Shown: piece after piece, positions 1 to 37,068 of the stretch | Layout of the letters: each line of letters begins with the position of its first letter | How positions within the stretch are numbered: the first letter of the stretch is position 1 | Assembly (NCBI GenBank): GCA_036274535.1 | Contig: DASUFM010001023.1 | Location: forward strand, 1 to 37,068 | Length of the DNA stretch: 37,068 nt | Direction: 5' to 3' | DNA from: Blastocatellia bacterium | GTDB lineage: Bacteria; Acidobacteriota; Blastocatellia; RBC074 | Made by a program: the position numbers and the translations under genes | Notes under the pieces: model-generated | Databases searched by the model: none | Seen by the model: only the letters and a program-made list of their open reading frames with translations | Told to the model about the DNA's origin: nothing

Positions 1-222
1 GAACTCCGTACCCAGCCAAAGGTAGCCGTCGGGAGTTTGAGCAATAGAAATGATTTGGCCCTTGGGAAAGCCGTCGCGGATCCTCCACGAGGTATGCGCG
101 TACTGATTGACTTCCAGCGCCGGATCAAGCGCGAACGCGCAGGGGCAACACGCCAGCAAAATGCAAGCCAGCGCAATGCCGGGCGTGATAAAGTGTTGTC
201 CTCGTGGGCGCGCTATATCCAT
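1..222 (-). CDS. N-terminal fragment (74 codons) of a ligand-binding sensor protein of the two-component-regulator beta-propeller type. It runs off the left edge of the window.
   Basis: This is not in the ORF track. The reverse complement of 222-1 reads ATG GAT ATA ... = MDIARPRGQHFITPGIALACILLACCPCAFALDPALEVNQYAHTSWRIRDGFPKGQIISIAQTPDGYLWLGTEF, open to position 1. It has a hydrophobic signal-like segment followed by the LDP..QY.H..W....G.P...I..I.QT.DGYLWLGT pattern typical of the first blade of these sensors. It is divergent from the TonB receptor gene. Confidence 0.55.
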   Translation of the reverse strand, partial: MDIARPRGQHFITPGIALACILLACCPCAFALDPALEVNQYAHTSWRIRDGFPKGQIISIAQTPDGYLWLGTEF

Positions 223-309
223 TTGGCGCAAATCTTACCGCATCATAATCTCATGATTGCATGGCAGTATGATCTTGCGACTGGACCAAGAAAATCCCAT
301 TATCCGGGC

Positions 310-371
310 ATTGACGCGTCACCCTTTTGGAGGATTGACACGTCACCCTTTTGGGGGATTGACGCAACGCC
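310..371. promoter_or_regulatory. About 2.5 tandem copies of a 24-bp unit with TGACGCGTCA-type palindromic cores, in the divergent promoter region. Candidate iterated operator and/or -35 elements.
   Basis: Unit 1 (310-333) is ATTGACGCGTCACCCTTTTGGAGG. Unit 2 (334-357) is ATTGACACGTCACCCTTTTGGGGG, a 22/24 match. A partial unit 3 starts at 358 (ATTGACGC...). Each unit contains a TTGAC hexamer start and a TGAC-NN-GTCA palindrome. The array lies 48-109 nt upstream of the ATG at 419. Confidence 0.4.
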
Positions 372-418
372 GAGCGCGGGAATAACTTCGCGCTTTCCAT
401 ATCACCCGAGGTCAATTT

Positions 419-3400
419 ATGAGCCGAGTCGCATTCGCTCTCCTCCTGTGCGCTTCGTTCGCATCTGTTCTTTGCGCGCAATCAACCAGGGCATCGCTCA
501 CGGGTCGCATAACCGACCCCGCGAAAGCAATCATCAGCGGGGCCAAAATCGCCGCCATCAGCGCCGACACAAATGTTCGTTACGAAACCACGACCAACGG
601 CTCGGGCGAATACCACCTGACGAATCTGGCGCCGAGCCTCTATCGCATCGAAATTGAAAAACCCGGATTCAAAAAGTTGATCAAGCCGGATGTGATCCTT
701 CACGTCCAGGATGCCCTCAAAATTGACTTCGAGATGGCGCTTGGTTCCATATCCGAGATAGTCACGGTGGAAGGCGGCGCGCCTCTCGGGAACACCGAGC
801 CGGCGGCGGTCAGCACGGTGATTGACCGCGCCATCGTCGACAATCTTCCTCTCAATGGGAGGAGTTTCCAGACCTTGATCACGCTAACGCCAGGTGTGGT
901 ATTGACCCCCACGGTTTTCGACGAGCAAGGACAATTCAGCGTGAATGGCCAACGCGCGGATGCCAACTATTTCACCGTAGATGGAGTCAGCGCCAATTTC
1001 GGCGTGACTGGCTACGTTACACTTGGGCAGACTGCCAGCGGAGCGTTGCCTGCGCTTAGCGCTTCTGGTGGGACAAACAGCCTCGTGTCGGTGGACGCCA
1101 TGCAGGAATTTCGCATCCAGACGTCTTCGTTTGCTCCAGAGTTTGGACGCGCTCCTGGCGCCCAGGTCTCAATAGTGACGAGGTCTGGAACGAATGCTTT
1201 TCATGGCGCCTTGTTTGATTATTTCAGGAATAACGCGCTCGACGCCAAGGACTGGTTTGTGAATTTCAACGGTCTATCAAAACCTGCGGAGCGGCAAAAT
1301 GACTTCGGCGGTGTATTCGGCGGCCCAGTCTTCAAAGACAGGACTTTCTTCTTCTCCTCCTATGAAGGGTTGCGGTTGCGCCAGCCGTCGACCCAGCAAA
1401 CCGCCGTCCCAGACGCTGCGTCGCGACAGCAGGCCCCACCTGCGATGCGCCCCTACTTGAACGCCTATCCGATTGCAAACGGGACTTCGCTAGGGTCAGG
1501 TTTGGCGCAATTCAGCGCCAGCTATTCGAACCCTTCTACGCTTGACGCCTACAGCATCCGCGTGGATCACGTTGTAAATTCTAAACTCAGCTTGTTTGGC
1601 AGGTATAACTACTCACCATCTAATCTGGACCAGCGAGGTCCATTGTTCTCTTCAGGCAGGGTGCTCAGCACGACAAATTCGATGTCATCCTCCGTACAAA
1701 CTGGAACAGCCGGCCTCACCCAACTGATCAGGCCGGGAATCAGCAACCAAGCGCGTTTGAACTACAGCAACCACAGAGTTAGCATTAAATACGCTATGGA
1801 TAATTTCGGCGGCGCAGTACCGCTTCCCGATTCCATCTTGTTTCCCGCCGGATACTCATCCGCTAATGGCATTTTCTTATTTGCCATCTCAGGCGTTGGG
1901 CAGTACGGTCAGGGCAAATCGGGGACGAATGAGCAGCGCCAGGTCAATCTTGTAGATGATCTCTCGGTGAACAAAGCCGGCCACCAATTGAAGTTTGGCG
2001 TGGACTATCGCTGGCTCGCCCCTTTCAGTAGTCCGTACTCATATCAGCAATTTGTACTTTTCTCTGGAGTGACGGGCGCCGTTTCGGGAACAGCCTCGTT
2101 CGCCCAATCGACAGCATTTCAAGCCAATGCGCTTCTATCACAAAATTTCTCGCTGTATGGCCAGGACACCTGGAAGATTACACCCCGCTTGACGGTGACT
2201 TATGGCTTGAGATGGGACGTCAATCCGCCGCTGAAGGGCAAGAATGCGGCGAATGATCCGTTCACGGTAGTGGGCCTGAGTAATCCGGCAACAATGACCC
2301 TGGCGCCTCGCGGCGCGCCGCTGTATGAAACAACCTATGGAAATGTGGCGCCGAGAATTGGACTGGCTTATCAACTCGGTGGAATGCGAAATTGGGGCGC
2401 TGCTCTGCGCGCAGGCTTCGGGGTGTTTTACGATCTTGGGCAAGGATCGTTGGGAGGAGTTTCCAGCTTCTTTCCCTACAGTATCAGCAAGAACTTTGCC
2501 TCGGCGCCATTTCCGTTAAGCCCTCAGGATGCGGCTCCTCCGGCCCTTAGCGCCAATACGCCTGTTTCCAGCATTCTTGTAGCCGATCCGCATTTGAAGC
2601 TTCCGCGGAGCTTCCAGTGGAATATCTCGCTGGAGCAGTCTATCGGGAGCAGCCAAAGTTTATCGCTAACATACATCGGCGCCGTTGGGCGTGACTTGCT
2701 TCGGGCAACCAGGTTATTTAACGTGAATCCGAATTTTCAGTCCATCACACTAACTGACAACTCGGCGACATCGGACTATCACGCTGTACAACTCAAGTTT
2801 CAGCGACGATTGTCCCGAGGGCTGCAAGGGTTGGCATCGTATACCTTCTCCCACTCTATTGATATTGCCTCGACGGATGCAGGCACCAATCGCAGCACGC
2901 CCGGCACGATTGCTAACCCGAACGTAGACCGCGGGAATTCCGACTTTGACATCCGGCATTCCTTAACCGCCGGTGTGACATACGGCCTGCCCTCTCCAGG
3001 ATCGTACCAGCTTATACATGCAGCGTTGAGCGGTTGGTCGCTGGACGTTTTCGTTCTGGCCAGATCGGCCCCGCCAGTTAACATCGTCGGCGCAATTACC
3101 TCTGCCGCGGGCGTGACCCTCTCTTACCGCCCAAACCTCAATCCGGGAGCGCCTCTTGAGCTCTACGGCGCGCAATATCCTGGTGGCAAAATTTTCAATC
3201 GTGCGGCTTTTTCCGCCGCGCCAGTTGGACAGCAAGGTTATCTCGGGCGCAACGCACTACGAGGGTTCGGAGCATCGCAAGCGGATGTTGCGCTGCAGCG
3301 GCGATTTCGCGTCACCGAGAAGTTGGGTATTTGTTTCCGAGCCGAGTTCTTCAACATCTTCAACCACCCAAATTTTGGGAGTCCGACCAATGTCCTGACT

Positions 3401-3535
3401 AGCCCTTTGTTCGGTAGCTCAACGCAAATGCTCGCGAATAGTCTGGGGTCCGGTGGCGCGAATGGCGGTCTAAGCCCTCTCTATCAGATTGGCGGGCCGC
3501 GCTCGACCCAGTTAGCTCTTAAACTTCAATTTTGA
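419..3535 (+). CDS. TonB-dependent outer-membrane receptor with an N-terminal carboxypeptidase-regulatory-like domain.
   Basis: 1038-aa ORF. The signal peptide is MSRVAFALLLCASFASVLCAQ. Next comes SLTGRITDP...GEYHLTNLAPSLYRIEIEKPGFKK (CarboxypepD_reg fold pattern), then a plug-like region (VVDNLPLNGRSFQTL). The remainder is long and rich in beta-strand residues, ending in the aromatic terminus ...LALKLQF typical of OM beta-barrels. GAGG lies 7 nt upstream of the ATG. Confidence 0.85.
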   Translation: MSRVAFALLLCASFASVLCAQSTRASLTGRITDPAKAIISGAKIAAISADTNVRYETTTNGSGEYHLTNLAPSLYRIEIEKPGFKKLIKPDVILHVQDALKIDFEMALGSISEIVTVEGGAPLGNTEPAAVSTVIDRAIVDNLPLNGRSFQTLITLTPGVVLTPTVFDEQGQFSVNGQRADANYFTVDGVSANFGVTGYVTLGQTASGALPALSASGGTNSLVSVDAMQEFRIQTSSFAPEFGRAPGAQVSIVTRSGTNAFHGALFDYFRNNALDAKDWFVNFNGLSKPAERQNDFGGVFGGPVFKDRTFFFSSYEGLRLRQPSTQQTAVPDAASRQQAPPAMRPYLNAYPIANGTSLGSGLAQFSASYSNPSTLDAYSIRVDHVVNSKLSLFGRYNYSPSNLDQRGPLFSSGRVLSTTNSMSSSVQTGTAGLTQLIRPGISNQARLNYSNHRVSIKYAMDNFGGAVPLPDSILFPAGYSSANGIFLFAISGVGQYGQGKSGTNEQRQVNLVDDLSVNKAGHQLKFGVDYRWLAPFSSPYSYQQFVLFSGVTGAVSGTASFAQSTAFQANALLSQNFSLYGQDTWKITPRLTVTYGLRWDVNPPLKGKNAANDPFTVVGLSNPATMTLAPRGAPLYETTYGNVAPRIGLAYQLGGMRNWGAALRAGFGVFYDLGQGSLGGVSSFFPYSISKNFASAPFPLSPQDAAPPALSANTPVSSILVADPHLKLPRSFQWNISLEQSIGSSQSLSLTYIGAVGRDLLRATRLFNVNPNFQSITLTDNSATSDYHAVQLKFQRRLSRGLQGLASYTFSHSIDIASTDAGTNRSTPGTIANPNVDRGNSDFDIRHSLTAGVTYGLPSPGSYQLIHAALSGWSLDVFVLARSAPPVNIVGAITSAAGVTLSYRPNLNPGAPLELYGAQYPGGKIFNRAAFSAAPVGQQGYLGRNALRGFGASQADVALQRRFRVTEKLGICFRAEFFNIFNHPNFGSPTNVLTSPLFGSSTQMLANSLGSGGANGGLSPLYQIGGPRSTQLALKLQF

Positions 3536-3643
3536 ACATGCTATTTCGAGAATCCCGCGCTTCACGCTGCTCATCGCAGACTCGGTTCGAAAGCTTGGCG
3601 AGGAAATCAAGGCCGATGATTTTTTGCGACCGGTCATCAGCTC

Positions 3644-3702
3644 GACTTTGTCCATTTTGTGGCGCTGGCGCCAGCGGGCGGCGCCACAAAATGGACAAAG
3701 TC
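3644..3702. terminator. Perfect 22-bp inverted repeat with a 15-nt loop, between convergent genes. Candidate (bidirectional) transcription terminator or insulator hairpin.
   Basis: Left arm 3644-3665 is GACTTTGTCCATTTTGTGGCGC. Right arm 3681-3702 is GCGCCACAAAATGGACAAAGTC, its exact reverse complement. The T5 run (3710-3714) starts only 7 nt after the stem on the + strand. There is no U-tract on the minus-strand side, so a classical intrinsic terminator is not fully supported. Confidence 0.4.
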
Positions 3703-3762
3703 AGCGCCATTTTTCAATGTCGTAATCTGATGTTGGACTCCCGGAAACCGGCTGATTTGGGC

Positions 3763-6700
3763 TCATCCCCCGTCTATTTGAGCAAAGATTCTGGCCAGGT
3801 CCTCCGTGGTTAACTGTTCATCGGTCAGATCAGCAAGCGCCGCGTTCGGTTGGCCATTCGCGCAATAATGAATGATCATTCTGCGTAGTTCCGCCGCCCA
3901 TAGGTTTCCCAGAAGCTCAATAGATTCACGTCGGTAAACTCTTTCACTATACCGAAAGACAAGTTGCATCGCGTTGCCAGACACGCCCGCTCCTATCTCA
4001 AGAGTATAGGGACGGCGGCCGTGCGGGCTATGCATAGGTCCCACGGGCTCCGGCGCCAAAGCGAACCATCCATCAGCAAGCATTTGATCGAACTGACCCA
4101 GGTAGTTAAAACTTATTTCGGGCAAGGAATGTTTTCGCAGCCGGGCTTGATTCTCGCTTCCTGCCCGCAGGTATCTTAGCAGGCCGAACCCCATGCCTTG
4201 GCGCGGAATCTGTCGCAGAGTCTTTTGCACACTGCATAAAGCCTTCTCCAGAGGTTGCAGCCTGGTCTCTAACCACACCGGATAAACGGCGGTGAACCAG
4301 CCGACGGTGCGTGAGATGTCTATCGCTTCAGAGATGTGCTCGCGTCCGTGCCCCTCGACAGCGAGCAATAGGCCTTCAACCCGGGCAGATCTGGGGTCTT
4401 GTCCCCAGGACTGCGCCAATGCAGTCAGCAATAGATCCTGGATCTGCGAGCCGGAAGCTGATGTCACTTTATGTAAAAGATCGTATGTCTCTTCTTTCGA
4501 CAGACAGAGTTGCGCGCTTTGCGTCCACTGCTCACTGTTGTCGCTGGTGGGAAAGTCCGCCATCATCGCTCGGCCTCTGTGACTCAGCGTGTTTTCCCAA
4601 TAGGGCAATTCCGCTTCAATCTCCGGCGATTGCGCATAACAGCGCAACTCCTCGGCCCAACGCTTGAATGAGGTCGTTTTCCGCCCGAACGATATCTCCC
4701 ATCCACGCTCAAGTCGCTCATAGCCCTTCTGCAAATCTTCCAACAGGATGCGCCATGACACGCCATCGAAGATCAAATGATGCATGACCAGCAGAAGCCT
4801 TTGCGGACTCTCGGGGCCGCAATCAAACAGCGCGATGCGCCACAACGGCCCCCGCGCCAAATTGAGGCTGGCCTGCATCCGCGCGGCGCGTCTCTCAAGC
4901 TCGCCACATCGCTCAGCCATAAGCAGCCCCGACAGGTCCTCAAAGGAGAAAGCGGCCTCCTCCTCGCCACACGCCTCATTCGTTTGCCGCCATACGCCTT
5001 CATGATCGGTAAAACGCAGCCGCAACGCATCGTGATGCCGGTTCAGGGCGACTGTCACCCCGCGCAGCAGGTCAGGATCAAGTCTTCTTCTGACTTCCAG
5101 CATGACGGCCTGATTCCAATGCTGCGGTTGTGGAAGATCCAGCTCAAAGAACCAGCATTGAATTGGAGTCAAAGGAACCAGGCCAGTGACGATCCCCTGT
5201 TCGGCGTCCACGACCGCTCCGGTCCGCGCGACTTTGGCCAGTTCGGCGATGGTCTGACGCTGGAAAAGATCTCGCGGCTTGAGCCTCATACCGCGTTGAT
5301 TCGCTTTTGCCACGATCTGAATGCTCAGGATCGAGTCTCCGCCCAGATCGAAGAAGTTGTCATGAACTCCAATTCCTCTTACTCCCAACACCTCTTCCCA
5401 CACCTGCGCCATCTCCTTCTCGTCCTTCCCGCTCGCCGCCACCGACCCGGAGCCTTCCGCCGCCTCTCCTCTCGCCCACTCCTCCACCTTCTCTCTCCAC
5501 ACCTTCCCATGCGCCGTCAACGGTATCTCTTCCACCTCCCTCACCACCCACGGCCTCATCGCCTCCGGCAACCTCTCTCTCAGATACTCCTTCCAATTCA
5601 CTTCCTCTCTCTCTTCTCTCTCCCTCATCACTACATACCCCACCAGCCTCTCCACCGCTCCATTCTCTCCTCTCACTCCCACCACCACCGCTTCTCTCGC
5701 CTCCGGATGTTCCTTCAGCGCGCTCTCGATCTCTCCCAGCTCTATACGCTGTCCTCGCAGTTTGATCTGGCCATCGGCTCGGCCGATGAACTGAAGTTCT
5801 CCGTCAGGCAGAAATCGGACTATGTCGCCGGTGCGGTAGAGTCGCGCTCCGGGGGTTGAGGAAAAAGGATCAGGAATGAACCGCTCCGCGGTGAGCGCCG
5901 GCTGATCCAGATAGCCTCGGGCAACGCCATCTCCGCCGATGAAGAGTTCCCCGCTGACTCCGATGGGAACCGGCCGCAACCGCCGGTCCAGCGCATAGAC
6001 CTGCGTATTGGCGATTGGACGCCCGATTAATGGCAGGCCATGCGCGGCGCTCTTTGTAGACGCCAGTCCGGCGGTCGCTACAACAGTGGTCTCTGTAGGC
6101 CCGTAATGGTTGAGCACGGGAAACTTTATGCGCGGATCCGGATAACGTTCCAATCTATCCCCGCCTGTCAGTAAAGCGCGCAAGGATGCTCCCTCTACTG
6201 GCCAGGGATCTGCGATAAGCCGCTCGGCCAGCGGCGTCGGCGCAAAGCTTATCGTGATTCGGTTGGTGATCAACCAGTTCCGCAGACGCGCGGGTGAGAC
6301 GCGTATCTCTTCTTCTTCAGGAATGTAAAGACTGGCCCCAGCCGTAATGTAAGGCCACAATTCCCACACGGAAGCGTCAAAACCGGACCCGGCGAGTAAC
6401 GTGGCGCGATCTGACGGACCGATCTCATAAGTTTGCTGATGCCACTGCACAAGGTTGGCCAGTGACGCGTGTTGGACGGCCACGCCTTTCGGGCGACCGG
6501 TCGAACCCGATGTGTATATCACATACGCCAACCGATCCCATTCCACTTCCATTCCTGGCTCATCGGCTTCAAGTCGCTCTCCCTCTCCCAACATTCCTCC
6601 GACGCCTACCACCTCCACGCCTACCATATTTTCCAATCGTTTGTCCTCTCCCTCATCCACTAATAACAACCTCATTCCCGCATCTCTGACCATGTACTCC

Positions 6701-8475
6701 ACCCGCTCCCGCGGATACTCGACATCCAGCCCCACATATGCCCCCCCCGCCGCCATCACTCCAATCACAGATCCCACCAGCCATCCTCCTCGCCTCATCA
6801 ACACACCTACTCTCTCCTCGCTCTTCACCCCGCGGGCTCGCAGAAATCCCGCCACACGCCTCGCGCGATGGCTCAACTCCCTATAGCTGATCTGTTCCGT
6901 TCCACACACCAGCGCGATGGCCTCTGGTTGAGCGGCGGCCCTGAGAAAAAACAGATCATGGACAGGGCTGGTCAGTTGGAGAGGAAGCGCGGTTTGATTC
7001 CAGGAGACAAGTATCTGATGAAGTTCAGAAGGAGAGAAGAAATTTAGTGAATGGATAGAGAGCGTGGGGCTGGAGGTGATATTGACGAGCAGGTTGAGCC
7101 AGTGACGCCGCAATCGTTCGATGGTTGCGTGATCGAAAATGCCCGCGTTGTACTCGAAATACCCGCTGACCGAGTCCGGCCCGGACTCCAGCGAAAGCGC
7201 CAGATCGAATTTCGACGTCCCGTTATCCACATCCACCCAGCGCGCTTCGATCCCCGGCAGAGAGAACTCTTTCGCGATCGCCTCATGCGCGTCGAAGACG
7301 ACCTGAAACAGCGGCGTCTGCTCCATACTGCGCGCCGGACGCAACTCTTCCACGAGTTTCTCAAACGGCAGGTCCTGATGCGCATACGCTTCAAGCGTCA
7401 CATTTTTTACGCGATCCAGCAGTTCCATGAACGTCGGACTACCCGTCATATCCACTCGCAGTGGAAGCATGTTGACGAAAAAACCGATCAGGGCCTCAAG
7501 ATCTTTTCGATTGCGATTGGCGATCGGCGACCCGACGATCAAATCTTCGCGCCCTGTGTAGCGGCTCAGCAACGTCAGGAAGGCGGCAAGCGTCGTCATA
7601 AAGAGCGTAGCGCCGGCGCGGCGGCTCAAGTCTCTCAGTCCCTGCGATAGAGCCTCCTCAAACGAGAAATAAAGTCTTGCGCCATTGAAGGTCTGCGCAA
7701 CGGGCCTGGGACTATCGGTCAGCAGGCTCGACACCGGCAAATCTCCGACCAATTTTTGTTTCCAGAAGTTCAAAGACTCCGCCGCCGCGCCGCTCTCCAC
7801 CCACTCCCTCTGCCACACCGCGTAATCCGCATATTGAATCGGCAGGTCCGGCGACGGCGGCGGCGAGGAGGAAACAAACCCCTTGTACAAAGCCGTCAAC
7901 TCGCGCGCCAAGACGGTCAAGGACCAGGCGTCGGCGACGATGTGGTGCAGCGTCACCAGCAACACGTGTTCGTCATGTCCCAGAGCCAGCAGAGCGACTC
8001 GCATCAACGGCGGCCTAGACAGGATGAACGGCCGCCGCGCTTCCTGCGCCATCCATCGGCGGATCGCCGATTCATCGGCGACGCCTCCATCGAAGTTCGG
8101 ATCGATCGGTTTGAGCGAGATCTTCGCCTCCGGAATGACGATCTGTGACGGCTCGCCGTCCACCACAGCCAGAACGGTCCGCAGCGTTTCGTGTCTCTGC
8201 GTCAATTCGTTGAAGCCGTCTTCCAGGGCCTTTATGTTCAGCGGCCCAGTCAGGTAAAACGCGCCCGCAAGGTTGTAATGAGGACTTTCCGGCGCAAGTT
8301 GATGCAAAAACCATAGGCGCTGTTGGGCAAAAGATAAAGGAAAGACGAATCCCTCCACCTCGTTTTCCATCACGGCAAGAGCGGCGTTATCCGACATATG
8401 AACAGATATCGATTTGGACATTACGTACAGGTTATAGGCGGCGCCTTTCATTGCCCCTTGCCCATTGAGGAACAA
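3763..8475 (-). CDS. Non-ribosomal peptide synthetase, one module: C-A-T-E (Leu-like A domain, terminal epimerase with a COM-donor-like tail).
   Basis: 1570 aa. C domain: FPLSFAQQRLWF, HHIVADAWS. A domain: LAYVIYTSGSTGRPKG, NHYGPTETT, YRTGD, GRADGQIKLRGQRIELGEIE. T domain: FFDLGGDSILSIQI (the GGDSI type that precedes E domains). E domain: PLTPIQCWFF, HHLIFDGVSW, EGHGRE, RTVGWFT, FNYLGQFD. The ORF's first codon is TTG and the first ATG is at 8451, so the exact start is uncertain. Confidence 0.95.
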   Translation of the reverse strand: MFLNGQGAMKGAAYNLYVMSKSISVHMSDNAALAVMENEVEGFVFPLSFAQQRLWFLHQLAPESPHYNLAGAFYLTGPLNIKALEDGFNELTQRHETLRTVLAVVDGEPSQIVIPEAKISLKPIDPNFDGGVADESAIRRWMAQEARRPFILSRPPLMRVALLALGHDEHVLLVTLHHIVADAWSLTVLARELTALYKGFVSSSPPPSPDLPIQYADYAVWQREWVESGAAAESLNFWKQKLVGDLPVSSLLTDSPRPVAQTFNGARLYFSFEEALSQGLRDLSRRAGATLFMTTLAAFLTLLSRYTGREDLIVGSPIANRNRKDLEALIGFFVNMLPLRVDMTGSPTFMELLDRVKNVTLEAYAHQDLPFEKLVEELRPARSMEQTPLFQVVFDAHEAIAKEFSLPGIEARWVDVDNGTSKFDLALSLESGPDSVSGYFEYNAGIFDHATIERLRRHWLNLLVNITSSPTLSIHSLNFFSPSELHQILVSWNQTALPLQLTSPVHDLFFLRAAAQPEAIALVCGTEQISYRELSHRARRVAGFLRARGVKSEERVGVLMRRGGWLVGSVIGVMAAGGAYVGLDVEYPRERVEYMVRDAGMRLLLVDEGEDKRLENMVGVEVVGVGGMLGEGERLEADEPGMEVEWDRLAYVIYTSGSTGRPKGVAVQHASLANLVQWHQQTYEIGPSDRATLLAGSGFDASVWELWPYITAGASLYIPEEEEIRVSPARLRNWLITNRITISFAPTPLAERLIADPWPVEGASLRALLTGGDRLERYPDPRIKFPVLNHYGPTETTVVATAGLASTKSAAHGLPLIGRPIANTQVYALDRRLRPVPIGVSGELFIGGDGVARGYLDQPALTAERFIPDPFSSTPGARLYRTGDIVRFLPDGELQFIGRADGQIKLRGQRIELGEIESALKEHPEAREAVVVGVRGENGAVERLVGYVVMREREEREEVNWKEYLRERLPEAMRPWVVREVEEIPLTAHGKVWREKVEEWARGEAAEGSGSVAASGKDEKEMAQVWEEVLGVRGIGVHDNFFDLGGDSILSIQIVAKANQRGMRLKPRDLFQRQTIAELAKVARTGAVVDAEQGIVTGLVPLTPIQCWFFELDLPQPQHWNQAVMLEVRRRLDPDLLRGVTVALNRHHDALRLRFTDHEGVWRQTNEACGEEEAAFSFEDLSGLLMAERCGELERRAARMQASLNLARGPLWRIALFDCGPESPQRLLLVMHHLIFDGVSWRILLEDLQKGYERLERGWEISFGRKTTSFKRWAEELRCYAQSPEIEAELPYWENTLSHRGRAMMADFPTSDNSEQWTQSAQLCLSKEETYDLLHKVTSASGSQIQDLLLTALAQSWGQDPRSARVEGLLLAVEGHGREHISEAIDISRTVGWFTAVYPVWLETRLQPLEKALCSVQKTLRQIPRQGMGFGLLRYLRAGSENQARLRKHSLPEISFNYLGQFDQMLADGWFALAPEPVGPMHSPHGRRPYTLEIGAGVSGNAMQLVFRYSERVYRRESIELLGNLWAAELRRMIIHYCANGQPNAALADLTDEQLTTEDLARIFAQIDGG

Positions 8476-8510
8476 ATGCGATCGCCAGGTATACCGCCTG
8501 ATTGACGGCG

Positions 8511-11500
8511 CTATTGGGGAAGGCGTACCCGCCGCGAGGCGCGGGTCACTGGCTTGATCTCCGCAAGACGGGATTCCTCACAGGAGCCTTGAAGGCGCTC
8601 GACGATTTCAGCCAGACGCGCGATAGTTGGAGATTCAAACAGGGCGCGCAGCGGAAGCTCAACCGCCAAGGATTCTTTTACCCTCGAAGCTATCTGCGTG
8701 GCGAGCAGCGAATGACCTCCAAGTTCAAAGAAATCATCCTCGACCCCCACGCGCTCAGCCTTTAACACCTGCCGCCATATGTCCGCCAACGCTGTTTCGA
8801 TTGGAGTCCTGGGCGCGAGATGATGTTCCGTCAACTGAGCGCGCGACCATTGCGGATCCGGCAGCGCTCGACGATTGATCTTTCCGTTGGGCGTGAGCGG
8901 CAATTCCGGCAGCCACACATAGAAGTTTGGCGTCATGTGTTCCGGCAGTTTGGTTCTTAGATAGGTCCGCAACTGCGCGACAGATGGTCTCTCCGGCTCC
9001 GCATCGATTAAGTAAGCGACCAGATTCCGCCGCCCGTCATGATCTTCCCGCGACGCCACTACTGCGGCGCTGATAGATGGGTGCGCCAACAACACGGCTT
9101 CAATTTCGCCCAATTCTATTCGGAAGCCGCGTATCTTAACCTGCTGATCGCTTCGCCCCAGATATTCGATTCGACCATCGGGTAAAAACCGCGCCAGATC
9201 GCCAGTCCGGTACATGCGAGCGCCCCGGCGCCCGCTGAAAGGGTTCGGCGTAAATCTCTCGGCTGTCAGCGATGGCTGATTCAGGTAACAGCGCGCAAGT
9301 CCGGCGCCGCCGATGTAGAGTTCACCTGTAACGCCAACCGGCGCGGGCTGTAACGCCTCATTCAAAATGTAAATCTGCGTATTGGCTATCGGGCGTCCGA
9401 TGCTCGGATTTCCCGCCAGTTCATGCGGCGTCGCTTCGCATGTTGAGTATGTCGTGGACTCAGTGGGACCGTATAGATTGAAGACCCGCCGCGCCGCGGT
9501 CGTCTGATAAATTCGCTCGACCAGCGCTCCAGGCAAAGCCTCGCCGGCCAGGTTGACAGTCTGCGCGTTGGCGGGCGCGCCTCCCATCCTTATCAATTCC
9601 GCCATCGCCGAAGGCACGGTATTGATCAACGTCACTTCACCGGCGGCGGGCAGTTGTGGCGCCTGCAATGCGTTCTCGGCCATGACGATCGTGGCGCCAC
9701 AACTGAGCGGCGCGAAGATCTCAAACACGGAGAGGTCAAAACAGAGGGAGGTTGAGAAGAGCGTCCGAGCCAATTGCCGCGGCGTGAACTGAGTGAGAGC
9801 CCAGGAAAGGAAAGCGACCGCGTTCCGGTGCTCGATCGCCACGCCTTTCGGGCGACCGGTCGAACCCGATGTATATATCACATACGCCAGCTGTTCACTG
9901 CGCGCCTCTTCGCCTTCCCACTCCACCCTTTCTCCCGCCTCTTCCCCTCCCAACTCAACTACTTCGACTCCTCCTACCCTGCCCCTCTTTGATCCATCTC
10001 CCTCATCCACCAATAACACTCTCACTCCGGCGTCCATCATCATGTATTCCACTCGCTCGGCTGGATACTCAAGATCCAACGCCACATACGCCCCTCCCGC
10101 CATCAATACTCCAATCACCGCCCCCACCATCCACTCTCCACGCTTCATCAACACTCCCACTCGCTCCTCAGCCTTCAACCCGCGCGCCTGCAAAAGCCTG
10201 GCTACCAGCGCGGCTCTCCGCGCCAGTTCGCCGTAGCTGATCCGCCTGGATCCGCAAATCAGCGCTACGGCGTCGGGTTGACGAGCGGCCTGGAGGAGGA
10301 ACTGTTGATGAATGAGATCAACGGGAGGAAGCGGTTGGGTGGTCTGGTTCCAGGTAATGAGGATCTGGCGCAGCTCGGAGGGAGAGAGAAGCGGAATGGA
10401 GTTGATAGGTCGCGATGGACAGTCTGTGACGGCTGAAAGGAGGTTAAGCCAATGGCCCCGCAACCGTTCGATGGTTGTCCTGTCAAAAATATCCGTGTTG
10501 TATTCAATCGCGCCGATCAGTCCCTGCGCCGCATCGGCCATTGCCAGTGAAATGTCAAAACGCGTCGCGCATCTTTCAACGAACACTCCCTCCAGATCGA
10601 GCCCGCCCAAATCCACGCGCGCGCCCTCTGCGCCCAGGGCGAGTGAAGCCAGTTCACTCTGGCCCTCAAGCTGGACGTTCTGAAAAACAAACATCGCCTG
10701 GAAGACGGGCGTGCGCCCCGGGTCACGTCTGGGGTTCAGACGCTCAACCAGGCGATTGAATGGATAATCCTGATGTTCGATGGCCTCCAGCGCCGTCTCC
10801 CGGATCTGCCTGTGAAACTCATTGAAGGAAACGTTTGAGCTGAAACCGGCGCGTATGGGAAGCATGTTTACAAAATAGCCGGCGACATCGGCCCATTTCG
10901 CCGAGGCGCGACCGGCTGCTGGCGTCCCAACGATTATGTCTTCCTGCCACGTATGGCGATGCAGCAGCGCGTGGAAAGCAGCCAGCAATGTGACAAACAG
11001 GCTCGCTTCGTTCATGGAGCTGAACGCCTTAAGCGCGGCGGTCAAGTCAGGCGGGATGACAAGCCGCTCCGTGGCGCCGGAAAAGGCTTGCGCCAGCGGG
11101 CGCGGACGATCCGCCGGCAGATTAAGCATGGGTAATTCTCCGTTAAGGCGCCGGCGCCAGTAGCGCCACTGCTCTTCGCCCCTCGCGCCCGTGACGAACT
11201 CTTCCTGCCAGCGAACAAAATCCGTGTACCGCCATGCCGGCGCCGCGGGCGTCGCGGATTCTCCGCCAGTCTCCTCACGGTAAAGAAGACCAAGCTCGCG
11301 AGCGATGATCGCCATCGACCACATATCGGCGATGCTGTGATGTATGACCAGCAGGATCAAATGTTCTTCCGGTCCCAGACGGAATATGCGAACGCGAAAC
11401 AACGGCCCGCGTTCCAGGTCGAAACGGCGGTGAGCTTCTTTCTTCAGTTCCAGCCGCAACGCGCCGTCCTCCCAGTTCTCGGCTTCCACTTCCAGAAGCG

Positions 11501-13973
11501 GGATCTCAAAATCCGCTGGCGCCATGTATTGCGCGGGAGAGCCGCGCTCTATTCTGTAGGTCGTCCTCAATACTGGATGGCGCAAGGCGAGTTTTCGAAA
11601 ACAGCGTCGCAGGGCGGGAACATCCAGAGGGCGCCGCGAACGCGCCGCAATATGGATGTTGTCCGGAGTCAGGTCGCCTGGAACCTGACTCAGGAACCAG
11701 AACGCGCGCTGTCCATACGAGAGAGGATGGGAATCCGCTTCGGCGTCGTTCGAGGGTATGCTTTCCGGCCGCGCTTCATCCGATTTCCCTGGCGTTATCG
11801 TCGTCAACTGCGCGAAGCATTCGCGCGCCAGTTCGCCGAGCGTCGCGCCTCGTATGATCTCTGTCAGGGACAGGGAAACTCCAAGACCTTTTTCTATCCT
11901 GTGAACCAGATCTACGGCCTTGAGCGAATCCAGACCAGCCCAGTCGATCTGTTCGTTAGCTTTATGGCTGGGAAAATCGCGTCCGAAAGACGCGGATAGC
12001 GTGTCCCGCAGCCATCTTTCAATCGATTCCGGATCATGCGGGCGAACTCCCACGGCATCGCCCACGGCATCGCCCACGGCATCGCCCACGGCATCGCCCA
12101 CGGCATCGCCCACGGCATCGCCCACGGCATCGCCCACGGCATCGATGGATGGCGGCGCCACTGTTCCCGCCCGGCCGGCGTCGTCACGCCACGTGGCTAC
12201 AGTCCTGAGCGTCCCACCCAGGTAATCTTCGCGGCAGGAGTGTCGTTGAATCTTGCCGCTGGAAGTTTTGGGAATGCTCCCATAGCGGACAAAAACGATT
12301 TCATAAGGCTCCAGGCCGTGTTCCTTAATGATGGCCCGGCGAACATCCTCGAACAATCGCGCGAAATCCAGATCGCGGTAACGCCGAACCTCCTGCGCCA
12401 CTATCAACCGTTCTTCCCCATCGACGTCAGAAGAGAAAGCCGCGCTGGCATGAGGCGGGAAGGCTGTGTGGCTCCTCTCGACGGTCAGCTCGATATCCTG
12501 TGGATAATAGTTCAGACCGCGAATGATAATAAGGTCCTTCAGCCTTCCTGTCACAAACAACTGATCATCGATCAGAATGCCCAGATCGCCCGTGCGCAGG
12601 TAAGGGCCTTCGCCCGTGTCCGCCAGAAAAGCGCGAAACACCCGCTCGGTCGCGGAAGCGTTTTGCCAGTACCCCTGCGCGACGCTCGGACCCGAGACCC
12701 AGATTTCACCCACTCTTCCAGAGGGGCAGGGTATTCCTGTTTCAGGATCGACGATCCTGACGCGCTGCCCTGGCAGCCCCCTCCCTGACGCAACGAGCGT
12801 TTGCCCGGCGTCCTCGCCTTGTTCGGCCCCTTGCCCCGTATGGATGATTTGACACCGCTTGAGTGAGCGCGCCGCCACTGTCCGGCTGACTGGGCCGTGA
12901 CCTTTAGGGCCGCCGGTGACGATCAGCGTCGCTTCGGCCAGACCGTAGCATGGGAAGAAGGCGCGCGAGTTGAACCCGTATGGCGCGAAGGTCTCGCTGA
13001 AACGTTCCAGCGTGCTGTGACGCACCGCCTCAGAGCCGTTGAAAGCCACCTCCCAACACCGTAAATCAAGCCCTGCGCGTTGCTCCGGCGTGGTCCTCAG
13101 CGCGCACAGATCATAGGCGAAGTTGGGACCTCCGCTGATGTTCGCCCGCATGCGCGAGATCGCCTTCAGCCATTGGATCGGACTCTGCAGAAAAGTCTCC
13201 GGCGCCATCAACGAGCATCCATAACCGCCGTAGAGCGGTTGGAGGACGCTCCCGATCAGTCCCATGTCGTGATACATGGGAAGCCAGCTGACGCAATGGC
13301 TATCCGCGTCGTACTCAAAAGCGTGGCTTAAAAGCCTGGAATTGCTCAACAGGTTGGAATGAGTCAACACGACGCCATGCGGATCGCCCGTCGAACCCGA
13401 TGTGTATTGGATGAAAGCCGTCGTTCCCTCATTTATCCTGGTCTCTCGCCACTCAGAGGCTAATGACTCCGGCAGTTCCGTTGTATCTATCACCTGACGA
13501 ATCGATCCGTCATGCGCGCCGCCAAATGCGCTTTCAACCGCTTCCCGATTCTTCGACGCGGTGAGCGCCACGCTCGCGCGCGCGTCAAGCGCAAGAGTCT
13601 GTAAGCGCAGCGCGCGGCGATTGTGACGCGGCGGATAAGCGGGAACCGCTACGACTCCGGCGTACAGGCAACCGAAAAAAGCGGCGATGTATTCCAGCCC
13701 TGGTTGGTAGAGCGCCAGAACGCTTTCCCCGCCACTCACAATCGACTGCAGATAAGCCGCGATCATGCGGGCTCGATGATCGAGTTGACGATAAGTCAGT
13801 TCCGCCGCAACCGTTTCGCCGTCGTCCAGAAAACGATAAGCGACGCGATCCGGCTGGAGCCGAGCGCGTCGGCTCAACAGTTCCACAAGGGTTCTGGAAG
13901 ATTGCGGAGAATCCGGCGGATTTAAATCAGCGCCGCCGGCTTCCGCTCGTGGCGAATGAATCGTTTCGCGCAT
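8511..13973 (-). CDS. Lipoinitiation NRPS: fatty acyl-AMP ligase (FAAL)-ACP-C(starter type)-A-T.
   Basis: 1820 aa. FAAL: FIQYTSGSTGDPHGV, WLPMYHDMGLIG, GGPNFAYDLC, YLRTGDLG, SSGKIQR. ACP: WAGLDSLKAVDL. C domain: HPLSYGQRAFWF, HHSIADMWS. A domain: LAYVIYTSGSTGRPKG, NLYGPTESTTY, YRTGDLARF, GRSDQQVKIRGFRIELGEIE, PLTPNGKINRRAL. T domain: FFELGGHSLLATQI. ATG at 13973. Confidence 0.95.
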   Translation of the reverse strand: MRETIHSPRAEAGGADLNPPDSPQSSRTLVELLSRRARLQPDRVAYRFLDDGETVAAELTYRQLDHRARMIAAYLQSIVSGGESVLALYQPGLEYIAAFFGCLYAGVVAVPAYPPRHNRRALRLQTLALDARASVALTASKNREAVESAFGGAHDGSIRQVIDTTELPESLASEWRETRINEGTTAFIQYTSGSTGDPHGVVLTHSNLLSNSRLLSHAFEYDADSHCVSWLPMYHDMGLIGSVLQPLYGGYGCSLMAPETFLQSPIQWLKAISRMRANISGGPNFAYDLCALRTTPEQRAGLDLRCWEVAFNGSEAVRHSTLERFSETFAPYGFNSRAFFPCYGLAEATLIVTGGPKGHGPVSRTVAARSLKRCQIIHTGQGAEQGEDAGQTLVASGRGLPGQRVRIVDPETGIPCPSGRVGEIWVSGPSVAQGYWQNASATERVFRAFLADTGEGPYLRTGDLGILIDDQLFVTGRLKDLIIIRGLNYYPQDIELTVERSHTAFPPHASAAFSSDVDGEERLIVAQEVRRYRDLDFARLFEDVRRAIIKEHGLEPYEIVFVRYGSIPKTSSGKIQRHSCREDYLGGTLRTVATWRDDAGRAGTVAPPSIDAVGDAVGDAVGDAVGDAVGDAVGDAVGDAVGVRPHDPESIERWLRDTLSASFGRDFPSHKANEQIDWAGLDSLKAVDLVHRIEKGLGVSLSLTEIIRGATLGELARECFAQLTTITPGKSDEARPESIPSNDAEADSHPLSYGQRAFWFLSQVPGDLTPDNIHIAARSRRPLDVPALRRCFRKLALRHPVLRTTYRIERGSPAQYMAPADFEIPLLEVEAENWEDGALRLELKKEAHRRFDLERGPLFRVRIFRLGPEEHLILLVIHHSIADMWSMAIIARELGLLYREETGGESATPAAPAWRYTDFVRWQEEFVTGARGEEQWRYWRRRLNGELPMLNLPADRPRPLAQAFSGATERLVIPPDLTAALKAFSSMNEASLFVTLLAAFHALLHRHTWQEDIIVGTPAAGRASAKWADVAGYFVNMLPIRAGFSSNVSFNEFHRQIRETALEAIEHQDYPFNRLVERLNPRRDPGRTPVFQAMFVFQNVQLEGQSELASLALGAEGARVDLGGLDLEGVFVERCATRFDISLAMADAAQGLIGAIEYNTDIFDRTTIERLRGHWLNLLSAVTDCPSRPINSIPLLSPSELRQILITWNQTTQPLPPVDLIHQQFLLQAARQPDAVALICGSRRISYGELARRAALVARLLQARGLKAEERVGVLMKRGEWMVGAVIGVLMAGGAYVALDLEYPAERVEYMMMDAGVRVLLVDEGDGSKRGRVGGVEVVELGGEEAGERVEWEGEEARSEQLAYVIYTSGSTGRPKGVAIEHRNAVAFLSWALTQFTPRQLARTLFSTSLCFDLSVFEIFAPLSCGATIVMAENALQAPQLPAAGEVTLINTVPSAMAELIRMGGAPANAQTVNLAGEALPGALVERIYQTTAARRVFNLYGPTESTTYSTCEATPHELAGNPSIGRPIANTQIYILNEALQPAPVGVTGELYIGGAGLARCYLNQPSLTAERFTPNPFSGRRGARMYRTGDLARFLPDGRIEYLGRSDQQVKIRGFRIELGEIEAVLLAHPSISAAVVASREDHDGRRNLVAYLIDAEPERPSVAQLRTYLRTKLPEHMTPNFYVWLPELPLTPNGKINRRALPDPQWSRAQLTEHHLAPRTPIETALADIWRQVLKAERVGVEDDFFELGGHSLLATQIASRVKESLAVELPLRALFESPTIARLAEIVERLQGSCEESRLAEIKPVTRASRRVRLPQ
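12049..12145 (-). repeat. Perfect in-frame 12-nt tandem repeat, about 8 copies, encoding (DAVG)8 in the FAAL-ACP linker.
   Basis: The + strand unit CACGGCATCGCC is repeated without mismatch at 12051-12134, with a partial eighth copy to 12145. On the coding strand it is GGC GAT GCC GTG. The protein reads ...PPSIDAVGDAVGDAVGDAVGDAVGDAVGDAVGDAVGVRPHD... Confidence 0.97.
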
Positions 13974-13983
13974 AGACTCTCTT

Positions 13984-14016
13984 GTTCAGATCGCCGGCCC
14001 GGCCGGCGATCTGAAC
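13984..14016. other. 33-nt perfect GC-rich palindrome (16+1+16) in the mbtH-NRPS spacer. Candidate RNA hairpin or operator; function unknown.
   Basis: GTTCAGATCGCCGGCC c GGCCGGCGATCTGAAC. It lies between the mbtH-like stop (14031-14033) and the FAAL-NRPS ATG (13973). Its distal arm can alternatively pair with 14028-14034 (CTGAACG/CGTTCAG). Confidence 0.6.
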
Positions 14017-14030
14017 GTCTTTGGCGTCGT

Positions 14031-14261
14031 TCAGGACTTCGAAGCCGCTTCCTGCTCTGCCATCTTCTTCCGCAAGCTCAACGGCCGCATGTCAGTCCAC
14101 ACTTCCTTGATATGGGCCAGGCATTCGTCCTTCGGACCGCTCTTTCCCACATCATTCCAGCCGAGCGGATTCTCGCGGTCGGCCGGCCAGATCGAGTATT
14201 GCTCTTCGTGGTTGACAACCACTTTGTAGATGGTTGTGTCCTCTCTTTCATCTCTGTTCAT
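14031..14261 (-). CDS. MbtH-like protein (A-domain chaperone).
   Basis: 76 aa. Signature: [22 protein letters not shown]...[18 protein letters not shown], i.e. the N.E.QYS.WP...P.GW motif with conserved Trp residues. AAGGAGA Shine-Dalgarno just upstream. Confidence 0.93.
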
Positions 14262-14351
14262 GATGTCTCCTTGCGTTAATTGATCAGGCTTATGGTGATT
14301 GCTCGGGGCTTTTCGATGGAGGGCTTCGGATCATCATCAGGTGACTTCGTC

Positions 14352-15389
14352 TCAGACTCGCCGGCTCCAGCGCGGCGGCAGGAAATTTTCGATCATGGTT
14401 CCTATGTTCCGGTCCCGCGCCAATTCATACACATACTTTCCGACGGCTAAATCCAACACCCCCAGGCCAAACGGGCTGAAGACAGTGATCTGTTCACGGT
14501 TTTCCGGCCAAGGCGCCGCGCCGCTGGTGATGTCGGCCAGCGCGCATTTTATAAAGTCGCGGTGGCCGACCAATTGTTCGGCCAGGTGCACGGAGGTCCT
14601 GGCGCGGCAAACGTGATCCGCATCATCCACCACGTTTATACATTTCAGTATGACCTGAGGCGTTAAATCGCGCAGAGAAATATGCAGGATGACGCCGCCG
14701 GGCCGGCAGGCGTCTAGACTGTCAATAAAGGGTTCGGTCGCCGTCGTAGCGAACGAGATCAACGGGCTGCTCTCCAGCGCGCTCTCGGCGTTTTCCCTGA
14801 GGACAACGTCCACGCGCCCGGAGAGAGCGCGACATTTCTCGGCGAATCTTGCGGCGTCGGCCGGCGACCTGTCGTAAAGATGGAAAGTTTTGAGCGAGGG
14901 AAACTGAGTCAGAAGAAAGCGCGCGATCTCGAAGTTTATCAACCCGCAGCCGATCATGCCGACGCCGTCTACTTCGCGGGAGACCAGATGTTTAGCGGCC
15001 AGAACAGCGCTGGCGGCGGTCCGTTTGGCGCTGATGATGGACCCTTCGAGGACCGCCTGGGGGCGGCCCGTCCTGGCCGAGTTGAGTATCATCACGGCGG
15101 AAGCGCGGTCCATGCCGGACTCCAGGTTCTGTGGAAAAGAAGAGACCCACTTCATGCCGGCGATTTCGAACCCGGCGCCCAGATAGGCCGGCAGCGCGAT
15201 GATGCGATTGCGCGGCTGCTCCGGAAAAGTCAGAAAGCTGGAATGCGGCAGAGAACTGGCCTGTCTGGCGTGCGTTTCATAAGCCGTTTGCGCTCTTTCC
15301 ATCAACTCCGACTCTCTGCCGGTCAGGAGCGAAACGATCTCTTCGCCTCGCAAAATCAACACTCCGCCGTTTTCATTAAGATCGCTCAT
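14352..15389 (-). CDS. sbnB: SbnB/VioK-type NAD-dependent dehydrogenase (ornithine cyclodeaminase/mu-crystallin fold), L-2,3-diaminopropionate synthesis.
   Basis: RIIALPAYLGAGFEIAGMKWVSSFPQN...MDRASAVMILNSARTGRPQAVLEGSIISAKRTAASAVLAAKHL...GMIGCGLI follows the SbnB pattern as I recall it. It sits next to an SbnA-like gene. I chose the ATG at 15389 (MSDLNENGG...). The ORF-track start at 15500 would add 37 non-conserved codons overlapping sbnA. Confidence 0.8.
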   Translation of the reverse strand: MSDLNENGGVLILRGEEIVSLLTGRESELMERAQTAYETHARQASSLPHSSFLTFPEQPRNRIIALPAYLGAGFEIAGMKWVSSFPQNLESGMDRASAVMILNSARTGRPQAVLEGSIISAKRTAASAVLAAKHLVSREVDGVGMIGCGLINFEIARFLLTQFPSLKTFHLYDRSPADAARFAEKCRALSGRVDVVLRENAESALESSPLISFATTATEPFIDSLDACRPGGVILHISLRDLTPQVILKCINVVDDADHVCRARTSVHLAEQLVGHRDFIKCALADITSGAAPWPENREQITVFSPFGLGVLDLAVGKYVYELARDRNIGTMIENFLPPRWSRRV

Positions 15390-16377
15390 GCGCAAGCTCC
15401 GATCCGTTTGTGACGCCGAATTCCGGCGTCGTTTGCCAGTGACTGCGAACCCATTCGTTCGAGTAGATCGTATCCAAATATCGTTCTCCGCGATCCGCAA
15501 AGATCATCACACAGGTCGAGCCCGGCGGGATCTCCGGCGCGACTCGGCGGACGGCCATCATCACGCCGCCCGAAGAGCCTCCTAACAGGAGGCTCTCATA
15601 ATGAACAAGCTGGCGACAGCCCACCACGCACTCCCAGTCCGTAACGTGTATACATTGGCGCGCAAGTTCGGCGCGGAACAATTCCGGGACAATGGCCGAA
15701 CCGTGACCAGGGATCAGGCGCTTTCGCGGCCGGTCGCCGAAGATGGCGCTGCCCGCCGCATCCACCGCCATGATCTTTGTTTGCGGACTATGTTCCAGGG
15801 CGTATTCCGCGCACCCCCTGAGCGTGCCGCATGAACTCGTCGCGCAGAATAGATAATCCACCTGGCCGCCCAGATCACGCAGAATCTCCCGCATCGTCGC
15901 ATAATGGGCGCGCGCATTGTTTATATTGGCGTACTGGTTGGGCCAATAGCTATTCGGGATTTCATGCAGCAGAGCCTGCACGCGCCTTATGCGGGCCTGC
16001 AACAATTCTCCGGTGACGGGGTCCGGTTCCGTGACAATGTCTATCTCGGCCCCGTAAGCGCGCAGAATATCTATGTTGTTCCTGGTCGTCTTGGCGTCCA
16101 CCACGCAAATAAACCGCAGACCATAGTGGGAGCAAATCTGCGCCAGCCCTACCCCAAGATTACCCGAACTGGATTCGATGATCGTGGCGCCGCTATCGAT
16201 CTGCCCGCTCTCCATCGCCCGGTTGATGAGGTTCAAGGCCGCGCGGTCTTTGATGCTGCCACCCAGGTTGAAGCCCTCCAGTTTGGCGAAGAGGCGAAAG
16301 CTCGCGCCTTCAATGATCCGATTCAATTGGATCAGCGGCGTATCGCCAATCAACTGCAAAATGTTTTCTTTGATCAT
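15376..16377 (-). CDS. sbnA: SbnA/VioB-type PLP enzyme (cysteine synthase fold), L-2,3-diaminopropionate synthesis.
   Basis: 333 aa. LIGDTPLIQL, FNLGGSIKDRAA (PLP lysine), ESSSGNLGVGLA, CATSSCGTLRG. It is paired with an SbnB-like gene. Its ATG overlaps the upstream gene's stop (ATGA at 16374-16377). Confidence 0.8.
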   Translation of the reverse strand: MIKENILQLIGDTPLIQLNRIIEGASFRLFAKLEGFNLGGSIKDRAALNLINRAMESGQIDSGATIIESSSGNLGVGLAQICSHYGLRFICVVDAKTTRNNIDILRAYGAEIDIVTEPDPVTGELLQARIRRVQALLHEIPNSYWPNQYANINNARAHYATMREILRDLGGQVDYLFCATSSCGTLRGCAEYALEHSPQTKIMAVDAAGSAIFGDRPRKRLIPGHGSAIVPELFRAELARQCIHVTDWECVVGCRQLVHYESLLLGGSSGGVMMAVRRVAPEIPPGSTCVMIFADRGERYLDTIYSNEWVRSHWQTTPEFGVTNGSELAHERS

Positions 16378-17681
16378 GTTTGCGTCTCAAGCCGAGGCAA
16401 TGTCGTTAGACCATTTGGCGCCACATAACCCGCTTGGAGGGGAGCCGCCGCCAGCGCCGACTCCAAAGACGTATGAGGTTCAAGCCCCATATGACGAACG
16501 ATCCCGGCGTCAAGATTTGAGACCAGGAGGATGCGAAAGCGCTCCGCTTTGCGTCTGAGCCCCCAGGCCGTCTGTCCATTGACTTTGTAATTTTCCATGA
16601 GTTTCAGGGCGGTCGCATGAGCTCCGCCGGTCGCAAACCAATCCAGAAAATCGTCACGGCCCAATCCTTGCGAGCATTCCGCTAAAACGATCATCACGCC
16701 TCCCTCGGTCAGCGCGGCGGAGGCGTGTTCCATCGCCTTATGCGACTGGATCAGATTCATGTCGCGCGGCCATCCACCCGCGCTGACGATGACCAGTGAA
16801 CGCCTGGCGCTGATGCGCGCCGTATGGGCTGCGGCATACTCGGCGCAGCCGCGCAGATGCGCCTCATACCAGTCTCCAGCGTAAGCCGAAACTACTTCGC
16901 TATCGCCGTTTAATACGGTGTTCACCAGGAAGGAAGGATTGAGCGTCCGCACGGCTTCCACCATGTCTTCATGCACTATATTTCCTTCCAGCAGCCCGGA
17001 AGCCACGCCCGCGCGCTTATCCATCGTCTGTTCATCAAATGCGAGTTTATGGTTATGCTGGATTGAAGGCTCAGCGGCGCATCCCGGCAGGATGGCCTTG
17101 CGACCGCCGGAAAACCCGGCGAAATAATGAAAGGTGATGCCCCCGACCACGACCACATGATCCGTCTCCACCAATCGGCGATTGAGACTAACCTGCGTGC
17201 CACGACTTGTTACGCCAAGCGTCACGCTTTCCGCCGGATCATCAGCCAGGTGCGCATGAACCGGCGCCAGCCGGGCTATTTCCGCGCCCAAAAGCTGCTC
17301 TATTTCTTCGGGAAACGGCGGACGATGAATGCCGCCCCCGATCAGAAACGAGATCCGATCGCCCGCCACGCCGCGTTCCAGGAGACGAGAAAACAACTGC
17401 GACGCAACCCGGTTCACACCGGCTGCGCGAGTCGCATCCGGAACCACCACCACCACGCGGTCATTTCTCCCAACGATCTCTTCCAACGGCGGAGAGCCAA
17501 TCGGCGCGGAGATCAGTTCCGACAGTTGCGCATCTGTCAACGGATCGCGGCCAGCGTCCGCCGGAAGCAGAATTTCGAACTGTTCAGGGTCGTAGTGAAA
17601 CGGGATTCGACGCCTTCCATACCCTAATAATACCTGACAGGTTCCGGCGCCGTTCGACAGATCAACTTCATCCTTGACCAT
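16374..17681 (-). CDS. LarA-family (DUF2088) nickel-pincer-cofactor-dependent 2-hydroxyacid racemase/epimerase homologue.
   Basis: 435 aa. VVVVPDATRA, GGGIHRP, FHYFAGFSGGRKAILPG followed 16 residues after the Lys by QHNH, then GNIVHEDM and QSHKAM. These correspond to the LarA His108/His174/Lys184/His200 regions as I recall them from the L. plantarum enzyme. Confidence 0.8.
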   Translation of the reverse strand: MVKDEVDLSNGAGTCQVLLGYGRRRIPFHYDPEQFEILLPADAGRDPLTDAQLSELISAPIGSPPLEEIVGRNDRVVVVVPDATRAAGVNRVASQLFSRLLERGVAGDRISFLIGGGIHRPPFPEEIEQLLGAEIARLAPVHAHLADDPAESVTLGVTSRGTQVSLNRRLVETDHVVVVGGITFHYFAGFSGGRKAILPGCAAEPSIQHNHKLAFDEQTMDKRAGVASGLLEGNIVHEDMVEAVRTLNPSFLVNTVLNGDSEVVSAYAGDWYEAHLRGCAEYAAAHTARISARRSLVIVSAGGWPRDMNLIQSHKAMEHASAALTEGGVMIVLAECSQGLGRDDFLDWFATGGAHATALKLMENYKVNGQTAWGLRRKAERFRILLVSNLDAGIVRHMGLEPHTSLESALAAAPLQAGYVAPNGLTTLPRLETQT

Positions 17682-17729
17682 AGCAATCTTCCCAAAATTG
17701 TTTGTAGTTCGGCTTTATGGTTGGACATT

Positions 17730-20700
17730 TCAAGAAGCCTGACCTTCTCTGGTCAGGCGACGTTTGTTCTGGGTGAGAGCTTGTTTTTGCCGTCTGGCTC
17801 TTTCACTCGCTCTTTCGAGGGACGGCTCATCCCGACCCTGTCGAGTCAGATATTCAGCGAGCGCGACGACGGTTGGATATCTGAACAAATCCACCACCGA
17901 CAGCTTCCGCTGCAATACTATTTGCAGCTTCCTGAGCATCTGAGCCAGCAGCAGTGAGTGGCCGCCCAGAGCGAAGAAGTTGTCGTTGAGACCTACTTTC
18001 TCTACTTTGAGCGCCTCCTGCCACACATTGGCGATCTTCTTCTCCAAATCGGTTCCGGGCGCGACATATTCAACACCCGCCTCTAAACTCCGCCCGCCTT
18101 GCTCCAGCAACGCCCGGCGATTAACTTTGCCGTTTGGATTCAAAGGAAACGTATCCAGAACGGTGAACTTCGACGGGACCATATATTCCGGCGTCTTCGA
18201 TTGCAGGAATCGGCGCAATTCGGCGCCGGTCGGAGCGGGGTCGGTATCGGCGACCAGATAAGCTTCCAGATGTTTCTCGCGCGTTTCGTCCTCAACCGCC
18301 AGCACGACGGCTTCACGCACGCCGGGGTGATCCGCTAAAAGGGTTTCGATCTCCCCCAGTTCGATCCGAAATCCCCTGACCTTCACCTGCTCATCGACGC
18401 GTCCAATAAACTCTATATTGCCGTCGGCAAGGTATCTTACAAGGTCTCCGGTGCGGTAATAGCGTTCTCCATCGATCGTGACGAACTTCTCGACGGTCAG
18501 GCCTTCACGCTTCAGGTAACCGCGCGCCACGCCGTCTCCACCGAGCCAGATTTCGCCCGCCACGCCCACCGGAACTGTATAACCGCTCCGGTCAGACACG
18601 CGCAGCCTCACATTTCCAAGGGGACGCCCGATAAGGTTTCGCTCCAGCTTGCGCCCTCGCGGCACGTCATAGCTCGTGCAGATGATGGCACCCTCCGTCG
18701 GACCATAAAGCACGTGTATATCCGCAAGTGGAAAGACTTCGCGCATCTGTTCCAATAGATCCAGCGGGACCCAATCACCACCGACAAAGACCCGGCGGAG
18801 ACGTTCATAACTCAGGCCGCCCATCTGACGCAGGGCGACGATTTGCCGCATAAGGCTCGGGACCGCGTGCAGCATCGTCATCGTCTGAAGGCTTTGAATG
18901 AACTCCTGCGTCTCCAGCATGGACTTTTGCGGGTAGATGACGACTTTTCCGCCGGCTATCAGCGGCGTAAACAACTCGAACAGCGAAATGTCGAAAGCGA
19001 ACGAAGCGAGACACGGCATGACATCCGTCGCGTTAAAGTCGAACCTGGCGGCGCTGCAGGCGATCGTGTTCACGAGATTGCGATGTTCCACCATCACGGC
19101 CTTGGGTCTGCCGGTCGTGCCTGAAGTGTAGATCATGTACGCCATGTTCTCCGGCGTAGCCGCGCATGGAAGATCCGCCGGATCCTCAGCGGCGATGAGA
19201 TCCCAGGAGCCGTCCAGACTCACAACCTTTGACAAAGTGGACGGCGGCGCCTCCCAAAGGCGTGACTGCGTCAGCGTCACTGCGGCCTCCGCGTCCTCAA
19301 TCATGAAAGCCAGCCGCTCCGGCGGGGACTGCGGATCGAGCGGCACATAAGCGCCGCCGGCTTTCAGTATCGCCAATATACCGATAACAGCGTCCAGGGA
19401 GCGTTCGACCAATAGCGCGACGCGCGACTCAGGTCCCACGCCAATCCCTTTGAGGACGCGCGCCAGTTGATTGGAACGAGTGTTCAACTCGCTGTAACTC
19501 AATTGCGCGCCGTCGCACACCACTGCGATGTTCTCCGGCGAACGCGTGACTTGCGCCTCAAACAGTTCGTGCAGACATAAGTGTCGTGGGCAATCGGCGG
19601 CCGTATCGTTCCATTCGACCAGCAACTGTCGCTGTTCCGCTTCGCTCAACAACGGCAGCGCCATCGCCGGCGTCGCCGGACGCGATACGATCGCTTCCAA
19701 TAAGCGTTGGTAATGGCCGATCATGCGCAGGATCGTCGATCGTTCGAACAGGTCTGAATTGTATTCCACCGTTCCGAATAAACGCGTCCCGGCCTCCATC
19801 ATGAAGAGGGTCAGGTCGAACTTGGAGCTGTCGGCGTCCACATCGATCGGACTCAATGTCAGACCTGGCAAATCGACGCTCGGCATCGGCGCGTTCTGGA
19901 GACCGAAGACTACTTGAAAGAGCGGCGAATAACTGAGATCGCGCGGCGGATTCAACTCCTCGACGAGCTTTTCAAAAGGCGCGTCCTGGCGCGAATACGC
20001 GCTCAAACTCGTCTCGCGCACGCGTTTGACCAGCTCGGTATATTTCTCCTCCGGGCGTATCCTGTCGCGTAACACCAGCGTGTTGACAAAGAACCCGATC
20101 AATCCCTCCAGTTCGGCGCTCGCGCGTCCGGCTACGGGCGTTCCAACTACCAGATCTTCCTGTCCCGTATATCGCCACAGCAGCACTTTGAAAGCGGCCA
20201 GCAACGCCATAAAGAGCGTCGCTTCCTCGCGCCGGCTCACACGCCGCAGCCCTTCGCGCGCGTCCGCGTTGATTTCGAACCCCTCACGGGCGCCGCGGAA
20301 GGTCTGCACAGCAGGACGCGGTCTATCTGTCGGCAGTTCCAGAAGCGGCGGTGCGCCGTCTAACTGCTTGCGCCAGTAAGCGACCTCAGTCGCCAGCCCT
20401 TCGCCGTCGAGCCAGGCTCGCTGCCACACGGCATAATCCGCATACTGCGCCGCCAGCTCGTTCAACGGCGCCGGCCGTTCTTCTACATGCGCTGTATACA
20501 GCGCCGCCACTTCGCTGACGAACACGCCCATAGACCATCCGTCGCTGATGATATGGCTCATCGTTACGAGGACGATGTGTTCTTCCTCCGCCAGACGGGC
20601 CGCCGCAACGCGCATGAGCCGGCCCGCGCTCAGATCAAAGGGGGCGCTGGCTTCCGTCTCCATGATCCGCAGGGCGGCTCCTTCCCTCTCTTCCGCCGCC

Positions 20701-21773
20701 ATCCCGCTCAAATCATGGAAGGCCACGGTGACCGGGGCAGGCGGCATGATCTGCTGTTGGAGTTGTTCATCGATCACCACAAACCGCGTCCGCAACGTTT
20801 CATGGCGGCGGGCGACTTCGCTTAAGGCCGATTCCAGAGCGGACAGGTTCAAATGACCATTCAGGCGCAACGCCACTGGGATGTTGTAGAGCGAACTGCC
20901 CGGCTCCAACTGGTCCAGGAACCAGAGGCGCTCCTGCGCGAACGAGAGCGGCAACGCATGGCCGCGATCCACGGGCAGGATCGTGGTCCGCAGTGCGGCG
21001 TTCTGTCCGCTGCGTTGCGCGGATTCAACCTGCCGGGCGAGCGACTCCGCGGTTGGAGATTCAAAGATGGCGCGTAAAGGCAGTTCCACGCGCCATACTG
21101 CGCGCACCCGCGAAAGCGCCTGCGTGGCGAGCAAAGAATGTCCTCCGAGCGCGAAGAAGTTTTCCCGGCGTCCGATTCGGGGCCGCCCCAGCGCTTCCGC
21201 CAGAATGTCCGCAATGATCTCCTCGGTGGCCGAGCGCGGAGCCTGGTCCGTATCGGAGTCCTCGAGAGATTTCAAATCAGGGGCGGGCAGCGCCCGGCGA
21301 TCCAGCTTGCCGTTGGCGGTAAGCGGCATCTGCGGGAGAAAGATAAAACTGGAGGGAACCATGTAATCGGGCACTCGCTCCTGCAAATACTCGCGCAGTT
21401 GCGGGCCGAGCCGGTCAACCAGCATCCACCGCATTGGATCGTTGGTATAGCGACCCCAGGGTCCTGGCGCCGCTTCGCGCCGTCGCATGACCGGCGCGAA
21501 ACTATATGGCGCCGGGAAGCGATCACGCCGGCTGAAGATCACATCGAAGCATCCGATGTCGCGTTCGGACCAGTTTATGTTCGCCGCATAAGGCAAGTCT
21601 CTTTGCCAGTCCCACAAATCCGCCGGGTCGATTCCTTCCGCGCCTGCCAAAGCTTCTCGCAAGGTTTCTTGCAGCGCGCCGACCGTCGCCGCCCCATCGA
21701 AACGATCAAACAGCCGCGCCAGCGCAAGGTCTTCGAGCAGGCGGGCGTTTGGGACGTTCGTGATATAGAGCAA
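17730..21773 (-). CDS. NRPS, 3' portion of an interrupted gene: end of N-MT, then A9-A10 subdomain-T-C-A-T.
   Basis: 1347 aa. It opens mid-domain (LLYITNVPNARL...), then VPDYMVPS and PLTANGKLDRRAL (A9/A10). T domain: FFALGGHSLLATQ. C domain: LPLSFAQERLWF, SHIISDGWS. A domain: MAYMIYTSGTTGRPK, VLYGPTE, YYRTGD, GRVDEQVKVRGFRIELGEIE, NPNGKVNRRAL. T domain: FFALGGHSLLLAQ. The listed start is only the first TTG after the in-frame TAG, and no ATG or SD is present there. Confidence 0.9.
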   Translation of the reverse strand: MLYITNVPNARLLEDLALARLFDRFDGAATVGALQETLREALAGAEGIDPADLWDWQRDLPYAANINWSERDIGCFDVIFSRRDRFPAPYSFAPVMRRREAAPGPWGRYTNDPMRWMLVDRLGPQLREYLQERVPDYMVPSSFIFLPQMPLTANGKLDRRALPAPDLKSLEDSDTDQAPRSATEEIIADILAEALGRPRIGRRENFFALGGHSLLATQALSRVRAVWRVELPLRAIFESPTAESLARQVESAQRSGQNAALRTTILPVDRGHALPLSFAQERLWFLDQLEPGSSLYNIPVALRLNGHLNLSALESALSEVARRHETLRTRFVVIDEQLQQQIMPPAPVTVAFHDLSGMAAEEREGAALRIMETEASAPFDLSAGRLMRVAAARLAEEEHIVLVTMSHIISDGWSMGVFVSEVAALYTAHVEERPAPLNELAAQYADYAVWQRAWLDGEGLATEVAYWRKQLDGAPPLLELPTDRPRPAVQTFRGAREGFEINADAREGLRRVSRREEATLFMALLAAFKVLLWRYTGQEDLVVGTPVAGRASAELEGLIGFFVNTLVLRDRIRPEEKYTELVKRVRETSLSAYSRQDAPFEKLVEELNPPRDLSYSPLFQVVFGLQNAPMPSVDLPGLTLSPIDVDADSSKFDLTLFMMEAGTRLFGTVEYNSDLFERSTILRMIGHYQRLLEAIVSRPATPAMALPLLSEAEQRQLLVEWNDTAADCPRHLCLHELFEAQVTRSPENIAVVCDGAQLSYSELNTRSNQLARVLKGIGVGPESRVALLVERSLDAVIGILAILKAGGAYVPLDPQSPPERLAFMIEDAEAAVTLTQSRLWEAPPSTLSKVVSLDGSWDLIAAEDPADLPCAATPENMAYMIYTSGTTGRPKAVMVEHRNLVNTIACSAARFDFNATDVMPCLASFAFDISLFELFTPLIAGGKVVIYPQKSMLETQEFIQSLQTMTMLHAVPSLMRQIVALRQMGGLSYERLRRVFVGGDWVPLDLLEQMREVFPLADIHVLYGPTEGAIICTSYDVPRGRKLERNLIGRPLGNVRLRVSDRSGYTVPVGVAGEIWLGGDGVARGYLKREGLTVEKFVTIDGERYYRTGDLVRYLADGNIEFIGRVDEQVKVRGFRIELGEIETLLADHPGVREAVVLAVEDETREKHLEAYLVADTDPAPTGAELRRFLQSKTPEYMVPSKFTVLDTFPLNPNGKVNRRALLEQGGRSLEAGVEYVAPGTDLEKKIANVWQEALKVEKVGLNDNFFALGGHSLLLAQMLRKLQIVLQRKLSVVDLFRYPTVVALAEYLTRQGRDEPSLERASERARRQKQALTQNKRRLTREGQAS

Positions 21774-21788
21774 ATCAGGACCGGCGCC

Positions 21789-21791
21789 CTA
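21789..21791 (-). other. In-frame amber (TAG) codon interrupting a C-A(N-MT)-T-C-A-T NRPS reading frame of about 2600 codons.
   Basis: The coding strand across the site reads CGC CAG ACT CTG TAG GGC GCC GGT CCT GAT TTG CTC TAT ATC ACG AAC GTC CCA = RQTL*GAGPDLLYITNVP. The frame is the same on both sides. Confidence 0.9.
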
Positions 21792-24700
21792 CAGAGTCTG
21801 GCGCGCGTCGGAGAGCGTCAGACCGTCTTTCCGCCAGTCTCGCCAAATGACCTCCGCCGCCACTCGCGGCGATGCGCCGATATGCAGGACAACATCATAG
21901 CGAAACTTCGTGAACTCGTTGCGATGACGCCCGCCTTTGAGTTCGAAGTTGACATGGCTTATCTGCGGCAGATGCTTTTGCAGGGCGAGAAAGAATTCCG
22001 GGTCGAATAGACACTCCTTCTCCTGACTCATGCGCCGCTGCGTCTGATGGCGAAACCGCATGACGGTCTCAGACGGCGAAGACTGCGCCAGTTGAACGGA
22101 GGCATGAAAGGTTTCAAGCAGCGGCAGACTGCGCACGCCGCCGATAAAGATCGCGCCGCCCGGCCGCACGACCCTGACCGCGCCTTCAATCACACGCCGC
22201 AGGTAGTCGCCGGACAGATACTGCGCGACTTCATTAATGACCACCAGGTCGAACGCTTCCAACGGCAGCTCCGCAAAATCATCAGCCGCGCGGTTGAGCA
22301 GTTTTATCTCCGGCAAAGACCGCTCGCTGCGTTTCAGACGCTCCCGCAACACATGAATGGCCGCCGGCGAAATGTCCGAGCCCCAATACGAAGCGCAATG
22401 CGGCGCCACGCGAAACAGTATCAACCCCGTCCCGCAACCTATCTCCAACACCCGCGACGGACTCAGCGACAGAATGCGCCGCGTCGAATCTTCGACGGAT
22501 TCAAAAATCTCCTCTTCAGGAAAAGGCTGTCCGGTGTAGCTGTTGACCCACACACGCAGACTCAGCGACTCGTCCTGCGAGTAGAACGCCTGTTCACGAT
22601 AGACGTCGTTATAGATCGCCAGCCAGCTCTCAATCTGCCTCTCTTCGAGCGCTTCCTGGCCCGGTTCGCCGGGCTGCCCCGTCGACAACTGATCCAGATT
22701 GGGGACCACGTAAGCCACAAGACTCTTGCCGTCCGGGTTTACGTCGTGATCCACCACGACCGTATCCCGCACTTGCGGATGTTCATTGAGGACCGCCTCG
22801 ATCTCGCCCAATTCTATGCGGAAGCCTCGCACCTTGACCTGATGATCCACGCGTCCCAGGTATTGAATCGTCCCGTCGGGCAGATAACGCGCAAGATCTC
22901 CAGTGCGATACAGACGCGCGGATGGACTTCCGCTCAGGTGGTCCGGGATGAAAACTTCCGCCGTGCGGCCACCGTCATGCAGATAACCGCGCCCGACCCC
23001 ATCTCCGCCGACATATAGTTCGCCACGACACCCTCTGGGCGCCACGTCCAGATTTTCGTCCAGGATGTATAGCTGTGTGTTGATAATGGGCAGGCCGATC
23101 GGCGTCTGAGCCATACTTTCCGCCAACGGCTCAAAGATCATATGGTGTGTGACATCGTCTGAGCATTCGGTGGGACCATATGCGTTGAGCAAAGGGATGC
23201 GCGGATAGCGAGCGAACCAGTCACGGCATAAATCCGGCGGCAGAGCTTCGCCAGTCATGATCATCCACCGCAATAATGGGAGCTGAATGGCGTCCAACCG
23301 TTCGCGCTGACGCCCGTCGAGTGTCGCGCGCAGCAGTGAAGGCACGCTTTCAAGAATCGTCACCCCGCTCTCCTCCGCGGCCTCCAGCAGACGCGCCCCG
23401 TCATGCGCGACCTCGTCCGGAAAAATCTCCACGCGCCCGCCGACCAGCAAGGCCGAGAGAAACTGCCAGACCGAAATATCGAAACATGGCGAAGCGGTTT
23501 GAGCGATGATGTCAGTTGAAGTCAGAGCCAATCCGGCGATTTTGGCGTAAAGGTGGTTGATCATGCCGCGTTGCCCGATCATGGCCCCTTTCGGCGCGCC
23601 CGTCGAGCCGGACGTATAGATAACATAGGCCAGGTTTTCGGGGAAACTGCGAAGCGGCGGGTTTTCGCTCGGCCACTCCGAAGAGGCCGCCAGAGCGATC
23701 GGCGCCACATCCGGGCGGGCGCCGTCTGGCAGGCTCTGATTGACCCGGGCGATGATCTGATCGAATTCAGGGGCGACCAGCGCGAGCGGCGTCCGGCTCC
23801 GCTCTATCATCTGAGCGAGCCGCGGAACGGGAGAAGCGGGGTCCAGCGGCAAATACGCGCCGCCGGCCTTGAAGACGGCGATGATCGCCGTCAGCAGATC
23901 TATGCCGCGCTCGGCCAGCAAAGCCACCACAACCTCCGGACCGACATTCCGCTCAGCGAGAACCCGCGCCAGACAGTTAGCCCTTTCGTTCAACTGGCGA
24001 TAACTCAGACGGTTTCCCATGCAAACCACAGCTGTCGCCTCCGGCCTCAGCGCGACATGGTCTTCAAACAGCGTGTGAAAGACCGCTTCGCTGGGGTAAT
24101 CCGCCGTTGTCCGGTTCCAGTCAAATAACAATTGGTCGCGCTCAGCCTGACTCAAAAATTCTATGTGCGCGAGCTTGCGTCCGGGATCGGCGGTCACGCT
24201 CCGTAGAAGCGCCGCGAAGTGATCGATCATGCGTTTGATCGAGCCGGCTTCAAATAGCTCCGAGTCATACTCAAAGGATCCAACCAGCCCTCTCTCGGAT
24301 TCAACGAGGATCAAAGTGAGATCGAACCCCTGCGTTTTATTCGTTTCGTATTCGAGAATGGACATCATCAGACCCGGCAGTTGCGCGGCCCTGATCGGCG
24401 CGTTCTGTAACGCGAACATCACCTGGAACAGCGGCGCGTACGAGAGATTGCGTTCCGGTCGGAGCGCCTCGACTAGCCACTCAAAAGGCAGGTCCTGATG
24501 CGCGTGCGCATCGAGCGCCACTTCCCGCACACTCCCAAGCAACTCTTTGAAGCTCATCCCGCCTGAGAGTTTCGCGCGCAAAACGATGGTGTTGACGAAG
24601 CATCCCAACAGACTTTCCATCGAAGCGTCAGCTCGTCCGGCAATCGGGCTCCCGACGGGGATGTCGGGATTTCCGGTGTAGCGATAGAGCAGAGCCTGGA

Positions 24701-25559
24701 ACCCCGCCAGAACCGTCATGAACAGTGTGGCGTTTTCGTTACGGCTGAGCGTTCTCAACGCGTCACACAGGTCCCTGTCCAACTCGACTGTTTCGTTGCC
24801 GCCGTTGAAAGATTGCGTCGCCGGGCGCGCATAATCCGTGGGCAATTCCAATAACGGCGGCAGGTCGGCCAACTGCTTCCGCCAGTATTCCATCTGCCGC
24901 GCCACCACATCGCCCTGCAACCACTGCCGTTGCCACCGCGCGTAATCGCCGTATTGCAGCTTAAGTTCGCCGAGCGGCGGCGTCGCCCCGCGGATGTAAG
25001 CGCCGTACAACGCGCTGACTTCACGAATCAGAACCCCGGTCGACCATCCGTCGAACACGATATGATGCGCGGCCAAAAGCACGACATGGTCTTCAATGCC
25101 GAGCCGCAACAATTGGCCACGCATCACTGGTCCGTCATGCAGATTGAACGGACGGTTGACCTCCGCGGCGATCAACCGCCTGACTTCGGTCTCGCGCTCC
25201 GCCGGCGACAGACGCGTCAGATCATGCAGCGGCAGCGCCAGCGGTTGAGCCGGCAAAACAAGCTGCGCGGGCCGGCCGTCAAACACAGGGAAACACGTCC
25301 GCAGGATCTCATGTCGGCGCATGACTTCGCTCAGGCTGCGTTCCAGAACCGAGACGTCAAGCTGCCCCTGCAAACGCACGGGCAGCGCGATCACGTTGAG
25401 CGCGCTGCCCGGCCCCATCTGATCGAAGAACCAGAGACGTTGTTGTCCGAATGAAAGCGGCGGCAGGCGATCGATCAGCAGCGCCCGCCGTTCCGGCGAG
25501 AGGGCCGCGATGCGGTTGATAAAATCTTTTGCGGATTGTTTCTGAGCTGACATTTTCAA
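21789..25559 (-). CDS. NRPS, 5' portion of an interrupted gene: C-A(core)-N-methyltransferase, truncated.
   Basis: 1256 aa. C domain: PPLSFGQQRLWF, HHIVFDGWS. A domain: LAYVIYTSGSTGAPKG, NAYGPTECSDD, YRTGDLARY, GRVDHQVKVRGFRIELGEIE. Embedded N-MT: WVNSYTGQPFP, VLEIGCGTGL, NEFTKFRYDVVL. The ORF-track start is TTG at 25559 and the first ATG is at 25553 (MSAQKQ...). Confidence 0.92.
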   Translation of the reverse strand: MKMSAQKQSAKDFINRIAALSPERRALLIDRLPPLSFGQQRLWFFDQMGPGSALNVIALPVRLQGQLDVSVLERSLSEVMRRHEILRTCFPVFDGRPAQLVLPAQPLALPLHDLTRLSPAERETEVRRLIAAEVNRPFNLHDGPVMRGQLLRLGIEDHVVLLAAHHIVFDGWSTGVLIREVSALYGAYIRGATPPLGELKLQYGDYARWQRQWLQGDVVARQMEYWRKQLADLPPLLELPTDYARPATQSFNGGNETVELDRDLCDALRTLSRNENATLFMTVLAGFQALLYRYTGNPDIPVGSPIAGRADASMESLLGCFVNTIVLRAKLSGGMSFKELLGSVREVALDAHAHQDLPFEWLVEALRPERNLSYAPLFQVMFALQNAPIRAAQLPGLMMSILEYETNKTQGFDLTLILVESERGLVGSFEYDSELFEAGSIKRMIDHFAALLRSVTADPGRKLAHIEFLSQAERDQLLFDWNRTTADYPSEAVFHTLFEDHVALRPEATAVVCMGNRLSYRQLNERANCLARVLAERNVGPEVVVALLAERGIDLLTAIIAVFKAGGAYLPLDPASPVPRLAQMIERSRTPLALVAPEFDQIIARVNQSLPDGARPDVAPIALAASSEWPSENPPLRSFPENLAYVIYTSGSTGAPKGAMIGQRGMINHLYAKIAGLALTSTDIIAQTASPCFDISVWQFLSALLVGGRVEIFPDEVAHDGARLLEAAEESGVTILESVPSLLRATLDGRQRERLDAIQLPLLRWMIMTGEALPPDLCRDWFARYPRIPLLNAYGPTECSDDVTHHMIFEPLAESMAQTPIGLPIINTQLYILDENLDVAPRGCRGELYVGGDGVGRGYLHDGGRTAEVFIPDHLSGSPSARLYRTGDLARYLPDGTIQYLGRVDHQVKVRGFRIELGEIEAVLNEHPQVRDTVVVDHDVNPDGKSLVAYVVPNLDQLSTGQPGEPGQEALEERQIESWLAIYNDVYREQAFYSQDESLSLRVWVNSYTGQPFPEEEIFESVEDSTRRILSLSPSRVLEIGCGTGLILFRVAPHCASYWGSDISPAAIHVLRERLKRSERSLPEIKLLNRAADDFAELPLEAFDLVVINEVAQYLSGDYLRRVIEGAVRVVRPGGAIFIGGVRSLPLLETFHASVQLAQSSPSETVMRFRHQTQRRMSQEKECLFDPEFFLALQKHLPQISHVNFELKGGRHRNEFTKFRYDVVLHIGASPRVAAEVIWRDWRKDGLTLSDARQTL

Positions 25560-25631
25560 TGAAAACCGAAGCCTGTGACCTGTGGGGAAGATATGAGCGC
25601 AGCGTTAACCAGATCGGATTGCGGTCGCATA

Positions 25632-25656
25632 GGCGCCACACAGCCTGTGTGGCGCC
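25632..25656. other. 25-nt perfect palindrome (12+1+12) in the Kelch-NRPS spacer. Candidate RNA hairpin or operator.
   Basis: GGCGCCACACAG c CTGTGTGGCGCC, located between the Kelch stop (25702) and the NRPS start (25553/25559). No adjacent U-tract on the transcribed strand. Confidence 0.6.
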
Positions 25657-25701
25657 ATCATTGGTCTATCGCGATGGTTGATCAGTACACGCGCCAGAAG
25701 A

Positions 25702-26871
25702 TCAGGGATCGATCAACCATGCTTTGGCGATGGCGACCGGCGGGCCCGAACCGGAAGCGACATAGCCTCCCGCCACGAGCGTTTTGCCGTTCGGCAGCGC
25801 GGTCGCCGTGTTGCAAAATACTTCGTCCCCCAAATCGCCCTTCACCCGACTGAAGGTCTCCGTCTTGGGATCGAAAATCTCCACTCTGTCGTGCCCGCCT
25901 GCGATGACGACTCTTCCGTCCGGAAGCGTCGCGGTCGCGGTAGTATGTTTAAAGTGAGCGACGTTCATATTCGGCGCCGGCGTAAATCGCCCCGTTTCGG
26001 GGTCGAAGATTTCGGTTGTTGGCCGGCGACCGCTCCATTCACGATTAACGCCCCCCCCCGTCAGCAGAACCCGGCCATCCTTGAGCAGGTTTGCGGCAAA
26101 CTTGAAACGCGGCTGGTTCATGTCTCCCGCCGGCGTGAAGCTTCCAGATCTGGGGTCATATATTTCAGCGCCGGCTAGAACGGTTCTCATATCCGTGGTC
26201 CCGCCACAAACGATGACTCGGCCATCTGGCAGCGCCGCCGCGGCGACCACTCCCCTGCCGGTCTTCATGGAGCCCGTCAGTTTGAATGTCCCACTGGATG
26301 GAGAATATAGCTCGGCCTCGCTGACGCCACGGCGATTGGCCAACCCTCCCGCCACCAGTATCCGGCCATCATTCAGTTTGACCAGCGCATGCCCCTCTCG
26401 CGCTTTGATCATGTCGCCGGTGGGCGAAAACCTGCCTGTCTCCGGATCATATATCTCCGCGTTGGCGACGCTCCCCCGCTCGTCAACCCCGCCTGTCAGC
26501 AGAACCTTCCCATCATTCATCAAAATCGCCATGGGGCCGACCCGTCTGGCGTTCATCTTCCCCGTCGGGGTAAAGCTTTCGGTCTGCGGGTCGTAGAGTT
26601 CCGCCGAATCCAGATAGCGCCCCTCTACCCGCATCCCGCCGGCCAAAAGCACTTTCCCGTTTTTGAGAAGCGTCGCCGCGTGCGCCGCCCGCGCTTCGAC
26701 CATCCCGCCGAGGCTCCTGATCGCGCCAATCTCAGTTATCATGCGTCCGCCGACCCCGGTGGAGTCCCCCCCCCGACTGGAGAAACAACTCAAAAGCGGT
26801 AATACGACGACGCCTACGAACACGCATAATCCGGCGTTCGGTGTGGTTGTAATTATTCTCTTTTTCCTCAT
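25702..26871 (-). CDS. Seven-blade Kelch-type beta-propeller protein with a signal peptide and possible lipobox.
   Basis: 389 aa. N-terminus: MRKKRIITTTPNAGLCVFVGVVVLPLLSC (lipobox-like LLSC). Then seven repeats of about 48 aa of the form (A/T)E(I/L)(Y/F)DP.(T/S)G.F(T/S)P.G.M...R.......L.DG(R/K)VL..GG. Confidence 0.8.
   Translation of the reverse strand: MRKKRIITTTPNAGLCVFVGVVVLPLLSCFSSRGGDSTGVGGRMITEIGAIRSLGGMVEARAAHAATLLKNGKVLLAGGMRVEGRYLDSAELYDPQTESFTPTGKMNARRVGPMAILMNDGKVLLTGGVDERGSVANAEIYDPETGRFSPTGDMIKAREGHALVKLNDGRILVAGGLANRRGVSEAELYSPSSGTFKLTGSMKTGRGVVAAAALPDGRVIVCGGTTDMRTVLAGAEIYDPRSGSFTPAGDMNQPRFKFAANLLKDGRVLLTGGGVNREWSGRRPTTEIFDPETGRFTPAPNMNVAHFKHTTATATLPDGRVVIAGGHDRVEIFDPKTETFSRVKGDLGDEVFCNTATALPNGKTLVAGGYVASGSGPPVAIAKAWLIDP
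26051..26059 (-). repeat. G9 homopolymer on the coding strand, within blade 5 of the Kelch gene.
   Basis: The + strand shows CCCCCCCCC at 26051-26059. It encodes part of LTGGGV. Confidence 0.9.
26766..26774 (-). repeat. G9 homopolymer on the coding strand, at codons 33-36 of the Kelch gene, just after the putative lipobox Cys.
   Basis: The + strand shows CCCCCCCCC at 26766-26774. The coding strand reads AGT CGG GGG GGG GAC (SRGGD). Confidence 0.9.
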
Positions 26872-26890
26872 TGTCTAAAATTTCCGTCGC

Positions 26891-28330
26891 TTATTCTTCA
26901 TTCCTGCGGAATGTTCCGCTCCCATTGGCGTCGGTTCCAACGCTTTGAGCCAACTCTGTGACGCGCGAGTCATAGCGCGTCGCGATCCGCCGTAGCCATG
27001 AAACATATTCACCTGCCATGCGAGCGGCTGAGTCTTCATTGAACAAATCGCTGTTATACAGGAATGAACCTGCGACGAGTTGATTCTGCTCCCATAGCTT
27101 GATGTATAGATCGCCGCCGGTGGATTTGTCGTCCATTTCCACCAGGCTGACTTTCAACCCGGGCAGATCAAACGAGGCGTCGGTGGGAACACTTTTAAAG
27201 TCAAACGCCACACGGAAGAGCGGCGCCTGACCGCGAACCCCATAGCTGTCGTACTCTTCTCCCGGGTATAGCTCTTCAAGCAACATGGCGAAAGGCAAGT
27301 CCTGATGTTCGTAAGCTTCCAGCGTGGTATTGCGAACCAGATTCAAAAGTTCTCCGACCGTCGTTTCGGCGGTGAGGCGCAGGCGAAGCAGAAGGATATT
27401 GACGAAGCTTCCGATCAAGGCTTCGGTACCCGCCAGATTCCTCCCGGCTACTGGAATCCCGATGATCATGTCATCCGCTCCGGCGCGAGCATGCAGCATG
27501 GCCACAAACGCGGCCAGACCGGCCATGAACAGGCTGACGCCTTCCCTGGCGCACAATCTCTTGAGCGAAATGGATGTGTCGGCGTCACATTGCAATTGGA
27601 CACTGGCGGCGTTGAAAATCGCCTGCGCCGGTCGCGCATGATCCGCCGGCAACTCCATCAAAGGGGCCATGCCGGATAATTGCGCGCGCCAGTAGTCGAG
27701 ATAAGGCTTCAGTCTTTCTCCGCTCAACTGTTCTCGTTGCCATCGCGCGTAATCGCCATATTGAATCGGCAACGCCGGCAGTTGGGGATCACGCCCATGG
27801 CGATAAGCCTCGTAACATTGAGCGACCTCGCGCAATAAGACTCCGTTCGACAAGCCGTCGAAGATCATATGGTGAGCCGCCAGAAGAACTATGTGCTCTT
27901 CATCCTCAATGCGCAGCAGGAGAACCCGCCACAAAGGCCCGCGCTCCAGATCGAACCGCTCATGGATGATGGCGCCAAACAGCCGTTGCGTTTCCGCCTC
28001 CCGCTCTTCCACCGCGCGTCCGCGTAAATCCATGACCGGGACGCTGACCGGCTTTGCCGGCAACGATACCTGCCTGGGCCGCCCATCGATAACCGGAAAT
28101 ACCGCGCGCAAGACCTCATGACGTCTCGCCATCTCGCTCAAACTTCGCGTCAGCGCCTCATTATCGAGCGCGCCGCTCAATCGCACGGGCAGCGCCGCTA
28201 CGTTGGACGCCCCATGCCTCTCAAGTTCCCATAACCGCCGCTGGCTGAATGAGAGCGGGGGCAGCCGCTGCAGGAGCAGGGCGCGTTTTTCAGGCGGCAA
28301 GGCTCCAATCCTTTTTATAAAATCGTCCAT
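26891..28330 (-). CDS. Free-standing NRPS condensation domain protein.
   Basis: 479 aa, C domain only. PPLSFSQRRLW; HHMIFDGLS (intact HHxxxDG); PIQYGDYARWQ; IGSFVNILLLR. There are no A or T motifs. The stop lies 19 nt before the Kelch gene start. Confidence 0.9.
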   Translation of the reverse strand: MDDFIKRIGALPPEKRALLLQRLPPLSFSQRRLWELERHGASNVAALPVRLSGALDNEALTRSLSEMARRHEVLRAVFPVIDGRPRQVSLPAKPVSVPVMDLRGRAVEEREAETQRLFGAIIHERFDLERGPLWRVLLLRIEDEEHIVLLAAHHMIFDGLSNGVLLREVAQCYEAYRHGRDPQLPALPIQYGDYARWQREQLSGERLKPYLDYWRAQLSGMAPLMELPADHARPAQAIFNAASVQLQCDADTSISLKRLCAREGVSLFMAGLAAFVAMLHARAGADDMIIGIPVAGRNLAGTEALIGSFVNILLLRLRLTAETTVGELLNLVRNTTLEAYEHQDLPFAMLLEELYPGEEYDSYGVRGQAPLFRVAFDFKSVPTDASFDLPGLKVSLVEMDDKSTGGDLYIKLWEQNQLVAGSFLYNSDLFNEDSAARMAGEYVSWLRRIATRYDSRVTELAQSVGTDANGSGTFRRNEE

Positions 28331-28409
28331 TAGCTAGCGTGAGTTCGACGTAAAAGTATGGGCAAGGACAATGAGCTTATTATCGGTTGAGCAAAATGAA
28401 AATTGCCGC

Positions 28410-29501
28410 TCACCATTGAAGCAAAGCGGATTCGATAGTGGAGCCGGGGCCCATTGTTATCATGACGCCATAGTCTCCACGCGCGACTACGCCTTCGTTG
28501 AGCAAACGCTGATATGAAAAAAGAAATGAGCCACTGGACAGATTGCCATAGTCACGTAGCACCCCGCTTGTATGCCTCAGGTCGTGAGCGGACAAACCTA
28601 AATTCACCCTGATGGCATCGATTACTTTCTTGCCGCCGGAATGGACCAGCCAATGTGCGATGTCCGAGCGCCGAAGGCCGGCGCCGCGAAGCAGGCCATC
28701 AATCGCGCTCTCGACGTTAGCGCCCACCACATAAGGAATTTCGGGGTCCAGAAAGAAACTGAATTTGCCCTGCGATTCATTCCAATCGTAACGCATGGCG
28801 TCTATCGCTTCGGTGATGATGCGACTATGAAATTTCAGGAGAGCCGGTCCGGCGGACGCCCGATCATCAGGGACCGCGATTAGAGCTATGGCGGCGGCTC
28901 CATCACCGAACAAGCTGTTTACCACGGCAGTCCTCAGAGTTTCGTCAATTACATAACCAGCCGAACAGATTTCAACGCATAACATGATTGCGAGCTTGCC
29001 AGGGTTGGCCAGAGCCCAGCTGGACGCGGCGTTGAGCGCGTTCAGGCCGCCATTGCAGCCCATGCCGACGACGTCGAGGCGCACGCAGTCCGGCGAAAGG
29101 GGAAGCTCACGGCACAAAAATGCGCTCAGACCCGGGCTCAAGAAACCTGTCGTCGTCACGCAGCAGAGATAAAAGACGTCTGAGCTACGCGCATTCAAGC
29201 TGTTCAGGCACTCCCGGATCGCGCGCGCCCCGATCTCGATTGCGCAAGTGCGATGCTTGTTCAGCAATTCGCTTTGAGTTTCGGTTCGGATCGAACCATT
29301 TTTATCAGGGCCGGGCAGGGTAAGATAGCGGCGTTCGATAAAGGTGTTAAGAAACAGCGAACGGAAGCGGCGGTCTTTTATGTTAAATATGTCAAGCAAT
29401 TCAGTCTGTGAATAGGATGTAGGCGGGGTCGCCGTGCCAACGCCTGCAATCCTTGTCCGCAGAGAAGATGACAATTGGTGGGAAGGATGCTGTATATCCA
29501 C
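28410..29501 (-). CDS. dpgA: Type III polyketide synthase, DpgA-like (3,5-dihydroxyphenylacetyl-CoA synthase candidate).
   Basis: 363 aa. Catalytic triad context: VVGMGCNGGLN (Cys), VHSGGKKVID (His), YGNLSSGSFLF (Asn). C-terminus: MGPGSTIESALLQW. The family-level call is firm. The DpgA assignment rests on the DpgB/C/D-like and transaminase genes in the cluster. GTG start preceded by GAGAGG. Confidence 0.75.
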   Translation of the reverse strand: MDIQHPSHQLSSSLRTRIAGVGTATPPTSYSQTELLDIFNIKDRRFRSLFLNTFIERRYLTLPGPDKNGSIRTETQSELLNKHRTCAIEIGARAIRECLNSLNARSSDVFYLCCVTTTGFLSPGLSAFLCRELPLSPDCVRLDVVGMGCNGGLNALNAASSWALANPGKLAIMLCVEICSAGYVIDETLRTAVVNSLFGDGAAAIALIAVPDDRASAGPALLKFHSRIITEAIDAMRYDWNESQGKFSFFLDPEIPYVVGANVESAIDGLLRGAGLRRSDIAHWLVHSGGKKVIDAIRVNLGLSAHDLRHTSGVLRDYGNLSSGSFLFSYQRLLNEGVVARGDYGVMITMGPGSTIESALLQW

Positions 29502-29662
29502 GATTTACCTCTCAAGGGCAAAATTAACCTGGCGTTTGGGTCAATTTGTTTTTGTCACACATAACAACTAACCCAGCCGCGTTTTGTCTAAAGTCGGGAT
29601 GTAAGCGCGCCCATAAACGAATTGGCCAGGGCTAAAATGGCCCTTAATTACAAACTATCAGG

Positions 29663-30418
29663 TTAACCACAGCGCACCTCGTGATATGGGAACGACAGCG
29701 TCTTGGGGCGCCAGTCCGCGTTGCGCGCCGAGATAATCTGCGCTACGGCGGCGTCTTCCGGCTGCAGGCGTTTATATCTCGTCGTAGAGCTGTCGCCAAA
29801 GCGCTCATACCTGACCAACTCATCGCGAAGTGTGGCGACCTTTGTATGCTTCGCGCACCGCCTCCGCCAGTCAGCGTCGGTGCCGTAGTAGCCTGCCAGA
29901 GCCTCGTCGTACCCACCGATCAGCCAGAACATCTCGCGCGTCATGAGCATCGAATTCGGGTGATGACGAATCTTCTTCCCATTGTGCTCGCGACGGGAGA
30001 ACCTGTAGATCATCTCCGGATCGTGTTGCCCGGCAGTCAGTCGCATCGCGACATCGCGTTCGATCACGTGGTCCATGTCGGTCATTACGACCCAACCTTC
30101 TTCGGCGTGGCGCATACCGATGTTGCGGGCCGCGCTCCAGTTCCACCGAACGTCGACCTCGATCCGAAACAGGCGGAGTTGATAGGGAAACTCCTGACCA
30201 CGCAATACGTACTCGGCCGGAGAGTCAGGGGAGCCGTCATCAACCACGATGACCTTGATCCTTTCGCGCAGAGTCGGCGGATACGAACGCCACGTATCGA
30301 GTTGGATCTGAAAAAACTTTGGGTTCTCGTAGTATGGGTACACAAACTGGATTGTCTTAGGAGCGCCGTAAATCAAATCGATCAGCGGAGCGTCATCAAA
30401 TCCTGGCGCATTAAACAT
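29663..30418 (-). CDS. Family 2 (GT-A) glycosyltransferase, small soluble type.
   Basis: 251 aa. IKVIVVDDGSPDSP (the DxD-type nucleotide-sugar motif region), NIGMRHAEEGWVVMTDMDHV. Confidence 0.7.
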   Translation of the reverse strand: MFNAPGFDDAPLIDLIYGAPKTIQFVYPYYENPKFFQIQLDTWRSYPPTLRERIKVIVVDDGSPDSPAEYVLRGQEFPYQLRLFRIEVDVRWNWSAARNIGMRHAEEGWVVMTDMDHVIERDVAMRLTAGQHDPEMIYRFSRREHNGKKIRHHPNSMLMTREMFWLIGGYDEALAGYYGTDADWRRRCAKHTKVATLRDELVRYERFGDSSTTRYKRLQPEDAAVAQIISARNADWRPKTLSFPYHEVRCG

Positions 30419-30503
30419 TGCTGTCCCTTTCTAAGTTAAGAAATCAGCTTATTTGATCCTCGATCTCGAAGGGTGTAGTTTGCGGAAAAATTGATAACAT
30501 CGT

Positions 30504-31796
30504 CTAGCGAACCTCACAGCGATCATTCACGAATTTCCCGAATCGACGTATTCCTTCACGAATTGTTTCCTCATCAAGACAGCTGAACGACAGCCTGATC
30601 TGGCATTCGTGTCCGGCGCCAATAGTGAAGAAGCGCATCGGAGTAACTATTACCCCGTACTGTGATACGCAGCGCTTGAGTTCCTCTTTCCCGAAGCTGA
30701 ATGGAAGCGTCACGACAAGAAAATATCCTCCCTTCGGGCGATTCCAGCGAACTCCCGGCGTATTCTCGAACTGGGATGAGAGACATTCGAGCATCACGTC
30801 ACGATTTCGCCGGAGGCGCTCCTTCTTGGGAGAAACCGCAGATTGCAGGGAACCGCCTTGATCAAGCAGGATGCCAGCCACTACGCCCTGCAACAATGGA
30901 GAAGAGTTCACCGTAAGAAGACTTTTTACCTTCGACAATTCCATGGCCAGGATATTCCCTGTGCGCGCCTCTCTCTGGTCCGCCACGAGATAACCTAGCC
31001 TCAACCCGGGAAAAAGGGTCTTTGCGAAGCTGCCGATATATAGGACCATCTTCTCCGCTCCTGTATCGAGCGCTTTGATCGGCGGCGCATGCGTTCCCTC
31101 ATAAGCGAACATGCCATAAGGGTTGTCCTCAATGATCAAAACCCCATGCTTCTTGCAGACTTCCAGAAGCCGCCGGCGACGCTCCGGGGCCAGGGATGTG
31201 CCCAGGGGATTGTTGAAGCTCGGTATGTCATAGAAAGCGCGGGGACGGCCAAGAGCCCGGCACCGCTCAATTGCTCGTTCAACTTCTTCAGGATCGACTC
31301 CTTCATCATCCGCCGGAACTGGAATCACGCGAATGCCAAGAATTCGGGCCAGACCGGTAATGCCTATATAGGTCGGATCGCTCACCAATAGGACGTCGCT
31401 CGCAGGGTCAAATAAGCCACTCAGGGCGATGGCCATTGCTTCCTGCGCGCCCACGGTGACGATGATGGACTCGGCGGACACATGAATACCTTCATCCTTG
31501 GCAAGCTGGTCGGAAATCAAATCGCGGATTATGCCGTTGGTGCGATTGTATTGTCCCAGATCCTGCCAAACTCGCAGTTCCTCGCAACCGCCATTGTTCG
31601 CGGCGAATCGCACGAAGCTCTTGATCGCGCGCAGTGAATTCTCCACATCAAAAAGGTCCGCCGGAGGTCGGCCCGGCGCAAATGAGATGGCGTCCGGGTA
31701 GTCAAGCACAACCTCATTCAGAAAATTCATGACGTCCATCAGCGGATCAAGTAAGCAATCCCTCAATTCTATCCCGGCGACACCTGTTTCCATCAT
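30504..31796 (-). CDS. Class I/II PLP-dependent aminotransferase, candidate HpgT/Pgat-like phenylglyoxylate transaminase.
   Basis: 430 aa. AISFAPGRP, IEDNPYG, YIGSFAKTLFPGLRLGYLV (PLP Lys). The specific role is inferred from the Dpg gene context. Confidence 0.7.
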   Translation of the reverse strand: MMETGVAGIELRDCLLDPLMDVMNFLNEVVLDYPDAISFAPGRPPADLFDVENSLRAIKSFVRFAANNGGCEELRVWQDLGQYNRTNGIIRDLISDQLAKDEGIHVSAESIIVTVGAQEAMAIALSGLFDPASDVLLVSDPTYIGITGLARILGIRVIPVPADDEGVDPEEVERAIERCRALGRPRAFYDIPSFNNPLGTSLAPERRRRLLEVCKKHGVLIIEDNPYGMFAYEGTHAPPIKALDTGAEKMVLYIGSFAKTLFPGLRLGYLVADQREARTGNILAMELSKVKSLLTVNSSPLLQGVVAGILLDQGGSLQSAVSPKKERLRRNRDVMLECLSSQFENTPGVRWNRPKGGYFLVVTLPFSFGKEELKRCVSQYGVIVTPMRFFTIGAGHECQIRLSFSCLDEETIREGIRRFGKFVNDRCEVR

Positions 31797-31824
31797 TCAC
31801 CCTCCGCAGCGGCTTTAGAAGATG

Positions 31825-32997
31825 TCATTTCACCGCCTTTTGCAAAACCGCCTCCAGATTGAACGCCGCCCTCGTGCGGGAGATCTCCTCGTTGAGCGCA
31901 TCCATCCGCTGACGCGTCTCCGCCACTAACGCGCAATCCAACTCATAGTACCGTTCGATGGCTTCTTGAAACGCCTCTTCAAAGTCCGGGCGCTCTTCAG
32001 GCGCTTTCAGATGAGTAGACACTCCAAGTTCCTGCAGACGGCGCGCCACACCGTCTCTGTCATACGTCCGTGTTCCTATCGTTATCGTCGGCAGTTTATG
32101 AATAATCGGATAATGATACGTGCCAGATCCACACTGATGAATCATCATGTCGACATTCTTGCAGACATAATTCATTGGCAGGTATGCGGCGTAGAAGTAA
32201 TATTTTCGTTCTTCAGCGCTGAGGCCTTCGAGCTCGACACTTGTCACGACGGCTGTCCTTTGCCGGATGAGGCGCCGCATACAGGATAATATCTGCGGCC
32301 CCACCCGCGCCACAGTCCCGAGTGTAATGTAGATCCTCCTCCGCTGCGCGTGCTCCGCGAAAAAGCGCTCAAGCGCCGCATAGTTCCCTTCATCGCCGGG
32401 CGCGCCATCAGCGCGAGCCGGCAAGTCGATAACCTGCTCCATCATGTAATCTTCCAGTAACAAAGGGCCGGAGAAAAAATACGTCGGATCATAACTCAGT
32501 GACGGAGGAAGCTGTTCGATAGACGGAATACCTGGGACAATCTTGCAGTTGGCGCTGAAAAAATCGGAAAACGTCCGCGGCTGCGGCAATCCCATAAAAG
32601 CCATATTCGGTATCTGCGTCATGTCAAATTTCAGACTAAACTCGTAGTTAGGATCGCAGGGCGCGCCGCCGGGAAACAGGCCTGTTCGTTGGATCGTCAC
32701 TCTCGGCAACTTTACTAACGCAGTGGTCAGGCCAGTCACTGGATTAGTGTCATCGATAACGACGTCGGGAGAGAAAAGTCCGTAAGCGCGCAGTTCAGTG
32801 CGAAAGGAATGTTGGTTGTATAAATAATCAATATCGATGGAATCTAAGCCGAATTTGGCCGCAAGGTGGCGCTTGCTCCGAGGCAATAGAAACGCGGTTT
32901 TGTAAGCTGCTTTGTCGAGCATCCGGCTCAACGCGATGAGCGGAATGCTATGTGAAATCGAGCCGCCAAGCGGGATGAATAAGACTCTCATATACAC
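31825..32997 (-). CDS. GT-B fold glycosyltransferase of the GT1 (MGT/Gtf-like) type.
   Basis: 390 aa. N-terminus MRVLFIPLGGSISHSIPLIAL. C-terminal nucleotide-sugar motif region: MIHQCGSGTYHYPIIHKLPTITIG..YDRDGVARRLQELGV. An alternative ATG at 32991 is possible. Confidence 0.65.
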   Translation of the reverse strand: MYMRVLFIPLGGSISHSIPLIALSRMLDKAAYKTAFLLPRSKRHLAAKFGLDSIDIDYLYNQHSFRTELRAYGLFSPDVVIDDTNPVTGLTTALVKLPRVTIQRTGLFPGGAPCDPNYEFSLKFDMTQIPNMAFMGLPQPRTFSDFFSANCKIVPGIPSIEQLPPSLSYDPTYFFSGPLLLEDYMMEQVIDLPARADGAPGDEGNYAALERFFAEHAQRRRIYITLGTVARVGPQILSCMRRLIRQRTAVVTSVELEGLSAEERKYYFYAAYLPMNYVCKNVDMMIHQCGSGTYHYPIIHKLPTITIGTRTYDRDGVARRLQELGVSTHLKAPEERPDFEEAFQEAIERYYELDCALVAETRQRMDALNEEISRTRAAFNLEAVLQKAVK

Positions 32998-33085
32998 CCC
33001 TCCACTTTTCGTAATGACTCAATGGCTGAATCCTGATTTATGCTCAGGATACAAGTTTACGCCGGCTTTTTGTAATGCCTGGTCG

Positions 33086-33943
33086 TTAGTAACGCTTAGA
33101 GCCCACTGTTTGGGTTAAACTATTTATCAGTGTAAGCCAATCCCTCATCTCTTCCTTCTTATCACGTACGACTGCGCGTTCTTCAATAGACGGTAAGGGC
33201 TGGGTCAAGGATTCACCTGCCATCTCTATCAACTCATCCATGGTTGAGCATTTTATTCCAAAATCGATCTGGTAATCTTGACACAAATCGGATTTTAGAC
33301 CAACGACTACGCAACCGGCGACTAAAGCTTCTTTAGGGGGCCGCGGTGAACCTTCCGTGTCATTTCCAACCCAGACGAAAACACGCGCATCTTTCAAAGC
33401 TTCAGCGACCTGCGTTTCCGTGAAATTAACGATTTCCACCAGCTTATCTCCATAGCGCCGCCGAAGCCTTTGCGCAATTTCGGGATGCTTATGTGGCCTT
33501 GTCATATAACAGATCTGATTTTTTTTGGGTCGGCCGTCATACTCGAAGATAGAGCGATCAATGCTAGGGAGCATAAGTGTCGTAGGTATCTCCTTATGTT
33601 GTTGTTTGACCCATGAGACAATCGCAGGCGACTTACAGACAACCAGATCGGCATGAGGCTTAATCGGGGCATACTGACCCAGGGCAAAACAAACGTGATA
33701 CTTGACTAAGTCATAATGCGGCTGATAAACCTCAGGGTATATCAAGACCTGAGGAACATACGAGTAATCATAAAGCCTGCAGCGATGCTCGAACCAGGAA
33801 GCCAGATCTGATTTGCCCAATGGGGCGATACCGCTATTTCCAACCTGGCTTAACCATTCGCATACCGAATACAGTGATTTTACTCCCCCCGCTATGTCTG
33901 AGGGAGCGCAAACGACAGAGTCGATCCGTATTGACTCACCCAT
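33086..33943 (-). CDS. Hypothetical protein; short, divergent GT-B (GT4-like) glycosyltransferase candidate.
   Basis: 285 aa. IRIDSVVCAPSDIAGGVKSLYSVCEWL resembles a GT4 N-terminal GG loop. TEGSPRPPKEALVAGCVVVG resembles the EG.G....EA.A.G.PVV motif. This is weak and by eye only. The gene is clearly lower in G+C than its neighbours. Confidence 0.35.
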   Translation of the reverse strand: MGESIRIDSVVCAPSDIAGGVKSLYSVCEWLSQVGNSGIAPLGKSDLASWFEHRCRLYDYSYVPQVLIYPEVYQPHYDLVKYHVCFALGQYAPIKPHADLVVCKSPAIVSWVKQQHKEIPTTLMLPSIDRSIFEYDGRPKKNQICYMTRPHKHPEIAQRLRRRYGDKLVEIVNFTETQVAEALKDARVFVWVGNDTEGSPRPPKEALVAGCVVVGLKSDLCQDYQIDFGIKCSTMDELIEMAGESLTQPLPSIEERAVVRDKKEEMRDWLTLINSLTQTVGSKRY

Positions 33944-33995
33944 GTGGAATCCTTTCTGAGATTAACAATCCAGGATTGCCAACGATCGCTTTTGA

Positions 33996-34841
33996 TCAGC
34001 GACACATCCATTTTGGATCGCGTTTCTGGACAAACGCCAGCGGCCCCTCCCGGCAATCATCGCTCTTGCGGCGGATTTCCTCCGCTTCATAGGTCGTGGC
34101 AAAGGCCTCTTCCAGAGACAAGTGGCAGGATGCCAGGCCGACTTGCTTCAAGGCCCGCACCGAGAGCGGGGCGCAACGCAAAATATCATCGACCCACTGC
34201 TGGACACAGGCATCGAGATCGGCGGCGGGTACAACCTCATTGACCAGGCCAAGCTCATATGCGCGTTCCGCGTTGATGCGGCGTCCAGTAATCAGGTAGC
34301 CCATTGCCACCTTAAAAGGTATTTGCCGAATCAGCCGAAACAAGCCACCCGCGCCCGGAATCAAGCCGAGCCTGGCTTCAGGCAGGGCAAAGCATGCTTC
34401 ACGCGCGGCGATGATGACGTCGCAGGCCAGAGCCAATTCGAAACCTCCGCCGAACGCATAACCATTGACTCGCGCAATAACCGGTTTGCTCAGGCCAAAT
34501 CGCTCGGTCAATCTTGGCCATCCGGGCCTCCCGCGGCTCCCAAAGGTAGTCGGAGGAGCGCCTGCGTTGACGCGCGCAACCAGTTCCTTAAGATCCTGGC
34601 CTACTGAGAATGCGCGCGTTCCGGCGCCCGTCAATACGCCGAGCCAGATCTCATCGTCCTGTTCGAAATCATCCCACGCGCGCCCGAGTTCCACGTGCAT
34701 TCGCTCATCCATCGCATTAAGCGCGTCGGGACGGTCTAAAACGATATAGGCCACTCGCCCGCGCTTTTCGTACCGGACTCGGGCGCGATCATCTGGAGCT
34801 TCGTTTGACTGTTCAGCTAGGGGAGAGGTTGGAGTGTTCAT
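33996..34841 (-). CDS. dpgD: Enoyl-CoA hydratase/isomerase (crotonase) family protein, DpgD-like.
   Basis: [70 protein letters not shown] chose the ATG at 34841 (MNTPTSP...). The ORF-track start at 34907 would overlap the upstream gene. The DpgD label comes from its position after the DpgC-like gene. Confidence 0.7.
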
Positions 34842-34878
34842 GTGAAAAACTCGGCGCGCAAAGCATAAATAGACAGGT

Positions 34879-36228
34879 TCATTTGCGCCATATCTTGCTG
34901 AGCACATCCGGACTGTAAAGACGTTCAGCTTGCGCCAACGCGAATTCGGCCGCGTACTGCAAAAAGATATCGAGCGGCTCCTCAGCCAGGTTCAACATGC
35001 GCCGGTTTGCGACGACTGCGGGGCTGCCGAGTTGCTGGACGCCGCGCTCAATCGCGGCGTCCAGTTCCACCGAATTGACTACTTCGTCGAATAACAGGCT
35101 CGCATCAGGTTCATGCGCCTCAATCTTCCGCCCGGATAAGATTACTTGCCGGCTTTTGCGGCCTCCCAGGCTGCGAAGCAGGCGCAGGTTTGAAAAACCG
35201 GGAACGATGCCTTCCTGCGCCGCAGGCAGACTGAAATAGCTATCGACGGCGGCGATGACGTGATCGAACACAAGCAGCAACTGAGCTCCGCCTCCGATGG
35301 CGAAACTATCCACACACGCGATCCAGGGTTTTTCGAGCGTTCTCGCAGTCGCGCCCCAGTGATCGGGTCGCCCCGCCTCGTCGTCGAGCAGCAGGCCGCG
35401 AAAAATTTTGTTGATAAAGCCCAATTCCCGCCGCAGAAGGAAGTCGACGAATGAGATTTGTCCGGCATGCAACGCCTTCAAATTAATGCCTGCGCTGAAC
35501 ACGCGGCGGCCGGCATAGCGCGGATGGTTCATAACGCCGCCTCGCAGAACACCGACACTTACGCTATCGTCCAGCAACGCCAGATCCACGGCGGTTTCCA
35601 GGTCCTCTACCAATCGGTCATCTTCGGCGTTGAGACAGGAAGTATTGTTGATGGTCAGATACGCCGCATTACCACGTCGCTCAATTAAGACCGAATCGAA
35701 ATCCAATCGGGAACTGTTCCGAAATGATCCGAGCAATTCAACAGCGCGGACTGTAGGCCTCAGCGCTGACTCAACAATATGCCGTCCAATCTTTTGCGAA
35801 CGGAGCATGGCATGGAAAAACAAGGCCTGGTCAATCTCGTAACCTTCCTTCTCGCTCTGCGACAGCGCGCGTTCCTGGACAATCTGCGCCGGCGTGGGCG
35901 TCAGACCGGGACACTGTTCGGCGGCGCCGAAAACCAGTTCGCGCAGTGTTCTGCGTATTTTGAAGCCATGGGTCAAAGCGTCGTAAAGCCAATCAGCATG
36001 GAGCGCCATAAATCGCCGCCGTAATGCGCGGCAGGCGCCATGAATATCGGAAGCGAGGGCCGCCTGTTCCGGTGAACGGGACCGCTTTGGGCCCAGTAGT
36101 TCCAGGAATTTCGCGCCAGACGCGACGTAATCAGCCAGCGCGCGCGCATCTTCTTCGGGCGCAGCGCCAGGAGATGGGCCGGACCGGCGCCATGTATTCA
36201 ACGTGTTTTCGGAGATTGCAAGGGACAT
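34879..36228 (-). CDS. dpgC: DpgC-like crotonase-fold enzyme (candidate cofactor-independent 3,5-dihydroxyphenylacetyl-CoA 1,2-dioxygenase).
   Basis: 449 aa. A helical N-terminal extension of about 190 aa precedes the crotonase core: [78 protein letters not shown]. Size, architecture and flanking crotonases match the dpgB-C-D arrangement. Confidence 0.7.
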
Positions 36229-36267
36229 AGAATATTCAGTGGCTGGGCCATCAAGGCTGGGTAGACG

Positions 36268-37005
36268 CTACACCGCAGACGCTACATCGCGCGCTTTTTC
36301 GAATTCACCTCCGGTAGAGCGGCGTAAGGCGCGATCGCAGGCCGCCAGGTGCGCGCCTAGAGCTTCCTCGAAACTGGTCGACAAGCTATCCTGCATGAGC
36401 CGGCGAGCGATCGCAAAGTCCTCCGGAGGCGCGTTCCGGAGCAGACGCGCGGTCCGCTCCGCTCCGTCCGTTCCGACATCGATGATCTCGTCGATGATGC
36501 GCAGTTCAATTCCTCGCTGCGCAGAAATTTCATCGGCATCCAGCGCTATTTTGCGAGCGCTGGACTCGCCAATTTGTCGCGCCAGTCGATATAGAGTCAT
36601 GCTGGGCCATACGGCCCCGCGGAAAATCGGAGACGGCGCAAAAAAATCCCCTCCGGCGAGACGGCGGTCGGTCACAACCAGAAGATCTAAAGCGACCGCC
36701 GAGCAGGCGTGTTCCACGAATAGAATGGTAGCCGAATTACTGCGCTCGATGCGGCGCAAAACATTCTCCCATTTGCGAACCGACTGAAAGTCAATCTGGC
36801 CTGGCCAAGGGCGAACAGCGGCAGGATCCGCCTGACCGGCCAGATGAATGAGCATGATCGCGCCTGGCCCCAGATCTTCGGCCTGATCGATAGCGCTTCC
36901 CAGTTGCGCAGTCAGCTCACTGCAGACAGGCTCATCACCATTAACTTCTATTTGTACGACCGGACGATTTTTAATAAGGACTGTTGACATGGTATAGCTC
37001 GTCAT
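36268..37005 (-). CDS. dpgB: Degenerate crotonase-fold protein, DpgB-like.
   Basis: 245 aa. It has the crotonase-like layout (VVQIEVNGDEP..., ILFVEHACSAVALDLLVVTDRRLA) but lacks a canonical oxyanion motif. It lies immediately upstream of the DpgC-like gene. Start uncertain (ATG at 37005 or 36990). Confidence 0.55.
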   Translation of the reverse strand: MTSYTMSTVLIKNRPVVQIEVNGDEPVCSELTAQLGSAIDQAEDLGPGAIMLIHLAGQADPAAVRPWPGQIDFQSVRKWENVLRRIERSNSATILFVEHACSAVALDLLVVTDRRLAGGDFFAPSPIFRGAVWPSMTLYRLARQIGESSARKIALDADEISAQRGIELRIIDEIIDVGTDGAERTARLLRNAPPEDFAIARRLMQDSLSTSFEEALGAHLAACDRALRRSTGGEFEKARDVASAV

Positions 37006-37068
37006 TTTTTGAAGTTGAAACAGGCGACGCTCAGGATTCAGATCGTTGAGCGCCTTTTAGATAGGATT

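Follow-up and report, generated by a model that had tools for sequence, protein, structure and literature searches.

How does a nonribosomal peptide line pass on or let go of its chain when its last protein ends in an epimerization (E) domain and no synthetase carries a release domain? The question is posed by the 37,068-nucleotide stretch analysed here (the window), which coincides with the whole of contig C1023, one of 1067 contigs in a fragmented acidobacterial MAG (81% complete, 2.9% contamination). The explanation that we prefer, and consider probable on sequence grounds, has four parts: the last open reading frame would be a fusion produced by assembly collapse, the cluster would run on beyond 37068, the tail behind the E domain would dock to another protein, and release would fall to a free-standing condensation (C) domain or a type II thioesterase (TEII).

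The cluster and the limits of the contig

The minus-strand gene order of the first-pass annotation was upheld: free C, Kelch, C-A(MT)..T-C-A-T, LarA-like, SbnA, SbnB, MbtH, FAAL-ACP-C-A-T and C-A-T-E. The main features are as follows.

28410-37005, minus strand: Dpg-type block of DpgA, aminotransferase, two glycosyltransferases, DpgD, DpgC and DpgB
36268-37005, minus strand: DpgB, above the NCBIfam cut-off
34879-36228, minus strand: DpgC, above the NCBIfam cut-off
33996-34907, minus strand: DpgD, above the NCBIfam cut-off
28410-29501, minus strand: DpgA, above the NCBIfam cut-off
26891-28330, minus strand: free-standing C domain with HHMIFDGLS, sister to the C domain at 24100-25559 and with the same N-terminal helix
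25702-26871, minus strand: Kelch propeller protein, always adjoining the free C domain
17730-25559, minus strand: C-A(MT)-T-C-A-T synthetase, interrupted by an in-frame TAG at 21789-21791; LSPERRALL helix at the N-terminus
14031-14261, minus strand: MbtH-like protein, with no TEII gene after it here, unlike in variant A of the cluster
8511-13973, minus strand: FAAL-ACP-C-A-T lipoinitiation synthetase, its C domain in the starter clade (domain scans, C-domain tree)
3763-8475, minus strand: ORF read as C-A-T-E, 1570 aa, most likely a fusion of two cluster genes

Two points of the earlier reading fell away. The C-A(MT)-T-C-A-T synthetase had been taken as one intact protein, and its frame is cut by the TAG, at a site where the closest relative has Glu. 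FAAL-ACP-C-A-T had been regarded as the sole module fit for initiation; synteny places just past 37068 a synthetase that begins with the C-terminal half of a C domain only. Synteny with relatives, together with other contigs of the MAG, suggests that the cluster itself extends past this point.

Judged by family membership, the genes at 28410-37005 are building-block supply and not release enzymes. The type III PKS, crotonase-family genes and aminotransferase were considered as the source of a releasing nucleophile and rejected, these being DpgA-D above NCBIfam cut-offs. A literature search on an acidobacterial Dpg peptide returned no paper.

Composition of the C-A-T-E frame

The last frame and its surroundings resolve into seven features.

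7012-8343, minus strand: C domain with HHIVADAWS, a member of the clade whose C domains come after T domains; orthologue of the first C domain of P0122
5503-6942, minus strand: A domain including its C-terminal subdomain (domain scan)
5326-6027, no strand: ~700-bp direct-repeat copy covering the A-domain end and the first half of the T domain; zone of the join
5339-5405, no strand: 67 bp with which contig C606 also begins, at 100% identity; C1023 and C606 part at 5338/5339
5233-5409, minus strand: chimeric T domain; both genes share the half before DNFFDLGG, and DSILSIQ onward belongs to the E-linked T domain
3862-5181, minus strand: intact E domain (motifs, TIGR01720, PDB matches)
3766-3861, minus strand: 32-aa tail after ..HYC (ANGQPNAALADLTDEQLTTEDLARIFAQIDGG), positional homologue of a COM donor or cis E-C linker

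The terminal E domain is real and intact, as had been claimed. It carries the HHxxxDG core (HHLIFDG) and the EGHGRE motif (VEGHGREH), is preceded by a T domain with GGDSI (GGDSILS), and scores 119 bits on TIGR01720 (cut-off 74), all of which mark an NRPS epimerization domain. Its best solved relatives are the E domains of PvdL, TycB, TycA and GrsA, with E-values of 1e-87 to 1e-72; among NCBIfam models (PRK05691) and solved structures alike, PvdL is the best match.

The stand-alone C-A-T-E protein of the first reading, by contrast, breaks into two parts on alignment. Homology places its start at the ATG at 8421 rather than at the TTG at 8475. Residues 19-1050 of the 1570-aa ORF are ~85% identical to module 1 of P0122, a C-A-T-C-A-T protein, and beyond them identity is 26%. 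Against the KS-T-C-A-T-E hybrid of the relative L027, identity is ~40% up to residue ~800 and 80-92% from ~850 to the end; this KS-T-C-A-T-E gene is the true last gene in two syntenic clusters. At the DNA level, the match extends over nt 55-3150 for the P0122 gene and over nt 2449-4708 for the hybrid gene. By alignment, module 1 of a bimodular C-A-T-C-A-T synthetase accounts for the first ~1045 residues, and the end of the KS-T-C-A-T-E last gene for the last ~525 (second T half, E domain and tail). Most likely, two genes of one NRPS-PKS cluster are joined in frame here within a ~700-bp direct repeat. The identity between the two copies of this repeat is 92% in L027 and 86% in the relative L028.

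Part of the bypassed DNA is located, by overlap and homology, on contig C606 of the same MAG. When C1023 (8475 to 5339) is joined to C606 in silico, a C-A-T-C-A-T frame of 2199 aa stays open, with 84% identity to P0122. Past its 67-bp overlap, C606 encodes T-C-A-T and a KS gene, 85% identical to relatives, and the two contigs show equal divergence from relatives (85%) and equal G+C. The ~1.7 kb of the hybrid gene still missing is less than the smallest contig of the MAG (2016 bp).

Short-read assembly collapse appears to be the most likely origin of the fusion; a true deletion, by recombination in some of the population, would be a less likely one. As in repeat-induced collapse of other short-read assemblies, the contig enters a 700-bp intra-cluster repeat and takes the wrong exit, and the bypassed DNA forms a separate contig that overlaps the branch point; unlike in a plain collapse, the repeat here could mediate a genuine deletion. 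The contig might be correct: homologous recombination at the two repeat copies would then have cost this strain two and a half modules. This would fit a join that is in frame and exactly at the 700-bp repeat, itself a recombination substrate, and the nonsense codon of the neighbouring synthetase could mean that the cluster is decaying. We nevertheless judge such a loss unlikely, as C606 matches C1023 in divergence and G+C and overlaps it perfectly at the branch point. Nor was the fused gene found elsewhere: metagenome contigs held no independent copy above 52% identity, the best matches being generic A-T-E modules, and the best matches in the protein collection were unfused proteins of 2609 and 2602 aa. 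Equally improbable is the corollary that a shortened lipopeptide is made by FAAL-ACP-C-A-T and a real C-A-T-E, with C606 derived from a co-binned sister strain, for which the 2.9% contamination would leave room. Two observations count against a collapse: the overlap, at 67 bp, does not match the k-mer sizes that assemblers commonly use, and a genuine deletion variant would look alike, its in-frame fusion possibly encoding a working protein.

A product predicted from the domain architecture of the contig would mislead: a KS and about two and a half modules are bypassed, and more synthetase genes probably lie beyond the contig end. The case illustrates that a 700-bp repeat inside a cluster can, unnoticed, leave a MAG with an in-frame NRPS gene that looks plausible.

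The tail and its possible acceptors

The acidic tail reported behind the E domain is present (...LADLTDEQLTTEDLARIFAQIDGG). In three related clusters, diverged down to ~50% identity, the last gene ends with the E domain and this tail, and the length and register of the tail agree with those of 7 E-ending proteins in related genomes. The description of the tail as COM-donor-like stands in part. Like a COM donor, it is a short segment directly after E at the protein C-terminus (32 aa after ..HYC), and it is a positional homologue of a COM donor or of a cis E-C linker. The canonical TPSD(F) motif is replaced, by ALADL here and in L027 and by LLEEL in L028, where the tails and cis linkers of relatives carry TPSDF or SASDF.

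The COM interfaces of TycA/TycB, GrsA/GrsB, SrfA and BacB/BacC, and cis E-COM-C linkers, similarly have a ~30-aa amphipathic acidic-helix segment after E. In contrast to these systems, the tail here has ALADL or LLEEL in place of TPSDF and the cluster has no DCL-type partner C domain with an embedded 'hand'. COM pairs are known only at E/C interfaces with DCL-type C domains that bear this 'hand' (bioRxiv 10.1101/2025.06.08.658476). The tail also aligns to the E-C linker of PvdL from Pseudomonas aeruginosa (acyl ligase-T-C-A-T-C-A-T-E-C-A-T), which shares the fatty-acyl ligase start and has a T-E pair as well, internal in its case. In PvdL a DCL C domain (YPLTPMQEG..) follows E in cis, whereas here the protein ends past the linker-like tail.

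The five C domains of the window, one of which had been expected to be a DCL-type acceptor, were placed in a tree of 93 context-labelled C domains, 10 of them following an E domain. All 10 after-E domains fall in one clade with 99% support, and all five window domains lie outside it, an outcome that the first-pass annotation had itself named as one that would refute its hand-off. The tree places no C domain of the syntenic clusters in the after-E clade either. The five C1-region motifs are PLSFAQQRLWFL, PLSYGQRAFWFL, PLSFAQERLWFL, PLSFGQQRLWFF and PLSFSQRRLWEL, none of which has the DCL-type form (Y)PL(S/T)PMQ(E/Q)GMLFH; the contrast is between the PLSFAQQRLWFL type in the window and the YPLSPMQEGMLFH type after E domains. 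The three window C domains other than the starter C domain and the inner C domain of the bimodular gene were scored against PDB entries and reached 268/171/278 bits with TycC6 vs 140/87/109 bits with TycB1. On the PvdL-based NCBIfam model all five align to its second C domain, which agrees with the tree and is weak alone. We know of no C domain outside the after-E clade that takes D-configured donors from an E domain in trans. As first read, a native C-A-T-E protein would pass its D-intermediate to one of the window's own C domains, of the DCL type. This is highly improbable: E domain and tail are both there, but the ORF is fused and the after-E type is absent among the five C domains.

The more general proposal of hand-off in trans fared better. 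In related genomes, each of the 7 terminal E domains with a tail has a C-starting gene after it, and each of the 3 line-ending E domains lacks a tail, which makes trans hand-off a fair inference. Among relatives, the C-starting proteins with LSPEKR-type N-termini have donors that end in acidic ..LS(D/E)EE..LL helices; the tail here can be read in the same acidic way (..DLTDEQLTTEDLARIF). A basic LSPE(K/R)RALL N-terminal helix is found on the C-A(MT)-T-C-A-T synthetase and on its paralogue, the free-standing C domain. After epimerization of the last protein's residue, the acidic helical tail may dock to one of these two C-starting proteins. The docking motif classes rest on about six neighbouring-gene pairs, one of which breaks the pattern (in genome G041, the free C domain comes after a T domain whose tail is basic). 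Assigning each donor tail to an acceptor by motif class was suggestive and not consistent, and set no module order.

Alternatively, the tail could be a COM donor of the classical kind. Its acceptor would then be a synthetase encoded outside the window that opens with an after-E-type C domain, such as the NRPS of C676/C217, about 10 kb beyond 37068, or that of C210. Within the MAG, after-E-type N-termini occur only on other contigs, C676 and C210, whose proteins begin ..IYPLSPMQQGM(F/L)FH and fall in the after-E clade. Both G041 and a 1.46-Mb contig of a relative have the C676/C217 gene in synteny with the cluster. Yet the C676 protein has its own tailed E-ending donor two genes upstream, two peptidase genes separate its NRPS from the cluster, and the tail studied has lost TPSDF. 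No DCL-type C domain with a cognate N-terminal acceptor was found in the window or in syntenic clusters. We regard an outside acceptor as distinctly unlikely, preferring docking within the cluster.

A bolder version is that acidobacterial Dpg/Dap lipopeptide lines, as a conserved family, have a new E-to-C interface, a COM-donor helix re-tuned (TPSDF lost, LTDEQL-type acidic helix gained) to dock LCL-clade C domains via LSPE(K/R)RALL, with the free C domain and Kelch protein replacing a thioesterase or serving the half-C module in trans. We offer this only tentatively and think it rather unlikely as a whole. Docking of the tail to an LCL-clade C domain would, if true, widen the NRPS docking code and be useful in engineering.

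Routes of chain release

The puzzle that is left is real and conserved: a tailed E domain ends the last gene, with no classical C domain to accept the D-donor and no cis release domain. As had been noted, the NRPS termini in the window lack a TE, R or terminal C domain, and the same holds for the syntenic cluster inside the 1.46-Mb contig (ENA), which was examined via gene tables around exact-protein matches. Pfam and NCBIfam scans of the window ORFs gave no thioesterase or reductase family, a genome-wide search with PF00975 had no match on C1023, and a cis TE or R domain is absent from the L027 hybrid protein. The claim of no release domain anywhere holds for contig C1023, so that 'anywhere' covers one of 1067 contigs. 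Across the cluster family, the synthetases have no recognisable cis TE or R domain, and the chain may exit via the conserved free-standing C domain or a trans-acting TEII.

The free C domain and the Kelch gene are kept in every cluster variant. By its sequence, this C domain is a recent paralogue of the first C domain of the neighbouring synthetase; it groups with elongation C domains, and VibH is not among its PDB matches at 1e-10. Chain-releasing free-standing or terminal C domains include the amide synthase VibH, fungal C_T and the hydrolytic C domain of crocacin. As in those systems, a stand-alone C domain with an intact HHxxxDG stands in a cluster without a cis TE, with the difference that the domain here is predicted to be of the elongation type. 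To our knowledge, there is no agreed sequence signature of a releasing (terminal-type) C domain. Rather than releasing the chain, the free C domain could work for the module past 37068 whose own C domain is truncated. Its release of the chain would, if true, add a bacterial example of TE-independent release. We also observe, against such release, that it looks like an ordinary elongation C domain, unlike VibH or other releasing C domains.

A trans-acting TEII has precedent nearby. In variant A of the cluster, a 269-aa PF00975 TEII gene lies between mbtH and the FAAL gene (a TEII gene is within the cluster in L028/G041), and in related genomes a stand-alone TEII repeatedly occurs a few genes downstream of an E domain that ends the line. 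These genes resemble the GrsT/SrfD type, of which the window has none, nor is there a TEII gene in the 1.46-Mb relative. The E domain could accordingly be a true line end, with a trans TEII or the free C domain taking the D-chain from the last T domain and the tail a leftover of an E-C linker. The absence of an after-E-type C domain from the cluster, the TEII gene inside variant A and the pairings in related genomes speak for such an ending. It would leave the C-starting synthetases of the cluster without a donor, however, and line-ending E domains are tail-less in 3/3 cases, yet the tail is kept here in three diverged clusters. We consider a true line end less likely than hand-off through the tail, which is the reading that we favour. 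The sole PF00975/TEII homologue in the MAG is on contig C1026, at 46% identity, where it adjoins another KS gene.

Gene order and the last synthetase gene

Contig C1023 (37,068 bp) is the longest in its MAG, a 6.6-Mb assembly of 1067 contigs (81% complete, 2.9% contamination) whose placement in the Acidobacteriota, family Pyrinomonadaceae, comes from the names attached to homologues. ORF listing and Pfam/NCBIfam scans reproduce the minus-strand gene order described in the first-pass annotation:

26891-28330, minus: free C domain
25702-26871, minus: Kelch propeller
21789-25559, minus: C-A(MT), up to one TAG, after which the same frame runs on
17730-21773, minus: rest of A-T-C-A-T, continuing the C-A(MT) frame past the TAG
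minus: LarA-like, SbnA and SbnB, then MbtH (14031-14261)
8511-13973, minus: FAAL-ACP-C-A-T
3763-8475, minus: C-A-T-E
419-3535, convergent to the NRPS genes: outer-membrane barrel gene

The upstream genes are DpgA, DpgB, DpgC and DpgD, each above the NCBIfam equivalog cut-off; with the accompanying aminotransferase and two glycosyltransferases they supply a building block and play no part in release. The in-frame TAG (21789-21791) interrupts the methyltransferase insert of the A domain. At this position the closest relative encodes Glu, and other relatives Arg or Glu; TAG is one base from the Glu codon GAG and reflects either a nonsense mutation or an error in base calling.

The earlier observation is partly confirmed and its interpretation partly supported. 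The non-collinear gene order, the tail-bearing terminal E domain and the lack of both a D-donor-type C domain and a cis release domain are real and conserved, and belong to an uncharacterised family of acidobacterial lipopeptide clusters. The stand-alone C-A-T-E protein at the end of the line fared differently.

Stand-alone orthologues of the free C domain (58-86% identity) yielded, on their contigs, three syntenic clusters, and the downstream end was read in two of them (1.46-Mb and 75.8-kb ENA contigs). In both, FAAL-ACP-C-A-T is followed by a 2600-aa C-A-T-C-A(MT)-T protein (P0122, P0218) and then by a hybrid KS-T-C-A-T-E protein of 2374-2377 aa. Compared with P0122, the window C-A-T-E ORF shows about 85% identity through residue 1050 and 26% past it; against the KS-T-C-A-T-E protein, identity is about 40% as far as residue ~800, then 80-92% between ~850 and the end. 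In nucleotide alignments the P0122 gene covers nt 55-3150 of the ORF, and the hybrid gene covers nt 2449-4708. The two ranges have 700 bp in common (window 5326-6027); this segment spans the A-domain end and the first half of the T domain up to DNFFDLGG, and is a direct repeat found in both genes of each relative, with copies 92% and 86% identical.

The first 67 bp of another contig of the MAG, C606, are 100% identical to window 5339-5405, and beyond this overlap C606 encodes T-C-A-T, then residues 1-1095 of the KS protein. Its proteins are 85% identical to those of the relatives, a divergence equal to that of C1023, and G+C is equal too. Joining C1023 (8475 to 5339) to C606 in silico gives an uninterrupted 2199-aa C-A-T-C-A-T frame. 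The piece still missing, hybrid residues 1096-1660, would be about 1.7 kb, shorter than the smallest contig kept in the MAG (2016 bp). With the repeat taken twice, the only linear arrangement using each piece once is that of the relatives. From the identity switch, the repeat, the C606 overlap and this arrangement we therefore conclude that C1023 most likely passes through the repeat and exits wrongly, and that the stand-alone C-A-T-E, whose ORF is a fusion of two different genes of the cluster, is an assembly product. Recombination that truly deleted the segment in part of the population would give the same picture as an assembly collapse; we regard such a deletion as unlikely. We found no independent contig carrying the fused gene. 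In this MAG, the second module of the C-A-T-C-A-T protein (C606:3-3527, compared with P0122) has no methyltransferase insert; both relatives have one of ~400 aa.

The terminal E domain, its tail and the C domains

As first described, the final domain is a true E domain: it has HHLIFDG and EGHGRE, follows a T domain with GGDSI, and scores 119 bits against TIGR01720 (cut-off 74), and its closest solved structures are the E domains of PvdL, TycB, TycA and GrsA (E-values 1e-87 to 1e-72). The last gene has a conserved end, which reads ..HYCANGQPNAALADLTDEQLTTEDLARIFAQIDGG in the window and ..HYCAEGQPNATLADLTDEQLTAEDLAKIFAQIGEV and ..HYCELEAPDLLLEELADEHLSSAELANILEQLSDA in the syntenic clusters L027 and L028. 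In related genomes, seven E-ending proteins whose next gene starts in an after-E-type C domain carry a tail that matches the window's in length and register (for example ..HCQSPEAGGYTPSDFPLAQLDQVDLDQAFAEIEFE), whereas three line-closing E-ending proteins stop a few residues past the HC position, a 7 versus 3 count that includes orthologues of each other and is about 6 versus 2 when independent. Since tails are present before C-starting genes and absent at line-closing E domains, the window tail belongs with the hand-off tails, even though its TPSDF motif is gone; the likeness to a COM donor stands in length and register and fails at this motif. According to a recent structural study, no docking type other than COM pairs is known at E/C interfaces, and cis-COM linkers are their homologues (10.1101/2025.06.08.658476). 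All three lines that end in a tail-less E domain (G004:C13, G003:C25, G011:C26; loci L030-L033, L043, L046) have an MFS-type transporter within about 3 kb downstream, together with a type II thioesterase of 255-261 aa; a PPTase gene was observed in the G011 line alone. This is a recurrent architecture without a cis TE.

Two docking motif classes recur at several loci of the lineage. Acidic ..ELExLS(D/E)EE..LL tails of upstream neighbours precede C-starting proteins with an LSPEKR-type N-terminal helix (LSPEKRxLL), and KS-starting proteins come after basic tails of the form ..ERAxKRRxAR..; a pair of neighbours in the related genome G041 breaks this rule, and the sample of pairs is small. Both C-starting window proteins share the N-terminal helix (D)FI(N/K)RI(A/G)AL(S/P)PE(R/K)RALL, and the window tail contains DLTDEQL..EDLARIF. 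Going by these motifs, our best guess is that the tail would dock to one of the two proteins, a tentative pairing that we rate somewhat short of probable.

C domains from this MAG, the syntenic clusters and the NRPS regions of related genomes (93, labelled by preceding element) were placed in a tree by a quick IQ-TREE search with SH-aLRT support. All ten with an E domain before them, whether in cis or at the end of the preceding gene, fall in one clade (99% support), and all five window C domains lie on the other side of its branch. The FAAL-linked C domain falls in a starter clade, and the free C domain is sister to the first C domain of the bimodular synthetase. C domains following E domains, PvdL included, have YPLSPMQ(E/Q)GMLFH, and those of the window are PLSFAQQRLWFL-type; searched against the PDB, three window C domains score 268/171/278 bits with TycC6, 140/87/109 with TycB1 and 121/68/129 with SrfA-C. 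Motifs and scores agree with the tree on the predicted type. Subtyping finds no DCL-type acceptor in the window or the syntenic clusters, the outcome that the first-pass annotation had named as counting against its reading.

Beyond the contig and candidates for chain release

Pfam/NCBIfam scans find no thioesterase or reductase family in any window NRPS ORF. The earlier statement that there is no release domain anywhere holds for C1023 and, since the window is one contig of a 1067-contig MAG, means only that; a PF00975 search of the whole MAG gives matches on contigs C1026, C210 and C24 only.

The gene before DpgB on the 1.46-Mb contig encodes a 1961-aa synthetase with the order half-C, A, T, C, A, T, whose opening C domain is reduced to its C-terminal half and lacks HHxxxDG; further upstream lie two peptidase genes (S46, M61), then a 2642-aa NRPS ending in a C domain. 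Of the matching MAG contigs, C251 holds the M61 end, S46 and a half-C synthetase that shares 84% identity with the relative. On C217, M61 comes after the end of the upstream NRPS and its terminal C domain (HHLLLDG). On C676, a TauD-like gene stands with the end of another tail-bearing, E-ending protein and with the start of the upstream NRPS, whose C domain there is YPLSPMQQGMFFH-type. Neither the syntenic genes of the 1.46-Mb relative nor these three contigs hold a TE/R-bearing NRPS just beyond the window. The half-C module is either a second initiation-like module or one served by a C domain in trans. Given this synthetase beyond 37068, the FAAL module is not the sole initiation-like module, contrary to what had been supposed. 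The half-C synthetase upstream of the Dpg genes is kept in four genomes (G000:C251:2783-5764, this MAG; L048:849-6734; L014:4066-9936). The FAAL-ACP linker of the lipoinitiation synthetase contains seven tandem AVGD units with a 12-nt period (12057-12140).

Chain release may proceed via the free C domain or a type II thioesterase. The free C domain with its Kelch neighbour is the only candidate release element kept in every cluster variant. The two genes are neighbours in each (25702-28330, L014, L017, L048), with a B12/radical-SAM gene between them on the 1.46-Mb contig. In one variant, a gene for a 269-aa type II thioesterase separates mbtH from the FAAL gene; the window and the 1.46-Mb contig lack it, and its sole homologue in this MAG is on C1026. 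Alternatively to release, the free C domain might act in trans on behalf of the half-C module.

Just 3' of the last NRPS gene's stop lies a ~100-bp palindromic element (3634-3737), a dispersed REP- or terminator-like repeat with 30 copies on 29 MAG contigs at about 80-96% identity.

Follow-up and report, generated by a model that had tools for sequence, protein, structure and literature searches.

A single in-frame amber codon, probably a recent nonsense allele, interrupts a methyltransferase-containing bimodular NRPS gene of an acidobacterium

Within the window (the whole 37,068-nucleotide stretch of DNA that was analysed), one TAG codon at 21791..21789 on the minus strand, read from the reverse complement of positions 21789..21791 and its translation, was found to split two NRPS ORFs that lie in the same frame. 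This codon is taken, with moderate confidence, to be a nonsense allele that is real and of very recent origin, in an ancestrally continuous bimodular NRPS gene encoding ~2,610 aa. Judged from sequence comparison, it appears to be a one-off single-base lesion, caused either by a knockout mutation of very recent date or by a wrongly called base, and not a regulatory device; of these two a real nonsense allele is considered most likely and is ranked above an error in the consensus.

In the ORF list the upstream ORF occupies 21789..25559(-) with 1256 aa and the downstream ORF 17730..21773(-) with 1347 aa, in a common frame. Based on the N-termini of the orthologues, the true start of the upstream ORF is likely the ATG at 25553. 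The codons surrounding the stop are GAC GCG CGC CAG ACT CTG TAG GGC GCC GGT CCT GAT TTG CTC, giving a protein context of DARQTL*GAGPDLL, and read-through of both ORFs yields a single 2,607-codon NRPS with the organisation C-A(a1-a8)-M-A(a9-a10)-T-C-A-T. Pfam detected Condensation, AMP-binding, Methyltransf_11/12/25 and a partial AMP-binding_C in the upstream ORF, and PP-binding, Condensation, AMP-binding, AMP-binding_C and PP-binding in the downstream ORF, the downstream fragment scoring as high as the NRPS genes that are intact elsewhere in the window. The sequence-only reading had described two same-frame ORFs with only TAG between them, which the sequence and translation bear out. It had also placed a single amber inside the methyltransferase between a8 and a9 of a bimodular NRPS, with a9, a10 (bearing the catalytic lysine) and the carrier domain located 3' of the stop, and this anatomy agrees with the Pfam assignments and the motif map (Table 1). 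The module that it named module 3 is interrupted as described, the label itself being arbitrary.

Table 1. Features of the interrupted NRPS gene and of the genes downstream of it (residues are those of the read-through protein)
Feature	Position	Strand	Residues or content	Basis
Premature in-frame amber codon TAG	21789..21791	(-)	codon 1255 of 2,607-codon read-through gene	
Upstream fragment, 1,254 aa from ATG 25553	21792..25553	(-)	C, A a1-a8, first ~303 residues of M domain with all six type I Mb motifs	Pfam, motif map, orthologue N-termini
Downstream fragment, 1,352 codons	17730..21788	(-)	C-terminal ~125 M-domain residues, a9, a10, T, then complete C-A-T module	Pfam, motif map
TTG, nominal start of downstream ORF	21771..21773	(-)	sole nearby in-frame start-type codon, six codons past TAG	
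a8			900-919	motif map
A/M boundary LVAYVVP			945-951	motif map
Inserted backbone-N-methyltransferase-type (M) domain, between a8 and a9	21414..22700	(-)	~952-1380	5WMM alignment, motif positions
NEFTKFRY (mb-vi), last type I M motif before stop	21897..21920	(-)	1212-1219	motif from PMC8341866
VPNARL	21738-21755	(-)	1267-1272	
a9 VPDYMVPS	21351-21374	(-)	1394-1401	
a10 PLTANGKLDR	21297-21326	(-)	1410-1419	
T-domain Ser motif GGHSL	21120-21158	(-)	1466-1478	
LarA-like	16374-17681	(-), same orientation		Pfam
SbnA-like PLP enzyme	15376-16377	(-)		Pfam
SbnB-like OCD	14352-15404	(-)		Pfam
MbtH-like	14034-14261	(-)		tblastn with orthologue MbtH

The Pfam match to Methyltransf_11/12/25 sits between AMP-binding and the remainder of AMP-binding_C. 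Six conserved motifs have been defined for type I Mb(a8-a9) domains (PMC8341866, Table 1), and all six are recognisable here with minor deviations (VWVNSY, VLEIGCGTG, SYWGSDIS, DLVVINEVAQYL..YL, EKECLFDPEFF and NEFTKFRY). They span residues 1001-1219 of the read-through protein, all of them 5' of the TAG, and differ from the published type I consensus in having N-E for N-S, QYL for QYFP and NEF for NE(L/M). The domain is predicted from these motifs to be a backbone N-methylating type I M domain within a family 1 interrupted A domain. It resembles the family 1 interrupted A domains (A8MbA9, type I; TioS 5WMM) in the location of M between a8 and a9, the LVAYVVP boundary and the six motifs; unlike in that family, a stop codon here breaks the single polypeptide A(a1-a8)-M-A(a9-a10), which is continuous in all orthologues. 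About 70% of the M domain precedes the TAG, which is ~36 residues past the last M motif. A match to TioS A4aM4A4b (PDB 5WMM_A, E = 8e-52), aligning query residues 4-455 with residues 497-924 of the chain, is continuous across the stop column. In the AlphaFold model of a homologue (P0001) the residue equivalent to the stop, residue 353, lies within a helix formed by residues 345-355 with pLDDT >90, and the break is accordingly modelled inside a helix of a compact, confidently predicted subdomain with strands on either side.

The codon comparison proposed in the sequence-only reading was run on five orthologous clusters with DNA (L018, L020, L023, L024 and L026), all from Pyrinomonadaceae-like metagenome contigs, and showed a single continuous gene with a Glu, Gln or Arg codon at the site. 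The closest orthologue (P0364 of L026, 86.1% identical) has GAA (Glu) at the stop column between identical flanks, RQTL-E-GAGPDLL, and L024 (83.3% identical) has CAA (Gln), while L018, L020 and L023 (65% identical) have the Arg codons CGC, CGT and CGC, respectively. The orthologous NRPS is one gene of 2,616 aa in L018, 2,615 aa in L020 and 2,621 aa in L023, and the 12,646-bp contig with P0123 (JGI 3300056388), which carries the closest LarA neighbour, likewise encodes one NRPS of 2,626 aa, known at the protein level only. Among more distant homologues, 120 of 120 have one residue in the stop column, and none of them begins or ends at 40 or fewer residues from it, the residue being one nucleotide away from TAG in 44 of the 120. 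Such continuity of the alignment across the stop in all 120 homologues and all orthologues is far beyond chance. In the window a stop stands in frame at a site that is a sense codon of one ORF in the orthologues, and this comparison rules out a natural split and fits either an error or a very recent nonsense mutation.

These orthologues were reached through the LarA-like and Kelch neighbours as baits and the contigs that carry them, together with an exhaustive representative search. Scans of genome and metagenome contigs with the junction peptide gave matches across the junction only in relatives of 37-42% identity (L001, L002 and L009), the remaining matches covering downstream stretches only. 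These scans of the genome and metagenome collections, whose eight-residue patterns are not conserved in the true orthologues, gave no sequence identical or nearly identical to the window, and an exact look-up of the SbnA-like protein (15376-16377) in the assembly index gave no record. When the junction peptide was used in a word-indexed search of proteins, all matches were <=800 aa long and <=48% identical, and the orthologues of >2,000 aa were missed.

The genetic surroundings of the interrupted gene are shared with the orthologous clusters. The cluster is of the lipopeptide type in a Pyrinomonadaceae-like acidobacterium, and it has its core gene order in common with L018 (GCA_040509515.1 JBEVKV010000166.1), L020, L023, L024+L017 and L026, at protein identities of 65-86%. 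The common order is a standalone C, Kelch, the bimodular M-containing NRPS, LarA-like, SbnA, SbnB, MbtH, the FAAL-NRPS and a further NRPS. The block of LarA-like, SbnA, SbnB and MbtH genes at 14034..17681(-), directly downstream of the NRPS, is syntenic with L017, L018, L020 and L023. In contrast to the window, the bimodular NRPS gene is continuous in the orthologous clusters; some of these add TauD and cupin/JmjC hydroxylases and a type II thioesterase, and the last NRPS of the relatives is ~1,030 aa longer than that of the window. The other window ORFs for which an orthologue was available have a length within about 3% of it, with the exception of the third NRPS (3763-8475).

The state of the gene on either side of the stop gives an indication of the age of the lesion. 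No second lesion, whether a further stop or a frameshift, was found in the 7.8 kb of the gene. The dN/dS of the downstream part was 0.197 against L017, an 85% identical relative which begins ~130 codons downstream of the stop site and served for this calculation alone, and it is level with that of five neighbouring genes (0.06-0.24), with relaxed selection not being seen in the downstream half. As 3.5% of substitutions in the NRPS gene would make a stop, the lack of a second lesion would limit neutral divergence after the inactivation to approximately 0.003-0.011 per site, against a dS of 0.42 to the nearest relative. From these sequence measures, an intact downstream half would leave room for nothing but an artefact or an event of very recent date.

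A natural division into two subunit genes is the least probable of the explanations weighed. Gene callers would give two ORFs at this locus and SD sequences are generally weak in the window; against this, the ORFs are in a common frame one codon apart, the cut is intradomain and modelled within a helix, and the orthologues, all single genes across the site, refute it. The first in-frame GTG and ATG are 83 and 101 codons after the stop, no SD-like sequence was found before TTG 21773 and no promoter-like site was found near the junction. The sequence-only reading had pointed to the lack of ATG, GTG and SD at the downstream 5' end, none of which was found; the SD argument is weak by itself because most genes of the window are without a recognisable SD. 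An internal promoter or terminator was also rejected, the three weak terminator-like hairpins detected not being significant against 1.1 +/- 1.0 in shuffles. Programmed recoding, by an amber suppressor tRNA, pyrrolysine-type decoding or a regulated read-through setting the dose of the megasynthetase, is very unlikely as well. It has in its favour a bare in-frame TAG between intact halves and nothing more, while neither the 120 homologues nor the five orthologues with DNA share the stop. Among the 17 other window ORFs that were examined, three also end in TAG, and in the two of these that were compared, encoding an aminotransferase and the FAAL-NRPS, it follows the same final residue as in the orthologues. 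Genome-wide reassignment of TAG was rejected, TAG being a confirmed terminator in the window. No tRNA gene was found on the 37-kb contig, to which the search was confined, and no Rfam family reached the gathering threshold. The 121 nt downstream of the stop fold with an MFE of -43.1 kcal/mol compared to a shuffle mean of -42.1 (z = -0.28), and a stimulatory recoding RNA structure was rejected on this value and the lack of an Rfam match. Of the three explanations offered without preference in the sequence-only reading, error and very recent nonsense mutation fit the orthologue codons, while dosing by read-through or suppression is unsupported because the stop is found in this contig alone, TAG terminates other ORFs of the window and no RNA structure, Rfam family or tRNA was detected in the window. 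No example of a functional in-frame stop in an NRPS gene was found in the literature, where the matches were general accounts of pseudogenes and inactive mcy genotypes.

A stop that is real but tolerated, as an accidental low-dose allele, is unlikely. Bacterial ribosomes can reinitiate close to a stop, and UAG is read through at a non-zero basal rate. Such an allele would depend on leaky UAG-G read-through, or on reinitiation at TTG 21773, six codons past the TAG, followed by non-covalent reassembly, and it would suit the absence of downstream decay, for which recency or error accounts equally well. However, no relative is split at the site, nothing suggests more than trace read-through, and a break modelled within a helix together with an A C-terminal subdomain split between a8 and a9/a10 makes reassembly unlikely. 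That the assembly line in fact works at a low level with a real amber, either by read-through with a near-cognate or suppressor tRNA or by reinitiation and reassembly, is considered improbable. The serious competitor, less probable than a real allele but a distinct possibility, is a wrong base call or consensus base in the metagenome assembly, with a true codon of GAG or CAG and an intact gene. The contig is from one metagenome assembly, in which one wrongly substituted base in the consensus would have the same appearance. One substitution is enough given the Glu or Gln of the relatives, both halves are perfectly preserved as expected of a functional gene, and broken NRPS genes do arise as artefacts, as in L026 with frameshifts at the C-A linker and in the FAAL gene. 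These L026 lesions, however, are indels typical of long-read assemblies, and a random substitution in the NRPS gene makes a stop in only ~3.5% of cases. In addition, no frameshift or internal stop was found in ~33 kb of coding sequence with 17 other ORFs examined; intact ORFs of near-orthologue length suggest that the consensus of the contig is accurate and of high quality, with substitution errors being rare, and this speaks more for a real allele than for an error.

Under the favoured reading of a recent nonsense allele, the ancestral codon would have been one for Glu or Gln (GAG or CAG) that became TAG by one substitution at 21791, where the plus strand has A for the T of TAG; the codons of the closest relatives, GAA and CAA, end in A, the GAG or CAG ancestor being inferred and not observed. 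Loss of a CTGCAG site through a CAG to TAG change and an 8-oxoG (G>T) artefact were considered and dropped as speculation. Translation would end after residue 1254, with a product of C-A(a1-a8)-M(truncated) in which the A C-terminal subdomain would be broken and the a10 lysine and a carrier domain would be missing, so that the first module would be able neither to adenylate nor to load. The downstream T-C-A-T would be made in traces at best, and ~4 kb of untranslated mRNA may lower the expression of the downstream LarA, SbnA, SbnB, MbtH and NRPS genes by polarity. The cluster would thereby be newly inactivated in this genotype.

The finding is an ordinary one and raises no new question of biology. 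Inactive mcy genotypes of Planktothrix are NRPS/PKS clusters of wild populations disabled by insertions or a deletion, as verified in isolates (PMC3534634), and nonsense pseudogenes make up 10% of the pseudogenes of Anabaena sp. 90 (PMC3542288). As with the Planktothrix genotypes, an otherwise intact cluster here carries one discrete synthetase lesion while close relatives are whole; in contrast to them, the lesion is a point nonsense change known from the consensus of one metagenome contig. Annotation of the locus should show a single bimodular NRPS gene that is disrupted, as a pseudogene or by a possible sequencing error; to annotate it as two subunits, or as a module without a9, a10 and T, would be wrong. 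Prediction of the product of the cluster should use the read-through protein, and for expression of the cluster the TAG needs to be repaired to GAG or CAG. Should the low-level function considered above be true, it would represent a natural megasynthetase tolerating an intradomain break, or a dose set by an amber codon. A real allele would represent a small snapshot of the first step in the loss of a cluster in an uncultivated soil acidobacterium.

The TAG, the reverse complement of 21789..21791, lies in the context CAG ACT CTG TAG GGC GCC GGT, translated as ...RQTL*GAG... (the sequence-only reading had used plus-strand coordinates; the NRPS genes themselves lie on the minus strand). Its description of two same-frame ORFs parted by this single TAG within a bimodular NRPS was borne out by the sequence, the ORF list and the Pfam domains, and the motif map of the read-through protein, in which both ORFs are joined across the TAG, likewise placed a9, a10 and the carrier domain downstream of the stop. 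Judging by the N-termini of orthologues, the gene probably starts at ATG 25553. Past the TAG, the nominal TTG start comes after 6 codons (21773), with the first in-frame GTG at +83 and the first ATG at +101, and no SD-like sequence was found for this ORF. However, the missing Shine-Dalgarno carries little weight as a start-site criterion in this organism, since none is recognisable in the 25 nt 5' of the annotated starts of most window genes.

Locations of the stop, NRPS motifs and genes discussed (window nucleotides unless a related contig is named; residues and codon are those of the 2,607-codon read-through protein)
Feature	Location	Strand	Remarks
Upstream ORF	21789..25559	-	1256 aa; Condensation, AMP-binding, class I methyltransferase models, first half of AMP-binding_C (Pfam)
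Downstream ORF	17730..21773	-	1347 aa, same frame; PP-binding, Condensation, AMP-binding, AMP-binding_C, PP-binding (Pfam)
a8	residues 900-919		
A/M boundary	residues 945-951		LVAYVVP
Six type I backbone-N-methyltransferase motifs	residues 1001-1219		as defined by Lundy et al. (PMC8341866)
Stop	codon 1255		
VPNARL	residues 1267-1272		
a9	residues 1394-1401		VPDYMVPS
a10	residues 1410-1419		PLTANGKLDR
Carrier-domain serine motif	residues 1466-1478		
LarA-like gene	16374-17681	-	nickel-pincer lactate racemase family
MbtH-like gene	14034-14261	-	75 aa, intact
Tandem repeat	12049-12144		12 bp x 8, 100% matches, in minus-strand gene 8511-13973
Last NRPS gene	3763-8475	-	1,570 aa; C-A-T and second condensation-family domain
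TonB-dependent receptor	419-3535	+	CarboxypepD_reg domain
ORF with partial enoyl-CoA hydratase match	34879-36228	-	449 aa; matched only at residues 295-400 (profile 84-190 of 251)
NRPS, contig L018 (NCBI MAG GCA_040509515.1)			one gene, 2,616 aa, between upstream genes and LarA; CGC (Arg) at site
NRPS, contig L020			one gene, 2,615 aa, same placing; CGT (Arg)
NRPS, contig L023			one gene, 2,621 aa, same placing; CGC (Arg)
TauD-family and cupin/JmjC-family pair	L018 55-1853; L020 64-1862; L023 14-1814; L024 4074-5892		just 5' of NRPS
Frameshifted genes, contig L026	8442-10001, 17877-18311		NRPS (at C-A linker); FAAL gene (another frameshift)

Searches with junction peptides returned distant homologues only (identity ≤48% in one search and ≤41% in the others). 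All 120 of these carry one residue in the stop column, and none has a terminus within 40 residues of it; which residue stands there varies (A 24, V 18, R 12, Q 11, E 11, L 10, S 6, K 5 and others). Syntenic clusters were obtained by using the LarA-like and Kelch neighbours as bait. The NRPS proteins of L018, L020 and L023 share 65% identity with the read-through protein, and a single 2,626-aa NRPS lies between Kelch and LarA on a further contig, the one carrying P0123, which has an 85%-identical LarA. Contig L024 spans the site with CAA (Gln; 83.3% identity over 1,392 residues), and P0364, the protein of L026 found by an exhaustive representative search, has GAA (Glu; 86.1% identity over 2,087 residues) in flanks matching those of the window (RQTL-E-GAGPDLL). 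All five relatives with DNA at the site have a sense codon there, and the gene is continuous in every relative, so the TAG replaces a Glu or Gln codon; GAG or CAG to TAG is one substitution. It should also be noted that L026, a 1.46-Mb ENA contig and the closest relative, has frameshifts in its NRPS and FAAL genes that are probably long-read indel errors.

In TioS, the interrupted A domain (PDB 5WMM) aligns without a break to the region of the stop (E = 8e-52). Position, motifs and homology all mark the domain as an ordinary member of family 1 of the interrupted A domains (A8MbA9). An AlphaFold model of a 48% identical homologue, P0001 (mean pLDDT 87, pTM 0.81), places the equivalent residue 353 within helix 345-355 of the C-terminal subdomain of the methyltransferase (M), with local pLDDT >90 and strands of that subdomain on both sides of the cut. 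In the A domain, too, the C-terminal subdomain is split, with a8 on one side of the cut and a9/a10 on the other. With a helix severed and the A subdomain split, a functional two-piece enzyme appears unlikely.

The age of the lesion was estimated against contig L017, which supplies the C-terminal half for the 83-85% relative. Over 1,205 aligned codons 3' of the stop, dN/dS was 0.197 (dS 0.42), with neighbouring values of 0.196 for LarA, 0.164 for SbnA, 0.239 for SbnB, 0.058 for MbtH and 0.238 for the FAAL N-terminus. No second stop or frameshift was detected in the 7.8-kb NRPS gene, in which a computed 3.5% of substitutions create stops. With indels assumed to arise at 0-20% of the rate of substitutions, this sets a ceiling of roughly 0.002-0.011 per site on the neutral divergence that followed inactivation. 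Set against the distance to the nearest relative, the ceiling amounts to no more than a few per cent, so either the lesion arose extremely recently or it is not real.

The sequence-only reading had left the choice between error, recent mutation and dose-setting read-through; the first two are retained. Recoding found nothing in its support. Among the other window ORFs examined, 17 in all, TAG terminates three, and in two of these three, the aminotransferase and FAAL-NRPS, it coincides exactly with the end of the orthologues; no tRNA gene or Rfam family was detected in the window, shuffled sequence folds as well as the 121 nt that run on from the stop (z = -0.28), and the stop region has no promoter-like sites and only chance-level hairpins. 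That relatives do not share the stop argues against an evolved read-through device, and no earlier case of an NRPS gene whose in-frame stop is functional was found in the literature. A natural split into two genuine genes is contradicted by the continuous orthologues. Together with a tolerated leaky stop, these readings are considered jointly improbable.

A consensus or assembly artefact in an intact gene is regarded as less likely than a real allele. A single base of a single metagenome contig, of unknown coverage, would be at fault, and both halves are perfectly preserved, exactly as in an intact gene; but a random substitution error yields a stop in only about one case in 29, and no frameshift or other internal stop occurs in the window ORFs. 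Those with an orthologue are within about 3% of its length, except the third NRPS (3763-8475), so the consensus looks accurate. The NRPS genes of the Flye-style contig L026 are broken by frameshifts, unlike the point stop of the window. These observations favour a real, recent nonsense allele, the reading towards which we lean.

The window is a lipopeptide-type NRPS cluster. Its minus-strand genes comprise two ECH-family genes, a glycosyltransferase-like gene, an aminotransferase, GT2, type III PKS, a stand-alone C domain, Kelch, the interrupted NRPS, LarA-like, SbnA- and SbnB-like (the diaminopropionate pair) and MbtH-like genes, a FAAL-ACP-C-A-T NRPS and the last NRPS; the TonB-dependent receptor is convergent to these. 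The LarA-like gene, whose named relatives are Pyrinomonadaceae MAGs, is an unusual NRPS partner. Its placing between NRPS and SbnA/SbnB is kept in L017, L018, L020 and L023, and LarA also directly follows the NRPS on the P0123 contig; L026 lacks LarA and SbnB. The MbtH-like gene, between SbnB and the FAAL-NRPS, is 91% identical to that of L017 and was missing from the ORF list, which was limited to ≥80 aa. In the protein, the tandem repeat reads (DAVG)8 and forms part of the linker that joins the FAAL domain to its carrier domain. The orthologues of L026, L018 and L020 do not have it, which makes it either an in-frame expansion of recent date or an artefact of assembly. The last NRPS has an FNYLGQFD motif and acidic tail, which we take to resemble an epimerisation domain with a docking tail; its orthologues (2,601 aa in L018, 2,609 aa in L026) continue with A-M-... 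domains. No thioesterase or other obvious release domain was found in the window, and the assembly line may end prematurely at this point or run on elsewhere. No family matched the N-terminal ~290 residues of ORF 34879-36228, which may be fused or degenerate. The TauD and cupin/JmjC pair is absent from the window and the P0123 contig, and a type II thioesterase lies between MbtH and FAAL-NRPS in L018 and L020 and not in the window or L017; these are tailoring differences inside one cluster family.

If the TAG is real, translation would terminate after residue 1254, giving C-A(a1-a8)-M(truncated); lacking a9, the a10 lysine and a carrier domain, this module would be capable of neither adenylation nor loading. 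Only rare read-through or reinitiation would yield the T-C-A-T part downstream, and Rho-type polarity across ~4 kb of untranslated RNA could reduce expression of downstream genes. Such a lesion is ordinary, since nonsense pseudogenes and naturally inactivated NRPS/PKS clusters of wild populations are a well-known class: nonsense mutations make up 10% of pseudogenes in Anabaena sp. 90 (PMC3542288), and inactive mcy genotypes persist at low frequency in Planktothrix (PMC3534634). Broken megasynthetase genes are common in metagenome assemblies and need a read check. For annotation, the locus should be treated as one disrupted gene, and for expression work the TAG should be repaired to GAG or CAG.

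Follow-up and report, generated by a model that had tools for sequence, protein, structure and literature searches.

Gene organization of the dpg locus

The window, by which the whole 37,068-nt stretch of DNA that was analysed is meant, carries eight genes at one end that are all located on the minus strand and arranged head-to-tail, with intergenic gaps of 28-161 nt. Three of them are contiguous: dpgB (36268..37005), which encodes a crotonase-fold DpgA helper (ORF of 245 aa, with 240 aa from the second Met favoured by the gene caller); dpgC (34879..36228), which encodes a cofactor-free (3,5-dihydroxyphenyl)acetyl-CoA 1,2-dioxygenase of 449 aa; and dpgD (33996..34841), which encodes an enoyl-CoA hydratase-type helper. 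They are followed by genes for a 285-aa protein, hyp285 (33086..33943), a GT1-like glycosyltransferase of the macrolide/EryCIII type (31825..32997, 390 aa), a PLP-dependent, HpgT-like arylglycine aminotransferase (AT) (30504..31796, 430 aa) and a GT2 (GT-A) glycosyltransferase (29663..30418, 251 aa; Pfam Glycos_transf_2, E 1.6e-11), and then by dpgA (28410..29501), which encodes a type III PKS of 363 aa, the predicted 3,5-dihydroxyphenylacetyl-CoA synthase. These ORFs and the four intervening genes lie where the original prediction had placed them. For dpgD, the open frame extends to 34907, but the probable start is at 34841, which gives a likely product of 281 aa; a call of 281 aa on a Logan contig, described below, was also in favour of the shorter start.

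The gene order is B-C-D-[GT4-like, GT1, AT, GT2]-A rather than the canonical contiguous A-B-C-D, and the end of dpgD is separated from the start of dpgA by 4494 nt. No terminator-like sites were found between the eight genes, and the string is probably a single transcript. Since the genes are head-to-tail on one strand and probably co-transcribed, the split of the dpg set should carry no functional cost. The position of dpgB-C-D at one end, pointed out in the original prediction, is that of the contig end but not necessarily that of the cluster end, because upstream of dpgB only 63 nt of contig remain, and past these there could be more genes, a second AT gene among them.

Identity and catalytic residues of the Dpg proteins

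Orthology of the four Dpg proteins was evaluated against the curated equivalog cut-offs of NCBIfam, and all four exceeded them. DpgA scored 596 bits with NF042429 (cut-off 425 bits), covering profile positions 1-350 of 350, with the next-best families (FabH-type) below 60 bits; DpgB scored 168.8 bits with NF042431 (EnCoAhydt_DpgB; cut-off 140); DpgC scored 569.9 bits with NF042432 (cut-off 530); and DpgD scored 447.9 bits with NF042430 (cut-off 400), in a match with its start at residue 46 of the longer ORF. The four proteins are true orthologues of DpgA-D.

The Cys-His-Asn triad predicted to be intact in the PKS was confirmed by alignment with the triad columns of Mycobacterium tuberculosis Pks11 (4JAO), in which the Cys (GMGCNGG), His (VHSGG) and Asn (YGNLSS) of DpgA were found; the entry for the C->S mutant of Pks11 (4JAT) has Ser in the column holding the DpgA Cys.

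DpgC was 57% identical to the Streptomyces toyocaensis enzyme (PDB 2NP9; E 3e-134, aligned over residues 30-448), and its Pfam ECH_1 match was limited to residues 295-400. The alignment and the equivalog match bear out the hallmark architecture claimed for it, a helical N-domain followed by a crotonase core, with the motif [21 protein letters not shown] present. Nine active-site and O2-pocket residues, the list of which we take to be that of Widboom/Fielding 2007, were checked in the structure-guided alignment that had been proposed for DpgC, and 9/9 were conserved (2NP9 numbering first, window numbering second): the substrate-binding/catalytic residues Glu189 = E202, Arg254 = R267 and Gln299 = Q316, the oxyanion hole residues Ile235 = I248 and Gly296 = G313, and the O2-pocket residues Leu237 = L250, Ala319 = A336, Ile324 = I341 and Val425 = V442. 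No counterpart of the gate residue Phe432 could be aligned, since the DpgC of the window ends three residues past the equivalent of V429. The numbering offset was checked by residue identity and by K428/V429 of PMC4618494.

Phylogeny of DpgA-D and of the aminotransferase

Phylogenies of each protein, which had been suggested as a check, gave one result for DpgA-D and another for the AT. DpgA, DpgB, DpgC and DpgD each grouped with their homologues from an Acidobacteriaceae MAG (CP_BM_RX_R8_11, L003), from its relative G079 (L026) and from the soil contig Ga0307478_10000948 (L028), with support of 97-100 (98 for DpgA, SH-aLRT 97 for DpgB, 100/99 for DpgC and 99 for DpgD). This support applies to the acidobacterial clade and not to the deep branches between the dpg lineages. 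The presence of all four proteins in one well-supported clade points to their joint inheritance.

The AT fell outside the dpg-linked clades. It was nested among acidobacterial ATs that adjoin HmaS/HPPD-like genes in NRPS loci, to which it is 60-64% identical, and branches with support of 95/92 and 98/94 separated it from both clades of dpg-linked ATs, to which it is only 38-43% identical. All of its closest homologues with usable context (4/4) adjoin a gene for an HPPD/HmaS-like protein of about 370 aa. By both identity and clade, the AT is not an orthologue of those found alongside dpg genes, and no AT of the type normal for this dpg clade was found elsewhere in the assembled genome (MAG 81% complete). 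Judged from its sequence, the AT is of a different evolutionary origin from the surrounding dpg genes, and this origin, which the original prediction had not noticed, appears to be more informative than the split itself.

An arylglycine-type aminotransferase nevertheless accompanies DpgA-D, as had been proposed. The protein matched Aminotran_1_2 (E 1.6e-35), the PLP lysine in SFAKTL was aligned, and it is a fold-type I PLP aminotransferase encoded among arylglyoxylate-forming dpg genes, as expected of an HpgT. Since its relatives sit in arylglycine (HmaS-linked) contexts, its substrate class is likely to be arylglyoxylates; the label "(S)-3,5-dihydroxyphenylglycine transaminase" carried by many of its homologues at JGI is an automatic annotation.

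The concordance of DpgA-D and the discordance of the AT suggest that the "split" represents a mosaic operon. The dpgA, B, C and D genes may have arrived together from a dpg lineage circulating in Acidobacteriota, with the GT4-like/GT1/AT/GT2 block now sitting between dpgD and dpgA, and the AT may have been recruited from an acidobacterial hydroxyphenylglycine-type (HmaS-linked) lineage, replacing the AT normal for this dpg clade.

Glycosyltransferases between dpgD and dpgA

Hyp285, described earlier as a GT4-like hypothetical protein, had no significant Pfam match, the sole hit being Glycos_transf_1 (E 0.07; 13.1 bits versus a cut-off of 26.4). Its AF2 model (pLDDT 94.1) has a predicted GT-B fold resembling that of GT4 enzymes, which were the top Foldseek matches (A. 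minor glucosyltransferase, SenB, PimA, BshA, MshA and AviGT4; E 1e-10 to 1e-6, with TM-scores of about 0.6-0.7 versus PimA, BshA, MshA, SenB and AviGT4). An EX7E motif (E197-x7-E205) was invariant in 43 homologues. Both the model and the motif are consistent with a compact GT4-like glycosyltransferase, some 60-100 residues short of the usual GT4 length. The GC content of hyp285 (47.3%, compared with 54-60% in its neighbours) marks a composition foreign to the rest of the cluster; the closest named homologues are from Pyrinomonadaceae. The GT1-like protein scored 28.6 bits with Pfam EryCIII-like_C, slightly below the cut-off of 31.7, and its sole PDB sequence match (E 2e-5) was 2YJN, a chain named only "glycosyltransferase", which we take to be EryCIII.

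NRPS adenylation domain

A phenylglycine-type A domain had also been predicted, and one NRPS A domain, in the second module (18084..19586, minus strand), appears to have an arylglycine-type pocket. Its specificity code, for which GrsA reference numbering was assumed, is DIFHFGLII(K). The top PDB match of the pocket segment was 8GIC, the 4-hydroxyphenylglycine (Hpg)-bound A1 domain of the teicoplanin NRPS (A1tei), whose code, read from the alignment as DAFHLGLLC, is identical at 5/9 positions, and the phenol-H-bonding His of A1tei is conserved. This code does not distinguish between Dpg and Hpg; the domain is a likely loader of Dpg.

Proposed pathway

The region is read as a complete (S)-3,5-dihydroxyphenylglycine (Dpg) route that feeds an NRPS and has a mosaic history, a reading to which we assign a probability of about 0.8. 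Dpg is an unusual building block of antibiotics. In this route, four malonyl-CoA would be converted to 3,5-dihydroxyphenylacetyl-CoA by DpgA, with crotonase-fold DpgB and DpgD as presumed helpers, and DpgC, using O2 and no cofactor, would convert this to 3,5-dihydroxyphenylglyoxylate. The AT, of which the glyoxylate is the putative substrate, would yield Dpg, which the neighbouring NRPS, through its arylglycine-type A domain, would load into a predicted glycosylated lipopeptide.

The clade of the AT and the A-domain pocket, which resembles that of Hpg-loading A1tei and keeps the 4-OH-contacting His, would also suit an NRPS arylglycine that is Hpg, made by means of the HmaS-lineage AT, a LarA homologue and an HmaS encoded off the contig, with the dpg products used for a second position or for tailoring. 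A partial HPPD/HmaS-like gene, 46% identical to HmaS-like proteins, is indeed present on another contig, C1059, but that contig is 2.9 kb long and has no NRPS context, so that it may simply encode HPPD. The 37-kb window itself lacks an HmaS gene, and only one of the four A domains appears to be of the arylglycine type, leaving Hpg rather improbable. In glycopeptide clusters both Hpg and Dpg are formed by a single HpgT, and the lineage of the AT therefore does not exclude Dpg.

Even less probable is that the dpg genes make a non-amino-acid aryl unit of the kendomycin type (3,5-dihydroxyphenylacetyl or 3,5-dihydroxybenzoyl), with the AT acting on another substrate. Sets of dpgABCD without an AT do exist in Micromonospora, Actinoplanes and Mycobacterium-MAG loci, where they are interrupted by genes for a ThDP enzyme and an aldehyde dehydrogenase, which we presume from the kendomycin pathway to mark a dihydroxybenzoate branch. 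Neither a ThDP decarboxylase nor an aldehyde dehydrogenase was found in the 37-kb window, however, and the AT, although from a lineage other than the usual companion of dpg genes, is located inside the dpg string, has its relatives in arylglycine contexts and is accompanied by an apparent arylglycine-type A domain. These features argue for the Dpg route.

Host and recurrence of the arrangement

The host, a soil bacterium, is not an actinomycete and is most likely a member of the class Blastocatellia of the Acidobacteriota. The occurrence of the closest named hyp285 homologues in Pyrinomonadaceae is in line with this placement. A TonB-type outer-membrane receptor, a Gram-negative feature, is encoded on the same contig, and the GC content of the contig matches that of the MAG (about 57-58%). 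The tetranucleotide correlation of the contig with the MAG is 0.963, at about the 11th percentile, the binning support being one of composition only; the profile of the dpg region falls under the MAG's 5th percentile.

A Logan contig from one run was 100% identical over 5345 nt, and a contig from another run was collinear (dpgC end-dpgD-hyp-GT1-AT) with 86-92% nucleotide identity, which indicates that a diverged relative has kept this order. The dpg layout is not an assembly artefact. A locus in decay or silent, or a contig that is chimeric or was binned wrongly, would have no bearing on acidobacterial metabolism; this might be supposed from the fragmentation of the MAG (1067 contigs) and the slightly atypical composition of the dpg region, but is very unlikely given the independent assemblies, the intactness of all eight genes, the conserved catalytic residues, the outer-membrane receptor and the matching GC content.

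Comparison with known dpg loci

The same five enzyme families are encoded in the glycopeptide clusters of actinomycetes (balhimycin and chloroeremomycin in Amycolatopsis, A47934 in S. toyocaensis), which also share with the window the catalytic residues of DpgC and DpgA and an NRPS context, in the window with an A domain that appears to be of the arylglycine type. The enzymes of the window are about 51-64% (DpgA, C, D) and 36-39% (DpgB) identical to those of actinomycetes. The window differs in its probably acidobacterial host, in an AT from another lineage, and in the order B-C-D...A, with 4.5 kb containing three glycosyltransferase genes and the AT gene, instead of A-B-C-D; P450 (Oxy) genes and other glycopeptide hallmarks were not found in the window. 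A contiguous dpgABCD operon, which the original prediction took as the norm in actinomycete clusters, is the usual state in glycopeptide clusters without being obligatory, since non-glycopeptide loci vary: all of the others retrieved, except G079, have their own order or an inserted gene.

The occurrence had further been called unusual outside Actinobacteria. The host is indeed non-actinobacterial, but there is precedent in Xanthomonas, and Roseateles aquae and Acidobacteriaceae MAGs were found to carry full dpg sets as well. Dpg genes were predicted in 2013 in the Xanthomonas META-B NRPS locus, in the order dpgA-dpgB-dpgC-hpgT-dpgD (Royer et al., PMC3849588). That locus resembles the window in being a Gram-negative, lipopeptide-type NRPS cluster with an mbtH gene and a predicted Dpg pathway, in having an AT inserted within the dpg set, and in carrying diamino-acid supply genes (for Dab in Xanthomonas; SbnA/SbnB for Dap in the window). 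It belongs to another dpg lineage outside the acidobacterial clade, lacks the glycosyltransferase block, and has an AT of the dpg-linked clade common to Roseateles and actinomycetes. The locus of the betaproteobacterium R. aquae APW11 (dpgC-AT-dpgD-M28 peptidase-dpgA-dpgB-sbnA-sbnB) is, like the window, non-actinobacterial, with a split dpg set and a combination of Dpg and L-2,3-diaminopropionate supply genes, but its lineage and gene order differ, and its DpgC, at 509 bits, is slightly below the cut-off.

The nearest relatives of the Dpg proteins of the window are those of L003, G079 and L028 (72-74% identity for DpgA, 63-70% for DpgC, 67-78% for DpgD and 45-58% for DpgB), which are likewise found in NRPS contexts. 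The orders in these loci are AT-B-mbtH-A-C-D in L003, AT-A-B-C-D in G079 and A-B-(1.5 kb)-C-D-AT-GT2 in L028; none has the GT4-like/GT1 block, and their ATs form a clade of their own, 38-40% identical to the AT of the window. In comparison with these systems, what is new about the locus is the host and the gene arrangement of a known pathway, rather than the chemistry, and its novelty is modest.

Identification of the Dpg enzymes

All four window proteins assigned to the supply of 3,5-dihydroxyphenylglycine (Dpg) scored above the curated cut-off of the corresponding NCBIfam equivalog model: DpgA with 596 bits (NF042429, cut-off 425), DpgB with 168.8 bits (NF042431, cut-off 140), DpgC with 569.9 bits (NF042432, cut-off 530) and DpgD with 447.9 bits (NF042430, cut-off 400). 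The alternative weighed in the original prediction, that the type III polyketide synthase (PKS) is an alkylresorcinol or pyrone synthase, is excluded by the DpgA equivalog match. The nearest solved PKS structures, Pks11 and Pks18, matched DpgA with only about 140 bits, and the Cys-His-Asn triad, already read as intact, aligned cleanly with both.

DpgC aligned over residues 30-448 with the S. toyocaensis enzyme (2NP9) at 57% identity (E 3e-134), and nine of nine residues checked were conserved, namely those for substrate binding and catalysis (Glu189, Arg254, Gln299), the oxyanion hole (Ile235, Gly296) and the O2 pocket (Leu237, Ala319, Ile324, Val425), with roles that we take to be those assigned in structural papers of 2007. 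The numbering of the 2NP9 chain is native plus 2, and each of these residue types was present at the predicted chain position; Lys428/Val429 of DpgC, named in PMC4618494, provided a second confirmation of the offset. The DpgC motif [21 protein letters not shown] was also found as originally quoted. For DpgD, the family match starts at residue 46 of the long open frame and an independent gene call gives a protein of 281 aa, so that dpgD probably starts at 34841, without overlap with dpgC. Dpg supply is well supported as the function of this gene set.

Arrangement of the dpg genes

The window is an entire contig of 37,068 nt, the longest of its metagenome-assembled genome (MAG; 1067 contigs, 81% complete, GC 57.6%). 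On its minus strand lie, in order, the dpgB-like gene (37005-36268, 245 aa), the dpgC-like gene (36228-34879, 449 aa), the dpgD-like gene (34907-33996, 303 aa as an open frame), a gene for a hypothetical protein (33943-33086, 285 aa), a GT1-like gene (32997-31825, 390 aa), the aminotransferase gene (31796-30504, 430 aa), a GT2 gene (30418-29663, 251 aa) and the type III PKS gene, dpgA (29501-28410, 363 aa), after which follow a free-standing C domain and then the NRPS genes. The window ORF list reproduced the predicted coordinates exactly, and the separation of dpgA from dpgBCD by four genes was borne out, with a spacing of 4494 nt between dpgD and dpgA. Upstream of dpgB, 63 nt are left before the end of the contig.

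That the split arose by misassembly was ruled out by two independent assemblies with the same order. A Logan contig of run SRR25158403 shares 100% identity with the window over 5345 nt, from dpgB through the start of the aminotransferase gene, and a contig from another run, SRR31638520, carries the end of dpgC, dpgD and the hypothetical, GT1 and aminotransferase genes collinear with the window at 86-92% nucleotide identity. Because the arrangement is kept in a relative diverged to this extent, it is not an assembly chimera. The spaces between the eight genes are 28-161 nt, with no terminator-like sites between them (fewer such sites than in shuffled sequence), and co-transcription would be the simplest reading.

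Phylogeny of the dpg genes

In a maximum-likelihood tree of 26 DpgC rows, the window DpgC grouped with those of the soil contig Ga0307478_10000948 (L028), a further locus (L030), the Acidobacteriaceae MAG CP_BM_RX_R8_11 (L003) and its relative G079 (L026), with support of 100/99; a group of true DpgC proteins (100/99) encloses this clade together with the DpgC of S. toyocaensis and those of other actinomycetes, Xanthomonas and Roseateles. The same acidobacterial grouping was recovered in quick trees of DpgA, DpgD and DpgB (SH-aLRT 98, 99 and 97, respectively). Since DpgA, DpgB, DpgC and DpgD have the same nearest relatives, dpgA and dpgBCD share one history, and a separate acquisition of dpgA is ruled out. 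As judged from these trees, the split appears to be a rearrangement or insertion inside a single inherited dpg set.

A second clade of DpgC-like proteins, well separated in the tree, occurs in Acidobacteriota, Hyphomicrobiales, Chloroflexota, Dormibacterota and Solirubrobacterales (L027, at G378:C33:94181-95404; L010-L013; L035-L038), with 38-45% identity to the window DpgC and scores under the equivalog cut-off. Because no dpgA was found beside these genes in the loci examined, several of which are short, their substrate is probably a different arylacetyl-CoA. In Streptomyces sp. PmtG (JAVLTM010000008.1; L014:9944-15931), a single ORF of 1995 aa carries a C-A-T-TE NRPS module joined to an N-terminal DpgC-like crotonase region, which is long-branched in the tree of DpgC proteins and shares 51% identity with the window DpgC over 321 aa; genes for an acyl-CoA dehydrogenase, a HAD-like protein and a PPTase lie upstream of this ORF.

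Origin of the aminotransferase

The aminotransferase belongs to the fold-type I PLP enzymes, and its PLP lysine aligns in SFAKTL. Its identity was only 38-43% to every dpg-linked aminotransferase, those of its own dpg clade included, and 55-64% to the best 120 listed members of an acidobacterial family that comprises 1668 proteins at E <= 1e-40 among the candidates scored; its named relatives are MAGs of Acidobacteriia, Vicinamibacterales and Thermoanaerobaculia. Of the homologues whose gene context was usable, the four closest (P0006, P0007, P0010 and P0018) are all encoded directly downstream of a gene for a protein of about 370 aa resembling HPPD or hydroxymandelate synthase (HmaS), and genes for NRPS, halogenase, thioesterase or methyltransferase proteins are present in the same loci. 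The gene of a fifth homologue, P0071, has a small gene of the glyoxalase family and an Ldh_2 gene beside it. In the aminotransferase tree, the window protein was nested in the HmaS-linked clade, and a 95/92 branch parted it from both the acidobacterial dpg-linked aminotransferases (98/94) and the actinomycete and proteobacterial dpg-linked HpgTs (99/99). No aminotransferase of the dpg-clade type was found in the rest of the assembled MAG (81% complete).

The most economical reading would be that an aminotransferase of the 4-hydroxyphenylglycine (Hpg) pathway replaced, or served instead of, the one usual to this dpg lineage. In glycopeptide producers a single HpgT acts in the synthesis of Hpg as well as Dpg, which makes such a recruitment biochemically plausible. 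With its discordant aminotransferase, the locus shows how a precursor pathway is put together anew from separate parts once it has been transferred horizontally.

Among the NRPS loci of acidobacteria, pairs of HmaS/HPPD-like and aminotransferase genes are frequent and often accompanied by FAD-dependent halogenases, as seen on metagenome contigs L041, L042, L044 and L045; no Hmo-type flavin oxidase was found in the acidobacterial HmaS/aminotransferase NRPS loci examined. Hydroxyphenylglycine-type chemistry may be widespread in Acidobacteriota.

Glycosyltransferases between dpgD and dpgA

The GT2 protein gave a clear Pfam match, and the GT1-like protein scored slightly below the EryCIII-like_C cut-off, its sole PDB sequence match being chain 2YJN, presumably EryCIII. 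No significant Pfam match was obtained for the 285-aa protein (best Glycos_transf_1, E 0.07), for which 178 homologues were found and E197-x7-E205 is invariant in a 43-sequence alignment. Foldseek matched its AlphaFold model (pLDDT 94) to the A. minor glucosyltransferase, SenB, PimA, BshA, MshA and AviGT4 (E 1e-10 to 1e-6); as these are GT4 enzymes of the GT-B type, its earlier description as GT4-like is supported at the level of the fold. The gene is compositionally foreign, with a GC of 47.3% and a GC3 of 47.9% against 54-60% and 58-70% in its neighbours, and among the named homologues of the protein, those nearest to it come from MAGs of Pyrinomonadaceae.

The family of this protein (P0122-P0240) is conserved, with a length of about 280 aa, an invariant EX7E motif and no Pfam model, and it occurs in Chthoniobacterales and other Verrucomicrobiota, including Pedosphaera, besides Pyrinomonadaceae. 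Members elsewhere (L046, L047) are solitary genes adjoining APH, beta-lactamase, acetyltransferase and methyltransferase genes, and these neighbours hint at a role in small-molecule modification.

The block of GT4-like and GT1 genes was absent from all retrieved dpg relatives. On the soil contig L028, the closest dpg relative (DpgC 70% identity), a GT2 gene directly follows the aminotransferase gene (L028:12258-13295), and no similarity between its product and the window GT2 was detectable by tblastn.

Host and composition of the dpg region

A TonB-type outer-membrane receptor of 1038 aa (CarboxypepD_reg plus outer-membrane beta-barrel) is encoded on the same contig, which indicates a diderm organism. 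No close orthologue of it was found in same-genus genomes (best 48-54%), because the family has more than 100 copies per genome. Among marker genes, rpoB was not found in the MAG, and a partial GyrB, 49% identical to that of an Acidobacteriaceae MAG and 46% to that of Roseateles, did not discriminate between the two. The relatives of the Acidobacteriaceae MAG and those of the window's MAG had no member in common. We infer that the host belongs to the Acidobacteriota, class Blastocatellia, which agrees with the Pyrinomonadaceae homologues of the GT4-like protein. The GC of the window matches that of the MAG, and in tetranucleotide composition the window correlated with the remainder of the bin at 0.963 (about the 11th percentile); for the dpg/glycosyltransferase region (28400-37068) the correlation was 0.930, lower than the 5th percentile (0.943) among pieces of equal size from other contigs. 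These values fit a contig that was binned correctly and bears an island gained by horizontal transfer.

Predicted use of the product by the NRPS

Specificity codes were extracted for the four amino-acid A domains of the window with what we take to be the GrsA reference numbering, which reproduces DAWTIAAICK. The codes were DIWEITADDK for the N-methylating NRPS1 (diamino-acid-like), DIFHFGLIIK for NRPS2 (arylglycine-like), DLFNNALTYK for the FAAL-NRPS and DAWFLGHVVK for the C-A-T-E protein. The literature search found no published Stachelhaus codes of Hpg or Dpg domains, and the teicoplanin A1 structure was compared instead. The top PDB match of the NRPS2 A-domain pocket segment was 8GIC, a crystal structure with L-Hpg of the teicoplanin synthetase A1 domain, which accepts Hpg (PMC10687080). 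Its code by alignment is DAFHLGLLC, and the His that hydrogen-bonds the phenol (H237 in 8GIC) is conserved in NRPS2, which supports a predicted arylglycine substrate with a code that fits Dpg and Hpg alike. HmaS is absent from the window, and the MAG has just one HPPD-like gene, a partial one carried by a contig of 2.9 kb. Because dpgA-D are present and neither a ThDP decarboxylase nor an aldehyde dehydrogenase lies alongside them in the window, the predicted substrate of the NRPS2 A domain is most likely Dpg.

Distribution and significance of the pathway

A DpgC over the cut-off was found in 0 of 40 relatives and 0 of 300 genomes sampled from the phylum (the window's own MAG excluded from both), in 2 of 61 genomes around the Acidobacteriaceae MAG, that MAG counted, and, in even samples too thin for showing enrichment, in 1 of 400 Actinomycetota and 0 of 400 Pseudomonadota. 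The low counts are thus not specific to Acidobacteriota and give no evidence of a rarity of their own; the Dpg pathway is sporadic everywhere and not demonstrably rarer in this phylum. The literature search found no publication linking Dpg or Hpg genes to Acidobacteria, and Dpg genes in Proteobacteria had already been predicted in 2013 (PMC3849588). The observation of a split gene set and its reading as Dpg supply stand, and the exceptionality claimed for it was overstated in view of the proteobacterial genes and the varied orders in other loci.

The chemistry is that of the known Dpg pathway and implies no new enzymology; the novelty lies in the phylum and class of the host, in the mosaic layout kept by two or more populations, and in an aminotransferase recruited from the Hpg lineage. 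On the most far-reaching reading, which is tentative and to which we give a probability of about one in three, the locus would be the first from Acidobacteriota (Blastocatellia) for a natural product with Dpg, a glycosylated lipopeptide of L-2,3-diaminopropionate (Dap) and Dpg. The Dpg route would then combine two sources, a dpgABCD set moving among acidobacteria and an aminotransferase out of the phylum's own hydroxyphenylglycine pathways, with three glycosyltransferases, one of them from an uncharacterised compact GT4-like family, maybe decorating the Dpg phenols. Antibiotics of the vancomycin and teicoplanin classes, and a few further peptides from actinomycetes, have Dpg as a hallmark residue. 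Since Acidobacteriota are abundant in soil, rarely cultured and, to our knowledge, almost without characterised natural products, an intact Dpg pathway in this phylum points to unexplored arylglycine peptide chemistry.

Gene order in other dpg loci

Full dpg sets were found by a DpgC scan of species-representative genomes and JGI metagenomes. The order was AT-dpgB-mbtH-dpgA-dpgC-dpgD in the Acidobacteriaceae MAG (L003; AT, aminotransferase), AT-A-B-C-D in its relative G079 (L026), A-B-(1.5 kb)-C-D-AT-GT2 on the soil contig (L028) and A-B-C-AT in Streptacidiphilus (L008); for Xanthomonas META-B, sequences and the order A-B-C-hpgT-D were taken from the supplement of PMC3849588. As these orders vary, insertions and permutations within the dpg set are the norm outside glycopeptide clusters, and the window layout is one more variant, set apart only by how large the insert is and by the glycosyltransferase genes in it. 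For genome mining, contiguous dpgABCD is an unsafe search criterion outside glycopeptide clusters.

In Micromonospora wenchangensis (L004:3824-6922) and in Actinoplanes and Mycobacterium MAGs (L005 and L006:11748-13507), the order is A-B-C-ThDP enzyme-aldehyde dehydrogenase-D, with the ThDP-dependent enzyme and the aldehyde dehydrogenase encoded between dpgC and dpgD, and no aminotransferase was seen near the dpg genes of these three loci; this type looks like a route to 3,5-dihydroxybenzoate, not to Dpg.

The betaproteobacterium Roseateles aquae APW11 (L009:10001-19809) carries the order dpgC-AT-dpgD-M28 peptidase-dpgA-dpgB-sbnA-sbnB. Like the window, it has supply genes for Dpg and for Dap together, which suggests that peptides containing both residues are a recurring theme in Gram-negative bacteria.
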